DNA from: an uncultured Candidatus Saccharibacteria bacterium
GTDB taxonomy: Bacteria > Patescibacteriota > Saccharimonadia > Saccharimonadales > EFPC-124
Reading direction: 5' to 3'
DNA length: 64,000 nucleotides
Assembly: GCA_965225085.1 (NCBI GenBank)
Contig: CBDDBE010000001.1
Span: forward strand, 65,641-129,640
Shown here: positions 1 to 64,000 of the stretch, piece after piece
How positions within the stretch are numbered: position 1 is the first letter of the stretch
Layout of the letters: each line of letters starts with the position of its first letter
Notes under the pieces: generated by a model
What the model saw: the letters and a program-made list of their open reading frames with translations, nothing else
Database searches by the model: none
What the model was told of the DNA's origin: nothing
Made by a program: the position numbers and the translations under genes

Positions 1-562
1 TCTTCTGCAGAAATGGCTGCCACACCGGGTCATCAGCCTGTGCGACCCGCTCAAAGATATACGACTCAGCCCTGATGGACGGGCTCAGATATATCCTCAA
101 ATCGCTCGGCTGCGAACCGTGTTTTTGCTGCAGATACTCGACAACTTTAGTAGCCAATTCAGCGACGGTACTCTGCCAGCCCAGATGAGCAAGGGCAAGA
201 ACTTGCCGGTTAGGATCATGAACGGCAACAGCGTTGCAATCCGCAACCGGCAGGACCAGCACAACCTCTGGGTTGGTCGTGACTAGCGCATCGGCAACCA
301 CGCGGTCAGCGAGCGAGATAAGCGCGTGATCTGGTTTGTCCGTTACCTCCACGATCTTGTCCCACACATCTGGCGAGCCAACGTTCAAAGTAACTATGCT
401 GTCAAAATCCAAACTCGCGGTTTTGGTGATTGCCCGAATAGATGCAGTCACCTGCGATATATCGTCATCTCCGTTCGATTTGGTCGTACCGTCTGATTTG
501 CTCGATATACATGCCTGGAGCTTAGTCCTGTCAAAAATAGTCGGCTGGTCATGTGCGATCAT
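1..562 (-). CDS. YfiH/PgeF-family (DUF152, laccase-domain) protein, C-terminus cut by window edge
   Basis: Not in the ORF track because it runs off the window edge. My translation from ATG at 562-560 is MIAHDQPTIFDRTKLQ...LVLPVADCNAVAVHDPNRQVLALAHLGWQSTVAEL... The ADCxxV...H.GW motif is typical of this family. The start lies 2 nt after the rsmA stop, suggesting an operon. Confidence 0.65.
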   Translation of the reverse strand, partial: MIAHDQPTIFDRTKLQACISSKSDGTTKSNGDDDISQVTASIRAITKTASLDFDSIVTLNVGSPDVWDKIVEVTDKPDHALISLADRVVADALVTTNPEVVLVLPVADCNAVAVHDPNRQVLALAHLGWQSTVAELATKVVEYLQQKHGSQPSDLRIYLSPSIRAESYIFERVAQADDPVWQPFLQK

Positions 563-563
563 A

Positions 564-1346
564 CTACTTGTCTCCTGCTATTATCTTGCTCAATCGATAC
601 CAATCGTCCAAGCCCAGCTGCTCGGCTCGGGCCTGGGGGCTGATGCTCGAGGCGGCCAGCAGCTGCTCGACAACCGGCTTCTCCAGATGCAGTCCGCCGC
701 TGAGGCTATTGCGAAGTGTCTTGCGTTTCTCGCTGAAGCCAGCGCGGACGACCCGAAAATAATAAGCAGTTGGCACATCTGCGTGCAATGGCTCGGCTCG
801 ATGCACCAACCCAATAACCTGCGAATCTACCTTTGGCGGAGGGGTGAATAGCGCTGCCGGAACCACCGGTCCCAGCATTGGCTCGGCATAATACTGCACT
901 GCGATCGCCAGGATGCTCATGTCGCCAGGACCAGCGGCAATGCGCTCGGCAACTTCCTTCTGCACCAGGAGGCTCAACTGCGCCGGAGGGTTTGGCGATT
1001 CCAGCAGCATTCGCACAATCTTGCTCGTGATATAGTATGGCAAATTTGCCGCAACCTTGTAGCCAGCCGGTAGCGTCGTGAGGTCAAATGCCAAGATGTC
1101 CTGATGAACCACTTCCAGGTTGAGCGCGCTTACGCGGGATGGAAGCTTCGCCGCTAGCTCTGGGTCGAGCTCTACCGCTATAACGTGTTTGGCGCGCTGT
1201 GTTAGCTTTTGCGTCAGGGTCCCGAGGCCCGGGCCTATCTCGAGCACGGTATCATCGGCACCGACACCCGCCATATCGCACATGGCGTCCAGGCTGGTCG
1301 GATCATGCAGCCAATGCTGACCAAGCGATTTGCGTGGGGCTGTCAC
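564..1346 (-). CDS. rsmA: 16S rRNA (adenine1518/1519-N6)-dimethyltransferase
   Basis: 260 aa. It carries KSLGQHWL, the SAM motif VLEIGPGLGTLT and NLPYYITS, which together form the KsgA/RsmA signature. Confidence 0.9.
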   Translation of the reverse strand: MTAPRKSLGQHWLHDPTSLDAMCDMAGVGADDTVLEIGPGLGTLTQKLTQRAKHVIAVELDPELAAKLPSRVSALNLEVVHQDILAFDLTTLPAGYKVAANLPYYITSKIVRMLLESPNPPAQLSLLVQKEVAERIAAGPGDMSILAIAVQYYAEPMLGPVVPAALFTPPPKVDSQVIGLVHRAEPLHADVPTAYYFRVVRAGFSEKRKTLRNSLSGGLHLEKPVVEQLLAASSISPQARAEQLGLDDWYRLSKIIAGDK

Positions 1347-1771
1347 GAAATATCCAAGAGGTTAAGACCAGTGTCCGCATCGCGCTTGCGGTGTAATGGC
1401 TTGTACGTACGATGGATAAATAGCTCGCAGGTACCGCTGACGGTTAGATCCTTCACGTGTCCGCCAATGGTCTGGAAATCACGCCCAGCAAACGTCCCAT
1501 GCACATGGTGCATCGGTTTGCCCTGATCATCGAGCGCAATCGTGCCCGACAAGCCGGTTATCTCGTACCCACTCGTGAATGTTTGCCAGGAGTAGCTCTG
1601 AGTGTCTAGATCGTAAAAGCCCAGCGTCACTTCCTGCGCGCCGCCTATGCCGTTCACGGCTGCGCCGTCGACTTCGGGGTGTTCAGCATAAAATGCTGTC
1701 AGCGAGGCGCCAAGCTTCTCGCCCCGGTTTAGTCGAAGTATATAGTTGTAGCCATCAAACATCGACGTCAT
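1343..1771 (-). CDS. PPC/DUF296-domain protein (AT-hook-less PCC-type DNA-binding fold)
   Basis: 142 aa. The YILRLNRGE...GIGGAQEVTLGFYD...HHVHGTFA pattern fits DUF296. A 4-nt ATGA overlap with rsmA suggests translational coupling. Confidence 0.65.
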   Translation of the reverse strand: MTSMFDGYNYILRLNRGEKLGASLTAFYAEHPEVDGAAVNGIGGAQEVTLGFYDLDTQSYSWQTFTSGYEITGLSGTIALDDQGKPMHHVHGTFAGRDFQTIGGHVKDLTVSGTCELFIHRTYKPLHRKRDADTGLNLLDIS

Positions 1772-1775
1772 AGCA

Positions 1776-2993
1776 TTACCAGTTATGCGTCACCAACCAG
1801 TGATTGTACGCAGCTTGCCATGAACCATATCGACTGGCGGCGTAACTGCTACACCATTTGAGCTGAGTAATGGGGTTATACTGCCAATCAGCACCAGCGG
1901 AAGCCATCTTGCTGCCAGGTGTTGACTGACAAAGACCATAGCCGAGGCCAGCCGGGATGCTGCTAGGTACAGCACTGGGGCACGCACCCCAATGACCCTG
2001 GAGCTTAGTAGCGCACCACCCGCTTTCGTGCGACACAATGTAGTCAACGTATGCGTAATCGCTCTGGGCGATGCCCGCCGCAGCCATGACGTCGGATTTG
2101 TCACCGGTCAGCGTTACCGGAGGCTTCGCACCCACCACCTCGACCTGCTCTTTTGGCTCCTGTGTGGTCACGCTTTGGATTTCTTTGCGTGAGACTTCGG
2201 CGCCATTCTTCAGCTCTATCTGGTAGGTCACGATCTTCTTACCCTTCGCGCCTGGCGTCTGGACGTTCTTGTAGCCCAACGGCTGGTCGGCGTCCTGGAT
2301 TTGCTTGGTGGTAAAGGCAATATCCTGTTCGACGCTTACTGTCTGCTCGCCATTACGGTAGACATCCACTGTCATGTTTGCGGCGACTACGGTGTTTGCG
2401 GCAGGCGAAACCCCGTCCTGGGCAGCCATGGTAATACCCTTTGCGGTCAGGAGTTCACCGATAGTCTTGGCCTGGGTGCGGATATCGACCGCTTTGCCAT
2501 ACAGAACCATATGAACAGGCACACTCCGAGTGATAGTCAGCATCAGGCCTGCGCCGCCCTGACTCACAAAATCGTCGATGCGGCTGATTGTAAGTGTATC
2601 CTCGGGGTACACTTCCAGCCCAGCCGCATTGGCAATTTCCTTGGCGCTTTGGTACGGGCTCATAATCCGGTAGCGTTTGTCGCCGTCCACCACCGTCACC
2701 GGCCGCGCGCGGTAGACGTTGATGTCGTAGCTTTGGGCGATGAGTTTGGTGTCTTTGGCGGGTTCTACGGCGTCATTTGATTCCAGCTTTACTCCAGCTC
2801 GGTCGAGTGCTTCGCCAACGGTTGCGGCATCGGTCGCCACTACCTGCTGTTGGCCATCATGATAAATCGTCACAATCCGACTGTTCTCGGCATGAGCTCG
2901 GGCGTGCGGTAATGGCGATACAAAATACAAGGCCACGAGTGCGGCCGCCATCCCAACCCCTGTTAATACGTTACGCAAAAGTCGATTTTTCAT
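1776..2993 (-). CDS. Secreted DUF348(x3)-G5 peptidoglycan hydrolase (RpfB/YabE-like architecture)
   Basis: I moved the start to ATG 2993 (MKNRLLRNVLTGVGMAAALVALY, a signal or anchor). There are three DUF348-like units and a G5 domain (KNVQTPGAKGKKIVTYQ). The C-terminal domain has VSHESGW...GLCQSTPGSKMASAG...W, resembling a transglycosylase or Apf-like domain. Confidence 0.75.
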   Translation of the reverse strand: MKNRLLRNVLTGVGMAAALVALYFVSPLPHARAHAENSRIVTIYHDGQQQVVATDAATVGEALDRAGVKLESNDAVEPAKDTKLIAQSYDINVYRARPVTVVDGDKRYRIMSPYQSAKEIANAAGLEVYPEDTLTISRIDDFVSQGGAGLMLTITRSVPVHMVLYGKAVDIRTQAKTIGELLTAKGITMAAQDGVSPAANTVVAANMTVDVYRNGEQTVSVEQDIAFTTKQIQDADQPLGYKNVQTPGAKGKKIVTYQIELKNGAEVSRKEIQSVTTQEPKEQVEVVGAKPPVTLTGDKSDVMAAAGIAQSDYAYVDYIVSHESGWCATKLQGHWGACPSAVPSSIPAGLGYGLCQSTPGSKMASAGADWQYNPITQLKWCSSYAASRYGSWQAAYNHWLVTHNW

Positions 2994-3051
2994 GTATGTG
3001 TAAACGGGCAACAAAGCTAGTATAGCAAAAGCTGGCTCGGCACGATAGCTG

Positions 3052-3525
3052 CTACTTTCGATCCAAATGCAGCACGAGCGCACTATCTACCGTCGAGCTA
3101 CGCTGCGACGGCAACGATTCCAGTGCGAACCAGGCTGCGTCCAGTATCTCCAGGCGGTGACGGGCTGCAATACGAACGGGCTGATTCGTAGTGACGGCCA
3201 CCTGGCATACGACCGTAAAAGGTGCGCTGGAGTCGCCATTCTCGAATTCGCCAAGCGGTTGACAGGAGCGCGCGTCGATAACAACCCCCGACTCCTCGTA
3301 TGTCTCTCGAACTGCTGCTGCAGCTATGTCCTCACCTGGCCGAATGCCCCCTCCTGGCAGGCTCCACCGCTGGCGACCAAACCAGCTACGGACCAGCAGG
3401 ATCTCCTGACGGTCGTTGAGCACCAATAGGCGAGATCGTCGACGCCCCTTCATCACGACTCTTAATAGCGGAGTTGCGGCTGCATGGCCAACCCTCCCGA
3501 CCCAGGCATATGTACGTTTCAGCAT
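3052..3525 (-). CDS. NUDIX hydrolase
   Basis: The Nudix box GGGIRPGEDIAAAAVRETYEESGV is present. The start could alternatively be the internal MKGRRRS. Confidence 0.8.
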   Translation of the reverse strand: MLKRTYAWVGRVGHAAATPLLRVVMKGRRRSRLLVLNDRQEILLVRSWFGRQRWSLPGGGIRPGEDIAAAAVRETYEESGVVIDARSCQPLGEFENGDSSAPFTVVCQVAVTTNQPVRIAARHRLEILDAAWFALESLPSQRSSTVDSALVLHLDRK

Positions 3526-3674
3526 GATCGTTATTGTAGGCGCTCAGGATTATAAAGCCAAATTGAAACGAGCTGCGTCGCCGAGGGCCATAAGCCCAAG
3601 GGACGCAGCTCGTGCTGCCGGGAAGCCCACCGTTGGGGCCATCCGGGCGTCACCCGCCAGAGCGGTGGGTGACG

Positions 3675-4403
3675 TTACTTGTCATCCGTGCTGCTAAGGA
3701 AGCAGGACGTGATGAGGCCGGTGCCGTCGTCGTGCTTGCCATCCGGCAAGAGCGCAGCGTCGCCGTGCCCTACATCCTGCCAGGTCTCCATCGACTTGTG
3801 GCGCACGTAGCCATCGATGGGCACCCACGCGGCGATCAGCTGCTGCCAGCTGTAGTCGCCTGTCGTGCAGGTGGTACGACGCTTGCTGCTCTGGTCGTAG
3901 CGTTCGTCAACTGCCACGATCTTGCCCGTGCCCAGCGCCAGGATCAGGTCCGGCTTGACGGCGTCCGAGGGACGCTCGACCGGGACTTGGCCCTGAACCG
4001 AGAGCACCACGTAGACGTTGTTCGACTTCGTCTTCAGGTGGAAGGTGTCGGTAGCGCCGGCTCCGAAGAGAACCGGTGACACCTTGTAGCCGTCCGCCTT
4101 CATCTGGTCGCTTCCAGCCACCTTGGACTGACCGGTAGACGGCCAGACTTCGTTGGTGGCTGCGATGATGGCGTCCTGCGAGAGCGTCTTCGGCACCTCG
4201 ACCTGAGGCGTCGTGGGCGCGGTGTCCCGCCGAACCTTGTCCGTAATGGACGACGGCGGGCGCATCACCCCAAGAAGGTTCGGCCCCACAAAGTGGAGCA
4301 CGGCACCAAAGGCCGCGCCCACCATGATCAGCAAAACCGACAAATGCACGGCTCGCTTCCAACCCTTGAGCTTCGGCTTAGCGGCCTTAGCCATGTGCTT
4401 CAC
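3675..4403 (-). CDS. Hypothetical N-terminally membrane-anchored protein in a G+C-rich patch
   Basis: 242 aa with one N-terminal TM segment (AVHLSVLLIMVGAAFGAVLHFV). I recognise no motif. The region shows stacked ORFs in other frames, which is a symptom of high GC. Confidence 0.5.
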   Translation of the reverse strand: MKHMAKAAKPKLKGWKRAVHLSVLLIMVGAAFGAVLHFVGPNLLGVMRPPSSITDKVRRDTAPTTPQVEVPKTLSQDAIIAATNEVWPSTGQSKVAGSDQMKADGYKVSPVLFGAGATDTFHLKTKSNNVYVVLSVQGQVPVERPSDAVKPDLILALGTGKIVAVDERYDQSSKRRTTCTTGDYSWQQLIAAWVPIDGYVRHKSMETWQDVGHGDAALLPDGKHDDGTGLITSCFLSSTDDK

Positions 4404-4470
4404 TTCCTTCTCAAATCGAAGATATGGTGACTGTATATCTTATACCACAATTAGACTATTTTTTCAACCC

Positions 4471-6618
4471 CTACGCTCTCTCCAGGGGTGCAAATTCCAC
4501 ATTCAATTTCTTGATGCTGCGGCCGGCAAATTTGACAGATAGGACCGTACCGTCTATCTCCACAACCTCGCCCTGGCCAAAGACCTTATGCCGAACTATA
4601 TCGCCCACTTCGAGCTCCAGATCCTCAGGGACATACCTCGGCTCGTCATCGAATGATTGCGCCTGAGGTTGTTGCATGCCATACCCGAACATCGGCGCCA
4701 AGACCTCCTGAGCGCTACCGTCAATATCGGCCAGGAACCGCGATGGCGGATTGTGCTGCACACCACCGTATAGTAGGCGGCTCGCGGCATGCGTCAGGGT
4801 TAGCTCCTCGCGCGCACGCGTCATGCCGACGTAGCACAGCCGACGCTCCTCCTCGAGCTCATCGGGATCAAAAAACGCACGGCTATGCGGGAAAATGCTC
4901 TCCTCACATCCGATCATAAATACAGCCGGAAATTCCAAGCCCTTTGCGGCGTGCAACGTCATCAGCGTCACAGCATCGGCCGTATCAGCCGTAGCGTCAA
5001 GGTCGGAAATGAGCGCGACTTCCTCCAGAAATCCCGCCAGCCCCAACGCCTCGTACTCCTGCGCGACACTGGCCAATTCCTTGACGTTTTGCAGACGATC
5101 TTCGGCCTGCAGACTGTCATCATCCAGATACGCCAGGTAATCGGTCCGCTTCAACACCAGGTCGATGAGTAGCCCCAGAGACAGTTTGTCCTGCTGATTG
5201 GTCATGTCCTGCAGCAGCACCCCGAGTGCACCAAAAGCCGCATGGGCCTTGGGCGTAAGCGCTGGGCACATGTCTATCTGCAGCAGCGCGTCCACCAGGT
5301 TCACGTTAGTGCTTGCCTGCCAGTCTAAAAATCGCTGCACGCTCACCGCGCCAAGCCCACGTGCCGGCACATTTACCACCCGCAGAAAGCTCGCGCGATC
5401 TGCCGGTTGATACAATAACCGCAAGTAGGCCAAAAGGTCCTTGACCTCCTTGCGGTCATAGAACCGAGTGCCGCCGACAATGTGATACGGCACGCCATAT
5501 CGGATAAACGATTCCTCGATTGCTCGCGACTGCGCGTTCGTTCGGTACAACACTGCGTAGTCTTGATACCGCCGCGCCTTCATGTCGACCGCGCCCTTGA
5601 TACGACCGACCACAAACTCACCTTCGTGAGCCTCGGACTGCACGCCCACAATCTGCACCTTCGAGCCCTCACCCGCTTTGGTCCAGAGCTCTTTGTCGGA
5701 ACGATTGGTGTTTTTGGTGATGACTTTGTGGGCGGCATCCAGGATGTTTTTGGTGCTGCGATAATTTTGCTCCAGCTTGATAACCAGCGCCTTCGGGTAG
5801 TCACGCTCGAAATTCAAAATATTCTTGAAATCCGCGCCGCGCCAGCTATAAATACTTTGCCAGTCGTCGCCCACCACGCAAATGTTCTGGCTGTCGTTGA
5901 CCAACAGCTTCACCAGTTTGTACTGCGCGGCATTGGTGTCCTGATACTCGTCGATGAGGATGGACTGAAACTGACGACGCCATTTAGCGCGAGCCTCTGG
6001 CACGGTAGCCAGCATGCGCACCGTTTCGCCAATGAGGTCGTCAAAATCCAAAGCTGCCGCATCCTTCCTAAGTCGTTCGTAACCAGCATATACATCAGCC
6101 GTCACATGCTGCTGAGGCATGCGCGCCAGGGATCGATACTCGGCCGGATCGACCAAGTCGTTCTTGGCGCTGCTGATCATGTGGCTGATGGCATTTGGGC
6201 TGTGCTGCTTCTCGGATATGTGCAAATCGCGCATAACTTGCCGGATGGCAGCCTGGCGATCCGATTCGTCGAAGATGACATAATTTTTGGGCACGCCAAT
6301 AGATTCACCATCAAAACGCAGCAATCGCACACAAATGCTATGGAATGTGCCCATAAACGGCATAAAGCTCCGGTCGTCGCCCGACCGCGCCAGAAGCGCA
6401 CCGAGCCTTTCGCGCATTTCCCGCGCGGCTTTGTTCGTGAAGGTAACGGCCAAAATATTCTCGGGGCGAAGGCCTTTTTCGGATATGAGGTACGCAATGC
6501 GATGTGTCAGTGTCTTGGTCTTGCCAGATCCGGCGCCGGCCAAAATGAGCACGGGGCCGTCAGTCTGCTGGACAGCCTTGCGCTGCTCGGGGTTGAGTTC
6601 GTGGAGTAAGTCAGTCAT
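4471..6618 (-). CDS. pcrA: ATP-dependent DNA helicase PcrA/UvrD
   Basis: Walker A AGAGSGKTKTL and the IDEYQDTN motif are present, with overall UvrD-like organisation. I placed the start at ATG 6618 (MTDLLHELNPEQRKAV) rather than the extended ORF start at 6774. Confidence 0.9.
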   Translation of the reverse strand: MTDLLHELNPEQRKAVQQTDGPVLILAGAGSGKTKTLTHRIAYLISEKGLRPENILAVTFTNKAAREMRERLGALLARSGDDRSFMPFMGTFHSICVRLLRFDGESIGVPKNYVIFDESDRQAAIRQVMRDLHISEKQHSPNAISHMISSAKNDLVDPAEYRSLARMPQQHVTADVYAGYERLRKDAAALDFDDLIGETVRMLATVPEARAKWRRQFQSILIDEYQDTNAAQYKLVKLLVNDSQNICVVGDDWQSIYSWRGADFKNILNFERDYPKALVIKLEQNYRSTKNILDAAHKVITKNTNRSDKELWTKAGEGSKVQIVGVQSEAHEGEFVVGRIKGAVDMKARRYQDYAVLYRTNAQSRAIEESFIRYGVPYHIVGGTRFYDRKEVKDLLAYLRLLYQPADRASFLRVVNVPARGLGAVSVQRFLDWQASTNVNLVDALLQIDMCPALTPKAHAAFGALGVLLQDMTNQQDKLSLGLLIDLVLKRTDYLAYLDDDSLQAEDRLQNVKELASVAQEYEALGLAGFLEEVALISDLDATADTADAVTLMTLHAAKGLEFPAVFMIGCEESIFPHSRAFFDPDELEEERRLCYVGMTRAREELTLTHAASRLLYGGVQHNPPSRFLADIDGSAQEVLAPMFGYGMQQPQAQSFDDEPRYVPEDLELEVGDIVRHKVFGQGEVVEIDGTVLSVKFAGRSIKKLNVEFAPLERA

Positions 6619-6696
6619 TACCCTTATTGTACCTGAGGCCTTGACGCGAGTCATGCCCAGCGTGCTACAATCTTGTGGTCCAGACCAGAGAGCGAG

Positions 6697-7290
6697 ATGG
6701 AGTGCATCGTGCCAGAATACAATCTGGTTTTTACCGGGAACGTTTCGGAGCAAGCAGCGCAGAGGCTTATCCAAGCCGCATCACAACTGGGGTTTCGGCT
6801 CAATGCCAATTCGGTCCTGCCGGAAACTGACAGTATCCTAAGAGAGATTCTGGCGCTTAATGAAGAATTTAGGCGGCGCTACGCAAGCTGGCGCCTCAGG
6901 ACCGATGAAACTGACATCGCCCGGTCCATCGGTAGGCTTGGCGCAACCGTCGCTCAGCTTACCCGGCAGACCTATGCTGAATTCCTCGGGAAGCAGCGTA
7001 CTGAATACGACCGGCACGTCGGGACCCTGCTGGTGCAACTGATGATCGATCGGGAGTGGAGCTTTACCGACCTCAGCCCGTGGCAGACCATGCACAACCG
7101 AATTCCCAATTCTGGGCTACAGACTGCCGTGCGATCAGCACTGATCAGCTACGGCCTCATGTGGCTCGAACAGCTCGCATACTTCACTGCTGATGGCCTG
7201 CGAGACATTCGCCTCATCGGCCGGAAGACAATCGGCCCGATCCGGGAAGAACTCCGCCAAAAGGGTCTCCACCTGAGGGGCGAGCGTTAG
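6697..7290 (+). CDS. Hypothetical protein with a C-terminal RNA-polymerase alpha-CTD-like helix-hairpin-helix domain
   Basis: The C-terminus LQTAVRSALISYGLMWLEQLAYFTADGLRDIRLIGRKTIGPIREELRQKGLHL follows the RpoA CTD pattern (L..SVRS.N.L...GI..L.DL......I.N.G.KS..EI...L...GL.L). The start is uncertain (6673 or 6697). Confidence 0.55.
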   Translation: MECIVPEYNLVFTGNVSEQAAQRLIQAASQLGFRLNANSVLPETDSILREILALNEEFRRRYASWRLRTDETDIARSIGRLGATVAQLTRQTYAEFLGKQRTEYDRHVGTLLVQLMIDREWSFTDLSPWQTMHNRIPNSGLQTAVRSALISYGLMWLEQLAYFTADGLRDIRLIGRKTIGPIREELRQKGLHLRGER

Positions 7291-7351
7291 CAGATGAGCC
7301 TGGCGCGTTCTTTTGCGCCAGGCCCACTCAAATTCTGGACAACTTTAGGCT

Positions 7352-8431
7352 TTATTTCGTACCGCTATAGAAATACAGATACACAAAATACCCACCGACG
7401 GCCAACAGCGCCAGAATCACCAGCGCGATGAAGAGCTTGGGCCACATACCCATACCGCGGTGCTCGCTCATGGCTTTGTCGAGGAGCGGCGGGTGGTATT
7501 CCTTGGTGTCAAAGACGGGGCGCAGCGTTTTGTCGGCCGGCTTGTCGGGCGTATGGTACTGTTTGGGAATCGACATCATTGCCGCGCTGTGCATGTCGGG
7601 AGCTTCGGGCTCGATGGGCTGCGGCTTGTCGGCGGGCTTATCCGCATCCACAGGCGTGTGATCGGTCGCGGCAGGCGCTTCGAGCGTGGGGGCTGATGGC
7701 TCCTTGAACGTACCGTCCTGCCCAGGTGTTAGCTCGTCAGAAATGGGAGGGTTCTCCGGTGGCTTTGAATTCTCGGCTAGCGTTGGCTCGGGTGCAGGCT
7801 CGGCTGGCTTAAAGTTCGAATACGCGCCGAGTGGTCGCTTCTCGACTTTGGCCTCGGGAATGAACGGCGTTGTGCTAGGCGCAGGCTCAGCAGGTGGCTC
7901 CGGCGTGGGGTCAGGCTGGCGGTTCGCAAAATCAAGCGGGTCAGGCCATTTGACTTCGTTCGTCTTGGGCTGGGACTCGATAACCATCGGCAGGTCATCG
8001 GCAGGCTTAGATTCCGGTTCAGAAGCGGCATCAGGAACGATATCTTCGGGTTTACTAACAGGCTGCACGACTACGCTAGTCCTCGAGACGGGCTTGCGAG
8101 CAGCCGGTGGCACGATGTCCATAAATCCGCGACGGTTCGTAACCGATCGCATGGCTGGCAAACGCGCCGGCTGAGAAACGGGCGTTGGCACAGTCACCGT
8201 TGGAGCCGGCGACGATGGCTCGACGACCGGTTCTGGCGCTGGTGATGCCTTGGGCTCATCAGCATGAGAATCAGCAACAGCCGGCACAGGGGCGGCGCGA
8301 CGCAAAGCAGGGGCAATGGGCCCAGAAGTAACTTGCAGATCGCCCGTTAGCTGACCATGATCCTGGACGGTCTTGTCCGCCAGGGAGCTCACCGCCTTGT
8401 CCAGCTCGTCAAAATCAAAATCGTTCATCAT
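7352..8431 (-). CDS. Proline-rich, C-terminally membrane-anchored hypothetical protein
   Basis: 359 aa with a long P/A/E/T-rich low-complexity region. The only TM segment is at the extreme C-terminus (MWPKLFIALVILALLAVGGYFVYLYFY). Confidence 0.55.
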   Translation of the reverse strand: MMNDFDFDELDKAVSSLADKTVQDHGQLTGDLQVTSGPIAPALRRAAPVPAVADSHADEPKASPAPEPVVEPSSPAPTVTVPTPVSQPARLPAMRSVTNRRGFMDIVPPAARKPVSRTSVVVQPVSKPEDIVPDAASEPESKPADDLPMVIESQPKTNEVKWPDPLDFANRQPDPTPEPPAEPAPSTTPFIPEAKVEKRPLGAYSNFKPAEPAPEPTLAENSKPPENPPISDELTPGQDGTFKEPSAPTLEAPAATDHTPVDADKPADKPQPIEPEAPDMHSAAMMSIPKQYHTPDKPADKTLRPVFDTKEYHPPLLDKAMSEHRGMGMWPKLFIALVILALLAVGGYFVYLYFYSGTK

Positions 8432-8449
8432 GCCCGCCCACTCTTCATG

Positions 8450-9211
8450 TTAATTATTCTGATGCGCGTCCTCGATAATCGCGCTAAATGCCTTGGCGTT
8501 GAGGCTTGCGCCACCAACCAGCAAGCCGTCGATGCCATCCGCCCACACAAAGCCCTTGGCATTCTGGCTATCAACACTTCCGCCATACAACACTCGGATG
8601 GCTTCGGCGGCCTTGTCCCCAAACAACGCTCGAACGTGCTTGCGAATCAACTTTACTACTTTTACGGCATCATCAACTTGCGCAAAATCGCCAGTACCAA
8701 TGGCCCACACCGGCTCGTAGGCGATCGTGACATCAGCAATCTCCTCGCTCGTCACATTTGCTAGACCAGAGGTAACTTGATCGTGAATGACATGCGCTGT
8801 CTCGCCCTCAGTGCGCTCATGCTTGGTCTCGCCGACACACAAAACCGGCTTCATACCGTTCCTCACTACAGCCTGCACTTTCTGAGCTATGTCTTTGTTG
8901 GTTTCGCCAAAAATGTGCCGACGTTCAGAATGCCCAACAATCACATATTGCACCAGGCCGCGCATCATTGTGGCCGAAACTTCGCCAGTAAATGCGCCCT
9001 CGTCCTGCCAGTAACAATTCTGTGCGCCCAGATGAAACTTGCGATGGTTAATCTGAAGCGATAGCGACTGCAAGGCCAGCAAATTCGGGCACACCACCAC
9101 ATCAACATCACGATACTTCGGCGCGGTCTGCTCAAGCTTGTGCAAATACAAGCTCGCTTGCCCCGTTGTGAAGTGCATCTTCCAGTTACCAATGATTAAT
9201 TTTTTGGCCAT
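8450..9211 (-). CDS. tpiA: Triosephosphate isomerase
   Basis: The motifs IIGNWKMH, VGHSERR and AYEPVWAIGTG are all present. Confidence 0.92.
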   Translation of the reverse strand: MAKKLIIGNWKMHFTTGQASLYLHKLEQTAPKYRDVDVVVCPNLLALQSLSLQINHRKFHLGAQNCYWQDEGAFTGEVSATMMRGLVQYVIVGHSERRHIFGETNKDIAQKVQAVVRNGMKPVLCVGETKHERTEGETAHVIHDQVTSGLANVTSEEIADVTIAYEPVWAIGTGDFAQVDDAVKVVKLIRKHVRALFGDKAAEAIRVLYGGSVDSQNAKGFVWADGIDGLLVGGASLNAKAFSAIIEDAHQNN

Positions 9212-9288
9212 AGTATAGCTGATATTACTTATGCTTCTATCGTACTATGTTTTGGATGCCGTGACCAGTCGGCCCTTCAAAATGGTAA

Positions 9289-9322
9289 AGGCCCACTGCT
9301 CGTGTGCGTAAGCAGTGGGCCT
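9289..9322 (-). terminator. Hairpin downstream of the 9328-9597 small ORF
   Basis: AGGCCCACTGC / GCAGTGGGCCT forms an 11-bp stem. On the minus strand it is followed by a T-containing tract (TTTACCATTTTG). Confidence 0.5.
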
Positions 9323-9327
9323 ATGAG

Positions 9328-9597
9328 CTAGGAGGCGTAGCGCGCGTCGAGAATCTCCTTGATCTTGGCCTCGAGGCTACGATTCGGCCAACCGTGACGC
9401 GCCCATGGAGACACACGGATGGCATAGTGGCTGATCCCGCTGTCGACGTACCGAACATCCAGTTCGACGTCTGACACCCCAGCACACGCCTTGAGCGCAG
9501 CCGAGGTAGTCCCGTCCAACACTAGGCCGCCAGTCAGCGTCAACGCGAATGCGCCGACGGATGACAATGCCTCGATCTCATACGGTCGTTCACCCAT
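9328..9597 (-). CDS. Small hypothetical protein (paralog A)
   Basis: Starts at the internal ATG 9597 (MGERPYEIEAL...). It shares RPYE...AG.F.L....LD..T..AL.AC..V with the adjacent ORF 9722-9994. Confidence 0.45.
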   Translation of the reverse strand: MGERPYEIEALSSVGAFALTLTGGLVLDGTTSAALKACAGVSDVELDVRYVDSGISHYAIRVSPWARHGWPNRSLEAKIKEILDARYAS

Positions 9598-9721
9598 TGT
9601 CGTACTCTCTTTCTCTCGAACGGAAAGGTACTCCTGCAACCACTGTAGAATCAACATAGATTAAAATCAATATGCGTTAACATGCCCCTGCCGCGCACAA
9701 TGCACGGCAGGGGCAACGAAG

Positions 9722-9994
9722 CTAGAAACCGTAGTATCCTGCCAGGGTCTGAAGCACCTCGTGCTCGGTTTGGCGACGCACATCGAGCGGGCTAACGCCC
9801 ACGTCGATTGCCTCACGGCAAACATGGATGGTGTGATGACGCACGCCAACCATTACGAGCTCCTCCGAAACCAGCAGGACATTGCGGCAAGCTCGCAGTG
9901 CTTCCAGGGTCGCCTGGTCCAGCTCCTTGTCGTGTACATACAGCATGAAATGCCCTGCAGGCATTACATCCACCAGCTCATATGGCCTGTCCAT
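9722..9994 (-). CDS. Small hypothetical protein (paralog B)
   Basis: 90 aa, MDRPYELVDVMPAGHFMLYVHDKELDQATLEALRACRNV... It is a tandem partner of 9328-9597. Confidence 0.45.
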   Translation of the reverse strand: MDRPYELVDVMPAGHFMLYVHDKELDQATLEALRACRNVLLVSEELVMVGVRHHTIHVCREAIDVGVSPLDVRRQTEHEVLQTLAGYYGF

Positions 9995-10087
9995 ACCTCA
10001 CCTCATTATGGATGAATCGGGATACTTCTTTAAAAACTATAAAACCAAACAAGTTTAAAATCAAATAATATACAGCTGCGGGCCCTG

Positions 10088-11311
10088 CTAACGGTTCATG
10101 AGGCTCTCGACGCCAGGCAGCTTCTCGCCCGCCATGAGGTCCAGACTAGCGCCGCCACCGGTGCTGACGTGCGTAAAGCTTCCGCCCTTCTTGGGGTCCC
10201 AATGCAGCACAAAATCAACCGTATCGCCGCCGCCGACAATGGTGGTCGTCTGGCCCTGCTGCTTGGCCAACTCGTCGGCGATGTAGGTCGAACCATTACT
10301 AAACGCAGCCACCTCGGCAACACCCATAGTGCCATTCCAGATCACCGTACCCGCACCACGCAGCAGCTCCGTCGAGCGGCTGATGGTATGCGGACCAATG
10401 TCGACAATCAACTGGTCATCGGTGACGTCAGCGACATTCACAATTGTTCGCTGCTGATCACCCTCGAGATTAGTGGTAACCGCGACGTCCGTAGGTAAGA
10501 ACAAAAACTCATCGACGGATTTTGTGCCTGCCTTGCTCAGCGCCTGGGTATAGATTTGCTGTAGGATTTGCTCCTGCCCATCCTCGTGTTTGCTTTTGCC
10601 GATGTTGTGGCCTTTGTACTGTAAAAACGTATTTGCCATAGCACCGCCGATAATCAGTTGGTCGGCCAGCTCGACAAAACGCTGGATAACTTTGATTTTG
10701 TCGCTTACCTTTGCGCCGCCCAGAATAGCCACAAGCGGGCGCTTGGGATTCTCCATCGCCGCCGTGATAGTGCTGACTTCCTTTTCGAGCAGAAGTCCAG
10801 CCACACTGGGCAGGCACCGAGTAATCGCGTCGGTGCTAGCATGGGCGCGGTGTACCACACCAAAGCCATCCTGCACGAAATATGCCGCACCGGTATCGGT
10901 GGCAAGACGACGCGCAAAGGCCTCGTCATCCGCCTCTTCCTCGGGGTGAAACCGCAGATTTTCCAGCAAGACGACCTGGCCGCTGCCCATATTCTTGACG
11001 CCCTGCACTACTTGGTCGCCAACGCATTCGGGCACAAAAGCTACCGGCTGACGCAGCAGATCAGCAAGCCGCTCAGCCACGGGCGCCAAACTGAACGCCG
11101 GATCAGGCTTGCCCTCGGGCCTACCCAAGTGCGAGCAGATCACCACCTCGCAGCCGCGGTCCAGGAGCGCACGCACCGTCGGTACTGACTGCGTAATCCG
11201 ATAATCATCGTCTACTTGACCGTTTTTTAGCGGCACGTTGTAATCAGCACGCAGCAAAACCCGCTGCCCATCCAGGGGAACATCCGTCATGGTCTTTTTG
11301 GTAAATGGCAT
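10088..11311 (-). CDS. pgk: Phosphoglycerate kinase
   Basis: LRADYNVPL is present with a full-length PGK-like layout ending in GGGDT...STGGGASL. I placed the start at ATG 11311 (MPFTKKTMTDVPLDGQRVL). Confidence 0.9.
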   Translation of the reverse strand: MPFTKKTMTDVPLDGQRVLLRADYNVPLKNGQVDDDYRITQSVPTVRALLDRGCEVVICSHLGRPEGKPDPAFSLAPVAERLADLLRQPVAFVPECVGDQVVQGVKNMGSGQVVLLENLRFHPEEEADDEAFARRLATDTGAAYFVQDGFGVVHRAHASTDAITRCLPSVAGLLLEKEVSTITAAMENPKRPLVAILGGAKVSDKIKVIQRFVELADQLIIGGAMANTFLQYKGHNIGKSKHEDGQEQILQQIYTQALSKAGTKSVDEFLFLPTDVAVTTNLEGDQQRTIVNVADVTDDQLIVDIGPHTISRSTELLRGAGTVIWNGTMGVAEVAAFSNGSTYIADELAKQQGQTTTIVGGGDTVDFVLHWDPKKGGSFTHVSTGGGASLDLMAGEKLPGVESLMNR

Positions 11312-11404
11312 AATGCCTTTATTTAAGCATAAGTTCATCAAGCTGCAAAAATCATCTTTCGATGAGTGATGTGGGCTGATTGTTGCAGCCCACATCACTA
11401 CAGC

Positions 11405-11722
11405 CTACTCAGGTGCAACAGGATGCTGCCAGCTGATACTGCCATCATCCTGAAGGATAAGCGTAGACAGCACCACCTGGCAGGTATCGTCGTGCACGAC
11501 AGCCCTTCCAGCAGCCATCTCAGAGACAAGGTCCCCAAGCTGTGCAATGACGGCGGCCTCGGTAATATGGTACTCACCCGGCTTCTGGCAGTGCCGGTAA
11601 AGCTCAGCCAAGGCCGTTTGATGGCCCCGGATAAGCTGCATCTGGATGGCCAGAAGGGTCGTATCCATAACCACTCTGTACACCTGAGCGCCAGTGCGCA
11701 GGGTTACTGCTTCGCCCGACAT
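11405..11722 (-). CDS. Small hypothetical protein
   Basis: 105-aa orphan ORF wedged between pgk and pyk. I recognise no motif. Confidence 0.4.
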   Translation of the reverse strand: MSGEAVTLRTGAQVYRVVMDTTLLAIQMQLIRGHQTALAELYRHCQKPGEYHITEAAVIAQLGDLVSEMAAGRAVVHDDTCQVVLSTLILQDDGSISWQHPVAPE

Positions 11723-11798
11723 AAAACCGCACCTCTCTTCGCGTCATGCGTGAACCGAGCAGATACATAGTAGGCCCCGCCCAACCAACATGTCAAGT

Positions 11799-13223
11799 CT
11801 ACTCAAGCACGCGCACACGAATCGTGTCGGTGCCACCCGGCACGCCTGGTTGCTGGCCAGAAACCACGACGACGGTCGCACCGGCTTCAAACGCACCGCC
11901 TGCGCGAAGTTCCTTCGCCAGGTCGTATCCGGCTGTTTCACCGTCGGGTCGCAGGAAGCTCTTGTTAGCATAGAGTAGCGTCAGTTGTTGCGCCACGCGC
12001 GGGACAGACGTGACCGATATGATAGGCATCATCGGGCGATGGCTGGCGATACTGCGCGCTGTCGCACCGGTCTTGGTCTGACAAATAATAGCTGCTGCGC
12101 CAATCTGTTGCGCCAGCGTTGTAACGGCTGAGCTGATCGAATCCTCGCGGTCTTTGCCCTCTTCGCGGTACAGTAGCGGCTGTACTGGTTCATGCTCCTG
12201 GGTATACACAATCACGCGCTTCATCGTCGAGATCGCCTCGATTGGGTACTTGCCCATGGCGCTTTCGTCGCTGAGCATCAGGCAGTCCGCACCGCTGATC
12301 ACGGCGTTCGCTATGTCGCTGACTTCTGCGCGGCTTGGCTCGGGATTCTCGACCATGCTCATGAGCATCTGTGTCGCGACGATGCTAATACGGCCGTGCT
12401 TCTGACACAGTCGCAGGATTCGACGCTGTACGATTGGTACGATCTCTGGGCTGGTTTCGACCGCCAGGTCACCGCGGGCAACCATAACTGCGTCGGAAAC
12501 TTTTACAATTGCCTCTAGGTTCTCGTCCTTGATCGCGGCTGGCGTTTCCACCTTGGCGATGACTCGCGCGTCAGAACCGTGCTTCTTCAACAGGTCCTTC
12601 AGTAGCTGCACGTCCCCGGCGCGCTGGATAAAGCTAATCGCGACATAGTCGTAGTCTTGGGTCGCTCCAAATTCGATATCGCGCAGGTCCTTTTCGGTCA
12701 AGATGTCGCCGCCAAAGTCGGTATCGGGCAGATTAATGCCCTTGCGCTTCAGGATCACCCCGTCGTTCTCGACCCGAACCCGCACCACGCCCGAACCCAT
12801 ACCCAGCACGGTGGTTCGAACTTTGCCGTCAAAGATATACAGACGCTCGCCTTCCTTCACCTTGGTACTGAGGTCGTATTGAATCGGCACGACGGTTCCA
12901 TCAAATTCGCCGTTGTAGGTAAGGCTCAGCTCCTGGCCCTTCTTGACCTCGACCGGTCCTTCAAAATCGCCCAGGCGAATCTTTGGGCCCTGCAAATCCT
13001 GCAAAATTGCAACCGGCTTGGCACACACCTCGCTGGCTTGGCGAATCCAACCAGCCCATCGCACTGCCTGCTCCTGGGTGGCATGGCTAAAGTTCAGGCG
13101 GAAGCCGTTAACGCCCGCGCGAACCATTTGCTCTATCTGTTCGTAGCTGTCGGTCGCGGGGCCAACTGTTGCCAAAATCTTTGCGCGTTTAACAAGTCGA
13201 GGTGAGTGTGTAGATGTATCCAT
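11799..13223 (-). CDS. pyk: Pyruvate kinase
   Basis: The motifs KILATVGPA, RLNFSHA and MVARGDLAVE are present. 474 aa. Confidence 0.92.
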   Translation of the reverse strand: MDTSTHSPRLVKRAKILATVGPATDSYEQIEQMVRAGVNGFRLNFSHATQEQAVRWAGWIRQASEVCAKPVAILQDLQGPKIRLGDFEGPVEVKKGQELSLTYNGEFDGTVVPIQYDLSTKVKEGERLYIFDGKVRTTVLGMGSGVVRVRVENDGVILKRKGINLPDTDFGGDILTEKDLRDIEFGATQDYDYVAISFIQRAGDVQLLKDLLKKHGSDARVIAKVETPAAIKDENLEAIVKVSDAVMVARGDLAVETSPEIVPIVQRRILRLCQKHGRISIVATQMLMSMVENPEPSRAEVSDIANAVISGADCLMLSDESAMGKYPIEAISTMKRVIVYTQEHEPVQPLLYREEGKDREDSISSAVTTLAQQIGAAAIICQTKTGATARSIASHRPMMPIISVTSVPRVAQQLTLLYANKSFLRPDGETAGYDLAKELRAGGAFEAGATVVVVSGQQPGVPGGTDTIRVRVLE

Positions 13224-13259
13224 AATTGCCTGTAGTATATCAAGCCAAGGGCAAAGTTG

Positions 13260-14009
13260 CTACTGCATGGGAGGGAACTGCGATGGAGGTTGGAGCGGTG
13301 GTAGCTGGTTCTGGCCACGACGACGGCGGACGAGGGCGAGCAGCCACCATGTACCCAGCGCTAGAAACAACGTTACACCGCCAATAGCCCACCATGCCCA
13401 TATCGGCCAACCGCCGGTATCTGCTGCGGCCGCGTTCGGCGTGCTGGTGGTCTGCGTCGGCGTGCTCGAACTTGTTGCAGCCGGGGCAATACTGACGCTG
13501 AATTCGTGTGTCGTCGTGCCGCTGCCCGGTCCGTATACGATGATTTTAACTTTGGTCGCAGGGTTTTTGGCCGTATCCCACAGCCACTTTAGCGTACCGG
13601 TTGAATCGGGTGTGCCCGTGTAAGCCAACACGCCGTCCAGATAGATCTCTGCCTTGTCGAACGTCTTACCTTCGCCATTGATTGGCGTAACCGTTATGAA
13701 GTATCCGTCAGCGGGGATAACCTGGCCGTCAGCCAAATTGATAGCGACCTCGAGGCCTGAGGCGGTCTGGACAACAGTCGATTCATTAGTTGCGGAGCTA
13801 CTTGCGGGTGTGGATGAACTGGAAGATGAGGATGAGCTACTGGAGCTGCCAGTGCTTGTCGTGTTGGCACCATACACACCGCTGCCATACACACCGCTGC
13901 CATAATTATCGGCGCGGACGGCAGCCGGGCTCACCGCCGACAGCGCAATCGCTGACACAACCAAGCTGGGCCAGAATATCGACCGAATTTTTCGAAGCAT
14001 TGAGATCAC
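13260..14009 (-). CDS. Secreted Ser-rich surface protein with a C-terminal TM anchor
   Basis: It has a signal-like N-terminus (IFWPSLVVSAIALSAVSPAAVRA), a poly-Ser linker and a beta-rich middle. The C-terminus is a W-rich TM segment followed by RRRRGQ and a Pro-rich tail. Confidence 0.6.
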   Translation of the reverse strand: MISMLRKIRSIFWPSLVVSAIALSAVSPAAVRADNYGSGVYGSGVYGANTTSTGSSSSSSSSSSSSTPASSSATNESTVVQTASGLEVAINLADGQVIPADGYFITVTPINGEGKTFDKAEIYLDGVLAYTGTPDSTGTLKWLWDTAKNPATKVKIIVYGPGSGTTTHEFSVSIAPAATSSSTPTQTTSTPNAAAADTGGWPIWAWWAIGGVTLFLALGTWWLLALVRRRRGQNQLPPLQPPSQFPPMQ

Positions 14010-14020
14010 GCTAAAGACTC

Positions 14021-14242
14021 CTATACTGATTTCTTGCCACCGGCGTACACAGACGACCCGTAAGCCATACCTGCGCCGCCGCCCATTGAGGCAGACTTAA
14101 ATGGACCCTTCGAGTCGAAGGCGTTAACGATGTTGGTTACACCTACCACTGTCAACGCTACCAGCCCCATTTGCTTCAGAAACTGCTGACGTGACATTGG
14201 CTTTTGTAATAATTCGTCTACTCGCTCTTTGATATTGTTCAT
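14021..14242 (-). CDS. Small Gly-rich exported peptide with a Tat-like signal (SRQQFLK)
   Basis: Starts at ATG 14242: MNNIKERVDELLQKPMSRQQFLKQMGLVALTVVGVTNIVNA/FDSKGPFKSASMGGGAGMAYGSSVYAGGKKSV. It matches the S-R-R-x-F-L-K consensus except that the second R is Q, and has an AxA-like VNA site. It is divergent from tatA. Confidence 0.5.
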   Translation of the reverse strand: MNNIKERVDELLQKPMSRQQFLKQMGLVALTVVGVTNIVNAFDSKGPFKSASMGGGAGMAYGSSVYAGGKKSV

Positions 14243-14421
14243 TTTTGTTTTCCCACATTTTGCTTTTTGCTTGTTGGTAGCTACATGATAGCAAGCATAG
14301 GCATAATAATGCAACACTAAATGTCTAGATTTCTAAACGTATTTTATCTTGCCATTCCATGCAGGCCACTATAGAATAATAAGAGCATAACTACTATGTG
14401 AAGAGAGGGGAAATAACAAAT

Positions 14422-14631
14422 ATGGTTGCAACTGCCGCAGAAATTTTTGGCATTGGGACTCCAGAATTGCTAGTTATTCTAGCGATCGTACTGCTTTTGT
14501 TTGGCGCCAAAAGGCTTCCAGAACTATCCAGGAGCCTGGGAACGTCAATCAAAGAGATCCGCAAAGGTGTGAACGAGGGCTTGGGCGATGAAGCGAGCAC
14601 CAAGAGCTCAGCAGACGCCAATAAATCGTAG
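14422..14631 (+). CDS. tatA: Twin-arginine translocase subunit TatA/E
   Basis: [32 protein letters not shown] is present. AGAGAGGGG lies upstream of ATG 14422 as a ribosome-binding site. Confidence 0.85.
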
Positions 14632-15697
14632 ACCAGAGCAATCTTCCGTCCAGCTGACGCTCATCGATCACTTGCACGAGCTTCGTACAAGATTGTTTTG
14701 GGTGATACTGGCTTTGATTGCGGCTGCAGCGATTGGCTGCCTTGTTCAGAATCAGATCATGGCAGCCATCATGCATCCGTTGGGTGGGAGAAAGCTAGTC
14801 TATTTGACGCCGATTGGTGGGTTTAATTTTATATTCAAAGTGTCGGTCTACTTCGGCATTGGTCTTATATTGCCCATTATTATGTACCATCTGTTTCGAT
14901 TCCTCGAACCTGTCATGGGCAGGCAAAGTAGTCGGTCGGTGGTTTTCTATAGTGCAGCTTCGTTTTTACTGGCGACCGCCGGCGCGAGCTTTGCGTACTT
15001 TGGGAGCTTGCCGGCTGCGCTTAACTTCTTGACAGGGCTCAACATTCAAAATGTCTCTGCCATGCTGACTGTCGATTCGTATCTATCATTTGTCGTTACC
15101 TATGTACTCGGATTTGCGGCTCTGTTTCAGATTCCATTGATACTTATGATCATCAATACCATCAAACCGTTGCCGCCCAAAAAGCTTATGAGCTTTCAAC
15201 GCTATGTCGTGCTAGCCGCGTTCATCCTGGCCGCGATGATCTCGCCAACGCCCGACATTACCAACCAAGCTATCCTCGCCGTGCCGATTATCCTGATGTA
15301 TGAAGTTGGCGTGATAATTATATGGGCCCAAGGACGAAAGAAGGGTGTTCGGCGGATGCAGCCCACCGGCCCCATGTCTCCTGCGCCGCAGCCCATTATT
15401 CGTAAAAGAGAATCACCCGAAGTTCTTCATCCAGTTCGTCAGACAGTGGCTGCATCACCCTCTGCCCCAAAGCCCATTCAGCAGCCCGTCGCCATACAGA
15501 TGCGCGCACCTCGGCCATCCGGCCGTCCGGTTATGGATATTGCGCGGCGGCCACCCGTCCTTAGGAGTCAACCACGATCCGTCACCCCCGCTGAACGCTC
15601 TGTTAGGTCTCAGTTCCGACCATCTACCGCTATCAGGCGTGCCTCGATTGACGGCATCATCACTCGCCCAAACCAGCAGCTGCCGCAAGCCGGATAA
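14588..15697 (+). CDS. tatC: Twin-arginine translocase subunit TatC with a ~115-aa Pro/Arg-rich C-terminal extension
   Basis: [19 protein letters not shown] is followed by six hydrophobic segments typical of TatC. The start is uncertain, because 14588 overlaps tatA by 44 nt. Confidence 0.8.
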
Positions 15698-15744
15698 CTC
15701 GTATATAATAAAATGCTAGCCAACTATAACTAGGAGCCACACAA

Positions 15745-16161
15745 ATGCGATCACGCCTTAACCCATACCTAAGCTTTAAGGGTAACACTCGTCAAGCGAT
15801 GGAATTTTATCAGACCGTTTTCGGTGGCGAGCTAGACCTACGCACCTTCGACGAGCTTCATGCAGCCCAGGACCCCAGCGAAGGCAACCTTATTATGCAT
15901 GCCGTGCTGACCACCAACAACGACCTTACGCTCATGGCCGCCGACCTTCCTAAAGGTCTTGAATACAAGCCAGGCACCAACGTCACCCTATCGCTCAGCG
16001 GCGAGAACGAAACAGAGCTACGAGGCTACTGGGATAAACTGGTGGAAGGCGCAACCATAACACAGCCGCTGGAAAAAGCCCAGTGGGGCGATACCTTCGG
16101 CATGCTTACCGACAAGTTCGGAACCCTTTGGATGATGAACATCACCGCTCCAAAGCAGTAA
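15745..16161 (+). CDS. VOC-superfamily protein (PhnB/YjdN-like)
   Basis: NPYLSFKGNTRQAMEFYQTVFGG ... WGDTFGMLTDKFGTLWMMN fits the PhnB-like glyoxalase fold family. Confidence 0.7.
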   Translation: MRSRLNPYLSFKGNTRQAMEFYQTVFGGELDLRTFDELHAAQDPSEGNLIMHAVLTTNNDLTLMAADLPKGLEYKPGTNVTLSLSGENETELRGYWDKLVEGATITQPLEKAQWGDTFGMLTDKFGTLWMMNITAPKQ

Positions 16162-16241
16162 ATCCCAAAGAGTTCAGATGGTGACGATGGTCACTGCTTT
16201 TTCCTGGCAGAGTCGCTAGGCTACAAGCAGGACTTTTTACC

Positions 16242-19200
16242 GTGCCAACAGCGAACAGAAATTACAAGCGCGCGTCAATCATGATCGTGATCCTGCTGCT
16301 TCTTATTGCCGGATCGTCCTTTGTGCTCACGAACGGCATACGTCCATTTTCGCTCCTTGCCCAGACTACTAACAATTCGACCAATACTAACGTTACTATC
16401 CCCAAAAATAGCATCACTGGCGATCAAATAGCCCAGCACACCCTCACTGATCTGGCTTTTTCGCAATCATTTTTGGACTGGAAGAATAACACCACCAGCA
16501 ACCTCACCGCCCAAAACGCGCAGACAACCAAGCTCACACAGCTATTCAATAGTAAGCCCATCACCCTACCGTTAGGTAGCATATCGCTTAAAAACCTAGG
16601 CTCTGACGTACTCGGTGCACTTGATAACACCAGTACAAATGTTACCAATGTCATATCGACCGCACTCACCGACGGATCAGTACTGACCAGCTCGCTGGCG
16701 GACGGCGCAGTTACGACCCTAAAATTAGCCGACAACGCTATTACCAGCACCAAGATCGCCGCCGGGTCTATTCTGGATGGCGCCTTAGCGGCACACACCA
16801 TCACGAATGCCTCGATTGCCGCCGGTGCGGTGACGGCCACAGAGCTAGCCGCTGGGTCCGTCACCAATACGGCGATTGCGCTGGGGGCGGTGGGAATCAG
16901 TCAGCTAGCAGATGGTAGCGTCACGTCAGCCAAGATACAGGACGGCGGCGTCGGCACATTGGACATCGCAAGCGGCGCAATCACACACACGCTCCTCAGC
17001 ATGCATGTTGTTGACGCCACAAATATTACCGACGGAGCTATCGGAGCAACTCAACTAGCCGATGGGGCCATTACCAATATCAAACTCGGAGCAAATAGCG
17101 TATCTGCGGCAAATATAATCGATGGAGCGATAGACACGAACGATATCGCTTCAGGGGCTATCACCAGCCCCTTATTGGCTTCAAGCTCGGTCACCAGCTC
17201 CGCGCTAGCAGCTAATGCCGTGGGCACCGGCCAGCTTGCCGACAACGCCGTCACCAACGCCAAGCTCGGTGCGAGCAGCGTAGGCACGACCAACCTTATG
17301 GATGGTGGCATTACCAGTGCCAAAATTTTGGACGGAACGATCAACACAAGTGACATCGCAAATAGCGCAATTACGAGCGGGCTTATATCGGTAGGGGCGA
17401 TTGGCACCAATCAGCTCGCACCCGATGCGGTCACCAGCTCCAGAATCCTGGATGGGGCCATAAGTACGGCTGATATTGCCAGTGGGGCCATCACCAATAG
17501 CCTGCTGGGTGCAAACGCCGTCGATACCTCGCAGCTGGCCGACGGCAGCGTGACATCGGCCAAGATACTTGATGGGGCCATTGCGACTGGCGATATCGCT
17601 TCGGGGGCGATTACCAATGCCAAGATCGCCAGTGGGGCAGTGACTGGCGGCCTCATCGCCGCAGGCACAATCACTGGCAGCAATATTTCGCTCGGAACTA
17701 TCAGCGACAGCTTGCTAGCCGCGCACACTATCACGAATGCCTCGATTGCCGCTGGCACCATAACAGCAACCGAGCTCGGAGCAGGAGTTGTGGGCGCCGC
17801 CCAGATTGCCGATGGCAGCATAACCAGTGCCAAAATTTTGGATGGAACAATTGCCGCAGCCGATATCGCCAATGGAGCGATCAACACCGTGCAGCTGGTC
17901 GATGGCAGCGTGACATCGGCAAAAATCCTCGATGGCACGATCAACACTGGCGACATCGCGAGTGGAGCGATCGGGGCGGCCCAACTGGCTACCGATGCCG
18001 TAACGGGCGCCAAGATATTGGACGGAACCATCGGTTCGGGCGATATCGGGACGGGTGCGGTGACAAGCGGCAGCATTCTGGATGGGGCGATTACCAATGC
18101 CGACATCAGCTCGTCGGCGGCCATTGCAGCTAGCAAGCTCACCGGAGTCTTGCTAAGCAATCCGAGTACGTCGCAAACTCTGACGTACGGAGGACCAACA
18201 GTCCAAACAATCATCCAAATGGCCAACGGACAGAGTGCGGCGCCACTCAGCATCCAAAACAGCAGCGCTAGCCAGTTATTCTCCATCCTGCCCACGGGCC
18301 TCATTGGCACACCCTCGGTTGATTCTACTAGCATTGTAGACGGCGCAATTGGCACGGCGGACATTGCAACTGGCGCGATTACCGGCTCGACGATTGCCGC
18401 CAACGCCATCGGTACGACGCAGCTAGCGGATAGCAGCGTCAACAGCGCAAAGATCATCGACGGCACCATTGCGGCTGGCGACATCGCGAACAGCGCCGTT
18501 GGCACATCGCAACTAGCCGACAGCGGCATAACATCAGCCAAAATCCTGGACGGGACAATCAGCGCCGCCGATGTAGCGACAGGAGCCATCGGAACAACCC
18601 AGCTGACAGACGGCGCAATTACCGGCTCCAAGTTGGGCACGTCCAGCGTCGGTACGGCCAACCTCGCCGACAGTTCAGTCACGAGCGCCAAAATCCTGGA
18701 TGGAGCCATTGCGACCAGCGATATCGCCAGCGGTGCGATCACCAGTGCGTCCATCCTGGATGGCAGCATCGCAACCGCCGATATTGCAAACAATGCCATC
18801 ACGAGTGCCTTGATCGCATCAAATGCTGTCGGGACAACGCAGCTGGCTGACAGCAGCGTGACGAGTGCAAAAATCCTGGACGGTACTATTGCCGCGACCG
18901 ACATAGTGAATGGCGCGATTGGCACTGCCCAACTGACGGATGGAAGCGTTACCTCCGCCAAGATCCTTGATGGAACGATCGCCGCCGCAGACATTGCCAC
19001 GGGCGCCATTACCAACAGCGCTATTCTGGATGGGACAATAACCGACGCCGACATCAGCTCGTCGGCTGCTATTGCCGCCAGCAAGCTCACTGGCGTGCTG
19101 GTGACCAGCCCTGCTTCATCGCAAACCTTGGCATATGGCGGACCGACCGTACAGACCATCATCCAGATGGCGAGCGGACAGAGTGCCGCGCCATTCAGCG

Positions 19201-20177
19201 TCCAGAACAGCAGTGCCAGCCAGCTTTTTTCCATTACACCGGCGGGATTGATCGGCACAGCGTCGGTTGACTCTACCAGCATTGTTGATGGTGCAATTGG
19301 CACAGCGGACATCGCAAACAATGCCATCACCAGCGCCCTTATCTCGTCAGGGGCGATTGGCAACAGCCAGCTCGCCTCCGATGCCGTGACTAGCTCCAAA
19401 ATCCTCGACGGTGCAATTGCAGCCGCAGACATCGGCTCTGGCGCAGTGACCAGTAGCGCCATTCTGGACGGAACCATTAGCTCCACAGACATAGCGACCG
19501 GGGCGGTGACCAGTGCCAACATCTTTGACGGGACAATAGCTGCGGCGGACATTGCCAGCGGCGCTGTTGGCACGTCGAATATCGCCAGCAGCGCCATTAC
19601 CTCGACCCTCCTGGCTAGCAATGCAGTGACCTCGGCCAAAATCGCCAGCGGCGCGGTCACGTCCACGCAGCTGGCTAGTAATGCCGTCGCCAGCACTAAT
19701 ATCGTCGACGGGGCCATTGCCACCGCCGACATCGCAAATGGCGCCATCACCAACAGCCTGCTGGGCGCAAACGCTGTCACGACCGACAAGCTATCGACGG
19801 CGTCGAACAAGAGGATCGTATCTGTTCAAATCGGCGACATCGCCTCGCTCATCTCGGGCACAACCGAGCGGCCGGTCTTCATCGCACCGACCAACGGCAC
19901 GATCACGAAGGTGACATTCACCGATGCTAACGGTATTACCTCGGCGCTGAATAAGGGCACCCTGTCGATCGAGCGCAAAACCGCCTCGACCGCCACTGTC
20001 GCTTCGGTGGCGCTCAACGCTATTTCGCTCAGCGCGTTCACACCCAATTCGCCCAGCCTTGGCAGCGGCACTAGCTTTAGCACCGGCGATGTATACTCAT
20101 TCAAATACGCCCAGGGGTTGCTTGGCGCAGCACTGACCGGGTTCCTCGTAACCATCGAATACGCTGCCAGCGAATAA
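16242..20177 (+). CDS. Giant membrane-anchored repeat (beta-solenoid-like) fibre protein
   Basis: 1311 aa, starting at GTG 16242 or ATG 16281. It has an N-terminal TM segment (IMIVILLLLIAGSSFVL). Long arrays have I/V/L at every 5th residue and a 10-aa unit (for example DGSVTSAKIL-DGAIATGDIA-SGAITNAKIA). Two ~75-aa non-repeat modules and a ~120-aa non-repeat C-terminal domain interrupt or follow the arrays. Confidence 0.8.
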   Translation: MPTANRNYKRASIMIVILLLLIAGSSFVLTNGIRPFSLLAQTTNNSTNTNVTIPKNSITGDQIAQHTLTDLAFSQSFLDWKNNTTSNLTAQNAQTTKLTQLFNSKPITLPLGSISLKNLGSDVLGALDNTSTNVTNVISTALTDGSVLTSSLADGAVTTLKLADNAITSTKIAAGSILDGALAAHTITNASIAAGAVTATELAAGSVTNTAIALGAVGISQLADGSVTSAKIQDGGVGTLDIASGAITHTLLSMHVVDATNITDGAIGATQLADGAITNIKLGANSVSAANIIDGAIDTNDIASGAITSPLLASSSVTSSALAANAVGTGQLADNAVTNAKLGASSVGTTNLMDGGITSAKILDGTINTSDIANSAITSGLISVGAIGTNQLAPDAVTSSRILDGAISTADIASGAITNSLLGANAVDTSQLADGSVTSAKILDGAIATGDIASGAITNAKIASGAVTGGLIAAGTITGSNISLGTISDSLLAAHTITNASIAAGTITATELGAGVVGAAQIADGSITSAKILDGTIAAADIANGAINTVQLVDGSVTSAKILDGTINTGDIASGAIGAAQLATDAVTGAKILDGTIGSGDIGTGAVTSGSILDGAITNADISSSAAIAASKLTGVLLSNPSTSQTLTYGGPTVQTIIQMANGQSAAPLSIQNSSASQLFSILPTGLIGTPSVDSTSIVDGAIGTADIATGAITGSTIAANAIGTTQLADSSVNSAKIIDGTIAAGDIANSAVGTSQLADSGITSAKILDGTISAADVATGAIGTTQLTDGAITGSKLGTSSVGTANLADSSVTSAKILDGAIATSDIASGAITSASILDGSIATADIANNAITSALIASNAVGTTQLADSSVTSAKILDGTIAATDIVNGAIGTAQLTDGSVTSAKILDGTIAAADIATGAITNSAILDGTITDADISSSAAIAASKLTGVLVTSPASSQTLAYGGPTVQTIIQMASGQSAAPFSVQNSSASQLFSITPAGLIGTASVDSTSIVDGAIGTADIANNAITSALISSGAIGNSQLASDAVTSSKILDGAIAAADIGSGAVTSSAILDGTISSTDIATGAVTSANIFDGTIAAADIASGAVGTSNIASSAITSTLLASNAVTSAKIASGAVTSTQLASNAVASTNIVDGAIATADIANGAITNSLLGANAVTTDKLSTASNKRIVSVQIGDIASLISGTTERPVFIAPTNGTITKVTFTDANGITSALNKGTLSIERKTASTATVASVALNAISLSAFTPNSPSLGSGTSFSTGDVYSFKYAQGLLGAALTGFLVTIEYAASE
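16690..19790 (+). repeat. Coding 30-nt (decapeptide) tandem repeat array with a 948-nt super-repeat
   Basis: The ATTCTGGATGG...GACATCAGCTCGTCGGC block begins at 18075 and again at 19023, which is 948 nt or 316 aa apart. The copies are roughly three-quarters identical by eye, with many synonymous differences. Confidence 0.75.
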
Positions 20178-20180
20178 GTG

Positions 20181-20576
20181 CTACTTTGTCCGGAGGCTGG
20201 TATCGCCAATGGTTATCAGGTCGACAGCCTTCGCCACAGATGGACGATACACGAGGATCCGTTTGGCCGCGGGGTACACAAACAGCGTATCGCCATTCTG
20301 AACGCGCGCGGCCAGGGCCTGGTTGGCTAGCTTGTTCTTGTCCGCGACAGTAAACGGCGTTGGATCTTCCTGAGGCAAGGCCAACACCGAACTAATGGTT
20401 TTGAGGATGCGATCCTGTTGAGCCTTGGCAGTATTCGACGCCTGCGCGTATTGCCTATACAAATAAAAACACAGCCCACTCGTCGCCAGCAGGAGCACTA
20501 CCATAACGCCAAAGGCTACCCGTCCCTTCACGGAACGACGGCGATGCGACCTCGTATCTGGATCTGGTTCGCTCAT
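20181..20576 (-). CDS. Hypothetical membrane-anchored protein
   Basis: 131 aa with a basic N-terminus and one TM segment (VAFGVMVVLLLATSGLCFYLY). No motif recognised. Confidence 0.5.
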   Translation of the reverse strand: MSEPDPDTRSHRRRSVKGRVAFGVMVVLLLATSGLCFYLYRQYAQASNTAKAQQDRILKTISSVLALPQEDPTPFTVADKNKLANQALAARVQNGDTLFVYPAAKRILVYRPSVAKAVDLITIGDTSLRTK

Positions 20577-20685
20577 GTTTTTAATGGTATACGAGTAACT
20601 AGGTATAACGCTGTGATTCCTGTCGTCAAGAATCTAAGCTTCGGATCACGTTTTTATTCGCTGAGGTAGCGTACTATCGCAAGTA

Positions 20686-21870
20686 ATGGATGTACTCGAT
20701 GGCTTCATACTGGCCGCATGTTTGGCCGCCGCCTGGATGGGAAGCCATATGGGTTTTGTACGGCAGGCGTGCGTTTCGTTTGGTTTCCTGGTGGGCTGCG
20801 TATGCGCTGCGCTAACCCAAAACTTCATCACCACGCTAGAAAATGCGCCCAGCAATGAAATTACCTTTTGGGCGTTGCTAGCATTGACGCTACTCATAAC
20901 CGGGCTTCTTTTTGATGTTGGGTATACGCTGGGTAATTTCCTGTACAAGGAAATATCTGGCTTCAAAAAACTGCGCGTAGTAGACACCGTAGGCGGCGCG
21001 GCTTTGGCCAGCGCAACAGTGTTGCTCGTCATCTTCCTGTGGGCTGGGCTCATCGCCCGTTCGCCCAACAGAATTGTCGCCGCACAGCTCAACGATTCCA
21101 TCGTTCTGAGCACCATCAGGCACAATCTCAACGGCTGGCTGCCGACCACATTTGTCCGAGCCGCCAACCTCCTGGATGCGCACGCCGTGCCACAGGTTTT
21201 TGTAGGTGCGGAGGTCAAAGCCGGCATTATCCGGAGCACGGCCAGCAGCCAAACCGTCGCAAACGTCATGCAAAAGGTTGCCGATTCGGTTGTCAGAATC
21301 ACCGCCCAAGGATGCGGCGGTACATCGACGGGCAGCGGGTTTGTAACTGGTGAAGGCCTCGTAGCCACCAACGCGCACGTCGTTTCGGGCAGCTCCAACA
21401 TCATCATTACCGACAAAAACGGTTTGCACGATGCCACATTGGTGGCGTTCGATCCGAACCTCGACTTGGCACTCTTACACGCCCCCAATCTAGCCGGACC
21501 AAAGCTCACACTCACCGAGCCGCCGTTTACCGAAGACCTTCCGACCATTAGCTTGGGGTACGAATCGTCAATCCTCCAAGCACACACTGGTACTATTTCG
21601 GATGCCGTGTGGGCAACAGGATACGACATCTACAACCAGGGCAAAACCACCAGACACGTCTACATCCTGCACGATACCATTGCCCATGGTGATTCGGGTG
21701 GACCGCTGCTCACGGCACATGGCGATCTGATTGGCATGATTTTTGCCAAGTCGACAGATCAAACGGGCGTTGGATACGCTCTGGCCAGCGACCAATTGCG
21801 CCCCTACCTAGCACCCGGCGATCACTACACCCAAGCAATTTCGTCAGGAGCTTGTGGAACCTACTACTAG
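20686..21870 (+). CDS. CvpA-family membrane domain fused to a trypsin-like serine protease (MarP-like)
   Basis: The N-terminus has four TM segments of CvpA type. The C-terminal S1 domain has GSGFVTGEGLVATNAHVV (His), D in DLALL, and GDSGGPLL (Ser). Confidence 0.8.
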   Translation: MDVLDGFILAACLAAAWMGSHMGFVRQACVSFGFLVGCVCAALTQNFITTLENAPSNEITFWALLALTLLITGLLFDVGYTLGNFLYKEISGFKKLRVVDTVGGAALASATVLLVIFLWAGLIARSPNRIVAAQLNDSIVLSTIRHNLNGWLPTTFVRAANLLDAHAVPQVFVGAEVKAGIIRSTASSQTVANVMQKVADSVVRITAQGCGGTSTGSGFVTGEGLVATNAHVVSGSSNIIITDKNGLHDATLVAFDPNLDLALLHAPNLAGPKLTLTEPPFTEDLPTISLGYESSILQAHTGTISDAVWATGYDIYNQGKTTRHVYILHDTIAHGDSGGPLLTAHGDLIGMIFAKSTDQTGVGYALASDQLRPYLAPGDHYTQAISSGACGTYY

Positions 21871-22484
21871 AAGTTGGCAGTGACACCAGTAATCGTATTG
21901 CCACCCTGCAAAGACTTGATAGTAATGGCAGCACCATTTGCCGAAGAAATCTTGCAGGTTTGCACCAGAATAAGCTGGTTGCTACAGTCAACGCCGAGCC
22001 CAGAGGCCTTGGCCGCGTTCAAAACCGTTTGGACATCCTGACCCGATGTCGCATCCTTCAGGACTTGCAGGAGCTCAGAGGTAGGATCGGTGCTGCTGGT
22101 TGTATTGTTCGTTGTCGTGGTGGTTGAACTATTGTTTGTCGTGGTGCTTGTGTTCGATGTGCTTTTATCTTGGCTGCTGGTCGTACCGCTTGTGCCGGTT
22201 GTACCAGAACTTTTATTTGCGGTCGATCCCGTGTTGCTGCCAGGCTGCGCGGTGCCCTGGTCTTGGGCAGTGGTCGACGGGGTAGTCGAGTCGCTCGGCG
22301 TAAATGCCGCCGTACGCGAAACATTCATTCCCCAGTTTGTCGCATATCCCATAGTAAGCGCCAGGAACAATACTAGTGCCAGCACGGTCCCGCCAGCCCA
22401 CGCCGTCCAGCGTCGCTCTCTAAGGAGGTTTTGAATTGATGACCCCTGTTGATCTTTCGAACCAGACTTCTTGTTTTGTGACAT
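21867..22484 (-). CDS. Ser/Thr-rich membrane-anchored hypothetical protein
   Basis: 205 aa with an N-terminal TM segment (WAGGTVLALVLFLALTMGY), a long S/T/N low-complexity region and a small C-terminal domain. Confidence 0.5.
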   Translation of the reverse strand: MSQNKKSGSKDQQGSSIQNLLRERRWTAWAGGTVLALVLFLALTMGYATNWGMNVSRTAAFTPSDSTTPSTTAQDQGTAQPGSNTGSTANKSSGTTGTSGTTSSQDKSTSNTSTTTNNSSTTTTTNNTTSSTDPTSELLQVLKDATSGQDVQTVLNAAKASGLGVDCSNQLILVQTCKISSANGAAITIKSLQGGNTITGVTANF

Positions 22485-22562
22485 AGTGTGTCCTTTATCT
22501 TACCTTTTGTACCAGCCTAACCTGTCGTCGTCCAAAAATCAGTGACGGCTTAAAGCGCCTGG

Positions 22563-22578
22563 CGTGATACTAATCACG
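22563..22578. promoter_or_regulatory. CGTGAT-N4-ATCACG palindrome upstream of the Crp-family gene
   Basis: cgtgatactaatcacg lies about 60 nt upstream of ATG 22639. It resembles Crp/Fnr-type sites (TGTGA-N6-TCACA or TTGAT-N4-ATCAA). Confidence 0.35.
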
Positions 22579-22638
22579 AAATATTACTTGACTATGTTGG
22601 TAGAATAAAAATGAGATACATTTTGATCGGAGCGCGCC

Positions 22639-23340
22639 ATGCTGTCCCCTAAGCCGGACGACACCACGTTACTGGACCTCTTTTTGTCTGGACGCCGATT
22701 AACGTACAGGCCAAAAGAATTAATATATCGACTAGGCGACGAGCCGTCTGGAGTCTATTTGATACACTCCGGCATGGTGAAGATATATACGCTGAATTCT
22801 CGAGCTGACGAAAGCATTATTATGACCCTCCGCGCCGGCGAAACATTCCTGATGGATTGGGCGCTGAGCGGCCAAGTTGGGCCAATCTACATCATGACTA
22901 TGACGCGCACCGAGGTACTACGAATCATGCGAAGTGTGCTTATCGAAGCCTGCCAGACGCAATCGGCCATTGCCCTCCGAGTCATGAAGGAGCTAGCCGG
23001 GCAGTTGACGCTCCTGACCGACCACATCAACAACCTCGACTATCGCAGCGCGCACGAACGAGTTATTTACCAGCTACTACATCTGGCCAACCGTCACGGC
23101 AAGGCAGTCGGAGCCGGCGCATTTATCATCAACCGACTGAACGCATCGCACAGCCACATCGCCGGATCGACCAGCCTGGCGCGCGAAACAGTTACCCGCG
23201 AGATCAACAATCTAGAAGCCCAAGGCATGATACGCCGCGTTCAAAAAGACATTATCATCCCCGACATCAATAAACTTGCCTGCAAAGTCGAACTAGAATG
23301 GCCTATCCTCGGCACCGAACGAGTGGGCTCGTTAGCATAA
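22639..23340 (+). CDS. Crp/Fnr-family transcriptional regulator
   Basis: It has a cNMP-binding-type beta-barrel (LIYRLGDEPSGVYLIHSGMVKIY...LRAGETF) and a C-terminal HTH (SLARETVTREINNLEAQGMIRR). Confidence 0.8.
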   Translation: MLSPKPDDTTLLDLFLSGRRLTYRPKELIYRLGDEPSGVYLIHSGMVKIYTLNSRADESIIMTLRAGETFLMDWALSGQVGPIYIMTMTRTEVLRIMRSVLIEACQTQSAIALRVMKELAGQLTLLTDHINNLDYRSAHERVIYQLLHLANRHGKAVGAGAFIINRLNASHSHIAGSTSLARETVTREINNLEAQGMIRRVQKDIIIPDINKLACKVELEWPILGTERVGSLA

Positions 23341-23409
23341 TACTATATTGCAATAATTATACTATTATTATATAGTATAACAGTCTCTTTTCGTGAAAGG
23401 ATCGGGGAA

Positions 23410-23781
23410 GTGGCTACGTACCCCTACGACCGGCTATCCACTATGGATCCGGCCGAGCTCCAAAGCATCTGGCAGGCTTGCCTGCAAGGCAACCAGACCT
23501 GTTGCGAAGCACACGCTCGGTACGACGCCGAGCCTGAAGACCAGGAAAAATTCGACATCTGGATGCAAGCCGTCCAGAGCGAACTCCTACGCCGCGGCCT
23601 GCCAACAGCGCGAGTGCGTGAGCCGTTCAATTGCCCGGGGTGTGGAGGCCAACTCCAGACCATCTCAGGCGAGTACGGCGCCGTGTACGTCGACTGTCAC
23701 ACTTGCCGCACCCGTCGTCGGCTCGGCGATCACATGAACTGCGCACTCGGGAGCCCAGAACGACTCCCGACAGCAGCCTGA
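23410..23781 (+). CDS. Hypothetical protein with a CxxC...CxxC zinc-ribbon-like motif
   Basis: GTG start preceded by AAAGGATCGGGG. CPGCGG...CHTCRTRRR is present. It sits in a G+C-rich patch with stacked ORFs. Confidence 0.4.
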   Translation: MATYPYDRLSTMDPAELQSIWQACLQGNQTCCEAHARYDAEPEDQEKFDIWMQAVQSELLRRGLPTARVREPFNCPGCGGQLQTISGEYGAVYVDCHTCRTRRRLGDHMNCALGSPERLPTAA

Positions 23782-23808
23782 GACCGCTCGGCAATCTAGG
23801 ACCGTCAA

Positions 23809-23915
23809 GGTATAATGCCGGCACCCACCGGCTGCCCTCCCTCCAAAGGATGGGCAGTCGGTGGGCAAACCACCCAAGCGCTTGATACATTCGAGCTTTT
23901 AGGTGGTTATTTTTA
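23809..23915 (+). repeat. Two-hairpin element, copy A (candidate sRNA or terminator module)
   Basis: GGTATAAT comes first. Hairpin 1 is CCCACCGGCTGCCC/GGGCAGTCGGTGGG and hairpin 2 is ACCACCCAAGCGCTTGA/TCGAGCTTTTAGGTGGT. A T-run (TATTTTT) follows. Confidence 0.55.
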
Positions 23916-24077
23916 CTACTGATACGCCCGATAATCGGCGCCGTCGCGCTAATTGACAAAGCTGACCGAAAAACAGTTCCAGAGAATCATGCTCCAGGGC
24001 ACGTCATGAAAGACTACCGACAAACACGATCATACTTCGTGAAGCTCAACCACCTGAACAATCGTAGGTATTAATGC

Positions 24078-25280
24078 TTAGGTGAGTAGAATTGCTGTCG
24101 TTAGTCGCATCGCCAGATTAGGCGGTGGCATGCCAAGTTTAACGCCACGCTTTCGTAAATCTCCTAGATCTATTTCTTTGCATTTGATATAAGCTGGCCC
24201 ATGCGCTCCTGAGTGTGTTTCGTCCCACACTGCTTGCTTAGCTGCCCTGCGGTCGCGACTCACCAGATCTTCACGCCCGCTATGTAATGCAGCAGCGGTT
24301 TCTGCCTCGTCCTCTCGTCCTGCTGTGCTTCCGTACTTTGATGGGTGAGGGTGAGCGCCCTCGTACACTTCTTGCCCGGCGCTGGCGCTAAACCTCCAGC
24401 CCACTGCCTTCGCAAACGGGCCAATGCTTCCTTTCGGCTCGTTAAGAAGCTTTGAATTTATGTGATCTAATTCATGAACAACAGTTGATTCAAGATCATC
24501 AACAGCAAAAAGGTCGCTATCCTTCTCTTCTACGTGCAGCTGGGCCGCATTTAGGAGTACACCGCCAACGGCTGCCATAGCCTTTGTTTTATTTTCTGCC
24601 CATAGCCCTTTCAAAAATTGTGCTCGCTGATCATTCTCATCGTCTTCCCTGAAGCCAGGCAATACGGCCATCATTTTAAGCCGCTCTAGGATACCTCCTC
24701 CAGTACGCTGAACGGCGGCTCGAGTCGCGTTGCAAATAGCGGCTAGCTGTTCATGGGCAAGGGGTTCGTCATTAAAATTGTAGAGAGGAAATGTTTGGCC
24801 GAAGGCTTCGAGCGTGAATGCTTGTTTTATACTTCCAAGGATTACTAAGTAAGCTCTCTCCAGAGATTCATAGCCTTCCGGGTTAACTAGCATATACTGC
24901 TTTAGCATTTCCTCAAACGACTTGGCTTGTTCTTCGGGTAATAGCGCTGAGTATTTGCCGCGATTACTGTCGTCCAAGAGCAAAAGCCTCCCATCATCTA
25001 GAAAAGAATCTGGCTCATCGGGTATAAGCCCTTCATCTACGGCAGCCCGGTATGCCGCACGTGGCAGTTGAATTATATCTGCCGACTCATATAGTGCTTC
25101 ACTTGGCGCAGGGTTTTCTGCTATTTCAAGGCTGTGAATCGTCCCGTCCCGTAAACCGGTTTTGACATACTCTATTCGCTCTGCTGGGCTTGCCAGTATT
25201 TCCGTCACTGGGATTGGCGGCTGGTTCTCTGTATTTTCTGCGTATTCAATCTGAAAACCCAGGGCCGTATTCAACGCCAC
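24078..25280 (-). CDS. Putative zinc metallopeptidase (HExxH), orphan
   Basis: 400 aa with TVVHELDHIN (HExxH). The GTG start has no properly spaced ribosome-binding site and overlaps an upstream 57-codon ORF in another frame, so a frameshift is possible. Confidence 0.55.
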   Translation of the reverse strand: MALNTALGFQIEYAENTENQPPIPVTEILASPAERIEYVKTGLRDGTIHSLEIAENPAPSEALYESADIIQLPRAAYRAAVDEGLIPDEPDSFLDDGRLLLLDDSNRGKYSALLPEEQAKSFEEMLKQYMLVNPEGYESLERAYLVILGSIKQAFTLEAFGQTFPLYNFNDEPLAHEQLAAICNATRAAVQRTGGGILERLKMMAVLPGFREDDENDQRAQFLKGLWAENKTKAMAAVGGVLLNAAQLHVEEKDSDLFAVDDLESTVVHELDHINSKLLNEPKGSIGPFAKAVGWRFSASAGQEVYEGAHPHPSKYGSTAGREDEAETAAALHSGREDLVSRDRRAAKQAVWDETHSGAHGPAYIKCKEIDLGDLRKRGVKLGMPPPNLAMRLTTAILLT

Positions 25281-25419
25281 CCTCGTACACAGTTGCTAGG
25301 TCTTCTAAAGCTTCATGGTAGTAGCCAGCCGGCGGAATTAGCTGCTCGGGAGGTATTTTTGAGTCGTCGAGTTGCGGTAAATCATCCATTCTAGCGTGAG
25401 ATTCAGGCGAGGTTATCAT
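25246..25419 (-). other. 57-codon ORF that may be the frameshifted N-terminus of the HExxH protein
   Basis: My translation is MITSPESHARMDDLPQLDDSKIPPEQLIPPAGYYHEALEDLATVYEGGVEYGPGFSD*. TATAAT lies about 17 nt upstream. It overlaps the 24078-25280 ORF by 35 nt. Confidence 0.3.
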
Positions 25420-25688
25420 AAGCATTAGTATATATTATAGTCGCTCTATTCGCCCGACTCATGCTCACCTTCCCCACCCAGTAGAGCCAACTGTAGTCGT
25501 GCCGTCAGAATAGCCGCCGAACGACCAGATCTGTACTGGGTTCTACGAGCGTCAATTGCACATCGTCCAATATTCCCGTCTGCACTTTTGACAGCGCGAC
25601 GTCCAATAATTCGCCATACCTACCAATAATGTTATTATATAGACGTTCGTGATACCGTAGTATTCTGCCTAAAGAAACGAGGGGGTTT

Positions 25689-25898
25689 GTGCCCAAGAAG
25701 CCGAAGCCCAAGATCTTCAAGGGATCGGGGCCTGTTCTCAAAACGGTGCAGGACGCCGTAACTGCGGAGTCTGAGACCTGGATGCGTAGTAGGGAGGGCC
25801 AGCGTGTCGGTGAATGGTCACGCACCCAAGCTATTGACTATTCCGAGAAGACGGGCCTCTACACGTTCACCGTGACCATCAGCTACGTCTACAAGTAG
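25689..25898 (+). CDS. Small hypothetical protein (lysine/proline-rich N-terminus)
   Basis: GTG start preceded by a strong ribosome-binding site (GAGGGGG). The product is MPKKPKPKIFKGSGPV... The competing antisense ORF 25505-25825 has no such signal. Confidence 0.35.
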   Translation: MPKKPKPKIFKGSGPVLKTVQDAVTAESETWMRSREGQRVGEWSRTQAIDYSEKTGLYTFTVTISYVYK

Positions 25899-25941
25899 CC
25901 TTCGCGCTCTTCATCGACAGGCTTAGATCCGTGGCTGCCAC

Positions 25942-26047
25942 GGTATGACCACACCCCACCGACAACTCTCCACAAGGACGGGCTGTCGGTGGGGAGCACC
26001 ACCTAAGTGCTTGACTTACTATCCGAGCTTTTAGGTGGTGTTTATTA
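25942..26047 (+). repeat. Two-hairpin element, copy B
   Basis: GGTATGAC comes first. Hairpin 1 is CCCCACCGACA/TGTCGGTGGGG and hairpin 2 is ACCACCTAAGTGCTTGA/CCGAGCTTTTAGGTGGT, followed by GTTTATT. It is collinear with copy A, and the stem changes are compensatory. Confidence 0.55.
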
Positions 26048-26247
26048 AGAGAGGTTTTAGTTGTCTGGTACTGAGAGATTCGAGCCCTAATTTACAGAGA
26101 TTAAGATCAAAAGAAAAGTTCGACAATACAAATCGTCGAACTTTTCTGGTCTGAATAATCTTATGGTGACCCCGCGGGGACCTTCGGCGAAACATCTTTG
26201 GGATATGGAATGGAGCGATTAGATGATCGGCTCAAAGAATTGGGTCT

Positions 26248-26865
26248 CTAGCCTCTCAACTCCGCAATGACACGGGCGGGCGCTCCATCGACATCCAGCT
26301 TTATTGGCAGTGCGTAAATAGTAAACTCTTTGCCCGCTAGCATATCCAGATTGGTCAGGTTCTCAATAATAAGCACGTTACCACCAAGCAAGGCTTTGTG
26401 AATCGGAAAGTGATCGGTATTGTCTACGCTGCCTGCATCAACGCCAACCATCTTTACCTTGCACTCAACAAGATAATCGGCTACTTCTTCTGACATAACT
26501 GGGTAGTCCTCAAAATAGACCGGCTCGTGGTAATGCTCGCTCATGCCGGTGCGAAATAGTACAATATCACCTTCCTTAACGTTAGCCCGTTTCACGCTTT
26601 CAAGATCAAACTCTTTGTCGACTTCAATTATGTGGCCTCGGCCGACAAATTGTTCTGTTGGGACTTGATCTAACGTTTTGCCACCTGCAATCATGTGTAG
26701 TGGCGCATCAATATGCGTACCGACGTGAGTGTTGATCGAAATAACATGGTCGTTCCAGCCGTCACGATCAATAACACCAGCAGGTTCAATCTTAATCGCC
26801 GGATCGCCAGGATAGACGGGCGTTTGCTGATTGAGAGTTAGAGAAAGGTCGAGGATGGTATTCAT
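26248..26865 (-). CDS. Cyclase-family protein / putative kynurenine (aryl)formamidase
   Basis: Starts at ATG 26865 (MNTILDLS). HVGTHIDAPLH is a cyclase PF04199-type motif. There is an ATGA overlap with ridA. Confidence 0.75.
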   Translation of the reverse strand: MNTILDLSLTLNQQTPVYPGDPAIKIEPAGVIDRDGWNDHVISINTHVGTHIDAPLHMIAGGKTLDQVPTEQFVGRGHIIEVDKEFDLESVKRANVKEGDIVLFRTGMSEHYHEPVYFEDYPVMSEEVADYLVECKVKMVGVDAGSVDNTDHFPIHKALLGGNVLIIENLTNLDMLAGKEFTIYALPIKLDVDGAPARVIAELRG

Positions 26866-27239
26866 ACCTTCTCTGCGATCATACTTATTTCGATACTCGC
26901 ACCCAAAGGCAAAGCTTTTACGCATACTGCTTCACGCACCGGATATGGCTCTTTAAAGTAAGTCGGGTAAACTTTGTTGAGATCGGGCATTACGGCCATA
27001 TCGGTCACGTAGATAACAACCTTAACAATGTCATCCAGTGTCGCATCGGCCGCTTTCAGAATAGCGGCGATATTTTGCATGATCTGTGCAACTTTTTTCT
27101 CGGTTGTGTCGCCCACTAGTGTATTGTCCGGTAGTGCATGGATTTGACCGGCCACAAAGATAAAACCATTGCTTGCGAGTGCTTGCGACAGAAAGGCTGG
27201 TGCCCCTGGTGCTTCGTTAGTGGAGAATGCTTGTTTCAT
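26862..27239 (-). CDS. ridA: RidA/YjgF-family reactive intermediate deaminase
   Basis: 125 aa with FIFVAGQI...VKVVIYVTDM...PVREAVCVKALPLGASIEI, typical of YjgF/RidA. Confidence 0.85.
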   Translation of the reverse strand: MKQAFSTNEAPGAPAFLSQALASNGFIFVAGQIHALPDNTLVGDTTEKKVAQIMQNIAAILKAADATLDDIVKVVIYVTDMAVMPDLNKVYPTYFKEPYPVREAVCVKALPLGASIEISMIAEKV

Positions 27240-27315
27240 GCTCTAATAATACCCCGTTAGGTTCAAACAGCCTACGGTGAATCGGACCACTCAACAGGGG
27301 CAGCGCCCCAAACAA

Positions 27316-27349
27316 ATGTCCCCACAAGCTTTCGCCTGCGGGGACATTG
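27316..27349 (-). terminator. Hairpin plus T-tract downstream of tRNA-Glu
   Basis: On the minus strand it reads ATGTCCCC-N16-GGGGACAT followed by TTGTTTGG. Confidence 0.45.
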
Positions 27350-27387
27350 TGTCTGTAAGGTGTTTCGAGAACGCTTATTTTCCAAAA

Positions 27388-27462
27388 TGGTGACCCCGCG
27401 GAGAGTCGAACTCCGGTTGCCGGGATGAAAACCCGGTGTCTTGACCGCTGGACGACGGGGCC
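27388..27462 (-). tRNA. tRNA-Glu (anticodon UUC), CCA encoded
   Basis: The reverse complement is GGCCCCGTCGTCCAGCGGTCAAGACACCGGGTTTTCATCCCGGCAACCGGAGTTCGACTCTCCGCGGGGTCACCA. It has a 7-bp acceptor stem, the anticodon stem-loop CCGGG-TTTTCAT-CCCGG, and the T-arm GGAGTTCGACTCTCC. Confidence 0.9.
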
Positions 27463-27595
27463 AAAGTGGAGGGCATTGAATTTTATGCTGGCATAAAATT
27501 CAATGATCCGAACATTTGGGTCAATTTACGAAGTAAATTGGGGTCACGCTCATGCATGTTCATCAATTTGCACAATCGTAACAGATCAGATTTTA

Positions 27596-27629
27596 CCAAA
27601 AAAACTACCTCTTGGCTAGAGGTATGTAG
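27596..27629 (-). terminator. Rho-independent terminator of ORF 27695-28009
   Basis: On the minus strand it reads CTACATACCTCTAGCCAAGAGGTAGTTTTTTTGG, a stem followed by a T7 run. Confidence 0.6.
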
Positions 27630-27694
27630 CCGTTTGCTGGCGGGCGAAGCAAGAGAACCAAGATTCCCTCCACTTTACCCGCCAGAACGATCGG

Positions 27695-28009
27695 TCAGCT
27701 CCGCCGCCCAGAAAGGTGTCTGCCAGGAGGCACTTCCCAGTCCACGATACCCACTGGACTGGGACCTTTCTGCTGAGTAAACAGCCATGCGAGAGCTTCC
27801 TCGATTTCTCGAGTTGTGGGCCGGTATCTGAGTGCTTGGGGCGTGTACTCGTCGAACATCAGCAAAACTCGTTCGACAAGCTCGGTAGACGACAGCGGCC
27901 GTCGGGCGTCCTTGCGCGCCTTGGCTAGCGCTACGTAAACCTCAGTAATGAGGTGTGCGTCGGGACGAGCGACCAGCTCGGTGTGCCGGGGAGTTCGTAT
28001 ACTGCTCAC
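27695..28009 (-). CDS. Small hypothetical protein
   Basis: 104-aa orphan in a G+C-rich patch downstream of umuC. No motif recognised. Confidence 0.4.
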   Translation of the reverse strand: MSSIRTPRHTELVARPDAHLITEVYVALAKARKDARRPLSSTELVERVLLMFDEYTPQALRYRPTTREIEEALAWLFTQQKGPSPVGIVDWEVPPGRHLSGRRS

Positions 28010-28173
28010 AAGCCAGAACCTTTCTATGGCAGGTGCTAACTCTGATCGTTTACCTATACCTAAGATTTGGCGCGGTACGGTATTTATATAATATCAAAAG
28101 TATAGTTCGTGCGAAAGGATGTATCGAGGGCGGGTACTCGGATGGCTTTGAAGGCCAACCTTTCCCCGCCCGA

Positions 28174-28527
28174 CTATGAACCGCCCATCTCAACTACCGT
28201 GAGGGCGTGACCGATCATGTCCTGCACGGTCCTACTGAAGACGGGTACACCGAAATGACTCTGGACCTCTGCGGCAACGAGCTCGATGAAATGGCCGAAC
28301 GAAAGTCGGTCCGATACGCAACGCGCTCGGACAACCCTTACTAGATCTACGAGTTGACCCGGGACGACAATCGCCCCCTGCAGGTCAACCCCAGGATCTG
28401 TTCCCGCCTCCATGACCACAATCCGCCTACGATGCCTGGGCGACACGACGTCTCTCTTTCTCTCGCTAGGTGAAATCCTCATTCGCGGCCAACACAAAAA
28501 GGGCCACGAGATGTAGCAGATTACCAC
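28174..28527 (-). CDS. Small hypothetical protein (start uncertain)
   Basis: Orphan ORF. Plausible internal starts are at 28482 (MRISPSE) or 28413 (MEAGTDPG). Confidence 0.35.
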   Translation of the reverse strand: MVICYISWPFLCWPRMRISPSERKRDVVSPRHRRRIVVMEAGTDPGVDLQGAIVVPGQLVDLVRVVRARCVSDRLSFGHFIELVAAEVQSHFGVPVFSRTVQDMIGHALTVVEMGGS

Positions 28528-28547
28528 ACTTACCGCAATCGGTCAAT

Positions 28548-29816
28548 CTACCCCACCCTCGGCAGGTCGTGCCAATTGGTCGTATACGCCGGGCTGCGGC
28601 GTTCGTGCTTGCTGTGCCAGTCGATGCGGCGAATATGCTCGCTGCCGTGGCGAATAAGCCGGGTATTATACTTGGCATTCAACCGGTCGACCGATTTCAT
28701 GAGCGTTGCTTGCTTATCCAACTGGGATGCATCGTGCATCAGCGACAATTGCCAGGCCTGTTCGGAAGCTAGCCCGACCAGCGCTATGCCGGCGCGTTTG
28801 TAGGCAAAATCGGCATCGTAGATCAGCTGCAATCCCCCAAGCGCCGCCGCGATTAACGCCCCCGTGTCAGCGGTAGGTTGACCCAACCGCACCACCGTTG
28901 ACGCTCCCCGACCCGCTTCGAAGTTATGCGGGGTCCGCAGGAATACCATCACACCGGTGGCAACTTCGTGCTGCTCCCGCAATTTTACCGCCGCCTGCGC
29001 GGCAAATGTAGCCACCGCGCCCTCCAACTGATAATAATCGCGAACATTGTGACCAAATGACCTCGTACGCATGATTGACTGTTGCGGTTCAACCTCAGAT
29101 TGCAATGGCAAACAGCTCTCGCCTTTCAGCTCGCGCACCGTCCTGAGGCCGCGAATCGACATCTGTTGCTGGACCCATACCTCGCTGACTTGCGTCAGAT
29201 CGTACGCCGTCGAAACGCCACGCTGCAGAAGCTTGGGCGCCAACGCCCGCCCGACGCCCCACACATCGCCGACGGCTAGCCAGCGGAGCAACTCTTCCCT
29301 GTTTTCATCTGTTACTACCAACACACCGCGCGAATTGGCCGTCTTCTTGGCATGTTCCGATGCAGCCTTGGCTAACGTCTTGGTTGGGGCAATGCCAATC
29401 GATACCGGAATGCCAGTCCACTGCAAAATTCGCTGTCGCAGCTCAGCCGCCCAGGCTTCGTAATTTTCAATCGGCAGATGTGATATTTCTAGGAAGGATT
29501 CGTCAACGGAATACACTTCGATCAGCGGTGCGGCGTCAGCCAGAATTCGAACGACGCGCTGGGAAAAGTCTCCGTACAGTCGAAAATTCGCCGAAAATAG
29601 CGTCACATCCTTGCCCTTCATCAGATGCTCTATCTGGAATAGCGGTGCGCCCATCGGTACTCCCATGGCCTTGACCTCATTGCTGCGCGCCACAATACAG
29701 GCGTCGTTATTGCTCAGCACCGCGACTGGCCTATTCCACAAATCAGGCCGGAATACCCGCTCGCAGCTCACAAAGAAGTTATTGCAGTCGATAAGGGCAA
29801 AAATTGGTGCGCTCAT
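28548..29816 (-). CDS. umuC: Y-family translesion DNA polymerase (UmuC-like)
   Basis: Starts at ATG 29816: MSAPIFALIDCNNFFVSCERVF...VLSNNDACIVARS...YSVDESFLE. These are UmuC/DinB-type motifs. The upstream extension of the tracked ORF is unlikely. Confidence 0.85.
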   Translation of the reverse strand: MSAPIFALIDCNNFFVSCERVFRPDLWNRPVAVLSNNDACIVARSNEVKAMGVPMGAPLFQIEHLMKGKDVTLFSANFRLYGDFSQRVVRILADAAPLIEVYSVDESFLEISHLPIENYEAWAAELRQRILQWTGIPVSIGIAPTKTLAKAASEHAKKTANSRGVLVVTDENREELLRWLAVGDVWGVGRALAPKLLQRGVSTAYDLTQVSEVWVQQQMSIRGLRTVRELKGESCLPLQSEVEPQQSIMRTRSFGHNVRDYYQLEGAVATFAAQAAVKLREQHEVATGVMVFLRTPHNFEAGRGASTVVRLGQPTADTGALIAAALGGLQLIYDADFAYKRAGIALVGLASEQAWQLSLMHDASQLDKQATLMKSVDRLNAKYNTRLIRHGSEHIRRIDWHSKHERRSPAYTTNWHDLPRVG

Positions 29817-29947
29817 GCTAGGACCCTTACTCGAGTAGGCTTGATGCTCCAAAAGGACTGGGGTCCTGTCGTCCGGTCCGCCCCTTCTTTTGTCCTTGCC
29901 CTGGCTGCGGTCAAAAGTGGGTGCTGCCCCGCCGAACGCCACCCCAC

Positions 29948-30361
29948 TTACTTCCTCACCTGATGAACGACGAACGTTACGACACCCCACAGCATCGCAT
30001 CCGTCGCCTCGTGCAGCGCAATTGGCGGATAGCCAGGGTGTTCGGCAACCAGCCATGCTTCCGCACCCTGTTTCTTCAGGCGCTTCAGCGTAAAGTCGCC
30101 ATCGACCGCGGCCACCACAATATCGCCCGAACGCGCCTCAAGTGACTTATCGACCACCACCAGATCGCCAGAGGTAATGCCAGCGCCGGTCATCGAGTCA
30201 CCCTCGACTCGCAAATAGTAGGTACTGACGGGTCGCTTTACCAGATATTCATTGAGGTCAAGCGCAAACCCGCCCGCTTCTTCGGCGGGGTTGGGAAAGC
30301 CAGCGCGGACGGGGCTGATCATCAGGTGTGGGAGGTGTTTTTGAGCCATTTCGTCATCCAT
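29948..30361 (-). CDS. umuD: S24 peptidase, UmuD-like (LexA-type autoprotease)
   Basis: An RAGFPNPA cleavage-type region, EGDSMTGAGI (Ser) and FTLKRL (Lys) are present. Starts at ATG 30361 (or 30349). Confidence 0.8.
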   Translation of the reverse strand: MDDEMAQKHLPHLMISPVRAGFPNPAEEAGGFALDLNEYLVKRPVSTYYLRVEGDSMTGAGITSGDLVVVDKSLEARSGDIVVAAVDGDFTLKRLKKQGAEAWLVAEHPGYPPIALHEATDAMLWGVVTFVVHQVRK

Positions 30362-30383
30362 TATAAAACTTCTTGCACCTCTA

Positions 30384-30435
30384 TAACATATGTAATAAAC
30401 ATAAGGATAATATTGCTTTTTACGCACATATGTGT
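30384..30435. promoter_or_regulatory. Two ACATATGT-core palindromes (Cheo/SOS-box-like) in the umuD upstream region
   Basis: TAACATATGTAA (30384-30395) and GCACATATGTGT (30424-30435) can be compared with the Gram-positive LexA box GAAC-N4-GTTC, for example CGAACATATGTTCG. Confidence 0.3.
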
Positions 30436-30471
30436 TAATGTATATACCGATCTACCTGTGAGGAGGATTTT

Positions 30472-31863
30472 ATGAAGTTTTTGCGTCGTTTTCTTAACCA
30501 TACTCGATACGTTAGTAATAACGCAGTTTTAGCTGCTACCCTATTTGCAGGCCTAACTGGTGTTGTGCTGGGCTTTTCAACGCTCAGCCCCGCCACCTCT
30601 GTTGGTGCTACTGCCTGTAAAACCAATAACATTATGCCTTGTGGCGCCGCATCGGTGAGCGAATTTATCACCAAGTACGGCCAAAACACGCCCGGCGACT
30701 ATACTGCCATCTATCAATCCTATGGCCTTGCGCCAAGTGATATCGACCGATTTGGCCGAACTGCCCAAATGGGCATGGCTAACCGCGACGGTACCATCAC
30801 CCTGGGCGGCAAAGTTGTTGCCACCAATGCCAGCAACCTTGGCCGTGAGCGCCGCTCGTATTCGACGCCAGTGACTATTGCTGGCAAGCCCTACTATTCT
30901 GACCCGAACAAAATCGACTTCCTGTCGAACATTCCTGTGATGGTTATGATGAATGGCGACCAGTTCCAGTTTGCCGCCATGACTATCTGTGGCAACCCCG
31001 TCAAGGGCACGCCAACCGGCCAGGCACCACAATACAGCTGTAATATGCTGCACCCTCAGCAAATTGACCGTACGACATTCAACTTCACAACCGATGCAAC
31101 TGCCTTGCACGGGGCAACCGTTACCAAGCTAGTCTATGACTTTGGCGACGGCACATCACAGACCGCTGCAAATGGCAGCCAGGTCGTCACCCACAAGTAT
31201 GCCAAAGATGGCAGCTTTACTACCCGAGTAACGGTATACGTCGCCGTTAACGGCAGCACCGTACCAGTTACCGGCGCACAGTGTGCCAAGCCTATCGAGG
31301 TTAAGCCCGTTCCAGTTCCTCCGAAGCCTCCTGTTACGCCCGCATTCGCGTGTAGCCAACTACAGACCCTGACTATCGACAAGACAAACCGCACCTACCG
31401 CTTCGTTGCAACCACCGCTCAGAGTGGTGGCGCAACCCTGAAGGACGCCAACTTCGACTTTGGTGACCACCAGTCTATTGCCGGCGTCAAGCCAAGCGAC
31501 GACCGCACAGTCATGAGCGAACACACGTACGCTCAAGCTGGCACATACACCATCGTCGCAACCGTCGACTTCGACGTAGCTGGCTCAGTAAAGAGCGACA
31601 CCTGCAAAACCCACGTCAGTCCCGAGCAAACTCCTCCTGCTGAGTGTAAGCCCGGCATTCCTGTCGGCGACAGCCGCTGTACCGAGTGCAAGCCTGGCGT
31701 ACCAGCTGGCAGCAAGGAATGTGCTCCCGTTCCCGAACTGCCTAACACCAGCGGCATAAGCCTTGGCGGTGCAGCAGTCGGCGGCACGGGCATCTTCTCG
31801 GCTAGCTCATACTTTCTGCGAGCTCGTCGCAACCTTCGCGGCAGCTTCCGCATCAATCGCTAG
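30472..31863 (+). CDS. Secreted PKD-repeat surface protein with an LPNTSG sorting signal
   Basis: The ribosome-binding site GAGGAGG is present. It has an N-terminal signal and PKD-like units (YDFGDGTSQ...HKYAKDGSFTTRVTV; FDFGDHQS...HTYAQAGTYTIVATV). The C-terminus has LPNTSG, then a hydrophobic stretch, then RARRNLRGSFRINR. Confidence 0.75.
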   Translation: MKFLRRFLNHTRYVSNNAVLAATLFAGLTGVVLGFSTLSPATSVGATACKTNNIMPCGAASVSEFITKYGQNTPGDYTAIYQSYGLAPSDIDRFGRTAQMGMANRDGTITLGGKVVATNASNLGRERRSYSTPVTIAGKPYYSDPNKIDFLSNIPVMVMMNGDQFQFAAMTICGNPVKGTPTGQAPQYSCNMLHPQQIDRTTFNFTTDATALHGATVTKLVYDFGDGTSQTAANGSQVVTHKYAKDGSFTTRVTVYVAVNGSTVPVTGAQCAKPIEVKPVPVPPKPPVTPAFACSQLQTLTIDKTNRTYRFVATTAQSGGATLKDANFDFGDHQSIAGVKPSDDRTVMSEHTYAQAGTYTIVATVDFDVAGSVKSDTCKTHVSPEQTPPAECKPGIPVGDSRCTECKPGVPAGSKECAPVPELPNTSGISLGGAAVGGTGIFSASSYFLRARRNLRGSFRINR

Positions 31864-31881
31864 ATAATTCCTACCTTTTGC

Positions 31882-31914
31882 AAATAGCCACCATGCCGGT
31901 GGCTATTTGTTTTG
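31882..31914 (+). terminator. Rho-independent terminator
   Basis: AAATAGCCACC-ATGCC-GGTGGCTATTT is followed by GTTTTG. Confidence 0.7.
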
Positions 31915-31974
31915 CGTTCGTGGATCAGGCTCTTGCTGCGCCCCAAGGTCGGGACGCAGCAAGAGGGCGCGTGT

Positions 31975-32235
31975 CTAGCTCTCGCACTTGTCAGCTTCGG
32001 TGATGCTGCTCAGGATATCGAGTATCTTCGCCGGCAGGCCCTCGACAAACAGCCCGGCGGCCGTCAGGTCACCGACCAAGGGCACTATCAATCGATTCCG
32101 AGGATACGTCGCGCCGGTGCGCGCATCACAGAACCGATAGCAGAGGGCAACGACCTTTTCCGAAAGCTTGCTCCCGATATCAAACTCATCAAGCTGCTCC
32201 TGGGTGGGTATCGTGACTTCCGGAGAGTGGTGCAT
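31975..32235 (-). CDS. Small hypothetical protein
   Basis: The internal ATG 32235 (MHHSPEVTIPTQEQL...) is preceded by GAAGGG. The opposite-strand ORF 31912-32358 looks like non-coding translation. Confidence 0.35.
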   Translation of the reverse strand: MHHSPEVTIPTQEQLDEFDIGSKLSEKVVALCYRFCDARTGATYPRNRLIVPLVGDLTAAGLFVEGLPAKILDILSSITEADKCES

Positions 32236-32336
32236 TGTAGTAAGTCCCTTCTCAAAGAACCTCGATCGCAGACGGTTTGGCTGCAGACGCATACGATTAT
32301 GCCACGCCACGCTTGCTACGGGCAATACCAAAGTAT

Positions 32337-32621
32337 CTATTCTTGGAATGGATTCTGACGCGCTTGGTTGAAGAGCGACCTGACGTTCACGCTGTTATCC
32401 TGCAGCTGCTTGATTTTGTTCACGGTGGCCTGGTCGATGCGCGGCTGAGCGACAGCCGTTGCCGAGGATATAGCGTTCTTGTCCGGTTGTGCATCCAGAT
32501 AGCCTGCCAGTCGAAACAGAATGATTCCATATATAACCAGTACCACTCCGACAAACAGGGCGCTACGGAAGCGCAAAAGTTGCTTCAAAAACTGCAATCC
32601 GATCTGGATTATCCTATTCAT
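32337..32621 (-). CDS. Small membrane protein at the distal end of the pilMNO operon
   Basis: 94 aa with one TM segment (ALFVGVVLVIYGIILF). A 4-nt overlap with pilO suggests co-translation with the pilus genes. Confidence 0.5.
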   Translation of the reverse strand: MNRIIQIGLQFLKQLLRFRSALFVGVVLVIYGIILFRLAGYLDAQPDKNAISSATAVAQPRIDQATVNKIKQLQDNSVNVRSLFNQARQNPFQE

Positions 32622-33214
32622 GGCTTTATAAACTCGTTTACGACCAGCGTGAATGCAACTTGACTGGCATTTTTAGGATCCGGCTGAATGGTAATGCTTG
32701 TCACTTGGGCGGTTCGACGATTCTGTTCCAGCTTGGCCAGGAAACTCGCAAAGCTAGAGTACGTCACCGGCGTCGCGCTGGATTGGCTAATGGTGATCTG
32801 CAGCTGATACACGCCCGATATTCCCGTCACCGGCGTCACCTGGGTCAAGCCGCCTCCAGCCTTGGCGTGCGCTCCGCCCAAAGTTGACGGCGGGAACGAG
32901 ATAGAACTGAGCTGCGATATGCCGCTTTGATTCGCCAGATTGACAATCTCTTGCACCGCGGCCGCCTGGTTCTTGTCCTGCGGAACGACAGTCCTGGCAA
33001 TGCCATTGAGGTCGGCATAGGCCGCAATGTCCCTTTTGTCCCGGGCGAGCAACGTTTGGCTTTCAGTCGCCGCCTGTTGCTGAGCCTTAAGGTCTACCAG
33101 CTGTTTGGACTTGGCCGCAAACATACCGCTAGTCAGATGCATAGCCTCAAGTAGTCCAACGCCCAACAGCACCAATAGGCCAATAAGTACAAAGTACAGC
33201 TTTCGGCTATTCAT
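32618..33214 (-). CDS. pilO: Type IV pilus assembly protein PilO-like
   Basis: It has an N-terminal TM segment, a coiled-coil and a small C-terminal domain. It follows pilN with an overlapping stop and start. Confidence 0.6.
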   Translation of the reverse strand: MNSRKLYFVLIGLLVLLGVGLLEAMHLTSGMFAAKSKQLVDLKAQQQAATESQTLLARDKRDIAAYADLNGIARTVVPQDKNQAAAVQEIVNLANQSGISQLSSISFPPSTLGGAHAKAGGGLTQVTPVTGISGVYQLQITISQSSATPVTYSSFASFLAKLEQNRRTAQVTSITIQPDPKNASQVAFTLVVNEFIKP

Positions 33215-33822
33215 TACGATTTGCCTCCAGGGTTGCTAGCGTTGATGAATAGGAATGGATTGCTCTGAGTGAACTGGGCTTGAATGTCGATAGTGCACGG
33301 GTATTTAGGATTGGTAATGGCTGTGCCGGTAGCACAGGTAATGCTCACGATGTCTGCTTTGGAAAATATCTGATTGCCGGGGTCGGTCAGATTGGCCTGC
33401 AGCTGAGCGGCAGAATTGTACGAGCCAGATTGGGCGATAAGATCCATGCCGGTTTGAGTTTGATCGATTGTCAGATTAGTGAGGACTACATCTGACGGCG
33501 TAATGCTACCTAGCCGCGAGAGTAGTTTAGAGAACAATATCTCCTTGGACAATACCTGTACCATCAGCTTGAGGTTGTTAGAGATATCAGTAACCTGTTT
33601 TTTCACGCCAGTAATGTTCTCGCGGGCTAGCTGCGCCTGGGCCACATCAACCTGCGTTTTATACGTGCCGATCGATCCGTTGAAGATAGTGAGTCCCACT
33701 AGCGCCAAAACTCCTATGCCCGCCATGGCGACGCCACACGCTGCCAGCCAATTTACCAAACGGTAATTACGGCGAGCGTACTGATAGTCAAGCTTGAGCT
33801 CGGGTGGCAACAGATTTATCAT
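33214..33822 (-). CDS. pilN: Type IV pilus assembly protein PilN
   Basis: It has the MINLLPPE N-terminus typical of PilN/fimbrial assembly proteins and a single TM segment. It lies between pilM and pilO. Confidence 0.72.
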   Translation of the reverse strand: MINLLPPELKLDYQYARRNYRLVNWLAACGVAMAGIGVLALVGLTIFNGSIGTYKTQVDVAQAQLARENITGVKKQVTDISNNLKLMVQVLSKEILFSKLLSRLGSITPSDVVLTNLTIDQTQTGMDLIAQSGSYNSAAQLQANLTDPGNQIFSKADIVSITCATGTAITNPKYPCTIDIQAQFTQSNPFLFINASNPGGKS

Positions 33823-34898
33823 GCAAATACCTCTGCCGGGTTTATCACAGCTAGACCAGTTGCGGTCGCATACGACATACGATCAGCATAAAATGACGGC
33901 ATATGCCCAAAATCAATATATTCCGACGGGTCAAAGGCTCGGGCGGACAACTTGAGATCTTTGGCAAAGTAGTCGGTCAGCCCTGGCATGTTGGCGCCAC
34001 CGCCCATGATGACTACTTGGCCTATCGGTTCATCCTTGGCGTAGCGCTGCTCGTAGTATCGAATTGTACGCCGAATTTCCTTTAGTAGGAGTGCCAGGGG
34101 CGCTTCGACAGCGGCGGTTATTTGTTTGTGGAAAACACTCTCGGCCAGACCATATTTGCTCTTCAGCATAAGCGCCTCGCTGGGCGTTACGCGCAGAGCT
34201 CTAGCGATCGCCACCGACACATCGTCACCGCCAGATGGCACCGTTCCGGTCACGACCAGCCCTCGGTTGAAAATAGTAATATCCGTCGTTGTAGTGTCGA
34301 TATCGACCAGCACAGAGGGCACTTTGGCGCTCTGCCTGTCATGGGTATATAGATGTGCGCTGGCACCAATAGTGGTGTCGAACAGGATGGGCTCCAGTCC
34401 CATCAGGCGAGCAAGCGCCAGATGCGAGTCCACCACTTCCCTCGGCATGGCAACCATAAATATCTCGAGGCCCTCTTCACTTTCGCGCAAGGTCGTGTAG
34501 TCCAGATAACTGTTGTCTTTCTGGATGGGAATATACTGCGCGGCTTCAGCCTTGACTGCGTCGTCAATGTCCTTGCGGCTGAGCTTCGGCAATTGCAGGG
34601 CACGAGTGAGAGCGCGATATGACGGCAAGGAAACCGCGACACGTTTGGTCGTGATCTCACCAATAAGTTCTTTGCTGAACAGCTTGAAGGCAGCCTTAGC
34701 GATGACCTCGGGGGCTGCTATGACACCATGCTCAATAGCACCAGGATCGAACCCTATCGAACCGTAACCCCTCAATCGAGGTTTCTGACCTTTAATCAGA
34801 TCCACCTGGACAACGCGCAATTCGCCATCGCCGATATCGAGACCAAACAAAGGCTGGTCGCCGAAAAGCAATGGCTTTGTCTCTACTTTGGTCTTCAT
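33819..34898 (-). CDS. pilM: Type IV pilus assembly ATPase-fold protein PilM
   Basis: 359 aa with an actin-like fold. LFGLDIGDGELRVVQV and VDIDTTTTDITIF are phosphate-binding-type motifs. Confidence 0.85.
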   Translation of the reverse strand: MKTKVETKPLLFGDQPLFGLDIGDGELRVVQVDLIKGQKPRLRGYGSIGFDPGAIEHGVIAAPEVIAKAAFKLFSKELIGEITTKRVAVSLPSYRALTRALQLPKLSRKDIDDAVKAEAAQYIPIQKDNSYLDYTTLRESEEGLEIFMVAMPREVVDSHLALARLMGLEPILFDTTIGASAHLYTHDRQSAKVPSVLVDIDTTTTDITIFNRGLVVTGTVPSGGDDVSVAIARALRVTPSEALMLKSKYGLAESVFHKQITAAVEAPLALLLKEIRRTIRYYEQRYAKDEPIGQVVIMGGGANMPGLTDYFAKDLKLSARAFDPSEYIDFGHMPSFYADRMSYATATGLAVINPAEVFA

Positions 34899-34971
34899 AC
34901 CCTCACCTAACCATAACTGGAATATGACAAAAGTATAGCATTAATATAGCCGCGAGGGAATAACGTTTGCG

Positions 34972-36405
34972 TTAGTACGTGGGCTGATAACTTGTAATGC
35001 TCCACGTTTGCGTACCGGATGACAAGGTAACGCCGAACACGACCGAACCTGCGCCGGTCATATCCACCGTCTGCCCGGTGGCTGCGCCCAAGATGCCGCT
35101 GCCGGCTAGCGATATCTTGCTCCAATACGCATCAAATACCATACCCGGCACGTTTGTCGCACCACCGACAGATATCGTCTGCAAATTCTGGGAATTGTAG
35201 AGGTCGTTGCCGGTCATGGAGTTGTATTGCCCACCGCCAGTTACCGTCGGACAGCTTGGGCTGCAGCCAGCGGCACTCTTGAAGCTAATGAACTGAATAC
35301 CAACCCCGCTCGAGTTAGCAAGCATCGTTGCTGAGCCGCCGACGGTTATGGTACCATCGACAATCACATTAGGCCGATTTGTGCCGACGCTGTCTGCGGC
35401 GACAATCTTGGCCGCACCGTTGACGGTCAGATTACCCGTGATGTATACGTTGCCCGTTACGGTGACTTTGCAACTGTTCCCTACCGTAACATCGCCCGTC
35501 AGCTTTAGGTTCGCTGGCCAGGTGATCGTGCTGTGCCCAGAACAAGCGTACAGGCCGCTGCTGCCCGATGCGGTCGTCGTGACCGCATTGATCTGACTTT
35601 GGCGGTCGTAAGGCGCCGGCGAAGCGACAGGCGCCGTACAGCCTGTTTGCAGCCCCGATCCTCCATTGCCAGTCTGAATGTTATTGTTAGGGCCTGTACT
35701 GGTCTGTCCGGTAGCGCAAACCGTGCCGTAGATGTTAGTGCTATGTGCCATGGTGATAGGCTGATTGCCGTTTGTGCACACCTGGGCGTACGTGGCTCCA
35801 GGGTTCGAACCGGTTGGACAGGCCTGGTTAGCGGCATTAACCGTAACCGGATTGGCGAACGTGCCAATCTTGGCCGCTCCGGCCAGCGTAATAGTGCCGG
35901 CAACATAGACGTTCGAATTGGTGATGTTGGCACTACCACCCAGAATCAATCCGCCCGGACCGCTAAAAACCGAGTAGCCAGCGCTGGTTGTCCCCACCAC
36001 AATCGCCTTCACTTTGCGAGTCAAGTAGGGTGTCGAGGCGTGCGGTCGATACACCAGGCCGGTCGACACAATAGTCTTGGAATTACTACCGGCATTATTG
36101 GTGACCGAAGTCTGGAACGTGCCCTTGCCCTGGGATGAACTGTTAAAGAATGTTTGTGGCGAAGCATATCCCGTAAACGAGCTATCACTATTCAGCGAAT
36201 TGACCGACTGCTCAATTCCCGCCTCGGCCACTAGCTCGGCGTTTTGGGTATACTGCTCGCCGACTGTGTGCTGATACTGCAGGGCAACCAACCCAGCAAT
36301 GCCGAGCCCAATCGTCGTCAAAAATAATATCATCACCACGGCGGATACCAGGAACCATCCATCTTCGCGGGCGGGGTGACTTGTGTGTTTGTGTGCTTGG
36401 GGCAT
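34972..36405 (-). CDS. Large PilX-N-domain protein with a beta-helix-like body (putative pilus tip or minor pilin-associated adhesin)
   Basis: It has an N-terminal hydrophobic helix plus QNAELVAEAGIEQSV (PilX_N-like). About 380 aa follow, rich in G/T/N/V with repeated GxxxITxxNVYV/TGNLTVNG-type strands. Confidence 0.6.
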   Translation of the reverse strand: MPQAHKHTSHPAREDGWFLVSAVVMILFLTTIGLGIAGLVALQYQHTVGEQYTQNAELVAEAGIEQSVNSLNSDSSFTGYASPQTFFNSSSQGKGTFQTSVTNNAGSNSKTIVSTGLVYRPHASTPYLTRKVKAIVVGTTSAGYSVFSGPGGLILGGSANITNSNVYVAGTITLAGAAKIGTFANPVTVNAANQACPTGSNPGATYAQVCTNGNQPITMAHSTNIYGTVCATGQTSTGPNNNIQTGNGGSGLQTGCTAPVASPAPYDRQSQINAVTTTASGSSGLYACSGHSTITWPANLKLTGDVTVGNSCKVTVTGNVYITGNLTVNGAAKIVAADSVGTNRPNVIVDGTITVGGSATMLANSSGVGIQFISFKSAAGCSPSCPTVTGGGQYNSMTGNDLYNSQNLQTISVGGATNVPGMVFDAYWSKISLAGSGILGAATGQTVDMTGAGSVVFGVTLSSGTQTWSITSYQPTY

Positions 36406-36406
36406 A

Positions 36407-37081
36407 CTATTTGTTCCTGAATACCATTCTTGATGTGTAGCTAGCGTTGACTGTTTGGCTGTTGACCTTCGACGATAGCGTCATGGCCACCTGGACTGAG
36501 CGAGCGTTTGCGGGTGTCACGACATTTTGATCGGCGTCAAAGTATGTGACCAACCAGCTCGAGACGCCCTTTGCGACGACCGTATCGGCTGGGCAAGTGC
36601 TGGTGGCATTCGCGGCTGGGCAAGTCGTAACTGCGGCATCATTCGCGCTATCAGAGGCCAACGTGCGCCGGTACAAGGTCGTGCCAGAGATAAAGTAAAT
36701 GACGTTATCCTTCTGGGTAATGTAGTTCGCCTGGTCGCTGAAGATGACATTGTGTGCGCTATCCATTGCAACCTTGGCAAGGACCAACGTTTGGCCGTCG
36801 GATTGCCAACTATATTGACCGCCCGATGCGTACTGATCAGCCCATCTGTTGTTGGTGTCGGCGCTACCCGATACACGAATGTCGGCGTTAATCTTGTCGA
36901 CAGCGTCTTCAGCGCTGGTTAGCAAGCTAGAGCGTTCCTGCGCAGCAGAACTAGCCTGCAGCCAGGTCACGATAAAATTGGCGAGCACCAACGACAGAAT
37001 GCTCATGACGATCATGACGATCATCAGCTCTACTAACGTAAATCCCGCGCTCGTACGTCGATGTGGGCGAATGCGTATCAT
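36407..37081 (-). CDS. Minor pilin (prepilin-type N-terminal cleavage/methylation domain; PilW/GspJ-like)
   Basis: SAG/FTLVELMIVMIVMSILSL is a prepilin motif. Confidence 0.75.
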   Translation of the reverse strand: MIRIRPHRRTSAGFTLVELMIVMIVMSILSLVLANFIVTWLQASSAAQERSSLLTSAEDAVDKINADIRVSGSADTNNRWADQYASGGQYSWQSDGQTLVLAKVAMDSAHNVIFSDQANYITQKDNVIYFISGTTLYRRTLASDSANDAAVTTCPAANATSTCPADTVVAKGVSSWLVTYFDADQNVVTPANARSVQVAMTLSSKVNSQTVNASYTSRMVFRNK

Positions 37082-37494
37082 TGTCCGTGCCCCAAACCGA
37101 CAATACCGATATCTGAGCTGAGCGTAATAGTCTGCGTCTGGCCGTAGTCTGCATACGTCACGGTTACGTCCACCCGGCGCAGCCCTGGCGTTGGTTCGCT
37201 AATTGCCACAGTGCCCGCTTTACCAGAGGGCAACCCGGTCGGCAAACTGCTAGTAAACGTAATAGTCCCTCCGGGGGTCAACGAGCTGTAACCATTATTG
37301 CGCAGGTCCTCGACCTCGGTCCGAGCAGCGCGCACGGCCAGGTCAAAATGTTGGCTCTTCACCTCATTGGCCTGCACCGTATAATAAAGGCCACCCAGGC
37401 TCACCATAACTATCCCAAGCACGATTATCGTAACCAGAAGCTCTACCAGCGTAAAGCCGTCGTCCCGCTGTATCATCCATTTACTATATGGCAT
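37078..37494 (-). CDS. Minor pilin (PilV-like)
   Basis: DDG/FTLVELLVTIIVLGIVMV is a prepilin motif. There is a 4-nt overlap with the next gene. Confidence 0.75.
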   Translation of the reverse strand: MPYSKWMIQRDDGFTLVELLVTIIVLGIVMVSLGGLYYTVQANEVKSQHFDLAVRAARTEVEDLRNNGYSSLTPGGTITFTSSLPTGLPSGKAGTVAISEPTPGLRRVDVTVTYADYGQTQTITLSSDIGIVGLGHGQ

Positions 37495-37508
37495 TCTGCT
37501 GCAATTAT

Positions 37509-37540
37509 AAAACCGCTTGAGCTTTTACCCAAGCGGTTTT
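37509..37540 (-). terminator. Hairpin terminator/attenuator between pilA and the minor pilin genes
   Basis: AAAACCGCTTG-N10-CAAGCGGTTTT forms an 11-bp stem flanked by A/T runs on both strands. Confidence 0.65.
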
Positions 37541-37565
37541 ATGTCGGAAACTGTTTCTTTGTAAA

Positions 37566-38030
37566 CTAGTTTGTAACCGAGATGTTGTTGGCGCTATTTG
37601 AGTCACCCCAGATAGTTGCTGCTGCTGTAGCCGTAAAGCCCGTGCAGGCAGATGTTCCAGCCGTAACCGCGCCACCGCTTGCGACCGTATCGCCACAGCC
37701 TGATGCTGTTACTGAGTACGTGAAGCCGTTTGCTCCGGTAAAGCTTGTGCTGAGTGACTGGTTATTACCGCCTTCGCTGCTATTGAGCCAGTTGTTGACA
37801 TCGCCAATAGCTGCTGGGTAGCTGCTGTGGTCGGCGTAATACTCACCAAGCTTGTTCTTGACCTCGGCCAATGTTGACTGAGCGCTAGCCTTGTGGGCTT
37901 TGTTTTGCGCGCCGTTGTAGGCAACAAAGGCAATCGCCGCCAAGATGCCGATGATAATGATTACGATCAGTAGCTCAATAAGCGTAAAGCCGTTCGAATT
38001 AGCTTTTGTCTCTTTACGCATGTTCCTCAC
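37566..38030 (-). CDS. pilA: Major type IV pilin
   Basis: MRNMRKETKANSNG/FTLIELLIVIIIIGILAAIAFVAYNG is a canonical class III signal with Glu5. It is followed by its own terminator. Confidence 0.82.
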   Translation of the reverse strand: MRNMRKETKANSNGFTLIELLIVIIIIGILAAIAFVAYNGAQNKAHKASAQSTLAEVKNKLGEYYADHSSYPAAIGDVNNWLNSSEGGNNQSLSTSFTGANGFTYSVTASGCGDTVASGGAVTAGTSACTGFTATAAATIWGDSNSANNISVTN

Positions 38031-38150
38031 CCTTTCTAACTGTGGTTCTAATTATGCTTCATATTATTTCTTATGCTTAACGCAATGTCAACAAGAATTG
38101 CTGGACGACAGGCAATTGACTTCCCGTCTCACCCCGCCATAATTGGCTGC

Positions 38151-38843
38151 ATGAAAACCGGTATATTACTGCACGTGTACAGCGTCGACGACAAGCATTG
38201 GAAACAAATCGCATGGGGTAACCCTGCCCTGGACGCGCTGGGGTGCCTGCCAAAGCTTTGCCAGCTGCTCCTATCCCAGGCCCTCGACCCTCAGATCGTC
38301 ATCTACAGCGGCCCATCAACCAAAGATGGCTTGAGCGAGGGCGCCTACACCAAAAAATTCCTGCTGGACAACTTTGATAATCTGGCAGACTTCCCGACGC
38401 TGCGCAGCCTCATGCAAAACCCGGAGAAGGTAGCACACCTGCGTTCGCAGCTGCAGGGCATTATCCTTGGCGAGAACCTCATTCGCACCGCCGACGAAGT
38501 AGCTGCTGCGGCCAAGCTATTCGCATCGCCAGATATCAATTCCGTGGTGCAGATTGCGTGCGCCAGCCACGCCCCGCGCTGCATCAAGGAACAAGTCATC
38601 GCGCGAAGTCACAGCCAAATAGCTCCAAGGCAAATCTGGTCGGTCATCGCCGGCGACACCCTTCCGACCGGGGTTGCAGCTGAAGACACAGTCATATTCG
38701 AGAAACCTCGATTGAGCTACGACCCAATGATCGACGTTCGGCCAAGCGCACCAGAGGTGCTACGGCAATATTTTGCATTATCGCCAGAGGTAAAACGGGC
38801 GTTCCTCGTGGAAGCTGACGCATTTATGAAGCAACATCGCTAG
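38151..38843 (+). CDS. Hypothetical protein (weak DUF218/YdcF-like resemblance), opposite strand inside the pilus locus
   Basis: Starts at ATG 38151 (MKTGILLHVYS...). IVIYSGPSTKDG and IACASHAPRC are reminiscent of YdcF-type motifs. The functional call is weak. Confidence 0.45.
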   Translation: MKTGILLHVYSVDDKHWKQIAWGNPALDALGCLPKLCQLLLSQALDPQIVIYSGPSTKDGLSEGAYTKKFLLDNFDNLADFPTLRSLMQNPEKVAHLRSQLQGIILGENLIRTADEVAAAAKLFASPDINSVVQIACASHAPRCIKEQVIARSHSQIAPRQIWSVIAGDTLPTGVAAEDTVIFEKPRLSYDPMIDVRPSAPEVLRQYFALSPEVKRAFLVEADAFMKQHR

Positions 38844-40066
38844 CTCTGAACGCTGGTAGAAATCTGCGTGATCGGCCCAAAGACGCTCAGGGCGATAATG
38901 CCGATCATGCCGCCGAGCAGCAAGATAGTAATCGGTTCGATAATAGACGACATCGCGCCAACGGCTGTGTCGACTTCCTCTTCGTAAAATTCAGCGACCT
39001 TCAAAATCACCTCGTCTGTCTTGCCCGTCTCTTCGCCCACGGCCAGCATTTGCGCCACAATCGGCGGGAAATGCTTGCTCTTTTGCAGCTCGGCAGATAG
39101 CTGGCTGCCGGCCTGGATAGCCTTGGAGCATGCCAGAAGCTCCTTCTCGATCACCGCGTTGCCAATGGCTGCGGCAGTCGTATCGATAGCTTCGACGATC
39201 GACACGCCCGCGCCCATCAGCGATGCAAACACACGCGAGAACCGGGCAATTGCGGTCTTGGCCACTATCACCTTCACGACCGGGATCTTCAGGATAAAGC
39301 TATGCCAGCGGTAACGCCCGTTCTTAGTCTTGATATAGCGACGAAATCCTACAAATAACAAAGGTAGACCAACTAATGTACCGACAATTGTGATCGGCTG
39401 CTTCATGATGTCGCTTATGGTTAAAAGTGCCTGGGTATAGATGGGCAACGAAGCGCTACCACCGCTCAGCGATGTCAGGATAGAGCCAATCTTGGGCACG
39501 ATAAACGTCATCAGCACAAAGAACGCGCCTAGCGTCACCGTCAAAATAACCGCCGGATACGTCATGGCGCCACGCACTTTGCCGCGCAGGGCGTTGTCCT
39601 TTTCCTGCTGATACGCTAGCCGCCCCAGTACCGTGTCCAAGATACCGCCCGACTCGCCAGCACGCACCATATTGACGTAAATGGGCGAGAAAACATGTGG
39701 GTGCTTACTCATAGCCGTACTCAGGTCGACGCCGCCCTGAACATCTGCCGTTACGGCCTCAAGGGTTTTGCGCAGTGTCGCCGAGTCACTTTGGTCGCGA
39801 AGGATGGTGAGTGAGCGCAGGATCGGCACGCCGGCGTTGACCATGGTGGCAAATTCACGCGTAAAGATCACTAGGTCTCTGGACTTGACTTTTCCAGGCC
39901 CAAACGAGATGTTAAAACCGCCGCTTCGGCGAGTCTCCTTCACCGTCACCGACTGAAATTGCCTGGCCCTGAGAAGCGTAATGGCCGCAGTTCGATCGCG
40001 CGCGTTCAGCGTGCCTTTTTGGGTTTGCCCGTTCGATAGTCGTCCGACAAAGGTAAACTCTGCCAT
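38840..40066 (-). CDS. pilC: Type IV pilus inner-membrane platform protein PilC (GspF family)
   Basis: 408 aa with the duplicated T2SS-F domain layout and three TM regions. Its position next to pilB supports the call. Confidence 0.9.
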   Translation of the reverse strand: MAEFTFVGRLSNGQTQKGTLNARDRTAAITLLRARQFQSVTVKETRRSGGFNISFGPGKVKSRDLVIFTREFATMVNAGVPILRSLTILRDQSDSATLRKTLEAVTADVQGGVDLSTAMSKHPHVFSPIYVNMVRAGESGGILDTVLGRLAYQQEKDNALRGKVRGAMTYPAVILTVTLGAFFVLMTFIVPKIGSILTSLSGGSASLPIYTQALLTISDIMKQPITIVGTLVGLPLLFVGFRRYIKTKNGRYRWHSFILKIPVVKVIVAKTAIARFSRVFASLMGAGVSIVEAIDTTAAAIGNAVIEKELLACSKAIQAGSQLSAELQKSKHFPPIVAQMLAVGEETGKTDEVILKVAEFYEEEVDTAVGAMSSIIEPITILLLGGMIGIIALSVFGPITQISTSVQS

Positions 40067-41859
40067 TATTTATCCGTCGTGGTTACGCGAACAATTTCTT
40101 CGATGGTCGTCTGGCCACGCAACGCCTTTATAAATCCGTCGGTCTTCATGGTGAGCATGCCGTCGTGGATAGACTGCGTCTCGAGGTCCTCACTGGTGGC
40201 ATTATTCACGATCAGCTTCTGAACGGCGTTGTTGTTCTCTAGGACTTCATAGATGCCCATCCGACCGTTGTATCCAGTATGGTTGCAGTTGTTGCAACCC
40301 TTATCGTGCGCTTTCCATAGTCGCCGAATTGACTTGTCAGTCGTACCTAGGTCCGGCGTTTCGACGCCAACACCGGCCGCCTCGGCTTCTTTCTCGAGCT
40401 TGTGCACGCGGTCGAAATCTTCCTCGTGCACCAGATTAAACGTAGCCTTTATGCGGTCCAAAACACCGTCATCTGGTGTGTATTCCTCGCGACACTTCGG
40501 ACATAGGCGTCGCACCAGACGCTGCCCTATCACCACCCGCACTGTGCTGGCGATCAAAAACGGTTCAACGCCCATATCCAGCAAACGCGGCAAGCACGTC
40601 GCGGCGTTGTTGGTGTGCAGCGTACTAAACACCAAGTGCCCGGTCAGGGCGGCCTGCACAGCCAAGTCAGCTGTCTCGCGGTCGCGGATCTCCCCAACCA
40701 TGATAATATTTGGGTCTTGTCGTAGCAGTGAGCGCAGACCGCTCGCAAATGTCATACCAGCCACAGGGTTTACCTGCGTTTGATTAACCCCGACAATACG
40801 ATACTCAACCGGGTCCTCAACCGTACTAATGTTGACCGATGGGTTGTTTAGGCTGCTCAGAATACTAAACAAACTGGTCGATTTGCCCGACCCAGTCGGA
40901 CCAGTGACCAGTATCATGCCATGTGGCTGCACAATTGCCTCGCGCACACGCTTGAGCGATTCACCCCAGTAGCCAAGCTCTTCGAGCGTAGCCGCCTTGC
41001 TGGATTCGTCCAAAATACGCATCACGACCTTTTCGCCATCAACAACCGGCAGAGTCGAAACTCGCAACGCGTAGACGTGATTGTTGATCGATATCTTAAA
41101 CCGCCCGTCCTGCGGCGCACGATGCTCGTCGATCTTTAGGTTGGCCAATATCTTGATACGCGACACCAGCGCGCCCAGCACTCGCCGCGGCAGATGATTT
41201 GCCTCCTGCAACACACCGTCGACACGGTAGCGCACTATCACGCTGTCTTCACGAGGTTCGATGTGGATGTCACTAGCGCGCGACTTGATGCCGTAGTCGA
41301 TGATCAGGTTGATCGTCTGGGCAATGGGTGAATCCTCGGCCACATCCTCTTCGTCAACCTCTTCGTCGGCAACTTCTTTATCCTCTATCGCAATCACCTT
41401 CGCCAGCTGCGTACTGACCGAGCTGCCACCCGTGTATTGGTCGATTGCCGTCTGTATGGCGCTGAGCGGCGCGATATGTATCCGCATTGGCTTGCCCAGC
41501 TCTTTCTGCAAGAAATTGATGGCCTGGATATCGTCCGGATCCTCGAGGGCTACATACACTACGCCGTCTTGGTCAAGGTCGAATGCCACCGCATGATATT
41601 GGCGTGCAGTGTGTTCAGGTATCAGCTTGAGGACGCTTGGACGCACACTGCCGGGGGTAAACTCGGCAACCGGCACATCAATTTCATGGGCGTACAGCCC
41701 GGTGAGCTCGGCCTCTGACAGCAAATTATTGGCCAGCACCAGATCCTGAAGGGTCTTTTTGCCGTTATTGGTTTGGTCATGCAGGCGCTTTAGTTGCTCG
41801 GCAGTGAACTTGCCGGTCTGCATAAGCATTTTTTCGAGTGACGAATCAGATATACGCAT
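40066..41859 (-). CDS. pilB: Type IV pilus extension ATPase PilB (GspE family)
   Basis: It has an N-terminal T2SSE_N-like domain and Walker A GPTGSGKST. A tetracysteine motif (CPKC...CNNC) and the RDRETA/His-box region are also present. Confidence 0.9.
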   Translation of the reverse strand: MRISDSSLEKMLMQTGKFTAEQLKRLHDQTNNGKKTLQDLVLANNLLSEAELTGLYAHEIDVPVAEFTPGSVRPSVLKLIPEHTARQYHAVAFDLDQDGVVYVALEDPDDIQAINFLQKELGKPMRIHIAPLSAIQTAIDQYTGGSSVSTQLAKVIAIEDKEVADEEVDEEDVAEDSPIAQTINLIIDYGIKSRASDIHIEPREDSVIVRYRVDGVLQEANHLPRRVLGALVSRIKILANLKIDEHRAPQDGRFKISINNHVYALRVSTLPVVDGEKVVMRILDESSKAATLEELGYWGESLKRVREAIVQPHGMILVTGPTGSGKSTSLFSILSSLNNPSVNISTVEDPVEYRIVGVNQTQVNPVAGMTFASGLRSLLRQDPNIIMVGEIRDRETADLAVQAALTGHLVFSTLHTNNAATCLPRLLDMGVEPFLIASTVRVVIGQRLVRRLCPKCREEYTPDDGVLDRIKATFNLVHEEDFDRVHKLEKEAEAAGVGVETPDLGTTDKSIRRLWKAHDKGCNNCNHTGYNGRMGIYEVLENNNAVQKLIVNNATSEDLETQSIHDGMLTMKTDGFIKALRGQTTIEEIVRVTTTDK

Positions 41860-41972
41860 AGATAACCTCAGTATATACGAAAAGCATGAGCTTTAAAATT
41901 TACAGTGGCATAACATATACGGTACTATGTGAATTAATAGTAGCGTCAAATACTTTTAAGAGGGTAGCTCGC

Positions 41973-42566
41973 ATGGATCAAAAGAAGTCAAAACGTAAGA
42001 TACCGGTGACCTCAGAAAAACACGCGACCATCAACGCCAAATCAGGGCCCATTGTCATCCAGTCCCGTGCGATCATCAAAAATGAAAGTACAACGCCAAT
42101 CGAGAACCAGCCACCTCAAACCATAGTCAGCCGCGTGGTCAGCAGAACCATCGAGCCGATTTCCGAAACAGCTACACCCGCAAAAGCCAAACCCGTCAGC
42201 CCACAAAAACCCGCTGTCGCCTCCCCAAAAGCGCCAGAGCCCATCTCTACCCCTGAGCCCCCTGCCGCGCCTGATGATGAAACGATCGGCCAAAACACCA
42301 TCCAAGACGACAGCGAACAGCTTAAAAACACCGCAGCAGCCATCAAACGCGAACGCAAAATGCAGGAATACATCAAAAATCGCGAATATTTTGTGCCTGT
42401 CAGCCCCACGGCCAGACAGCATTCTATCAAGATGAGCTTTGGACTTGTTCTGTTACTTGCCATCTTGAGTGTTGGACTTATCGACCTCCTGCTAGACACC
42501 GGTGCGATTTTGCTTGTACAGCGCATACCTCATACTCATTTCTTCAGCCTGTACAACGGTCAGTAA
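41973..42566 (+). CDS. Hypothetical Pro-rich protein with a C-terminal TM anchor
   Basis: Starts at ATG 41973 (MDQKKSKRKIPV). It has a P/A/T-rich middle and the C-terminal TM segment FGLVLLLAILSVGLIDLLL. Confidence 0.5.
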   Translation: MDQKKSKRKIPVTSEKHATINAKSGPIVIQSRAIIKNESTTPIENQPPQTIVSRVVSRTIEPISETATPAKAKPVSPQKPAVASPKAPEPISTPEPPAAPDDETIGQNTIQDDSEQLKNTAAAIKRERKMQEYIKNREYFVPVSPTARQHSIKMSFGLVLLLAILSVGLIDLLLDTGAILLVQRIPHTHFFSLYNGQ

Positions 42567-42592
42567 CAGATACGTACTACACCTTAAGCGTA

Positions 42593-42621
42593 TTGACATT
42601 TATACGTTTTGGTGATATATT
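42593..42621 (+). promoter_or_regulatory. Near-consensus sigma70-type promoter
   Basis: TTGACA-N17-TATATT with a TG at the extended -10 position (gtGaTATATT). The next convincing CDS starts about 390 nt downstream. Confidence 0.5.
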
Positions 42622-43011
42622 GGTATTTAGTCATTGTGTGCAACTGAGGTAGGACTACTGTTAGGCTACAGAGCATTTTGACGGGTGTTTTACTAGGCTT
42701 CGGCCATATAGATCTTTATGCCCCGAAAAATGGTTCACACGCAATAAGGTACGTTAACAAGTCAGATCATTACAGTTCATTTTACTGCACCTGGAACACG
42801 AGCGCGTGGCAACGCGTTCACAAGGCACCACAGCAATCTGCGGGCGCCTTGCCGCGCTTGTTTTCATAAATAGTGCAGCCTTTGGCGCATGGAACCATGC
42901 CCAAAGAGATAGAGCACCACGTCCTCCGCTACTGGGCCCCAGTAGTGTCCGCCTGAACCGCGCCCGCGGTCAGCGGGCAATACTACGAACCAGTAGAAAT
43001 GGAGAAATACC

Positions 43012-44166
43012 ATGTCGAAGCCATATGGCGGGCGCCGCTTGGCGGTGCTAGTGCCGTTCATGGTGGTGTTCGCGTTCTTCGCCTTTTGGCTGAGCGCGAC
43101 GGCTCACGCGCCCACTTCCCAAAGTGGTAACGCGACCATGAGCTTCATCGACACCGACGGACAAACCAAGGCGCTGCCGCTGATCACGGGCGGCGACCCT
43201 GCGAATCCCATCAGCGGGACGCAGGCCAACGCCGACCCGGCCACCATCTCGGTCACCATCGGGACCGTCAACGACAAGTCGCGCACGAACACCTGGTCCG
43301 ACCTCGCTGCCGCTTACGGCGACGAGGGATGGTACCAGGAGTGCGCCACCCGCAACCTCGGCCCCAACTGGAGCTGGGGAACGGATGTGCCGAAGTACGC
43401 AGCCATCGAAGATGCCGCGCCGTTCGGCAGCCTCGACGCCAGGTTCATCCTGGCGCTGAACGTTAGCTCCGGGCTCACCGACGACCAGATCCGCCAGAGG
43501 GCGGCGGCCGACGGCAACCCGGATGTGAGCAAGCTGCCCATCGTGAGGACCGGCTGGATCATCAACACTCGTAGCCTCGGCGACAAGCGTTGCGATCCAT
43601 TCGTGTACGACAGGCCGCAAATTCGCGTCAGCCTGGGCAAGCTTGTCCAGGGACCGGACGGCACCTACCGACCGGACACCAGCGAAGGCATCTTCGTCGA
43701 CTGCCACAACATGTGGCGGATCCCGAAGACCGTACCCGTTCCGACGACACCTACCCCTCCGACCACCACAACCAGCCCCAAGCCGACGCCATCCTCGACT
43801 ACTCCGACCCACACGCCATCCACGCCACCCACGACCAGTCACCCGCCGACATGTGTGCCGCCGGAGACAAAATCGTCAAACGGCGTCTGCGTGAGCCCGA
43901 AGAACCCGACCGCCGGGCCGGGATCGCAGAGCAACGTTCCGACGTGGCAGCAGGGATCAGCCCCGCCGCCCAGCTCTGCACCCGAGCCCAGGCCGAGTTC
44001 CCCACCCTCCAGCTACTCCGCACCGGCACCCCCGACGCCCTCGCAGCCGCAGGGCACTCAGCCCCCGCCGACCACCAGGACGTCGGTCCCGCCGCAGGAG
44101 ACGTCGGCTCCACCCACCAGTGCACCGGCCACCGGCTGTGTGCCGCCGCCAGGCATGACGTGCTGA
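43012..44166 (+). CDS. Secreted hypothetical protein with a Pro/Thr/Ser-rich C-terminal half, in a high-GC island
   Basis: It has a signal-like N-terminus (LAVLVPFMVVFAFFAFWLSATAHA), a ~230-aa Cys-containing domain and a ~140-aa PT-rich tail. Six overlapping ORFs in other frames indicate strongly elevated GC. Confidence 0.6.
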   Translation: MSKPYGGRRLAVLVPFMVVFAFFAFWLSATAHAPTSQSGNATMSFIDTDGQTKALPLITGGDPANPISGTQANADPATISVTIGTVNDKSRTNTWSDLAAAYGDEGWYQECATRNLGPNWSWGTDVPKYAAIEDAAPFGSLDARFILALNVSSGLTDDQIRQRAAADGNPDVSKLPIVRTGWIINTRSLGDKRCDPFVYDRPQIRVSLGKLVQGPDGTYRPDTSEGIFVDCHNMWRIPKTVPVPTTPTPPTTTTSPKPTPSSTTPTHTPSTPPTTSHPPTCVPPETKSSNGVCVSPKNPTAGPGSQSNVPTWQQGSAPPPSSAPEPRPSSPPSSYSAPAPPTPSQPQGTQPPPTTRTSVPPQETSAPPTSAPATGCVPPPGMTC

Positions 44167-44365
44167 TTGCTCTATCGCCACCCCAGGGAGCGTTCCTGCC
44201 GGGCCTACCAGCCTCGCAGCGAACGCTCCCTCGGGAGCAATAGTGACTTGTAATGATCTGACTTACCGCGCTACCCCGCAGAACCGCTCATTAACAATTT
44301 GGTAACCACACGTCGCACAACCTAATTTTTTGATACTTATAACCACCACAAACGAAGGAGAGACT

Positions 44366-46210
44366 ATGCATATCATTTCACGATTGCTTCAGCGCGTACC
44401 CAAGCGTCTGCTGCCCATGGGCGTCGCAGTCGCCGCTATCGTGATCCCTGCCGCCGTTATGGCTTGGGGTCCCGACCGCCCAACGTATACCATGGCTCAG
44501 CCCGCTGACCATGTAACATTCGACTCTATCACCGACAACTCAGAAGTCGGCGATGAACGCAACTTTTTGACAATCAAGGATGCCACCAACACCGCTGCTG
44601 GCGGCTGGCAAGACAGCGTAACCGCGCAGCCCGGCCACGAGTACTGGGTACGCATCTACGTCCACAACGACGCAGCCAGCAACCTCAACCTAAAGGCTAC
44701 CAACGTACGCACCAAGGTAAACGTCCCAACCACAACTGGCAAGAGCGTACAGCTGGCCGGCTTCATCAGCGCCGACAACGCCGCTCCTCAGGAGATCTGG
44801 GACTCTGCAACCCTGACAAGCACCAGCGATTTCAACGTTGCGTACGAAGCAGGTACTGCACGACTGTCCAACAACGTCTTTGGCCAAACTGGCGCGCTGC
44901 TCAGTGACGACATCGTCACCAGCACTGGCGCACCATTGGGCTACGACAAGCTCGACGGCGTTATCCCTGGCTGTATGCAGTACTCGGGATACGTCACATT
45001 CAAGGTCAAGGTACAAGGCCCACAAAGCACCACCTTTACCGCGAGCAAAATGGTTAGCAAACACGGCGCAAACCAGTGGACCAAGAGCTATGCAGCTCAG
45101 CCCGGCGAAACCGTTGACTACCTGATCCAGTACAAGAACACTGGCACCACTCAGCAAAACAATGTCGTCATCAAGGACCAACTGCCCGCAGGCGAAAGCT
45201 ACATTGCCGGCACATCGATCCTTGGTAACAGCTTGACGCCAACCGGTGCCAAGATTTCCGACAATGTCACGACTGCTTCTGGCGTCAACATCGGTTCATA
45301 CGCTGCTGGTGCAAATGGTTGGGTTATCTTCAGCGCGAAAGTAGCTGATAACGACGCCCTTCCAACCTGTGGTCCGAACACGCTTGTCAACAAGGCAACG
45401 GCCGAAACCGATTCCGGCAGCCAAAGCGACACGGCTGACGTCACGGCCACCAAGACGTGCGTCACGCCTCCAACGCCGGTTTACGAATGTAGCTCGCTGA
45501 ATGTTGCGACAATTTCGCAAACACAGTTCAAGTTTACGGCTAGCTCGCACATTAAAGATGCACAGCTAAAGACCTACACGTTCGTTGTCCGCGATGCCCA
45601 GGGCAAGCAAATCGCTACCCACGACAGCGCTGACGGCACCTATGTATACGATCAAAATACGGTCGGCACATACACCGTACAGGCAACAGTTGTCGTAACC
45701 GTTGACGGCCAGGACAAGACTGCTACCAGCGACGCTTGCACAAAGCCGTTCGAGGTCAAGCAGACTCCTGTTCAGAACAGCTACGTCTGTGAATCTCTGA
45801 CCAAAATTCAGAAAGCACGCGACACATTCGAGTTTACAGTCACCGCTCCGGTGCAAGGCAACGTTAAGGTCAAGGAGTACCACTTTGACTTCGGCGACAG
45901 CCAAAGCATCATCGTTGGTGCCGGCCAGGAAGTGCAAACGCACACTTACAAGACCCCTGGCAGCTACAACGCGAACGTTTCTGTAACATTCGATGTTGCA
46001 GGCAAGACTGTTCCAAACGTAACGAGCGCCAACTGCGCCGTTACTGTTACAGTCGAGCAGCCACCTGTTACTCCTAGCACACCAAACAGCCTGCCAAACA
46101 CAGACTCTGGCGTTGCGCTAGGCGGCCTCTTTGGCACAGGCGCAGTCGGCATGGGTATCAACTCATGGCTCGGCAGCCGTCGCAATATCCGCGGCAGCTT
46201 CAAGCGCTAG
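44366..46210 (+). CDS. Secreted DUF11/PKD-repeat surface protein with an LPNTDSG sorting signal
   Basis: GAAGGAGAG lies before ATG 44366 as a ribosome-binding site. It has a signal peptide, a DUF11-like unit (AQPGETVDYLIQYKNTGTTQQNNVVIKDQLPAG) and PKD-like units (YHFDFGDSQS...HTYKTPGSYNANVSVTF). The C-terminus has LPNTDSG, then a hydrophobic stretch, then SRRNIRGSFKR. Confidence 0.75.
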   Translation: MHIISRLLQRVPKRLLPMGVAVAAIVIPAAVMAWGPDRPTYTMAQPADHVTFDSITDNSEVGDERNFLTIKDATNTAAGGWQDSVTAQPGHEYWVRIYVHNDAASNLNLKATNVRTKVNVPTTTGKSVQLAGFISADNAAPQEIWDSATLTSTSDFNVAYEAGTARLSNNVFGQTGALLSDDIVTSTGAPLGYDKLDGVIPGCMQYSGYVTFKVKVQGPQSTTFTASKMVSKHGANQWTKSYAAQPGETVDYLIQYKNTGTTQQNNVVIKDQLPAGESYIAGTSILGNSLTPTGAKISDNVTTASGVNIGSYAAGANGWVIFSAKVADNDALPTCGPNTLVNKATAETDSGSQSDTADVTATKTCVTPPTPVYECSSLNVATISQTQFKFTASSHIKDAQLKTYTFVVRDAQGKQIATHDSADGTYVYDQNTVGTYTVQATVVVTVDGQDKTATSDACTKPFEVKQTPVQNSYVCESLTKIQKARDTFEFTVTAPVQGNVKVKEYHFDFGDSQSIIVGAGQEVQTHTYKTPGSYNANVSVTFDVAGKTVPNVTSANCAVTVTVEQPPVTPSTPNSLPNTDSGVALGGLFGTGAVGMGINSWLGSRRNIRGSFKR

Positions 46211-46244
46211 AGATCCACGACTGACCGCTCTCCCCAAAATGCAC

Positions 46245-46276
46245 AAACCACCTCTGAATATTCAGGGGTGGTTTTG
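46245..46276 (+). terminator. Rho-independent terminator
   Basis: CCACCTCTGAA-TA-TTCAGGGGTGG is followed by TTTTG. Confidence 0.75.
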
Positions 46277-46284
46277 CATATCTA

Positions 46285-46670
46285 TGATTTTACCTTTTAA
46301 AAACGACCAGCTGGGCGTTACCAGCCCCTAAGCGTGCGGTCGGATCCAGAGGGTTGGTCCGCGGAAGCAAACGACGTCAACCGGGACGCTATCTCCGGAG
46401 TGCGTCCCCATCCATGGCAACCGCCAGCCGCAGGCAGGAAGAGGGTATACTTTTACCACTCTCCAGCGCAGTGGCCTCCACTGCACTCGGCCGGCCACCC
46501 TAGTGCTGATACGTTTCGTCGAGCTGCTCGAAGGTGTGGTGACGAAAAACCCACCGCCACGGCAGACTCGCGCAGAGCCCATGAGGAACTGTTCGAACCC
46601 ACTTGGGTTATCCTTTCGGTATCGCTCTCCTGCGCGGAATCCGCAGAGGAAGAGCTCGAGGAAACCATCA
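46285..46670 (-). other. G+C-rich hairpin-dense non-coding region (candidate ~370-nt structured RNA, family unassigned)
   Basis: No credible CDS: three junk-looking ORFs lie in different frames. Several 7-14-bp hairpins are present, for example GGGACGC..GCGTCCC, GCAGTGG-AGG-CCACTGC and CTCTTCCTCTGCGG-ATT-CCGCGCAGGAGAG. A minus-strand promoter-like TTGCTC-N17-TATGAT sits at 46672-46700, and the minus-strand sequence ends in GTCGTTTTT near 46290. Confidence 0.3.
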
Positions 46671-46671
46671 A

Positions 46672-46700
46672 ATCATATAATGATACGACCGTTTGAGCAA
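46672..46700 (-). promoter_or_regulatory. Candidate promoter reading into the 46285-46670 region
   Basis: On the minus strand, TTGCTC is at 46700-46695 and TATGAT at 46677-46672, with a 17-nt spacer between them. Confidence 0.35.
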
Positions 46701-46730
46701 TAGCAGGCTCTCTTGTATAATACGCTTAGT

Positions 46731-46943
46731 ATGAGTAAGCAAAAGAAAAAACGCACCAAGTCCTACACTGGTCGAGACGCCGCGCACGGCCCAACGGTCC
46801 ACCGCTATACAGCAGAGCTCAAAAGCCCCGCCCGCGAGTGGTGGGATGGCCACAAACGCGCTATCAAATACACCACGTATATCGGTGGTGGTGGCATCCT
46901 GGTCGTGTGGCTGCTAACCGAGTTCTTTCGAATGGTCTTCTAG
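46731..46943 (+). CDS. Small basic membrane protein
   Basis: MSKQKKKRTKSYTG... with the C-terminal TM segment IGGGGILVVWLLTEFF. The extended -10 TGTATAAT (46714-46721) ends only 9 nt before the ATG, so the mRNA would be near-leaderless. Confidence 0.5.
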   Translation: MSKQKKKRTKSYTGRDAAHGPTVHRYTAELKSPAREWWDGHKRAIKYTTYIGGGGILVVWLLTEFFRMVF

Positions 46944-49088
46944 GCCAGTTGGCTGATGCAGGGGCAGCCGAAATCCAAACGTGCTACCTTTGCCTTCGGT
47001 ACTGCTAAAAATAACTGAACCGCCGTGCGCCACAATGACCTTCTTGGCCATGAACAGCCCTATCCCCGTGCCATCTGGCCGGGCCGTGCGTGCATTACTG
47101 GCACGGTAAAACTTGGTAAACAAATGGTGCCGCTCGCTGGCGGGCACACCTATACCGTCATCCTGAACAGTCAGCGCTACTTCTTTAGCAGTACGAACCA
47201 GGTCAATGTGTATGACGCCCCCGGGGCGGGAATAAAAGATCGCGTTATCGATAAAGTTCATTATCGCTTGCCGGAGCTTGCCTTCATCGAGCTGAAGTGT
47301 CGGAAAATTACTGGGCACGCTGCACTGCAAGGTAATGTTGCGGTCTTGCGCTGCGGTTTCTAGCTGCTTCGCCTCCTGTTGGACGACCTGGCTCAGAACT
47401 ACTGGCGTACGTTCGATGGTAAATTTGCCAGTTTGCAGTCGCGATACGTTGAGAAAATCGCTGATAAGGTACACCATTCGCTGCGAGCTACCAAAAGCCT
47501 GCTCCAACAGTTGCCGTTGCGTCTGGTTCAGGGTGCCCGCGTCGCCCTCGAGCACCATCGAGAGGTAGCCTTTTACGCTGGTGAGCGGCGTACGCAATTG
47601 GTGTGACGCCATGCTGATGAACTCGTCCTTGGCTTCGTCAAGCGACTTTAGTTTCTTGTTACTGGCGCGCAGTTCGCCCGTAGCTTCGCGTATCTGGCCC
47701 TGTAGCGTCTCGTTGAAATGCGAAATCTCCTCGAAACGGAGTGTATTCTGAACCGCCACGCCTAGGCCATCCGATGCCGTCTCGAGCATTGCCAGATCTT
47801 GCTTGTGGTAGGATGTACCGTTCAGCTTGTATCCGCACAGTATGTACCCGACATCTTGCCCAGTAGGCTTGAGGCTGAGGACCACTGCGACACCATGATT
47901 GTCCAATGCCTCCAACGGAAGGCCTTGACCACCTTGGGCTAGTTCTTCGGCCACCAAAACCGCATGATGCGGCAGCCTACTCAGTACCAGATCGTCCAGG
48001 CCTTTTGGTCGCTTACCGGTGTACGTCGCTAGACGCATCGCATTCTCGCCCGGAGCCTTGGTGTATGCTGCCAAAAAAACCGGGTGCAGCACATCGCCCA
48101 GTACATCCATCGACTTAGCCAGCAACAGCTTAGACGAAACACTGCGCGAGGCGATATCGCCCAACTGGTTTAGGACAAATTTGACATCGTACAAATCCTG
48201 AAAAAACACACGCCGCGTCACGATATCGAAGAAGGCTCGAAGCGGTTGATACGCTAGCGCTGCGATCAGCAGGAAACCTATATACGCTGCGCGCTGCCCG
48301 GCGCTGCTGTTGCCACCCAGGAACCTATCCACCAAAAAGAACGATGCCAATGCAAACCACACCGCAAGCGTCCCAAGCGTCAGCGTGTAGGTGAGCGTAC
48401 GGGCAGCAACCAATCGCACGCTGAACAGCTGCTGGCGAACGATTGCATACGTGATGATACCAGCAAACAGCAGCGCAGAGTACGTACCGTATCGCGCCAA
48501 CGGGTTCGTGCCGGTCACAAGCGGCAGCAGCAAATTGGTCATAGAACTGATGATAGCCATAATCAGCACGCCCGCCAGGATAAGCCTCAGACGATCACGC
48601 GCCACGCCTCGTTCAGCTCGGAATTTCCGCACTAGTAGCACAACCGCTCCACCCACAAAAACCACAAAATAGATCAAGAATAGAATGTACAGCGGGCCCG
48701 TGACGACATTTGACGTCCCACCGCTGAACTCAACTGACGGTATAAATAACGGCAACCATGCGACCGCTCCCATCACCGCCGTTGCGGGCCAAAACAACAT
48801 CTGACGCGGTATCGACAAAGGGACCTCGTGGGGGAAATTCCACACGAAAGCCAGGAAGGCCGCGGCAGCTACCACAACAGCTTCGAAGGTAAGTCGTGTC
48901 CAAAACAGCGATCTGACTGGGTCAGAATCTGCCAGCCCATTGGCCGCGACCCATCCGGCAAGTGCCACGCACAGAACCGCGAAGCTACGACGCGCGCGCG
49001 ATTTGCCCGACCCAGTGGCGATAAAACCGCCTAACATCAACAGCGACACGCATACGAGCAGGGTCGCCAAAAAGCTTACGCTTACCAT
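46914..49088 (-). CDS. Sensor histidine kinase with a multi-TM N-terminal sensor region
   Basis: 724 aa with about 7 N-terminal TM segments and a GAF-like middle. The H-box is SMASHQLRTPLTSVKGYL and the ATPase G-box is GTGIGLFMAKKVIVAHGG. Confidence 0.85.
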   Translation of the reverse strand: MVSVSFLATLLVCVSLLMLGGFIATGSGKSRARRSFAVLCVALAGWVAANGLADSDPVRSLFWTRLTFEAVVVAAAAFLAFVWNFPHEVPLSIPRQMLFWPATAVMGAVAWLPLFIPSVEFSGGTSNVVTGPLYILFLIYFVVFVGGAVVLLVRKFRAERGVARDRLRLILAGVLIMAIISSMTNLLLPLVTGTNPLARYGTYSALLFAGIITYAIVRQQLFSVRLVAARTLTYTLTLGTLAVWFALASFFLVDRFLGGNSSAGQRAAYIGFLLIAALAYQPLRAFFDIVTRRVFFQDLYDVKFVLNQLGDIASRSVSSKLLLAKSMDVLGDVLHPVFLAAYTKAPGENAMRLATYTGKRPKGLDDLVLSRLPHHAVLVAEELAQGGQGLPLEALDNHGVAVVLSLKPTGQDVGYILCGYKLNGTSYHKQDLAMLETASDGLGVAVQNTLRFEEISHFNETLQGQIREATGELRASNKKLKSLDEAKDEFISMASHQLRTPLTSVKGYLSMVLEGDAGTLNQTQRQLLEQAFGSSQRMVYLISDFLNVSRLQTGKFTIERTPVVLSQVVQQEAKQLETAAQDRNITLQCSVPSNFPTLQLDEGKLRQAIMNFIDNAIFYSRPGGVIHIDLVRTAKEVALTVQDDGIGVPASERHHLFTKFYRASNARTARPDGTGIGLFMAKKVIVAHGGSVIFSSTEGKGSTFGFRLPLHQPTGLEDHSKELG

Positions 49089-49100
49089 ATAGGTATAGTA

Positions 49101-49826
49101 TCATGATGCGGGTCGAGTCACAGAGAACAATAAGTTTACTCCATCTTGCTCACCCCCATAACACCGCCGCGTGGGCGACATCTGACCGCCGGCACGTTCT
49201 ACCTCGGCGCGGATCTGCTGCTCGCCCAGAAACGCAAACTGTCCGGTTCGCGCCAGCATGCTAATCAACGCGTCGACTACGCCCACCACGACCAGCCGAG
49301 GATGCAGCAGCGACACAAACGACGCATGCTGCATGTGTTCACGGATAATTGGCGCGCTTCCGCCCCTGTCAGAATTCGTAACGACAATGCAGCCGCGTGG
49401 CTTAGCGACGCGTAAAAGCTCCGCCCATAAGCCTGCACGGTCCTCGATCGCATACAGTACATTGCTGAGCAAAATGACATCCGCCGATTGCGCCGGCTGA
49501 CGAGCTAGGAATTCGACCACATCAGCATGTACGAAGTGCGGCATATGGCCTGAAGCAAACTTGCGAGGCGCGTGCCGCAGCATGCGAGACGAAGCATCTA
49601 CCCCAATAAGCTCCACGTCCGGTATATTCTGGAGCATAGCCAACATATTCCCGGTGCCACACCCTGCGTCGATAACGCGCATCCCCGACTGCACATCTGC
49701 TGTCTGCGCCATCTGCTCCAGCAGATGTCGATACGGATACAACCGCAGTAGCCCGTCGTACACATTGGCATAGACTTGCCACAGTGCATCGATGATGCGT
49801 TCTTTACCAAATTTTGGGCTACTCAT
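49101..49826 (-). CDS. Class I SAM-dependent methyltransferase
   Basis: Motif I VIDAGCGTGNM is present. An 8-nt overlap with the upstream N-acyl synthase-like gene suggests an operon. Confidence 0.8.
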   Translation of the reverse strand: MSSPKFGKERIIDALWQVYANVYDGLLRLYPYRHLLEQMAQTADVQSGMRVIDAGCGTGNMLAMLQNIPDVELIGVDASSRMLRHAPRKFASGHMPHFVHADVVEFLARQPAQSADVILLSNVLYAIEDRAGLWAELLRVAKPRGCIVVTNSDRGGSAPIIREHMQHASFVSLLHPRLVVVGVVDALISMLARTGQFAFLGEQQIRAEVERAGGQMSPTRRCYGGEQDGVNLLFSVTRPAS

Positions 49827-50607
49827 ATCGCTTCAACTCCTCATATGCTTTCTGTTCCTTTGGCATCAAATACTCCACCGGGAGTCCTCTGATGAAAAAC
49901 GCCACAACTCTGCGGCGTACGGCCCTTTTCAGTGATCGCCTGCCGCTTAGGCTTTGGCGCAGAGCCTGGACAGACGACTGGACATCCAATATAGCCGGTA
50001 CGACGTTTCCGCCGGGATAGGCTGTGACCCGGCCAGCACGTTTGATAGCTGGACCGAATAACGCCTGCAATCGATCAAACAATCGCGTATCGCACGCCAT
50101 CAGCCACAATTGATGACGTTCGCGAATAGATTGATGCCACATCGCCCTATAGAGCAAAAGCGGCACGATCGAATCGGCCGCCTGATGTTTGGCAAGTCCT
50201 GAAATCTCGACACAATCGTAGGGTGCATGAGTGCTTATCAACCGCCTGGTACGTTTGTACAAATTCGTACTCGCAAACATCGGAAAGGAATAATGTCCGT
50301 GTTTGCGGCGTGCATGAATCTGCCGCACCGTCGCTATAACCGTATGGGTGTGAGTGTCCATTGCTACAAAATAAGACGCATGAGCCTGGTGCGGATCCGC
50401 CCGAAGCGTAATCTGGCCGCCATGCACATCGCTGGGCTGCACAAAACCCCGACGCAAATATACCGACGCGTGTAAACGCTTGGCAGCGGCGAGATGTTCG
50501 GGATTTTGCACCGCGAACACCTCTATGTGCTGATGCTGAGGGCTTCGAAAAGCCCTCCAATAGCTCAGCACAGCTTTTATATGGCGCGGGTATTTTAGTA
50601 GGTTCAC
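49819..50607 (-). CDS. GNAT-fold N-acyl amino acid synthase-like protein (OlsB/FeeM/LuxI-like family)
   Basis: 262 aa with AAKRLHASVYLRRGFV..., ...VIATVRQI..., VEISGLAKH and LLLYRAMWHQSI...LFDRLQALFG. This follows the layout of acyl-ACP-dependent N-acyltransferases. The assignment rests on pattern only. Confidence 0.55.
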   Translation of the reverse strand: MNLLKYPRHIKAVLSYWRAFRSPQHQHIEVFAVQNPEHLAAAKRLHASVYLRRGFVQPSDVHGGQITLRADPHQAHASYFVAMDTHTHTVIATVRQIHARRKHGHYSFPMFASTNLYKRTRRLISTHAPYDCVEISGLAKHQAADSIVPLLLYRAMWHQSIRERHQLWLMACDTRLFDRLQALFGPAIKRAGRVTAYPGGNVVPAILDVQSSVQALRQSLSGRRSLKRAVRRRVVAFFIRGLPVEYLMPKEQKAYEELKRYE

Positions 50608-50655
50608 TAAAGTACCGTATTGTGCGAACTGAGCATTTGATGTTATACCTACAGT

Positions 50656-51249
50656 ATGATTGTATCAGGTCTAGGTACTATACGTAAAATAGTTCATGCA
50701 TGTACGCAACTGGTTGTGATTAGTATTCTAAAAGTTGTGTACCTCCCTCGAACCAAACGATCATACGCATCGTTTGCACCGCAGCGCAATTTCATCATCG
50801 CCGCTAACCATCGACGGGCAGCTGATCCGTTCATCATCTGTTCCACCCTGCCATATCGTCAGAGTTTACGACTGCTACCATTCGCCTTTATGACGGCCGA
50901 CATCTTCTACGATTCGCCCCTTAGACCTCTCATGTGGCTACTGGGTTGCTACCCAGCCCGCAACCTTAGCGGCAAGCACAGACGCTTCGGCATCGATGCC
51001 TCGGTTCAATTTCTGAGCGAGGGTTACAGTATGGTGATATTCCCCGAGGGCAAACGCATTCCGCTTGGACAGCGTGGGCCAGCATATCCGGGCGTCTATA
51101 CTATCCATCGGTCGGTTCCGGATGTCCCAATCGCCATCTGTCACATCGAGTATGACCGTTCATCTCGACCTATCAATGTGCGCGTAGCTGAGCTAACCTC
51201 GCCACCCACCAACGCCGAAAAAATCATGGACCGGATTTATGAGCTATAA
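50656..51249 (+). CDS. Lysophospholipid (PlsC/OlsA-type) acyltransferase
   Basis: The HX4D motif NHRRAADP and the FPEGKR motif are present. 197 aa. Confidence 0.75.
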   Translation: MIVSGLGTIRKIVHACTQLVVISILKVVYLPRTKRSYASFAPQRNFIIAANHRRAADPFIICSTLPYRQSLRLLPFAFMTADIFYDSPLRPLMWLLGCYPARNLSGKHRRFGIDASVQFLSEGYSMVIFPEGKRIPLGQRGPAYPGVYTIHRSVPDVPIAICHIEYDRSSRPINVRVAELTSPPTNAEKIMDRIYEL

Positions 51250-51271
51250 TAGCCTAAAAGGACTTGTACCC

Positions 51272-51643
51272 ATGACCAAAATAGCCATTATCGAAGACGA
51301 CGCCGTTATCTCCCAGATGTACCGCATGAAGTTCGAAGCCGAAGGTTTCGAAGTTGAGGTAGCGACCAACGGCAAAATCGGCGTGGACTTGGTCGAGAAG
51401 ATGCGCCCCGATATCATCTTACTGGACCTACGCATGCCCGAAATGGACGGCGCCGAAGCACTCGGGCTTATCCGCCAGCACGATTGGGGCAAGCATCTCC
51501 CTGTTCTTATCCTGACAAATGTCGGCGAAGAGGAAGCGCCCGAGGAGCTTAAAAAACTCAATGTCCTCAGCTACATCGTCAAAGCCGACCTCACCCCCAG
51601 CCAGGTGACGGCCAAAGTTAAAGAGGTTCTGAAGAAGAAGTAG
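51272..51643 (+). CDS. Single-domain response regulator (receiver only)
   Basis: Starts MTKIAIIEDD. The phospho-acceptor context is DIILLDLRMPEMDG, and LILTN and VKAD are present. There is no output domain. Confidence 0.85.
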   Translation: MTKIAIIEDDAVISQMYRMKFEAEGFEVEVATNGKIGVDLVEKMRPDIILLDLRMPEMDGAEALGLIRQHDWGKHLPVLILTNVGEEEAPEELKKLNVLSYIVKADLTPSQVTAKVKEVLKKK

Positions 51644-52439
51644 ATCGCTGCGCTGCGGCGATAACATTCTCGAATAGCGCACACACCGTCAGCGGTCCGA
51701 CGCCACCTTTTGGAGGCGTAATAATAAGATCGTCTCGCTCGCGGACATCCGCCGCAAGGTCACCAACCAGCTTGCCCGCGTCAGTCGCTACGCCAGCGTC
51801 TACCACAACCGCCCCGGGGCGGATCATGTCACTCTTTATGAGCCCCGCCTGGCCTGTTGCAGTAATCAGCACTTCCGCGCTGCGAGTCAGCATGGGCAAA
51901 TCCTGGGTGCTAGCATCAGCAGTGTGTACATCGAGCCCGCTGTCGCGAAGCATCTGCGCAAGCGGTTTACCAACCAACCGCCCTTGTCCGACAATCACAA
52001 TCTTCTTGCCGCGCAACTCGACATTATAGCCGGCCAGTAGCCACGTAATGGCTGTTGGCGTCGCTGGATCAAAATGCGGATCGCGCCCCAGCCCATCGAC
52101 ATCCTTTGCCGGATCGACCGCGTTGACGAGCTCGTCGGTCTGCTCGGGGTCAGTAACCGGCAGCTGCACGATAATGCCGTGCACACTCGGGTCGGCGTTC
52201 AACGCTCGGATCGTCTCAAGCGCCTTAGCCTGATCGACCACATGTGGCTCTACGTCCACCAAAATATCAGCGCCATATGCTTGCTTTAGTCGAACGTAGG
52301 TATCGATAACCGGCGTCTGGTTAGCCTGAACAATTGCGAGTTTGGGTGCGACGTGACTCGCCTGGCGGAGGCCACGAACCTGGCGTGCCTGACGCTCTTT
52401 GATAAAACCAGCCAAATCACTTCCACTGAGTAAACGCAT
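51618..52439 (-). CDS. folD: Bifunctional methylenetetrahydrofolate dehydrogenase/cyclohydrolase
   Basis: 273 aa with a FolD-like layout (VIDTYVRLK, GIIVQLP, VVIVGQGRLVGKPLAQML, PKGGVGPLTVCALFEN). Confidence 0.9.
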   Translation of the reverse strand: MRLLSGSDLAGFIKERQARQVRGLRQASHVAPKLAIVQANQTPVIDTYVRLKQAYGADILVDVEPHVVDQAKALETIRALNADPSVHGIIVQLPVTDPEQTDELVNAVDPAKDVDGLGRDPHFDPATPTAITWLLAGYNVELRGKKIVIVGQGRLVGKPLAQMLRDSGLDVHTADASTQDLPMLTRSAEVLITATGQAGLIKSDMIRPGAVVVDAGVATDAGKLVGDLAADVRERDDLIITPPKGGVGPLTVCALFENVIAAAQRSTSSSEPL

Positions 52440-52552
52440 GTTGGTTCTATTGTACCACCTCTGTTGTTGTTATCATAATCACGCAGGTTGCAAAACACTA
52501 TTTCTTCTGTAGAATTGTGCGGGGACATTAGCCCACAATCGAAAGGTCAGCC

Positions 52553-52750
52553 ATGTCCGAGATTGACTATCCTTGCCAGGAACACTCCGCAAAACCCCGT
52601 CCGACATACGGCACGAAGGATCAGGCGATTGCCGCTCTAGAAAGGTGGTATGCGAGCACAGGCATGAACACACAAAAAGCTAAAAAGGCGGCCAAAGATG
52701 CCATCCAACCCAAGCAGTGCCCAGGCTGCGAAATGTGGTTCAACCAATAA
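52553..52750 (+). CDS. Small hypothetical protein with a C-terminal CPGC
   Basis: 65-aa orphan. No motif beyond CxxC. Confidence 0.35.
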   Translation: MSEIDYPCQEHSAKPRPTYGTKDQAIAALERWYASTGMNTQKAKKAAKDAIQPKQCPGCEMWFNQ

Positions 52751-52864
52751 CCTGTCAGCACATCGCTGAATATGTCGCCATTTTGATCACAATTCAAGGT
52801 CAAGATGGCGGCATTGTTAATAAACTCATGAGGTAAGGGCGCGGCAAGCACCTTACTTTAGTGA

Positions 52865-53305
52865 TCAGTCGTACTCAAGTACAACCGCGCACCGAATATG
52901 CACGATCCGATCCGACTCATCCAGCCAATAGACTTCGACAACCCGCAGACGCACACTCTGGCCCTTGGCAATCTCGACTCTTGGCTGAAAGCCCGGGAAA
53001 CTGCCCGGGTACTGGCCAGCGATCTCAAGCTCCACACGCACGCAACCCACCGCGCCATAGTCTGCCGACCGAAGATCAGAAGGCAGAATATGTGTTTGCT
53101 TGAGATCAAGGCCTCGACCCGCAAGGTACACAGCCCGCTCACGCAGCCAGGCCAGTACGCTCCTGCTTCCGCTGACTTTCTCTTCCGTGCTCACCAGCTC
53201 AAGGACGGCGTACGGCGCCACATGTGCCGCCAGCTCCTCGAACCGCTCCGTACAAAGCAGCCTGCAGTAGTCCTGCACGGCCGTAATATGATCCGCCATA
53301 AACAC
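52865..53305 (-). CDS. Hypothetical protein (possible NTF2/SnoaL-like fold)
   Basis: 146 aa in a G+C-rich patch. The fold guess comes only from size and pattern. Confidence 0.45.
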   Translation of the reverse strand: MFMADHITAVQDYCRLLCTERFEELAAHVAPYAVLELVSTEEKVSGSRSVLAWLRERAVYLAGRGLDLKQTHILPSDLRSADYGAVGCVRVELEIAGQYPGSFPGFQPRVEIAKGQSVRLRVVEVYWLDESDRIVHIRCAVVLEYD

Positions 53306-53422
53306 CCCTTAGGGTTCAGGCTTGCCGCGCCCTCCACATGGTATACCGCAGTGCGGCTAAAAATGCAAAAATAAGATTATGAGTAAGGGCGCGTGGCGGT
53401 GGTCCTTACTCGTTACGCGTTA

Positions 53423-53854
53423 CTACCTCAGTGCCGCCGTCTGGATCGAACAGATCGCCCGAATGACGAGGCCGTTACGGTCAAGCCACACCGTCTCGCC
53501 GATCTTCATGCTCACGTAGCGATCGTGTGCTTCGGGGAAGCCAATCGGGCCAGGCATGGTCTTGATGTACCGGCCGTCGCCGGTGAACTCGACGGTGAAG
53601 CACTGGGCCGCACCGGGCTGTTCATCGATCATGGACGGCCGCTCTACGGCTCGAACGCCGTCGATCCGAGGGCTCTCGAAACACCTTCGCCAGTGGCTCA
53701 TGGCCACTCGGATCTCGGCATGTCCGATTGCCACCACCTCACATTCGTGTATCTCGTACACGCCGTTGGGCGCGAACCCGGCGACGATAGCGCCGATGTC
53801 GCCGCTATTGAACAACTCGTATCTTGCCTGCATACCCTCGGCAGAAACGGTCAT
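53423..53854 (-). CDS. Hypothetical protein (possible NTF2/SnoaL-like fold)
   Basis: Starts at ATG 53854 (MTVSAEGMQARYELFNSGDIGAIVAGFAPNGVYE), an N-terminal pattern common in SnoaL-like proteins. Confidence 0.5.
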   Translation of the reverse strand: MTVSAEGMQARYELFNSGDIGAIVAGFAPNGVYEIHECEVVAIGHAEIRVAMSHWRRCFESPRIDGVRAVERPSMIDEQPGAAQCFTVEFTGDGRYIKTMPGPIGFPEAHDRYVSMKIGETVWLDRNGLVIRAICSIQTAALR

Positions 53855-53980
53855 GATTACTTCCTTCGTTCGTAGGTGCTTTGCCACGCGCCCACAAACG
53901 ATAATTGTATAATAAAATCGCATTCAAAACAATCAAAGAAGTGGGGCGGCAGATCAGGCTTTCGATCTGCCGCCAGTCGC

Positions 53981-54247
53981 TTAGCTACGCAGGGCATCTA
54001 TATACTGATGGCCCCTCATCGCAGTAAAGCCCAAAAGCTGAGGGCGTGTTGACCGAGTGACAATCAGGACGCCCTGCAAGCAAAATATCGCCGCAGCGTC
54101 GCGAGCAGCATGCTCGTTCACCTCGCCACCACCAGCCTCGACCACCTCGGCAATGGTAAACGGACCGTTCTGATTCTGGCGCCACGCCCGAATCATGGCC
54201 CGCAATACAGCCATCTGAGCAGGGGTAAGCTCCAGATTGTCTGTCAT
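53981..54247 (-). CDS. Small hypothetical protein
   Basis: 88-aa orphan in a G+C-rich patch. Confidence 0.4.
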   Translation of the reverse strand: MTDNLELTPAQMAVLRAMIRAWRQNQNGPFTIAEVVEAGGGEVNEHAARDAAAIFCLQGVLIVTRSTRPQLLGFTAMRGHQYIDALRS

Positions 54248-54311
54248 TTCGTCTCCTAGTCGTAGAGTTGCCGCTCTGTAGTGTACGACGACCTTACGAC
54301 GGCTGCAAGGC

Positions 54312-55763
54312 CTATGCGTGCACGATCACCTTCGTCCCGACCGGCGCAAAGTCGTACAGCACTTTGGCGTCTGCCTCAGTCATGTTGATGCAGCCGTGGC
54401 TCATAGGGTGACCAAAATTATGATGCCAGTACGTGCCATGAAACGCTTCACCACCATCGAAGAAACTAACCCATTTGATATTCGGTATGTAGTAATAATC
54501 GCCCAGAATTGTGCCCGTCATGGTCATAACAGGATGCTTGTCATACACCGCAAATTCGCCGATCTCCGTAGGGGTTGCTGCACGGCCAGACGAGATGAGG
54601 AAGCTCTGCACCTTTTGGTTGCCGATCCATAACGTCGTCGTCTCGTTGCTGAGGTCAACTTCGATCCACTTGCCAGTGCCCGTGATGGTTACTGTCTTGA
54701 ACGGCGCGCTACTGATTGAAATGTCCTTCGAAACAGCCTGCGCGCTAGCCAAATTCGCCACCACGCTAGTCGCCAACGTGTCGACATCCTGAATCTGGCT
54801 ACCAGGCTTGCCCTGCTGGATGATAGCCTGGTTGCCAGTGGCGCTATCGGTCACGACTTTGCGATCAATCGGTGGCGACGCGACGGCCGCCCCAACTTTA
54901 TCGTTCAGAAACTGCAGTACTTTAGCCTTGTCTACCACCAGAGTGACCGTGCCATGCGCTGCATCGGGTGCAAAGTTGATCCAGCTGGCGATCTCGGTTG
55001 GCTTGGCGGTATACACCACTTGGCCCGTCAGTTTGAACTCGACCTTTTGAGCGATAATCTTGTTGGCATTGTCGCGCACAGTGGCCAGCTTGGACTCGTC
55101 CAGCAAGGGCGCAACGGTCGAACTGGTAAGCTTCAGCGTAAAAACCTGCGGATGCTGGGCAAGATCGGGCAATGCCCGCTCAAAGCTCTTGATATCCAGC
55201 CCTTTACCCGGCTTGCCAGGCACAACCTGAAAATGCCCGCTTGAGTCGTCAAACGTCAGTTGCGGTTCGGTTGCACTCGCGAACACAGTTGGAAAATGCT
55301 GCTTGGCGTAGTCTATCAGAATGCCCGGATCGTTAGTCAGCACCAAGGGCACGGTTGTGGTGTTCCATAGCTGAGCATCCTGCAAGATATCCCTCGTACG
55401 GCGAGCATGGAGGGCATTTTGTAGCGTAGCTTCTACGTCTACAACGACGCCGAGGTCCTTTGCCGGGACGGTAGTCTTCTGGCCATTATTGTCGAATGTG
55501 ACGCTGAGGGATGGCGCCTGCCGGGCAATTGCCGCCCGGATCGCTCCAGGCTGCTGGTTACTCACTAGCACGCTGCCCACCGCCACATTTGGCAATGCCC
55601 GACCAGCGTAATACCAAACCAGCAGGCCACCGAGCAACGCCATTGCAATGGCCACACCGCTCATTACCCATAACCCCTTGTGCGCGAATTCGCCGGCTTT
55701 TTCTGCCGGTGGATGCCCCGAATTCTGTCGCTCGCTCTGCGCGCGCTTTTTGATTTTCATCAC
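54312..55763 (-). CDS. L,D-transpeptidase (YkuD domain) with an N-terminal TM anchor and a long extracellular region
   Basis: The C-terminal catalytic motif is FHGTYWHHNFGHPMSHGCINM. The N-terminal TM segment is LWVMSGVAIAMALLGGLLVWYY. Confidence 0.85.
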   Translation of the reverse strand: MMKIKKRAQSERQNSGHPPAEKAGEFAHKGLWVMSGVAIAMALLGGLLVWYYAGRALPNVAVGSVLVSNQQPGAIRAAIARQAPSLSVTFDNNGQKTTVPAKDLGVVVDVEATLQNALHARRTRDILQDAQLWNTTTVPLVLTNDPGILIDYAKQHFPTVFASATEPQLTFDDSSGHFQVVPGKPGKGLDIKSFERALPDLAQHPQVFTLKLTSSTVAPLLDESKLATVRDNANKIIAQKVEFKLTGQVVYTAKPTEIASWINFAPDAAHGTVTLVVDKAKVLQFLNDKVGAAVASPPIDRKVVTDSATGNQAIIQQGKPGSQIQDVDTLATSVVANLASAQAVSKDISISSAPFKTVTITGTGKWIEVDLSNETTTLWIGNQKVQSFLISSGRAATPTEIGEFAVYDKHPVMTMTGTILGDYYYIPNIKWVSFFDGGEAFHGTYWHHNFGHPMSHGCINMTEADAKVLYDFAPVGTKVIVHA

Positions 55764-55848
55764 CTCACCCCAGTAATACTACGATCATACCACACTTTGC
55801 TTATGCTCTATACAAAAAACAGGTGCGGGCGCTACAATAAGCATAAGC

Positions 55849-58188
55849 ATGAACATCGATACGCAGGCTTTCGAAAAATACCATCGTGCCGCCAATTATC
55901 TGACGGCAGCACAAATATTTCTGGGCGATAACTTTTTGATGGAACGCGACCTGACGTTCGACGATATCAAATCGCGCCTGCTCGGCCATTGGGGGTCTGG
56001 GCCGGGAGTAAACTTTGTCTACCCGCACCTAAGCTATCTGGCAAAGCAACACAGCCAAGACATGCTGTTCGTACTGGGACCTGGGCACGCCTTCCCGGCA
56101 CTGCAGGCCAACCTATTCCTAGAGGGAACGCTCAGCAAATACTACCCCACCGTCCCGCAAAACCTCGATGGTATTGCCGAAATGTGCCGTCAATTTAGCT
56201 GGCCATACGGCTTCCCCAGCCACAGCAACCCCGGCACGCCTGGCGTCATTCTGGAAGGCGGCGAGTTGGGCTATAGCCTGGCCACCAGTTACGGCGCGGC
56301 ACTGGACAACCCCAATCTTATCGTTTCGTGCCTGATTGGCGACGGCGAAGCCGAAACCGGCCCGACGGCCGGCGCTTGGCACCTAAACAAGCTGCTCAAT
56401 CCACGCAGCAACGGCGTTGTATTGCCTATACTGCACCTCAATGGCTACAAGATTTCCGCCCCGACTATCTACGGCCGCATGAGCGACTACGAACTCATGA
56501 CGCTATTTAGCGGCTACGGCTATCACCCGCGCATTGTGGACGTGACCGAAAGCGACGACCCGCACCGCGACATGGCCGAGGCGATGGAATGGGCCTGGCA
56601 ACTTATCCACCAGGTCAAGATGAGCAAGGACCTCACGGCGCGGCATCTGCCCATGCTGATCTTGCGCAGCCTAAAGGGCTGGACCGGGGTGAAAGAGCTT
56701 GATGGCCAAAAAATCGAGGGCAACGCGCTCAGCCACCAAGTGGTACTAACCGAGGCCAAAACCAACGCTGAACAGCTCGCACTACTAAACGATTGGCTGC
56801 GCAGCTACAACTTTGGCGAACTATTCGACCGCGAAAAGGGGTTCGGTGATTTCCTCCAGACCATCCTGCCGCCACCCGATAAGCTCATCGGCGACAGTCC
56901 ACATGCCCGGGGCGGCGACGGTGTGTACCAACCGCTGAAACTCCCACCCGCCGACCAATTTGCCGAAGATGCCGAGGTGCCAGGTACTATTGGTAGCAGT
57001 AGCATGCGCCGCGCCGGCCTGTACCTGCAGGAAGTTTTCAAGCTCAACAAAGATACCGCCAACTTTCGCTTCATGTCGCCAGATGAGACCTACAGCAACA
57101 AGCTCGATGCTATCTTCAACGAAACGTCACGTGCCTGGATGTGGCCTATTCAGCCCTGGGACAAGGACCTGGCGCAGGATGGCCGCGTGATGGAAATGCT
57201 CAGCGAGCACAACCTGCAAGGCCTGACGCAAGGCTATGTGCTGACCGGTCGGCACGCCATGTTTGCCAGCTACGAAGCGTTCGTGCAGATCGTCTCCAGC
57301 ATGATGGACCAATACGCCAAATTCCTGAACGTAGCCCGCGACGTCGAGTGGCGCGGCGATTTCCCGTCGCTCAACTACATCCTGACCAGCTCGGGGTGGC
57401 GACAGGACCACAACGGCTTTAGCCACCAGAATCCAGGCTTTATCGACGACGCGCTTCGCCGCCAGGGTGACTTTGTGGATGTGTACTTCCCGCCCGATGG
57501 CAACAGCACGCTTGCTGTCATGGAACACGTGCTAGGCACAACCAAGCAGATCAACATCGTCGTCGCCGGCAAGACCCTCGAGCCACGCTGGCTCACGCCC
57601 GAGCTTGCCCAGAAGCAGATGGTCAGCGGCGTCATGACCTGGGACTTTGCCAGCGACCCTGACCCAGATATCGTGATGCTCGGCATCGGTGACTACCCAA
57701 CCAAGGAGATCCTGGCCGCTGTCGACATCGCCAAACAAGAGCTCCCGGAATTGCGCCTTCGTGTCGTGAACGTCATGAGCCTGACCAGCTGCGGACTTGG
57801 CCAGGGCGGTACGTGTGTATCGCAAGCCGAATTCGAACGCCAATTCACCACCGACAAGCCCGTCATCTGCAATTTCCACGGCTACCCCGAGACTATCAAA
57901 TCGATCCTGTTCGACTACGTCGACGACCCCAAACGCTTCACCGTGCGTGGATACATCGAAAGTGGCAGTACCACCACGCCATTTGACATGCACATCCGCA
58001 ACCGCACCAGCCGCTACCATTTGGCTATGGAAGTATTCGAACGAGCCGCCCAAACCGGCAGAATCCCAGCCGACGCCGCCAAAACCCTCACCGACAAATA
58101 CCAGGCCAAAATCGACGAGAACACCGCGTATATAAAAGTTCATGGCATCGACCTACCAGAGATTGACGCATGGGAGTGGAAACGATGA
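55849..58188 (+). CDS. xfp: Xylulose-5-phosphate/fructose-6-phosphate phosphoketolase
   Basis: 779 aa with LLGHWGSGPG and EGGELGYS phosphoketolase signatures and GDGEAETGP, which is TPP-binding. Confidence 0.92.
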   Translation: MNIDTQAFEKYHRAANYLTAAQIFLGDNFLMERDLTFDDIKSRLLGHWGSGPGVNFVYPHLSYLAKQHSQDMLFVLGPGHAFPALQANLFLEGTLSKYYPTVPQNLDGIAEMCRQFSWPYGFPSHSNPGTPGVILEGGELGYSLATSYGAALDNPNLIVSCLIGDGEAETGPTAGAWHLNKLLNPRSNGVVLPILHLNGYKISAPTIYGRMSDYELMTLFSGYGYHPRIVDVTESDDPHRDMAEAMEWAWQLIHQVKMSKDLTARHLPMLILRSLKGWTGVKELDGQKIEGNALSHQVVLTEAKTNAEQLALLNDWLRSYNFGELFDREKGFGDFLQTILPPPDKLIGDSPHARGGDGVYQPLKLPPADQFAEDAEVPGTIGSSSMRRAGLYLQEVFKLNKDTANFRFMSPDETYSNKLDAIFNETSRAWMWPIQPWDKDLAQDGRVMEMLSEHNLQGLTQGYVLTGRHAMFASYEAFVQIVSSMMDQYAKFLNVARDVEWRGDFPSLNYILTSSGWRQDHNGFSHQNPGFIDDALRRQGDFVDVYFPPDGNSTLAVMEHVLGTTKQINIVVAGKTLEPRWLTPELAQKQMVSGVMTWDFASDPDPDIVMLGIGDYPTKEILAAVDIAKQELPELRLRVVNVMSLTSCGLGQGGTCVSQAEFERQFTTDKPVICNFHGYPETIKSILFDYVDDPKRFTVRGYIESGSTTTPFDMHIRNRTSRYHLAMEVFERAAQTGRIPADAAKTLTDKYQAKIDENTAYIKVHGIDLPEIDAWEWKR

Positions 58189-58241
58189 CCCGACCCGAGA
58201 CGCGTATCGACGCACTTTTGAATCCAGGCACATGCGGGTCA

Positions 58242-58445
58242 CAAAATGTGTTTGGAATAACACATTTTGAGCTTCCGAGCTGCCGGGATTCCAAAAGTAC
58301 GTCGCTCACTGAGACACTACTGAAAAACGTACCAAGTATCTCAGCCGGCAGGGTATTCTTGAAATTACAGCACCTCGGAAGCACGATTTGTGGTAGCCCA
58401 ACCACAAATCGTGACCCGTACGTGCTGAAATTCAAGAATACCCTG
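58242..58445 (+). repeat. Nested long inverted repeats in the xfp-ackA spacer
   Basis: Hairpin 1 (58242-58269) is CAAAATGTGTT-TGGAAT-AACACATTTTG. The composite hairpin (58349-58445) has outer arms CAGGGTATTCTTGAAATT / GAAATTCAAGAATACCCTG. It encloses CAGCAC..GTGCTG and a perfect 12-bp stem CACGATTTGTGG-TAGCCCAA-CCACAAATCGTG. Confidence 0.6.
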
Positions 58446-58489
58446 ATCGGCGATACGGGCACATTGCATAGCGCCCCTCTGGGAGCGGC

Positions 58490-59674
58490 ATGATGCTAAC
58501 CCTCATCGCCAACCCAGGCAGCGCCAGCCGCAAATACGCACTGTACCGGGACGACCAACAGCTTGCCAGCCTCCACTTTGAATACCACGAAGGGCGCATC
58601 GTGTGTCATGGCTCATTCGGCGACCAACACGAGCCAGTCCCCATCGATCTGCACGATCTTGGCGACGTAGCCGGCCAAATCATACCCATCTTGCGCAGCC
58701 ACAGCCTCATGAGCGACGATGAAACCATCGAGCGCATCGGACTACGAATCGTTGCGCCCAGCAGCTATTTCCTAGAGGACCGCGCGCTGGACGACGAGAC
58801 TATCGGACATCTTCGCCAGCTCGAGCCCAAAGCGCCACTGCACATCACCGCGACTCTGCGCGAATACGAAACACTCCACGCTAGCTTCCCCGCTGCGCTG
58901 CTTGTCGGCGTGAGCGACAGCGCCTTTCATGCCACCAAGCCCGACTACGCCTGGAACTACGGTGTACGGCTGCAAGACGCTGATCGATTCGAAATCAAGC
59001 GCTTTGGCTACCACGGGATATCCGTGGCATCGATCGTCCGAATACTCCGCGAAGCCGACAAACTGCCACCGCGCGTCGTTGTGGCGCACTTGGGTAGCGG
59101 GGCTAGCATCACCGCTGTGCATGGCGGCAAAAGTCACGACACAACCATGGGCTACTCACCGCTCGAAGGGCTCATCATGGCCACCCGCGTCGGCTCTATC
59201 GATCCGACCGCAACCAATATGTTGCAAACTCAGCTCCGACTAAATGACGAACAAATGGAGGATTACCTCAACAACCACAGCGGGCTTCTGGGCCTCAGCG
59301 AGATTTCCTCGGCCATCGACGAGCTGCTTACGCACGAACAAAACGGCCATCATAATGCCAGTCTTGCGCTGAGTACCTACACATTTACCGTCCAAAAGGC
59401 TATCGGCGCCATGGCTGCCGGCATGGCTGGCGCAGATATGCTGGTCTTTACCGGAACCGTCGGCGAGCGTTCGTTCGAGATGCGGCGACGGATTGTCGAC
59501 CGGCTGCATTTCCTGGATTTCATCCTGGATGACGAGACTAACAATGCCTGCGCCAACCCCGATACTCTATCACTGATCAGCAAACTCACGACGTCCAAAC
59601 CAATCTACGTCTTGCCCACAGATGAAGCGGGTGAAATATTGCGACGCGTACAGACATTTGGCGATAAAAATTAA
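58490..59674 (+). CDS. ackA: Acetate kinase
   Basis: ANPGSASRKY, HLGSGASITA and GYSPLEGLIMATRVGSIDP are present. 394 aa, immediately downstream of xfp. Confidence 0.9.
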   Translation: MMLTLIANPGSASRKYALYRDDQQLASLHFEYHEGRIVCHGSFGDQHEPVPIDLHDLGDVAGQIIPILRSHSLMSDDETIERIGLRIVAPSSYFLEDRALDDETIGHLRQLEPKAPLHITATLREYETLHASFPAALLVGVSDSAFHATKPDYAWNYGVRLQDADRFEIKRFGYHGISVASIVRILREADKLPPRVVVAHLGSGASITAVHGGKSHDTTMGYSPLEGLIMATRVGSIDPTATNMLQTQLRLNDEQMEDYLNNHSGLLGLSEISSAIDELLTHEQNGHHNASLALSTYTFTVQKAIGAMAAGMAGADMLVFTGTVGERSFEMRRRIVDRLHFLDFILDDETNNACANPDTLSLISKLTTSKPIYVLPTDEAGEILRRVQTFGDKN

Positions 59675-59676
59675 AA

Positions 59677-59709
59677 CCCGCCGTTCTGCTATACAAGCAG
59701 ACGGCGGGG
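59677..59709. terminator. Hairpin between the convergent ackA and ORF 59724-60068
   Basis: CCCGCCGTTCTGC-TATACAA-GCAGACGGCGGG. The A-run on the plus side gives a T-run for the minus-strand transcript. Confidence 0.6.
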
Positions 59710-59723
59710 ACGGTCTACGGACG

Positions 59724-60068
59724 CTAATCGGCTCGAGCCGATGCACCGCAAACCGCTTCGCCTCCTAGTGTTTTGGGCCTAGGACATTTGCGAAAACGGT
59801 CGATTACGGCTTCTCCGTCGACGCCAGGCGGGAACCTCATGGAAGTTGCCGCCTCGTGACCAGCCTTCACACCCGGGTGAGTTGACTGCAACGCGGTCGC
59901 GTGGATACTGTACATCGGCACAAGCTCCACGTCCTGCGGCGATCTCCCGATCTCGTGGCCCTGGAGTACAGCCACCCGGTCAACGCCGATCAGCTCGGCC
60001 GTGACGCCCGACGGAATGATAGGGCATCCTGGACAAAACACGATCTTGCCGTTTTCTGCCGCTGGCAT
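59724..60068 (-). CDS. Small hypothetical protein
   Basis: 114-aa orphan in a G+C-rich patch. Confidence 0.35.
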   Translation of the reverse strand: MPAAENGKIVFCPGCPIIPSGVTAELIGVDRVAVLQGHEIGRSPQDVELVPMYSIHATALQSTHPGVKAGHEAATSMRFPPGVDGEAVIDRFRKCPRPKTLGGEAVCGASARAD

Positions 60069-60169
60069 TTTCGTAAGCCCTTCTTCGTTTGGAACAACGG
60101 GACTACAGCGTCTATTTTACCAGACCCAGAGCGCTATATCCCAACTCAGTCGATGCTATACTGGCTATA

Positions 60170-61105
60170 ATGCTTACGACAAAACAAACCTTCTTCAAAT
60201 CTCGTAAAATCCTGCTGGCGGTCGCTATCGTCCTCATCGGAGGCATCTACCTATGGCGACAAAGCACCAACGCCGCTCAGGCGCACAGGACTACTCCGCC
60301 GCCAAAGCCCGACTTTGCCGTGACAGTCGCCTGGCCGACGGATGTCGCAGCAGCCGCAGTTGGCATCCAGGACCAGGGTGTCATTGCCAGCCATAACGAT
60401 GCGCAGCAGCGCCCGATAGCCAGCGTCGCCAAAGTCATCACCGCGATGGCCATCCTACAAAAGCACCCTTTGTCGTCCATCGATGACCCCGGGCCCAGCA
60501 TCCCCATCACCGAGGCCGACGAACAATTATACCGCGACTACGTGGCCAAAAACGGCACCGTCGCCCTCGTAAAAGCTGGCGTACCCATCAGCGAACGTGA
60601 TGCGCTGGAGGCGATGCTACTGCCATCCGCCAATAACGTCGCCGATACCACCGCCATTTGGGCATTCGGCTCACTCAAAAAATACCACGACTACGCAGCG
60701 AGTATGCTCGGGCAGCTAAACCTGCACAGCACCACCATCGGCATTGACGCCAGCGGGCTTGATCCCAGCACCACCAGCACTGCCAGCGACCTGGTGCGCA
60801 TTGGCGAGCTGGCACTCAAAAACCCCATCATCGCCCATATTGCGCTGATGCATTCGGCCTACATTCCCGTTGCCGGCGGCATCCCAAACTACAACGCCAT
60901 GGTCACCAACTACGGCTATACCGGCCTCAAGCCAGGCGAAAGTATCCAGGCCGGCAACACGCTACTATTCTCGACCGACCAGACGATCAACGGCGTCACC
61001 CGCACAATTGTCGGCGCAACGCTTAATTCGCCAGGTTACAAACAATCAGACCAAGACGCACTGCAAATAGTTGATTCTGTCGTCAAGACGCTCAAGCCGA
61101 ACTAA
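60170..61105 (+). CDS. D-alanyl-D-alanine carboxypeptidase (peptidase S11, PBP5-like)
   Basis: Starts at ATG 60170 with an N-terminal TM segment. SxxK (ASVAK) and SxN (PSAN) motifs are present. TATACT at 60157-60162 ends 7 nt before the ATG, so the mRNA may be leaderless. Confidence 0.8.
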   Translation: MLTTKQTFFKSRKILLAVAIVLIGGIYLWRQSTNAAQAHRTTPPPKPDFAVTVAWPTDVAAAAVGIQDQGVIASHNDAQQRPIASVAKVITAMAILQKHPLSSIDDPGPSIPITEADEQLYRDYVAKNGTVALVKAGVPISERDALEAMLLPSANNVADTTAIWAFGSLKKYHDYAASMLGQLNLHSTTIGIDASGLDPSTTSTASDLVRIGELALKNPIIAHIALMHSAYIPVAGGIPNYNAMVTNYGYTGLKPGESIQAGNTLLFSTDQTINGVTRTIVGATLNSPGYKQSDQDALQIVDSVVKTLKPN

Positions 61106-61121
61106 AATAGGCTTCGCCCGA

Positions 61122-61664
61122 TTATCGATTCTCTAGAAATGTCTTTAGCGCAGCGAATGGTTTTATCATAAGATACGTTTCCTTGTCATCTTCCTCGTTC
61201 ATCTCTGCACGGGTTTGTTCGTAGCCATCCGGGATAAATATTTTGTCCCAGCCGTAGCCATTATCACCACGTGGATGCTCGGCAATAACGCCCTTCAGGC
61301 TTCCTTCGAAATGCTCCAATCTAGAGCCATCATAATACCCAAAGACGCATCTGGCCGTCGCGTCACGGCTCAAGCCATCGAGCATTCGACAAATCGTTTC
61401 AAATGGCACTTCATCAACAAAAAATTTTATAAAGGTTCCCGGAAGCCGCCCCAACGCCTCGAACTCTAGCGCCACATCCTCAACCAAAACCGGACCGCCC
61501 ACTGTGCCGTGCGCTTGACGTACCTTGTGCTCTACGACAGTCCTCAAATCCAAAGATTGAATCTCGTCCAGCTCAACCCGCCGGTGCGCAATGGGAAAGC
61601 CAAGGTATTTAGCGAGGTAGTCAGCCTTTGCCGAGTTGCCAGTGATAAAAATAACATCGCTCAT
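61122..61664 (-). CDS. rdgB: Non-canonical purine NTP pyrophosphatase (Ham1/RdgB family)
   Basis: IFITGNSAKADY, VEDVALEF and GYGWDKIFIP are present. Confidence 0.82.
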   Translation of the reverse strand: MSDVIFITGNSAKADYLAKYLGFPIAHRRVELDEIQSLDLRTVVEHKVRQAHGTVGGPVLVEDVALEFEALGRLPGTFIKFFVDEVPFETICRMLDGLSRDATARCVFGYYDGSRLEHFEGSLKGVIAEHPRGDNGYGWDKIFIPDGYEQTRAEMNEEDDKETYLMIKPFAALKTFLENR

Positions 61665-61691
61665 GCCAGTAGTATACCAAGTAGCAACAAA

Positions 61692-61958
61692 CTACCTAAA
61701 AAATCCCACGATTATCACGACCAGGATCGACGCGCCCAAAGCCCTACGAAAGTAGTTAACCCCCTCCATCACCTCGAGACTAGCCCAGGCAAAAAGCGCC
61801 GCGGTACTCAAATGCTCGAAACCAGCCTTTGCACGGCCACCGAGTAATAGTGCGATTATGCTACAGATAATCCAGCCCCATAGCAGCAAATTAGGCGACT
61901 GCCACAATACGATACGGCTATTTTTGTCTCGTATTAAATATTTGAGATCAAGCTGCAT
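61692..61958 (-). CDS. Small integral membrane protein
   Basis: Starts at ATG 61958 (MQLDLKYL). It has 2-3 hydrophobic segments. Confidence 0.5.
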   Translation of the reverse strand: MQLDLKYLIRDKNSRIVLWQSPNLLLWGWIICSIIALLLGGRAKAGFEHLSTAALFAWASLEVMEGVNYFRRALGASILVVIIVGFFR

Positions 61959-62049
61959 AGTCCTAGTATACCCTGCCGCTTGGGCCACCGGGTATTGCGG
62001 CAACAAACAAAAAACTCCCACAGGGAGTCCGTGGAGTAACTATTGATCG

Positions 62050-62084
62050 GGGCCGGTTCGTAGCTTTGGGCTACGAACCGGCCC
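62050..62084 (-). terminator. Perfect 15-bp GC-rich hairpin downstream of ORF 62092-62319
   Basis: GGGCCGGTTCGTAGC-TTTGG-GCTACGAACCGGCCC. There is no U-tract. Confidence 0.5.
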
Positions 62085-62091
62085 TCTCGGG

Positions 62092-62319
62092 CTAGCGCAC
62101 GTAGAGGTGCGGGTCGTCGGGCGATCGCGAAGGCAGCACCATGTGCCCCTCCAGCCCGGACATCAGCGCCATCAGCGCCTTGTCGAGGTCACCCCGCCCC
62201 TTGACCCTGGGCCGGACGTACACGCCGCCCATTTCGGGTTCCGGAGTTAGGTCGAAGTCGTCACCGGACAAGCCGGCGGGCTTCAGCGCTTCCAGAACCT
62301 GCTGCGTGGTCAGTGCCAT
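62092..62319 (-). CDS. Small hypothetical protein
   Basis: Starts at ATG 62319 (MALTTQQVLEALKPAGLSGDDF...). It is a G+C-rich orphan with its own hairpin. Confidence 0.4.
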   Translation of the reverse strand: MALTTQQVLEALKPAGLSGDDFDLTPEPEMGGVYVRPRVKGRGDLDKALMALMSGLEGHMVLPSRSPDDPHLYVR

Positions 62320-62547
62320 GTCTGTATACCCTTTCACGAGTCTGTACTGACATGGAGCATTATACAATAATACATGATATATGTCAATATCTCAGCGTTT
62401 CCTCCCTCTGTGCGTGCCGCTCACGCAAAGATGAAAAAATCAAAAAAGAAGGAGGACATTCTCCGAAGACTCGAGGTCGAAGCGGCGCTTAAGGATAAAA
62501 TATATTTAGCTGTTGACTTAATTAAGCGATTACCTTACTATACTAAC

Positions 62548-62844
62548 ATGGATACATTTGCAGCTCTCGCCGATCCAACTCGTCGTAACATTTTCGAATA
62601 TATCGTTCGTGGTGAAACATCGGTAGGTGAGATCGTGGAGCGGTTTTCATTCAAAGCGCCAACTATCTCACAACACCTCAAGATATTGAAGGAAGTCGGT
62701 CTCGTACAATCGCGTGCCGATAAACAAAAGCGCCTCTATACCGTACGAGTGGATGGCTTAGCCGAAGTAGAAAGTTGGATTCAGCTACAACAGAAGCATA
62801 TGTCTGAGCGCTTAGACGCCTTAGAGAGACATCTAAATAAGTAA
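62548..62844 (+). CDS. ArsR/SmtB-family transcriptional regulator
   Basis: Starts at ATG 62548: MDTFAALADPTRRNIFEYIV...VGEIVERFSFKAPTISQHLKILKEVGLV, a winged HTH. Confidence 0.8.
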   Translation: MDTFAALADPTRRNIFEYIVRGETSVGEIVERFSFKAPTISQHLKILKEVGLVQSRADKQKRLYTVRVDGLAEVESWIQLQQKHMSERLDALERHLNK

Positions 62845-62860
62845 CGAAGGAGAAGACAAC

Positions 62861-63373
62861 ATGAATCAAGATATGCAAACAGGTACAGTCGATACGGTAG
62901 ATGGACATGCAACCCTTACCTTCAAACGATTCCTTCCCCACCCTACAGACGTCGTGTGGGAAGCCCTAAGCTCTCCGGAAGAGTTTGGGAAGTGGTATAA
63001 CGCTCAAGTGGAAATTGACCCGAAAGTGGGTGGGATATTTACCGTCCACTCAGGTCCGTTCACTTGGTACGGACCAATTACCGTCTGGGACCCGCCTAAA
63101 CAGTTTCAGTATGAGCATAATCACGACCCAGTTACTCAAATGCCCGATGGAGCACAAACAGTGGTGACCTGGACTTTGGCGCCAAAAGATAATGGCACCG
63201 AGCTAACGTTTACACAGAGCGGTTTGACCTCTATTGCCGGCTTTGCTGCTGGCGCACATGTCATTCTCGATCGATTTGCAGCCTTTGTAGGAGGCGAGGA
63301 CATGCCTGATTTTGGTAGTCGGTTCGGTGAAGTAGAACATTTATATCCCGTATGGACCGCTCCAAGTAAATAA
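62861..63373 (+). CDS. SRPBCC/AHSA1-domain protein
   Basis: 170 aa. The FKRFLPHPTDVVWEALSSPEEFGKWY pattern is typical of Aha1-like SRPBCC proteins, which are commonly paired with ArsR. Confidence 0.7.
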   Translation: MNQDMQTGTVDTVDGHATLTFKRFLPHPTDVVWEALSSPEEFGKWYNAQVEIDPKVGGIFTVHSGPFTWYGPITVWDPPKQFQYEHNHDPVTQMPDGAQTVVTWTLAPKDNGTELTFTQSGLTSIAGFAAGAHVILDRFAAFVGGEDMPDFGSRFGEVEHLYPVWTAPSK

Positions 63374-63421
63374 GTAACGAAGCCAATAGATAGTAAAAGA
63401 AAGATTAAAGAGGACGCTACA

Positions 63422-64000
63422 ATGAGTAAAGTTACGTGTGGAATCTCGGTGTCGCTGGATGGATTTGCCGCGGGCCCAAACCAGAGTCTGGAAAACCCGA
63501 TGGGCGATATCCCCCAGGACCTCTTGCATCACTGGATGTTTGACGAAGACGACGAGCAGACCGCTAAGATGCGCGATTATTTGGTTGACGCCGATGCATT
63601 CATCATGGGCAGTAACATGTTTATGCCGAAGGACAAGCAGGGCGACCCAGAATGGAAGGGCTGGTGGGGCGACAATCCTCCATACCATGCTCCGGTCTTT
63701 GTACTTTGCAAGGAGCCGCGAGAGTCGATTCCAATGGAGGGTGGTACCACATTCCACTTTGTGACTGATGGAATTGAATCGGCTTTTAAGCAAGCCGGGG
63801 AGGCAGCAGGGGGAGGCACGATTGCCATTGCCGGAGGCGCCAACACGGTTAACCAGTACCTTGCTGCCGGCCTTATTGACGAGCTCTGGTTGCACATTGC
63901 GCCCGTTACGATTGGTAGCGGTGCGCGCCTGTTTGAGGGTGTACCGAATCTCAGGCTTGAACCGGTGGAGACCAGTGGTACGCGACTTGCGACTCATATT
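63422..64000 (+). CDS. Dihydrofolate reductase-family protein (RibD C-terminal domain), 3' end cut by window edge
   Basis: Not in the ORF track. My translation is MSKVTCGISVSLDGFAAGPNQ...DAFIMGSNMF...IAIAGGANTVNQYLAAGLIDELWLHIAPVTIGSGARLFEG. Confidence 0.75.
   Translation, partial: MSKVTCGISVSLDGFAAGPNQSLENPMGDIPQDLLHHWMFDEDDEQTAKMRDYLVDADAFIMGSNMFMPKDKQGDPEWKGWWGDNPPYHAPVFVLCKEPRESIPMEGGTTFHFVTDGIESAFKQAGEAAGGGTIAIAGGANTVNQYLAAGLIDELWLHIAPVTIGSGARLFEGVPNLRLEPVETSGTRLATHI

Follow-up and report, generated by a model that had tools for sequence, protein, structure and literature searches.

Two diverged copies of a ~100–130-nt sequence, each combining a strong hairpin with a terminator-like hairpin, lie collinearly on the plus strand of the window, the whole 64-kb stretch of DNA that was analyzed (copy A core, 23822–23916; copy B core, 25952–26048). 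We propose, at a probability of about one half, that they are paralogous gene-end modules, each made up of a protective hairpin and an intrinsic terminator, belonging to two small genes here designated ORF-A and ORF-B.

Sequence and folding of the two copies

Over 100 aligned columns, the cores of copies A and B share 86% identity, against 79% across about 160 nt; weaker likeness reaches further back, as far as the ORF-A and ORF-B stop codons. The differences occur at scattered positions, and the longest run identical in both is the 16-nt CGAGCTTTTAGGTGGT. The repeat is beyond chance: a covariance model gives each copy an E value of about 1e-25, while the next non-self match scores 14.5 bits. 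The sequence-only reading that first described the pair had correctly placed and oriented both copies and identified their parts: two boxes, a first hairpin, and a second hairpin, ACCACC[C/T]AAG[C/T]GCTTGA...CGAGCTTTTAGGTGGT, followed by a T-rich tail (Table 1). The boxes GGTATAAT (23809–23816) and GGTATGAC (25942–25949) start 27 nt after the ORF-A stop and 43 nt after the ORF-B stop, respectively; the stem of the first hairpin has 14 bp in copy A, whereas that of copy B has 11 perfectly paired bp and an extension.

Table 1. Coordinates of the repeat parts and neighboring features in the window.
Feature	Position	Strand	Description	Basis
ORF-A	23410–23781	+	123 aa, C-terminal CxxC...CxxC zinc-ribbon-like, orphan	ORF list
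Copy A leader	23782–23823	+	least conserved part of repeat; holds sigma-70-like promoter	alignment to copy B
Copy A hairpin 1	23824–23865	+	14-bp GC-rich stem CCCACCGGCTGCCC/GGGCAGTCGGTGGG, small apical stem	folding
Copy A hairpin 2	23869–23907	+	imperfect 15-bp stem ACCACCCAAGCGCTTGA/TCGAGCTTTTAGGTGGT; inner stem called terminator-like	folding; terminator scan
Copy A U-rich tail	23908–23916	+	TATTTTTAC; repeat end	sequence and alignment
HExxH protein gene	24078–25280	−	398–400 aa, rare gluzincin-fold family, foreign-like composition	homologs, structure model, GC3
orf59	25246–25425	−	small ORF upstream of HExxH start and overlapping it; GC3 0.433, foreign-like	ORF list
ORF-B	25689–25898	+	69 aa, lysine-rich N-terminus, orphan; GAGGGGG before GTG start	ORF list
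Copy B leader	25899–25952	+	hexamers TCGACA (25914–25919) and TATGAC (25944–25949), 24 nt apart	
Copy B hairpin 1	25953–25995	+	11-bp perfect stem CCCCACCGACA/TGTCGGTGGGG plus interrupted extension	inverted repeat; folding
Copy B hairpin 2	25996–26041	+		folding
Copy B U-rich tail	26040–26048	+	GTTTATTAA; repeat end	sequence and alignment
Terminator	26112–26147	−	16-bp stem and T-tract; −27.8 kcal/mol, z −6.75	terminator scan; folding
Partial tRNA-Glu 3' end	26163–26180		17/18 copy; distal boundary of islet	repeat search; sequence
tRNA-Glu(UUC)	27388–27462	−	Rfam tRNA, 56.5 bits	ARAGORN; Rfam

Folding of the whole copies gave the same two hairpins in both, at −58.1 kcal/mol for copy A (z −6.95) and −57.2 kcal/mol for copy B (z −7.30), with none of 200 shuffles as good. 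Hairpins 1 and 2 individually reach −34.5 and −18.0 kcal/mol in copy A and −30.0 and −24.2 kcal/mol in copy B. The plus strand folds as well as or better than the minus strand, on which each copy totals −52.4 kcal/mol and on which copy A hairpin 1 and copy B hairpin 2 reach −31.2 and −21.0 kcal/mol, respectively. Two G–U pairs are kept in hairpin 2 of both copies, and the U-rich tails exist on the plus strand only. Since the strand difference in the folding energy of hairpin 1 is small, a palindrome acting at the DNA level could also be the functional entity.

Stems are preferentially conserved over loops and linkers: copies A and B differ at 6 of 58 stem columns and at 22 of 42 non-stem columns (Fisher p = 8.6e-6; p = 0.0012 when substitutions only are counted). 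The compensatory stem changes that had been claimed for the pair come down to one double change (U–A to A–U), the others being two one-sided wobbles and two pairs broken in one copy. With only two sequences available, and with 237 of 500 shuffles doing as well, this covariation is without statistical weight and does not bear out the selection on RNA structure that was read from it.

Gene ends, promoter-like sites, and a possible small RNA

Each module begins directly after a stop codon and provides the first hairpin downstream of ORF-A or ORF-B. The stable hairpin 2, located 88–100 nt after the stops, is followed on the strand of the gene by UAUUUUUAC in copy A and GUUUAUUAA in copy B, the arrangement of an intrinsic terminator. 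Both module-bearing intergenic regions lie between convergent genes, with the minus-strand genes having terminator-like hairpins of their own, and long-stem hairpins, some in tandem, are found at other gene ends in the window. Position, orientation, U-tails confined to the plus strand, convergent neighbors, and these other long-stem gene ends make a 3'-UTR/terminator module the best fit among the three identities that the sequence-only reading had offered, the others being a small-RNA family and the ends of an inserted cassette.

The two small genes themselves are orphans without homologs. ORF-A has a weak match to Zn_ribbon_Top1 (E 0.0095) and matched only itself among 5.8 billion proteins, and the cluster to which ORF-B belongs consists of that single sequence; homology between the two was ruled out (E 1.1). 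GC3 is host-like in ORF-A (0.685) and the highest of the region in ORF-B (0.757), and the promoter-like sites preceding them (23348–23376 and 25611–25638, respectively) have TTATTATATAG in common. It is composition and signals of this kind that mark both as putative genes. Phage morons are likewise units of promoter, small ORF, and terminator, and ORF-A and ORF-B each look self-contained in the same manner, with a promoter-like site, an orphan ORF, and a terminator. However, phage context is lacking: PHROGs returned weak, sub-threshold matches only for the proteins of the locus (best E 0.001; ORF-A, best E 0.0045; ORF-B, none), BLAST searches of phage and plasmid DNA with 23780–26100 found no match, and the composition of both ORFs is host-like rather than deviant.

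Together, these features suggest how a module occupying the whole span from the stop codon of a small plus-strand gene to the U-rich tail might work. RNA polymerase leaving the gene would first transcribe a GC-rich hairpin of great stability (−30 to −34 kcal/mol) and then a 15–17-bp hairpin that, with the U-rich sequence, would constitute an intrinsic terminator. The terminated mRNA would end in two tandem hairpins that could shield it against 3' exonucleases, and the module would insulate the small gene from convergent genes on the opposite strand, namely the HExxH operon in the case of copy A and, in the ancestral arrangement, tRNA-Glu in that of copy B. Both modules may derive from one ancestral sequence, with the stems preserved through drift of the loops, linker, leader, and tail; that the 64-kb window has just two copies, side by side, fits a local duplication. 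Copy A may also release, from a promoter of its own, a ~92-nt RNA consisting of the two hairpins alone, whereas copy B would have lost, or never had, a promoter for such a separate RNA. Foreign DNA, in the form of the HExxH operon and a cyclase/RidA islet, would have landed beside the repeats. Termination, RNA protection, and the duplication history are inferred.

Known intrinsic terminators, and tandem-hairpin 3' ends that stabilize mRNA, likewise have a stem–loop and U-tract after the stop codon on the coding strand, a stable upstream hairpin, and convergent genes nearby. The difference is that here two of them, 2.1 kb apart, match at ~86% of 100 nt, a stretch that takes in the upstream hairpin and some of the leader, whereas the ordinary terminators of this window are unrelated in sequence; the function of the copies is a prediction. 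Several points count against gene-end modules: one terminator hairpin would suffice, leaving hairpin 1 without explanation; the strong promoter-like site of copy A suits an sRNA gene equally well; hairpin 1 folds almost as well on the minus strand; both ORFs are orphans, recognized as genes by composition and signals only; and the element occurs in none of the relatives.

That site, TCGGCA (23788–23793) and TATAAT (23811–23816) with a 17-nt spacer, scores 10/12, the best of the 12 sites that the promoter scan found between 20 and 30 kb, and its predicted start at about 23823 falls on the first base of hairpin 1. Promoter, 5' hairpin, and terminator hairpin could thus specify a ~92-nt trans-acting or 3'-UTR-type sRNA, with copy A the active gene and copy B a decaying or read-through-dependent paralog. 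The hexamers align between the copies as TCG[G/A]CA and TAT[A/G]A[T/C], the hairpin 1 apex of copy A carries a CCUCC-like C-rich stretch, and both copies have the compact layout of two hairpins and a U-tail that is typical of sRNAs. The −10 box with which the sequence-only reading had credited the repeat nevertheless holds for copy A only. The copy B leader was not called by the scan, its TATGAC is without the T at the last position, and, at 24 nt apart, its hexamers do not form a credible sigma-70 promoter, so a promoter is not a conserved feature of the repeat. Conservation is in fact lowest in the leader, the C-rich apex is not kept between the copies, and finding one 10/12 site on 20 kb of scanned strand is unremarkable, the scan having returned 12 sites where 8.1 were expected.

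Comparison with described RNAs adds further points. Both copies resemble 6C RNA and the actinobacterial two-hairpin sRNAs in having two hairpins and, in copy A, a C-rich apex, but that apex is not conserved, and the Rfam comparison that had been recommended with 6C RNA in mind produced no family. At gathering scores (4227 models), the whole window yielded tRNA only; at E values up to 10, the segment 23700–26200 yielded nothing beyond P35 (21.7 bits; gathering score 70) and 6A (19 bits; gathering score 41.2), with 6A falling at 26098–26128, outside both copies. DapZ and MicL of enterobacteria, 3'-UTR-derived sRNAs with their own promoters that share the mRNA terminator, are also comparable, as copy A has its promoter-like site just past the stop and a predicted transcript ending at the terminator of the gene; they differ in that copy B is without a conserved promoter, no conserved single-stranded seed is evident, and homologs are lacking. 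The covariance model retrieved no third copy or ortholog, either in the 64-kb window with filters off or in the roughly 120 kb of loci that were retrieved, which counts against small-RNA genes. Overall, we regard sRNA genes as an unlikely identity for the pair.

The copy search also included about 2 kb of sequence gained past the window edges by an edge-protein walk. Its best match in the loci of relatives (L016, 8710–8812; 18.3 bits) was dismissed as an AT-rich hairpin pair without sequence homology. Degenerate patterns of the element gave 0 matches in the genome, viral, and metagenome contig collections, which indicates that the source genome itself is absent from those collections. The relatives that were found have a flanking Crp-family protein only 47–65% identical, and all differ downstream of its gene; the locus is hypervariable across the lineage. 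A 504-aa gene in one relative (L004) was considered as an ortholog of the UmuC-like gene of the window and was rejected.

The interior, the tRNA-Glu islet, and the origin of the repeat

Between the copies lies the HExxH gene, which had been described as an orphan and proved not strictly to be one: about 40 distant homologs exist in a library of 1.84 billion representatives. H269-E270-x-x-H273 and E323 are invariant in the family alignment, and AlphaFold2 reached a pLDDT of 85 with this alignment compared with 38 from the single sequence. Foldseek gave weak matches to zinc metallopeptidases, anthrax lethal factor, and PPEP. The upstream orf59 has no family match, PADLOC reported nothing for the proteins of the locus, and locus searches were empty both when seeded with the HExxH alignment (viral and metagenome collections) and when seeded with a CvpA-trypsin protein (genome contig collection). 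An inverted repeat around the HExxH operon (24058–80/25419–41; 17/23, with a 9-nt perfect part) was put down to chance, ~35 such 9-mers being expected in 4.3 kb, and the complementarity that the copy A apex shows to ORF-B (23834–51/25782–99) is likewise at chance level.

The lower GC content noted for the segment between the copies is real (interior, 0.499; both copies, 0.543; window, 0.547) but is not confined to it, as low GC continues through 26049–27387 (0.469). The interior is a compositional mosaic, in which the HExxH operon looks foreign (GC3 of the HExxH gene, 0.436) and ORF-B host-like. Past copy B there is a separate 1.2-kb, low-GC, integrase-less cyclase/RidA islet, at whose boundaries stand the two copies of an 18-nt sequence from the tRNA-Glu 3' end; the 3' end itself (27387–27404) is the proximal copy, and the pattern has 2 matches against 0.14 expected. 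The minus-strand terminator near copy B is probably the original terminator of tRNA-Glu. The HExxH operon immediately follows copy A, and the tRNA-Glu islet follows copy B, the arrangement to which a landing-site version of the element would refer.

Several features could suggest that the copies are recombination scars, that is, direct repeats made as DNA entered, either by Campbell-type integration of a circular molecule bearing a homologous copy of the element or by site-specific integration with the element as attachment site, so that each would be an attL/attR-like hybrid. They stand in direct orientation around a 2.0-kb lower-GC interior with a foreign-like operon (GC3 0.44), share the wholly identical 16-nt core, and lie in a locus that is different downstream of the Crp-family gene in every relative examined; moreover, the undoubted att-type repeat of the tRNA-Glu 3' end, 115 nt past copy B, shows that integration is active in the region. 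In the attL/attR sites of tRNA-targeting islands, direct repeats similarly surround DNA of deviating composition, but those islands have a uniform foreign segment that carries, or once carried, an integrase, whereas here the two-hairpin repeats do not derive from a tRNA, their long core is 86%, not 100%, identical, and they enclose a mosaic; low GC runs past copy B to the tRNA, and no integrase, transposase, or recombinase is encoded in the interior or adjoining it. The presence within the interior of ORF-B, with the top GC3 of the region, sets it apart from the HExxH operon, and the differences between the copies run along the whole repeat and are concentrated in loops, which resembles selection and not a crossover pattern. 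Distant HExxH homologs occur elsewhere in other contexts without such repeats, and no empty-site or single-copy variant was found among the relatives, all divergent, that could be located; metagenome contigs of the same strain were identical to the window. We consider this origin rather unlikely, and the idea of cassette ends is not supported, given the mosaic interior, the missing integrase or transposase, the scattered differences, an identical run of 16 nt at most, and a neighboring cyclase/RidA block with its own boundary.

A dispersed family of structured repeats (REP/BIME-, REPIN-, or MITE-like), of which two members happen to fall in the window, is very unlikely. Each hairpin is indeed an inverted doublet, a basal CCACC/GGTGG motif is common to both hairpins, and the location between convergent genes recalls E. 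coli BIMEs, which occupy 3' intergenic regions between convergent genes; REP, BIME, and REPIN elements are likewise palindromic, lie in 3' intergenic regions, and fold into hairpins at the RNA level. In contrast to such elements, the repeat is not dispersed, with two copies 2.1 kb apart in the window plus about 2 kb searched past its edges and none in the relatives. Its k-mers are not over-represented, and no target-site duplications, whole-unit terminal inverted repeats, or RAYT/TnpA-like gene were seen; the empty pattern scans of the three large collections also speak against dispersal. A role as a combined DNA-uptake sequence and terminator, raised by a ComP_DUS-like pilin (37566–38030), was discarded because the element motifs are not enriched.

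Integron-type attC sites bounding a gene cassette, as in a CALIN-like pair, are scarcely credible. Orphan ORFs each followed by a ~100-nt structured repeat, with the repeats mutually similar within one genome, would fit such a pair. However, a regular-expression search found neither RYYYAAC nor GTTRRRY core sites on either strand of either copy, which effectively refutes attC; additionally, each copy folds into two hairpins that are independent of each other, where attC would form a single long, imperfect one, each ORF comes with a promoter-like site of its own, and no IntI-like integrase is encoded in the window region examined.

Implications for a poorly sampled lineage

Most likely, then, copies A and B are shared terminator/3'-UTR modules, lying in a variable region linked to a tRNA, in a bacterium that has been little sampled. 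It is rather improbable that the element is instead an undescribed lineage-specific structured RNA gene or recombination target, acting either as an sRNA, promoter-driven in copy A, that regulates the neighboring orphans or as a structured landing site for repeated capture of foreign DNA. These would carry the greater weight if true: a new sRNA family in a lineage with very little sampling, in which the closest relative of the flanking regulator is only 65% identical, or a structured sequence serving as template for the repeated insertion of foreign genes. Gene-end modules would represent unexceptional biology, with a terminator/3'-UTR duplicated inside a variable region, and would be of use for annotation by marking ORF-A and ORF-B as probable real transcription units. 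More concrete by-products of the analysis are a small integrase-less tRNA-Glu islet with clear att-type repeats and a rare, uncharacterized gluzincin-fold protein family with a confident structure model.

A folded repeat in two copies

Alignment and reading of the sequence at 23400-26400 placed the two-hairpin repeat (hairpin 1, hairpin 2 and a U-rich tail) in two collinear plus-strand copies, A and B (see table), bearing out the sequence-only reading on this point. Across 100 aligned columns the cores share 86% identity. A less similar stretch (~60%) reaches back across the GGTATAAT / GGTATGAC boxes to just past the stops of ORF-A (23781) and ORF-B (25898), the small genes upstream of copies A and B; similarity ends abruptly directly 3' of the T-rich tails. 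Both copies fold into the same two hairpins (copy A, -58.1 kcal/mol, z-score -6.95; copy B, -57.2 kcal/mol, z-score -7.30). When the two copies were used to build a covariance model, it scored them at 110 and 106 bits, and all other matches in the window, their own reverse complements set aside, at 14.5 bits or less. Given these z-scores and this gap, the two-copy repeat is real and far beyond chance.

Compensatory changes between the copies had been taken as an argument for RNA structure, which fails statistically: among 29 proposed base pairs compared, one changes on both sides (U-A in copy A, A-U in copy B), and 237 of 500 shuffles match the observed covariation. Two further pairs show one-sided wobble changes (G-U to A-U and C-G to U-G), and two are disrupted in one copy. 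Covariation from two sequences is thus no evidence for RNA structure. Differing columns number 6 of 58 in stems versus 22 of 42 outside them (Fisher p = 8.6e-6; 0.0012 with gap columns ignored), and therefore the stems are preferentially maintained. The plus strand is weakly favoured as the orientation of the element. U-rich tails are confined to that strand, two G-U pairs of hairpin 2 are conserved, and total fold energy is better there (-58/-57 versus -52/-52 kcal/mol); for hairpin 1 alone the difference between strands is small. CCACC/GGTGG is common to all four hairpin arms, so in both copies the arms of hairpin 1 could pair instead with those of hairpin 2 (3' arm with 5' arm, and 5' arm with 3' arm). 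Such an alternative fold would resemble an anti-terminator.

The element belongs to no described RNA family: at gathering score, Rfam 15 matched only tRNA-Glu, and at E up to 10 it returned nothing meaningful for 23700-26200. The covariance-model search for more copies that the sequence-only reading had proposed found no third copy in the window (filters off) and none in loci totalling ~120 kb, taken from relatives and from other contexts. Scans of genome, viral and metagenome collections with degenerate patterns of the element had zero matches, and phage and plasmid BLAST was empty. Logan contigs of the window's own genome are identical to the window; the copy count covers the window plus ~2 kb beyond it. 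In the variable locus of one relative (L016, 8710-8812), a pair of AT-rich intergenic tandem hairpins without sequence homology scores 18.3 bits against the covariance model (E ~0.003, a rough value) and is probably a generic double terminator.

Genes and boundaries around the copies

Features of the region (window positions)
Feature	Position	Strand	Description
1311-aa ORF	16242-20177	+	made up mostly of tandem repeats of ~90 nt (30 aa) in families D1-D4, diverged to 60-75% identity
AT-rich palindromic tract	23340-23378		directly after Crp-family gene; holds ORF-A TTATTATATAG stretch
TTATTATATAG regions	23359-23375; 25626-25642		15/17 match over 17 nt
ORF-A	23410-23781	+	123 aa, zinc-ribbon-like; GC3 0.685
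Copy A core	23822-23916	+	
CCACC/GGTGG	23860-23875; 25989-26004		
HExxH gene	24078-25280	-	GC3 0.44
orf59	25246-25425	-	59 aa; upstream of HExxH gene, overlaps its start in another frame; GC3 0.44
ORF-B	25689-25898	+	69 aa; GC3 0.757
Copy B core	25952-26048	+	
Low-GC tract, continuation past copy B	26049-27387		GC 0.469
Terminator (predicted, strong)	26147-26112	-	just beyond partial tRNA copy
Direct repeat, 18 nt	26163-26180; 27387-27404		ATGGTGACCCCGCGG[G/A]GA, 17/18 match
tRNA-Glu(UUC)	27388-27462	-	
Inverted repeat	27474-27505		CATTGAATTTTATGC / GCATAAAATTCAATG, perfect, 15 nt, 2-nt spacer; directly upstream of tRNA-Glu 5' end
Orphan small ORFs	27695-28009; 28174-28527		precede UmuD/UmuC-like pair
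UmuD-like (Peptidase_S24), UmuC-like (Pol V subunit, E 1e-106)	28548-30427	-	adjoins tRNA-Glu region
Type IV pilus cluster	32618-40066		PilM, PilN, two N-methyl pilins (one ComP_DUS-like), PilC/T2SSF protein

ORF-A matched only itself among 5.8 billion proteins, the cluster of ORF-B holds only its own sequence, and comparison of the two found them unrelated. Promoter-like sites are present for both, with the 11-mer TTATTATATAG in common, and their GC3 is at or above host level (~0.63), features that support both as putative genes. Because the TTATTATATAG stretch is common, they share putative regulatory sequence at 5' and 3' ends despite unrelated proteins.

With HExxH and orf59 at low GC3 and ORF-B host-like or higher, the interior between the copies is a compositional mosaic. 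The HExxH gene, previously called an orphan, is not strictly one: its rare, unnamed family has ~40 representatives in 1.84 billion, with HExxH, E323 (the downstream Glu), N168, N184, R187, GG194-195 and GP361-362 invariant. The protein has zero Pfam or PDB sequence matches. Its AlphaFold2 model, made with the family alignment, reached pLDDT 85 and has a gluzincin-like (lethal-factor/PPEP-like) C-terminal half, which Foldseek matched weakly to zinc metallopeptidases, among them anthrax lethal factor, PPEP/Zmp1 and M1 catalytic domains. A distant homologue lies in unrelated surroundings, where no such repeats occur. The overlapping orf59 represents a partner gene or else a frameshift.

The lower-GC segment is not limited to the interval between the copies, as first described, but runs on past copy B to 27387. 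There, the 18-nt direct repeats, the second one (27387-27404) being the 3' end of tRNA-Glu, enclose a 1.2-kb islet whose cyclase/arylformamidase-like and RidA genes have foreign-like GC3 (0.48 and 0.46); integrase is absent from the islet. The minus-strand terminator was probably the tRNA's own before islet integration and is now stranded; therefore, ORF-B and copy B ancestrally faced this terminator and tRNA-Glu. The 18-nt repeats, copied from a tRNA 3' end, show the form that real att-type boundaries take in the region; the two-hairpin repeats are not such boundaries. Logan contigs from two samples both end at 27412, within the tRNA.

To the left, four relatives keep the same gene order: a 131-aa gene, a CvpA-trypsin fusion, a 205-aa S/T-rich protein and a Crp-family regulator. 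Downstream of the regulator (23340 onward), each relative carries entirely different content, one of them a CdiA_C toxin-domain gene (L016 8908-9315), and the element therefore lies in a locus that is hypervariable lineage-wide. The empty-site comparison was limited to these relatives, 47-65% identical in the regulator and none close enough. Elsewhere, the 1311-aa ORF has no Pfam match on record, and no uptake-sequence-like k-mers are over-represented in the window.

Role of the repeat

Among the three roles raised by the sequence-only reading, a terminator or 3'-UTR module, here duplicated at gene ends, is the best explanation, with a probability of about 0.5. The repeat fills precisely the interval between the stop codon and the end of the U-tail, and hairpin 2 with its tail is a predicted textbook intrinsic terminator. 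Both sites lie between convergent genes, the minus-strand genes having their own predicted terminators; elsewhere in the window, gene ends typically carry long-stem hairpins, some in tandem; and stem-biased conservation fits selection on a folded RNA. For hairpin 1, we infer, as the simplest reading, a 3'-end protecting or insulating role. An sRNA gene with its own promoter is unlikely. The proposed -10 box stands in copy A, where TCGGCA-17-TATAAT is the best sigma-70-like site in a 10-kb scan and would start transcription at the base that opens hairpin 1; the copy B counterparts of its hexamers are TCGACA and TATGAC. However, copy B has a 24-nt spacer and a -10 without the final T, so the promoter is not a conserved property. 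A 3'-UTR-type sRNA from copy A only is possible.

The cassette-boundary idea is not supported, and an insertion or recombination scar is a rather improbable origin: the direct orientation of the repeats, the foreign HExxH operon between them and the active integration region around them would suit it, but the interior is mosaic, no recombinase was found in or beside it and the differences are loop-biased. A dispersed REP/MITE-like repeat is a poor candidate, with two adjacent copies only and k-mers not enriched, and an integron attC is ruled against by the lack of core sites, leaving it scarcely credible. Whole-genome or transcript evidence would have a small chance of recasting the element as a new sRNA or as a structured hot-spot for insertion. 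The local repeat is genuine and well folded, and its best-supported role is that of a duplicated gene-end module.

Follow-up and report, generated by a model that had tools for sequence, protein, structure and literature searches.

A G+C-rich stretch beside a conserved small gene of Saccharibacteria is probably non-coding filler, specific to its strain or species, in a hypervariable slot

The stretch analysed here separates a surface-protein gene from a conserved small gene in a Saccharibacteria genome (Table 1; all positions refer to the window, that is, the whole 64-kb piece of DNA under analysis). The surface protein ends in LPNTDSG, a hydrophobic stretch and a basic tail (46100-46210), which by eye resemble a variant sortase sorting signal. 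Between its stop codon and its terminator lies a short GACTGAYCGCTC box (46219-46230). An earlier note on this DNA, made from the letters alone, had placed the stretch between the terminator of the surface-protein gene and the promoter of the next gene, and both flanking signals were found. Only 9 nt separate the -10 box of that promoter from the ATG, pointing to a nearly leaderless mRNA for the 70-aa gene. The small gene itself is widely conserved: 19 homologues were present in a large protein collection, one identical and the others 63-77% identical, and 97 loci were found across GTDB species representatives, mostly Saccharibacteria/Saccharimonadales, with a top match of 76% identity. The window accordingly belongs to a Saccharibacteria (TM7, Patescibacteria) MAG to which the collections contain no close relative. 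In close relatives with a visible downstream gene, the 70-aa gene converges with a histidine-kinase gene, mostly of the HisKA_7TM type, and overlaps its 3' end.

Table 1. Features of the locus, in window coordinates
Feature	Position	Strand	Remarks
Surface-protein gene, 626 aa	44330-46210	+	PKD and DUF11 domains; left neighbour of the stretch
Bidirectional terminator hairpin of the surface-protein gene	46245-46274		15-nt arms, 93% complementary; left conserved edge of the slot
Variable slot content (the stretch in question)	46278-46712		~435 nt; unique to this strain
Weak terminator-like hairpin GGCTGG-TAACGC-CCAGCT, then GGTCGTTTTT	46297-46326	-	Reported by the scan (hairpin at 46326-46309)
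Predicted multibranch 3' half	46330-46512	-	From MFE structures; hairpins 46383-46408, 46465-46487 and ~46437-46464 (the last read off the structure print)
Predicted 5' domain, with a 13-nt inverted repeat (46513-46525 / 46653-46665) as its closing stem	46513-46665	-	From the repeat list and the folds
Promoter-like site TTGCTC-17-TATGAT	46672-46700	-	From the sequence; 8/12 consensus positions
Small-gene promoter TTGAGC-17-TATAAT	46693-46721	+	Reported by the scan; 10/12 consensus positions; borders the slot on the right
Conserved 70-aa gene, Lys-rich N-terminus, hydrophobic C-terminus, no known family	46731-46943	+	19 homologues, 97 GTDB loci
HisKA_7TM histidine-kinase gene	46914-49088	-	Convergent with the 70-aa gene, overlapping

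The stretch contains no protein-like ORF, as the earlier note had stated, and codon usage, periodicity and family searches all agree on this point. We trained a codon log-odds model on the 21 long genes of the window. These genes score +0.05 to +0.42 per codon and the neighbouring 70-aa gene +0.13, whereas the stretch's five ORFs of 49 aa or more score between -0.10 and -0.33, on a scale on which 186 spurious ORFs average -0.165. The period-3 signal of the stretch (2.09) equals the 95th percentile of shuffled sequences (2.09) and is exceeded by all 75 coding chunks of equal length (minimum 2.26, median 6.7). Pfam, NCBIfam and PADLOC gave no match in the stretch, and its concatenated six-frame translation had zero matches at E of at most 10 among 5.8 billion proteins. 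The 120-aa ORF at 46334-46696 retrieved three matches from 1.84 billion representatives, all of them long, internally repetitive proteins. We rejected these as artefacts because each of them sums weak matches to internal repeats (at most 30 bits each) and covers a different part of the query. Residual protein similarity of the kind expected of a pseudogene was found neither in the six-frame search nor by tblastx against the contents of the corresponding intergenic space in relatives and against all loci, where nothing was significant (best E = 0.06).

All helices listed in the earlier note exist. GGGACGC-N12-GCGTCCC, with CTCCGGAG inside it, lies at 46383-46408, the GCAGTGG-CCT-CCACTGC helix at 46468-46484, a 12-pair hairpin at 46624-46653, and GCTGG-TAACGC-CCAGC at 46310-46325, with the GGTCGTTTTT run (46306-46297) next on the minus strand. 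However, their strength had been overstated. The minimum free energy (MFE) of the 416-nt stretch is -173.5 kcal/mol for the minus strand and -158.7 kcal/mol for the plus strand (z -3.65 and -3.84, respectively, relative to dinucleotide shuffles), and on both strands none of 100 shuffles was as stable. Yet 64 equal segments over the 64 kb have a mean z of -0.78 with a standard deviation of 2.07, and in this run the stretch (z -4.0) ranks only fifth of 64, with four segments of the same DNA scoring better. The stretch has two perfect stems of 7 bp or more, compared with a mean of 0.32 per segment, and 6.3% of the segments do as well. The fold is ill defined: 46 of its 132 pairs have a probability above 0.9, pairings compete in the 5' half, and alternative foldings compete inside the predicted 5' domain. 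The description as G+C-rich holds in direction, but the excess is modest, the GC content of 46285-46700 being 0.57 with a peak of 0.635 compared with 0.547 for the whole window, and it falls within the range of nearby 200-nt segments, which reach 0.73. Overall, the structure signal of the stretch is moderate and lies in the tail of the genome's own background.

Comparison with relatives places the stretch in a slot with conserved borders and changing content. On the left, the window shares with the loci L004, L010, L012 and L013 the C-terminus of the surface protein, the stop codon, the post-stop box and the terminator; the homology stops directly after GGGGTGGTTTT in all four. The box is present in all five genomes, and its counterpart in the four relatives reads TTGACTGAYCGCTCA. 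On the right, conservation in all close relatives sets in at the small gene's -10 box. Each genome holding both flanks (four relatives and the window) carries a different content of 300-1440 nt between them. The slot of L004 (304 nt) is dominated by one long hairpin with a stem of ~23 bp (z -7.0) and that of L013 (518 nt) contains long hairpins (z -5.8), whereas that of L010 (465 nt) has no ORF and no fold signal (z -1.3). The slot of L012 (1443 nt) holds minus-strand ORFs, including one for a 182-aa Cys-rich protein, and that of the window (about 435 nt) has no ORF that looks coding. In L009, two minus-strand ORFan genes lie upstream of the small gene at the slot position, and in L001, L003, L005 and L007 another gene is found upstream, at most ~130 nt away. 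Family searches assigned the cargo proteins of the relatives' slots to no known family. Parts of the slot are shared among relatives: L010 has 126 nt in common with L011 (76%) and 125 nt with L012 (70%), both pieces spanning a promoter and leader, and L004 matches L013 over 162 nt at 80%. The window's slot content has nothing in common with those of the relatives. The terminator, the post-stop box and the -10 box are visibly conserved at this evolutionary distance, but the stretch is not.

The earlier note had looked to relatives for conservation that would support a structured RNA. None was found for the stretch, either at the syntenic position or in 1.3 Mb of related loci. Neither blastn nor nhmmer gave a match in 1.28 Mb of related loci (~20 kb per genome around the small gene), and blastn, nhmmer and two covariance models all failed to detect the stretch in 10 syntenic loci and in 80 Saccharibacteria loci from GTDB. 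These models, R1 for the 3' half and R2 for the 5' domain, were built from the single sequence with 141 and 159 positions and returned only self-matches from 1.33 Mb. The stretch is carried only by the same-strain Logan contigs L008 (3.1 kb) and L091 (10.3 kb), which stem from other runs; because both are 100% identical to the window, they offer no variation to analyse. Beyond the relatives, plasmids and phages searched by BLAST in distant mode gave no match, nor did viral contigs scanned with two patterns from the region (exact 21-29-mers) or JGI metagenome contigs scanned with two 21-mers from it. These negatives are not exhaustive, because the pattern scans of viral and metagenome contigs detect near-identical DNA only and the relatives were covered at ~20 kb each.

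The piece common to L010, L011 and L012 comprises a divergent minus-strand promoter and the start of a leader (L011 750-900, L012 about 2520-2680, L010 about 4785-4910, minus strand). The promoter reads TTGACC-17-TTATAT in L011 and TTGACG-17-TTATAT in L010. By eye, the leader contains the nested helices GCGAGA...UCUCGC and GGGCGC...GCGCCC; it had no Rfam match. In L011 and L012 the promoter leads into an ORFan gene for a Cys-rich protein (182-189 aa). L010 keeps the promoter and the first part of the leader but lacks the Cys-rich gene and has ORF-less sequence instead.

A site of this kind had been noticed in the window as a minus-strand promoter reading into the stretch. TTGCTC-N17-TATGAT is indeed present at 46700-46672. 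Its spacing from the small gene equals that of the promoter in L011, with which L012 aligns; in L010 the promoter is about 40 nt more distant. The -35 boxes of the window's two divergent promoters overlap. However, the minus-strand site agrees with the consensus at only 8 of 12 positions and was missed by the promoter scan. The terminator-like end proposed for the same strand fared similarly, in that its hairpin was reported by the scan, but its U-run begins 5 nt past the stem. The 2 kb scanned contained 8 such terminator-like sites, compared with 2.5 expected.

The best explanation, and one that we consider probable, is that the stretch at 46278-46712 is filler: non-coding sequence specific to this strain or species, inside a hypervariable intergenic slot of this Saccharibacteria genome. 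The slot is anchored on the left by the stop codon of the surface-protein gene and the bidirectional terminator and on the right by the promoter and start of the 70-aa gene. In L010, L011 and L012, the divergent minus-strand promoter beside the small gene appears to drive a changeable cargo toward the shared terminator. In L011 and L012 this cargo is made up of ORFan protein genes, in L010 of an ORF-less stretch, and L009 has two minus-strand ORFan genes in the same location. At this position the window has a weak promoter-like site, ~370 nt without coding potential and a weak terminator-like hairpin, and the stretch may thus occupy the cargo position of a minus-strand unit. Most likely, the cargo was lost or replaced, and the leftover sequence would have no conserved function. 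Transcription of its minus strand may persist, beginning at ~46665 and ending either at the weak terminator (~46297) or at the shared one. The excess of local helices would be a by-product of a G+C-rich, locally palindromic sequence, of which stronger examples appear elsewhere in the genome.

Of the readings in the earlier note, the decayed insert comes closest to this explanation. It fits best, as the slot content differs in every relative examined, but neither residual gene similarity nor the insertion marks of a mobile element were found. The analysis brought up no remnant of an earlier gene, so that the loss of a cargo is read from the neighbours only. Two observations speak against filler, namely that the fold beats every one of the shuffles on both strands and that the promoter-like and terminator-like signals bracket the stretch on the minus strand in the order of an sRNA gene. 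The nearest relatives are distant, with at most 77% identity in the 70-aa neighbour, and a young species-specific functional RNA would therefore look identical to filler.

The alternative that survives best, although we regard it as unlikely, is a species-specific structured sRNA of ~370 nt in the cargo position, transcribed from the minus strand with a start near 46665 and an end near 46297 or ~46240. It would make sense of the correct order of the two signals, of a promoter-like site placed like the conserved divergent promoter of L011, of the fold (z about -3.7 to -4.0) and of the lack of coding potential. Orphan sRNA genes likewise combine a promoter-like site, a non-coding body and a terminator-like hairpin on one strand with a fold beyond shuffles. 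However, bacterial sRNAs are typically 50-300 nt long, so that the stretch would be longer than most, and both of its signals are weak, the promoter for its agreement with the consensus and the terminator for its poor quality. No search returned a homologue, hence there is neither covariation nor conservation, the fold is ill defined, and four other segments of the 64 kb outscore it. The MFE fold of the minus strand contains 16 G-U pairs compared with 5 on the plus strand, which at first sight favours a minus-strand RNA. We rejected this asymmetry as a strand indicator, because the minus strand is G+T-rich throughout the neighbourhood, flanking genes included, and local strand composition accounts for the difference. 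The unknown structured RNA of the earlier note thus retains a fold steadier than shuffles, but its stability stays within the tail of the genome background and it gained no other positive support. Somewhat less probable still is that a young species-specific structured RNA of ~370 nt is made from the slot's divergent promoter as an RNA 'cargo' that replaced the protein cargo of sister lineages.

The stretch could also have arrived recently from a foreign or mobile source (a MITE-like element, host DNA or DNA of another kind), although we give this little credence. Its higher G+C would then be accounted for. The GC peak above the window mean, a 10-nt, 90% inverted repeat near both ends (46337-46346 / 46682-46691) and the occurrence in this strain only are consistent with such an origin. 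MITE- and REP-like elements are similar in being hairpin-rich intergenic DNA with short inverted repeats near their ends. Unlike them, the stretch is single copy in the searched sequence, with no second copy in the window or in the 1.28 Mb of relatives' loci, and no target-site duplication around it was seen in the repeat list. Furthermore, no donor was found among the plasmids, phages, viral and metagenome contigs and proteins searched, and the GC excess is not unusual for the neighbourhood. The comparison with accessory-gene hotspots between core genes is closer, because the flanks are conserved, the homology ends abruptly and the content of each genome is ORFan or ORF-less. In contrast to such hotspots, the slot is very small (0.3-1.4 kb), and neither an integrase nor a tRNA or repeat boundary was seen that could account for its turnover. 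A template repeat of a diversity-generating retroelement (DGR) serving the neighbouring surface protein was also considered and rejected, as the window contains no matching variable repeat; the flanking genes scanned include no reverse transcriptase.

It is very improbable that the stretch encodes an unrecognised small protein, for which the candidates would be the 120-aa plus-strand ORF or a 71-aa Ser-rich minus-strand ORF from the ATG at 46668. Open frames exist, the period-3 signal reaches the upper end of the shuffled range, and ORFan genes fill the same slot in L009, L011 and L012. However, the codon log-odds of the two frames (-0.10 and -0.29) lie under those of every real gene, the family and protein searches found neither a family nor a homologue apart from the repeat artefacts described above, and the gene calls of the same-strain contigs list no gene at this position.

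The housekeeping RNA suggested in the earlier note was pursued with the Rfam comparison that it had proposed, which was run at three sensitivities and gave no family match in the region. With Rfam 15, neither gathering scores nor E of at most 1 across the whole window gave a match there. A search of 46150-46800 (651 nt) with permissive filters and E of at most 10 gave no match to RNase P RNA, tmRNA, SRP RNA or 6S RNA; three trivial matches were listed, one terminator and two short fragments. ARAGORN reported only a tRNA-Glu in the window and no tmRNA, standard or permuted. The P4 strand of RNase P RNA, GAGGAAAGUCC, was not found within 46200-46760 with up to 2 mismatches, and at this tolerance it occurs at 7 sites in the 64 kb compared with 12 expected by chance. 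We also searched the literature on non-coding RNAs of Saccharibacteria and Patescibacteria and found nothing relevant. In size range and G+C-rich helices the stretch is like RNase P RNA, tmRNA, SRP RNA or 6S RNA, and its GGUAACGCC hairpin is similar to one in E. coli RNase P RNA, but it lies at the 3' end beside the U-run and not after a P4 strand. A divergent housekeeping RNA is hence very unlikely: no model or motif matches, and such an RNA would be conserved or at least recognisable in relatives, in whose loci (~20 kb per genome) the stretch was not found.

If the stretch is filler, as we favour, little follows for the biology of the strain, and a false lead for a missing housekeeping RNA is removed. 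It would also mean that a fold z near -4 alone is no sign of an RNA gene in this genome. A by-product of the analysis is the small hypervariable slot itself, which lies beside a widely conserved pair of small gene and histidine kinase in Saccharibacteria. For finding novel RNA or DNA elements of the lineage, better targets would be the spacers of L004 and L013 and the segment 58189-58489 of the window.

The L004 and L013 spacers share a 162-nt element (L004 1233-1395, L013 9490-9645; 80% identity) directly after the shared terminator. By eye, on the minus strand, it leads from a promoter-like site (TTGACG/TTGACA-18-TTTTAT/TTTCAT) through a GC-rich hairpin to the bidirectional terminator, and it is a candidate for an sRNA of about 100 nt. 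A shared inner core of the lineage's long hairpins, TTGTGKT-N4-9-AMCACAA, was considered as a repeat family and rejected, having one match each in the window and in L013.

The intergenic segment 58189-58489 has a z of -12.4 (MFE -137.6 compared with -81.5 for shuffles), far stronger than that of the stretch. It folds into two hairpins of ~100 nt, in both of which a long outer stem encloses a perfect, AU-rich inner one of 12-13 bp. It had no Rfam match and lies upstream of a gene whose product has, by eye, an acetate-kinase-like N-terminus. A cluster of perfect hairpins at 27462-27620 adjoins the tRNA-Glu gene (27388-27462, minus strand); nowhere in the window is the density higher, with as many as 5 perfect stems (7 bp or longer) in 416 nt, and the segment has a z of -6.4. 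The most extreme value of the 64-segment scan, z -7.3, belongs to 11285-11700, which contains a hairpin of ~13 bp near 11367-11400; an 87-aa minus-strand ORF was seen by eye in the gap 11399-11798. Finally, a 384-aa ORF without a Pfam match occupies 43012-44166, where GC reaches 0.73, GC3 is 0.82 and the fold z is -4.6, and it is overlapped by a 264-aa antisense ORF.

Follow-up and report, generated by a model that had tools for sequence, protein, structure and literature searches.

The window analysed here is a 64-kb stretch of DNA, which is the sole part of the source genome that was analysed. Within it, a gene for phosphoketolase (xfp) and a gene for acetate kinase (ackA) lie on the same strand, separated by a spacer that holds two hairpin modules (Table 1). 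The product of xfp matches the Pfam families XFP_N, XFP and XFP_C with E-values from 1e-58 to 1e-128 and is 82-87% identical to the Xfp proteins of relatives; the product of ackA matches the Pfam family Acetate_kinase (E = 7.7e-75) and is 48-77% identical to the AckA proteins of Saccharibacteria relatives. The NCBI record of AckA takes the second ATG as the start codon and gives the protein a length of 393 aa.

Table 1. Genes, repeats and hairpin modules at the xfp-ackA locus (positions are those of the window)
Feature	Position	Strand	Description
xfp	55849-58188	+	phosphoketolase, 779 aa; upstream partner in the split pair
107-aa ORF	58170-58493	+	crosses the spacer; judged a by-product of the palindromes, not a gene
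Upstream junction copy (TGGGAGTGGAAACGATGACCC)	58171-58191	+	direct repeat D6; retains the xfp C-terminus and stop codon
xfp-ackA spacer	58189-58489		301 nt, between + strand genes
Module A	58200-58312	+	hairpin 58208-58304; asymmetric core 58227-58284; head ACGCGTATCG, tail GCTCACTGA
Small central hairpin (CTGAGACAC...GTATCTCAG)	58309-58344		opposed tails of modules A and B
Module B	58341-58453	-	hairpin 58349-58445; core about 58369-58426; the 97-nt composite hairpin of the earlier note
Downstream junction copy (TGGGAGCGGCATGATGCTAACCC)	58480-58502	+	direct repeat D6; GGGAG Shine-Dalgarno-like motif, new ackA start
ackA	58490-59674	+	acetate kinase, 394 aa (393 aa if the ATG at 58493 is used)

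An earlier note on this DNA, made from the sequence alone, had described the spacer as consisting almost entirely of nested inverted repeats, and every feature that it named is present; the folding of the spacer has a z-score of about -10 on both strands. The + strand of the spacer folds as RNA with an energy of -137.6 kcal/mol, as against -83.5 +/- 5.4 kcal/mol for dinucleotide shuffles (z = -10.1), and the - strand with an energy of -156.4 kcal/mol (z = -11.2); no shuffle matched the energy of either strand (0/100). When the inverted repeats of the 64-kb window are ranked by strength, the top three all fall within this spacer. The perfect 11-bp hairpin that had been placed at 58242-58269 is found there (58242-58252 paired with 58259-58269 around a 6-nt loop), and it turns out to cap another composite hairpin, also of 97 nt, that had been overlooked. 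The pair CTGCCGG (58280-58286) and CCGGCAG (58345-58351) is also present, though the minimum-free-energy fold does not pair the two. The composite hairpin of 97 nt that had been recognised, now assigned to module B, has 18-nt outer arms that are 94% complementary and stands as described except for its inner helix, which is perfect over 13 bp (58382-58394 with 58401-58413) and not over 12.

The spacer is made up of two copies of one hairpin module of about 100-113 nt, in opposite orientation and with 28 nt between them. Module A is defined by the inverted repeats I1 and I5 and is matched over its full length by the covariance models R1 (131 bits) and R2 (81.6 bits), and module B is defined by the inverted repeats I2 and I3 and by matches on the - strand to R1 (130.9 bits) and R2 (84.6 bits). 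Alignment of module A with the reverse complement of module B gives a score of 96, where shuffles give 27 +/- 7 with a maximum of 48 and alignment of the two modules on the same strand gives just 59; without gaps, 74 of the 113 columns (65%) are identical. The two modules have 36 base pairs in common, 11 with compensatory change on both sides and none broken; the internal loops CGGGTCAC and GCTTCCGAG are kept, and the stems vary with compensation. The tails of the two modules oppose one another in a small central hairpin that is seen in the minimum-free-energy folds, and in alignments these tails (CTCACTGAGA and CCGGCTGAGA) correspond to GCTGGCTGAG, the tail of the modules on L077, a metagenome contig that carries the same gene pair.

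Comparison with relatives shows what preceded the spacer. The comparison set comprised AckA relatives at one genome per species, all of them Saccharibacteria (Saccharimonadales) MAGs, the closest being 73-75% identical. Among the 28 relatives in which xfp lies upstream of ackA, the two genes overlap by 13-19 nt in 22 and are separated by 1-17 nt in six; in L032, a relative with 77% identity, the spacer is 31 nt long. The insert is absent from 28 of 31 related xfp-ackA loci, and homologous inserts occupy the same place in two metagenome contigs, L077 (340 nt) and L058 (280 nt). The ancestral junction is overlapped in relatives such as L012 (GCATGGGAGTGGAGACGCTAACCC), and in ancestral junctions such as TGGGAGTGGAGACGCTAACCC the xfp stop codon lies within codons 4-5 of ackA. 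The insert is flanked by an imperfect direct duplication of 9-21 nt of this junction, and the xfp stop codon was therefore retained. The filled sites also have derived sequence in common: the xfp end GGAAATGATGACC is found in both L058 and the window, the ackA start ATGCTAACCC is found in L077, L058 and the window, and all three filled sites carry ATGCTAACCCTCATCGCC, which is two codons shorter than the ancestral ATGGAAACGCTAAC. The insert has split the ancestral 13-19-nt overlap of xfp and ackA, and ackA has acquired a new ATG, two codons short of its ancestral start, along with a GGGAG ribosome-binding motif of its own. We note that the Xfp proteins of carriers are 85-88% identical to one another and that Xfp of L058 is 88% identical to that of the insert-free L032. 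Because L032 falls among the carriers by Xfp identity, presence of the insert is patchy, through either loss or repeated gain.

This history bears directly on one of the two readings offered in the earlier note, that the spacer is a dedicated cis-regulatory leader (an attenuator, a riboswitch-like element or a processing site) that sets the level of ackA relative to xfp. The spacer does lie inside an operon, flanked by genes whose enzymes belong to one pathway, its RNA fold is very stable, and ackA has its own ribosome-binding motif downstream of it. A leader of this kind is nevertheless largely refuted, and we consider it very improbable: the structure is missing from 28 of the 31 related loci, most of the relatives, where the genes overlap or nearly abut; L077 has a further pair of modules between ackA and a peptidase gene; and single modules elsewhere, described below, adjoin unrelated housekeeping genes in either orientation. 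Neither a terminator-like site with a U-tract, on either strand, nor a sigma-70-like promoter was found in 57900-58700. The Rfam scan that the earlier note had proposed, with the spacer, the whole window, a consensus-like single module and a neighbouring insert of a second type as queries, returned no match at the gathering score; its only matches were generic long-hairpin (miRNA-precursor) families at no more than 37 bits, where the gathering scores are 51-140. The hairpins of the spacer thus appear not to have evolved as a regulator of ackA.

A second way in which the spacer could serve the operon is as a small gene. The 107-aa frame is open over the whole spacer, with a start that overlaps the end of xfp and a stop that overlaps the start of ackA (ATGA), it is called by the Logan and NCBI gene callers, and ORFs also cross the spacers of L077 and L058, as would fit a genuine small gene that lies between xfp and ackA and is coupled to them in translation. 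Such a gene is, however, extremely improbable. The ORF has no Pfam family, and its sole match among 5.8 billion proteins is itself; it resembles the L077 spacer ORFs only where the module there has the same orientation and frame; the opposite strand is open as well (124 aa), as expected for a palindrome; and variation is explained by compensatory base-pair changes, not by codon conservation. We therefore agree with the earlier view of the ORF as a by-product, and the calls in the Logan and NCBI assemblies, which are to be regarded as spurious, may serve as a warning for annotation.

Although dispersed copies had been expected elsewhere in the genome if the insert were MITE-like, blastn of the spacer against the 64-kb window found no second copy, and covariance model R1, built from modules A and B, detected no others, either in the window or among the loci of 30 relatives. 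We then scanned metagenome contigs for the pattern CGGGTCAC-N28-GCTTCCGAG, which matched at least 120 stretches, and filtered the matches with R1. Among the matches listed, R1 accepted at least 32 full-length loci, with E-values from 1e-27 to 1e-9, and the family amounts to at least 32 distinct modules in 32 metagenome contigs plus the window, at no fewer than about 25 sites. The accepted contigs have a GC content of 45-58% among the matches listed, and the matches that R1 rejected lie on contigs of mostly higher GC content (46-76%). The accepted contigs carry Saccharibacteria-like genes, and two of the neighbouring genes are annotated in a Candidatus Saccharimonadales MAG. One MAG, GCA_035649555.1, holds at least two modules (L034/L162 and L086/L159). 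Family model R2 found no additional copy in 564 kb, which included 33 unselected Saccharibacteria loci (about 300 kb), and the element is therefore sparse. A search of IMG/VR viral contigs with the core pattern and two arm sequences, bearing on a phage- or spacer-like origin of the arms, gave no match, and the literature that we searched on repeats in Saccharibacteria and Patescibacteria contained no description of such elements. The module family, absent from both Rfam and this literature, is to that extent previously undescribed.

All of the modules among the matches listed are intergenic, in any orientation and with any arrangement of the flanking genes. The contig L077 has four, two of them paired in the xfp-ackA spacer and the other two paired between ackA and a gene for a D-Ala-D-Ala carboxypeptidase, and its arrays alternate in orientation and include remnants. 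At sites other than the window and L077, the matches listed hold single modules (singlets). We considered whether the core flips within fixed arms, and dropped this idea; the head and tail motifs show inversion of whole modules. The difference between the window and L077 is more readily accounted for if modules that alternate in orientation are present in different numbers.

Alignment of the 32 distinct modules (among the matches listed) with MAFFT defines an asymmetric core of about 58 nt, of the form GGCAC..CGGGTCAC..stem-loop..GCGCTTCCGAGGTGCC. Its 5' side consists of GGCAC-NTR-CGGGTCAC (in order, GGCAC, three nucleotides, CGGG and TCA), followed by one strand of a covarying 11-bp stem and a 6-nt loop in which the last nucleotide is T. 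On its 3' side the partner strand of the stem is followed by GCGCTTCCGAG-GTGCC (in order, GCGC-T, TCCG, AG and GTGCC), and the segments CGGG and TCCG pair with each other. The conservation of CGGGTCAC and GCTTCCGAG is inflated, since the scan demanded both in one copy per locus; the conservation of GGCAC/GTGCC, of the T in the loop and of the TGTG/CACA stem was not imposed by the search pattern. For a specified structure, paired cells come to 80.5% in the alignment as compared with 67.4% in shuffles, and the covariation score is 0.366, as compared with 0.137 for shuffles (0 of 500 reach 0.366) and at most 0.234 for controls in which the partner was slid. Of the 11 pairs of the inner helix, which is 95.7% paired, six show change on both sides; inner pairs are broken in some copies.

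Two other readings of the core were tried and dropped. The first, a CRP-like dimer operator (AAATGTG-N10-CACATTT), fails on one contig with four copies, among which covariation of the inner stem differs. The second was a promoter in the loop, where the alignment can be read as having a conserved TA that lacks the subsequent -10-like T.

Around the core are arms of 17-35 bp that are nearly all Watson-Crick, with few G-U pairs, and that are different at every site; those of L086 are perfect over 34 bp and those of L034 extend over 32 bp. The two modules in MAG GCA_035649555.1 (L034/L162 and L086/L159) have nearly identical cores and unrelated arms (32 and 34 bp), a comparison to be read with the caveat that a MAG can be a mixed bin, and it could be gene conversion, not recent mobility, that made these cores nearly identical. 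L092 and L122 likewise have a rare inner-stem variant in common and do not have their arms in common. Outside the central core there are no conserved columns, and the termini are the least conserved part of the module. Folded as RNA, the modules are as stable in the antisense as in the sense direction, and neither strand shows an excess of G-U pairs. Decaying selfish copies would be expected to have degraded arms together with degraded cores, but a comparison of the two, by a crude measure of decay, gave no significant correlation (rho = -0.09).

The gaps between genes that the modules fill are short, and a stop codon is often directly adjacent (as in L086, L048, L122 and L149). The modules are found between convergent, tandem and divergent genes (for example between Ku on the - strand and a 634-aa ORF on the + strand in L034/L160), and are sense or antisense to transcription in roughly half of the cases each. 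The 148 neighbouring ORFs are of a housekeeping character, among them NUDIX proteins, SMC/ABC ATPases, FKBP and tRNA synthetases, and no transposase or recombinase is found among the 25 most frequent of the 156 Pfam families that these ORFs represent. Around the singlets whose ends are reliably defined (about six) there is no direct repeat of 4 nt or longer, the automatic search for flanking repeats being hampered by poor end-calling in many singlets. With regard to empty sites, L158/L159 and L160-L164 proved to be the same strains, with the element in all of them, and L154-L157 are not clean empty sites because a 1.6-kb replacement lies at the same spot; a clean pair of filled and empty sites at high nucleotide identity was not found among close relatives of the singlet loci.

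The other reading in the earlier note was that of a MITE-like insert, and part of it holds: the spacer is an insertion that 28 relatives lack, and it belongs to a dispersed family. What does not hold is the terminal architecture, as the copies have no shared terminal inverted repeats (TIRs) and their arms differ at each site. The target-site duplication that was expected of a mobile element is likewise seen only in part, as the imperfect 9-21 nt repeat at xfp/ackA, and is lacking at the singlets with clear ends. A classical MITE would be a deletion derivative of a DDE-type IS, with conserved TIRs and a target-site duplication of fixed length, mobilised by the transposase of that IS. In line with this are the duplication of the junction around the whole insert, the non-coding and dispersed nature of the family, and a weak similarity of the insert ends (CGTATCG/CGATACG, inverted repeat I12). 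Across the family, however, the termini are variable and the centre is conserved; the arms are wholly different between copies in one MAG; clear-ended singlets have no flanking direct repeat of 4 nt or more; and no transposase is seen among the listed families of neighbours. With neither shared TIRs nor clear target-site duplications at the singlets, we do not regard the element as a classical MITE, a reading that we consider improbable.

It is also possible that the modules are a structured motif with a function for the host, such as an sRNA gene, a protein-binding hairpin of RNA or single-stranded DNA, or a site of processing, stability, replication or recombination. The loops of the core would then be the binding site of a conserved host factor, with the long stem required just as a helix, and the copy between xfp and ackA would be one instance among others. 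Such a function would account for a core whose invariant unpaired nucleotides are kept across deeply diverged genomes, for the significant covariation of the stem, for an element that is sparse and not highly repeated, and for an asymmetry that persists in palindromic surroundings. It accords less well with the near equality of sense and antisense placement relative to neighbouring transcription, with the lack of a G-U excess on either strand and of a conserved promoter or terminator outside the hairpin, with the differences in presence at the same locus among close relatives, and with unrelated neighbours and copies whose inner pairs are broken. On balance a host function is unlikely, though less so than the other alternatives.

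Several known systems resemble the modules in one respect or another. A REPIN is by definition a pair of REPs that are inverted relative to each other and set apart by a spacer (PMC3337134). Like REPINs and BIMEs, the modules are non-coding extragenic palindromic units that carry no gene of their own and are found within operons as well as between genes; the doublet in the window resembles a REPIN in that its inverted units lie a short distance apart and could fold together into a larger hairpin, and the arrays of L077 resemble BIMEs in alternating in orientation. Nevertheless, a module of about 100 nt (97-113 nt or more) has three to five times the length of a REP (20-40 nt) and lacks the conserved 5' GTAG-type tetranucleotide; most modules are singlets, each a complete hairpin; and their copy number is apparently low compared with tens to hundreds. 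Moreover, REPs are mobilised by RAYT transposases, of which none is seen among the listed families of neighbours, and the REPs of one genome share their whole sequence, whereas modules share just the centre. Foldback-type MITEs and long palindromic repeats such as ERIC/IRU (127 bp) and the Correia elements of Neisseria are similar in that they, too, are palindromes with imperfections, 100-150 nt long, that lie in either orientation in intergenic regions that are transcribed; in all of these the sequence is conserved across species at locations that differ, and they can separate co-transcribed genes and may there affect mRNA processing. In those elements, though, conservation extends over the whole sequence, termini included (26-bp TIRs and a TA duplication in Correia elements), whereas the termini of a module are unique to its site and perfectly complementary and just the asymmetric core is conserved.

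A third group of systems comprises sites that are used as folded single strands, namely integron attC sites, the subterminal hairpins of IS200/IS605 elements and HUH Rep origins. Compensatory changes together with conserved unpaired or asymmetric bases, as in the modules, are the pattern expected if a protein reads the folded strand. In attC sites, however, the R boxes at the base of the stem are conserved and the tip is variable; the modules show the opposite, with a stem base that is unique to each site and has no R''/R' boxes (RYYYAAC...GTTRRRY). Because the layout of conservation is reversed, a module is not an attC site. IS200/IS605 hairpins also differ, in being short and in flanking tnpA/tnpB, whereas no linked integrase, transposase or Rep gene is seen among the listed families of neighbours of the modules.

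We think it probable, then, that the xfp-ackA spacer arose by lineage-specific insertion of two inverted units of an interspersed palindromic DNA element of Saccharimonadales, one that is sparse and non-coding. From its independence of orientation, its Watson-Crick arms, its patchy presence and its unrelated neighbours we infer that the family acts at the level of DNA and is either selfish or generated by recombination. The persistence of asymmetric loops amid a palindromic context argues that something reads the folded strand, and we speculate that these loops are, on the simplest view, a recognition surface for a trans-acting enzyme that works on folded single strands, and that copying with fold-back or template switching probably maintains or creates the perfect arms. 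We note that conservation of the core across genomes whose proteins are 50-75% identical could equally reflect a host function.

It is doubtful, but conceivable, that the core of about 58 nt is the true propagating unit and that each copy gains its perfect arms of 17-35 bp from local sequence. This suggestion comes from the near-identical cores with unrelated arms in one MAG and from the inner-stem variant of L092 and L122. The arms might be gained by inverted duplication of the flank, through fold-back priming or template switching, or through the action of a hairpin-specific enzyme. If this were so, the element would make an inverted rather than a direct duplication of its target, so far in Saccharibacteria alone; we know of no description of spread by inverted target duplication for a bacterial element.

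For the operon itself, the insertion would entail loss of the translational coupling of xfp and ackA. As no promoter lies between the start codon of ackA and the module next to it, transcription presumably still runs from xfp into ackA, through two hairpins of about 97 nt that lack a U-tract. REP and Correia hairpins are established as sites of cleavage by double-strand-specific RNases or as stabilisers of upstream mRNA, and by analogy the hairpins of the spacer could act as RNase cleavage sites or as stability elements. The locus offers a natural case in which a strongly conserved gene pair, overlapping and coupled in translation, was split by a structured insert of about 300 nt and repaired through duplication of the junction and a new start codon.

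Saccharibacteria are episymbiotic and have small, tightly packed genomes, and to our knowledge, and in the literature searched, interspersed repeats have not been described in them. A family of hairpins with perfect arms that are specific to each site provides a new handle on DNA rearrangement in this lineage, and since a covariance model exists, finding a protein that may read the folded strand should be tractable by comparative genomics. We also note that assemblies may break at the palindromes of the modules. Lastly, two other inserts with long perfect arms, at L116:9036-9146 and L079:10091-10224, have cores that differ from the one described here, a hint that the architecture is more general.

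The junction between xfp and ackA is unusually conserved for this gene pair: of the 28 species representatives compared from Saccharibacteria (loci L002-L031), 22 have an out-of-frame overlap of 13-19 nt between the two genes, at about positions 3986-4010 of each locus, with the xfp stop codon falling within the first codons of ackA.

At two further places, sites with a hairpin module of the family could be compared with related sites. In the window, the site orthologous to that of the module in the fetched locus L149 (L149:1-240) lacks the module and consists of a 58-nt spacer (2993-3052). The ATG of the next gene is preceded in this spacer by a promoter-like motif, TTGC...TGCTATACT, which is conserved; in L149 the module is placed after the stop codon and before this motif. 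The second place lies between a mannose-6-P-isomerase-like gene and a gene for an OmpR-type regulator, in two strains whose flanking genes are 80-84% identical (L067:3825-3990 and L154:297-2000). Here one strain has a hairpin module and the other a 1.6-kb segment with a gene whose 455-aa product belongs to no known family, and this intergenic spot appears to be a replacement hot spot. In a Candidatus Saccharimonadales MAG, a Ku-LigD (NHEJ) operon and the gene for a 634-aa protein, for which no Pfam family was found, are divergently oriented, and a module occupies the promoter region that separates them.

Two inserts resemble the modules in layout (Table). That in L116 has a 61-nt core between 25-bp perfect inverted arms, and the core, which folds into two small hairpins, is unrelated in sequence to the family core; the insert matches neither of our covariance models (R1, from two window modules, and R2, from the family) nor any entry in Rfam. 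This insert suggests that the layout of perfect arms plus a structured core occurs with more than one core type. The insert in L079 shares a 100-kb Saccharibacteria-like contig with a family module; its 28-nt arms, 93% complementary, enclose a structured 78-nt core, its folding energy is -100 kcal/mol over 134 nt, and nothing similar was found among all fetched loci.

We also note that one Logan contig (L163) begins within a module, such that the covariance-model match (L163:1-83) lacks the module's 5' end, which suggests that short-read assemblies break at the module palindromes.

Features in the window and in fetched loci
Feature	Position	Context
Short perfect palindrome	window:46245-46274	intergenic gap; arms roughly 12-bp, tiny loop
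Short palindrome	window:26112-26147	intergenic gap; ~16-bp (94%) arms, tiny loop
Long intergenic gaps	window:25826-26247, 26926-27465, 30057-30471, 23782-24077	296-540 nt
Second insert	L116:9036-9146	adjoins family module L116:8920-9019
Long-armed insert	L079:10091-10224	5 kb from family module, same contig
Family module	L034:3452-3559 = L160/L162:2838-2937	MAG GCA_035649555.1

The two short palindromes in the window are not related to the hairpin family and look like ordinary bidirectional terminator hairpins. The four long gaps stand out against the tight packing of the genome; three gave no Rfam match, and the gap at 26926-27465 contains a tRNA (27391-27462).
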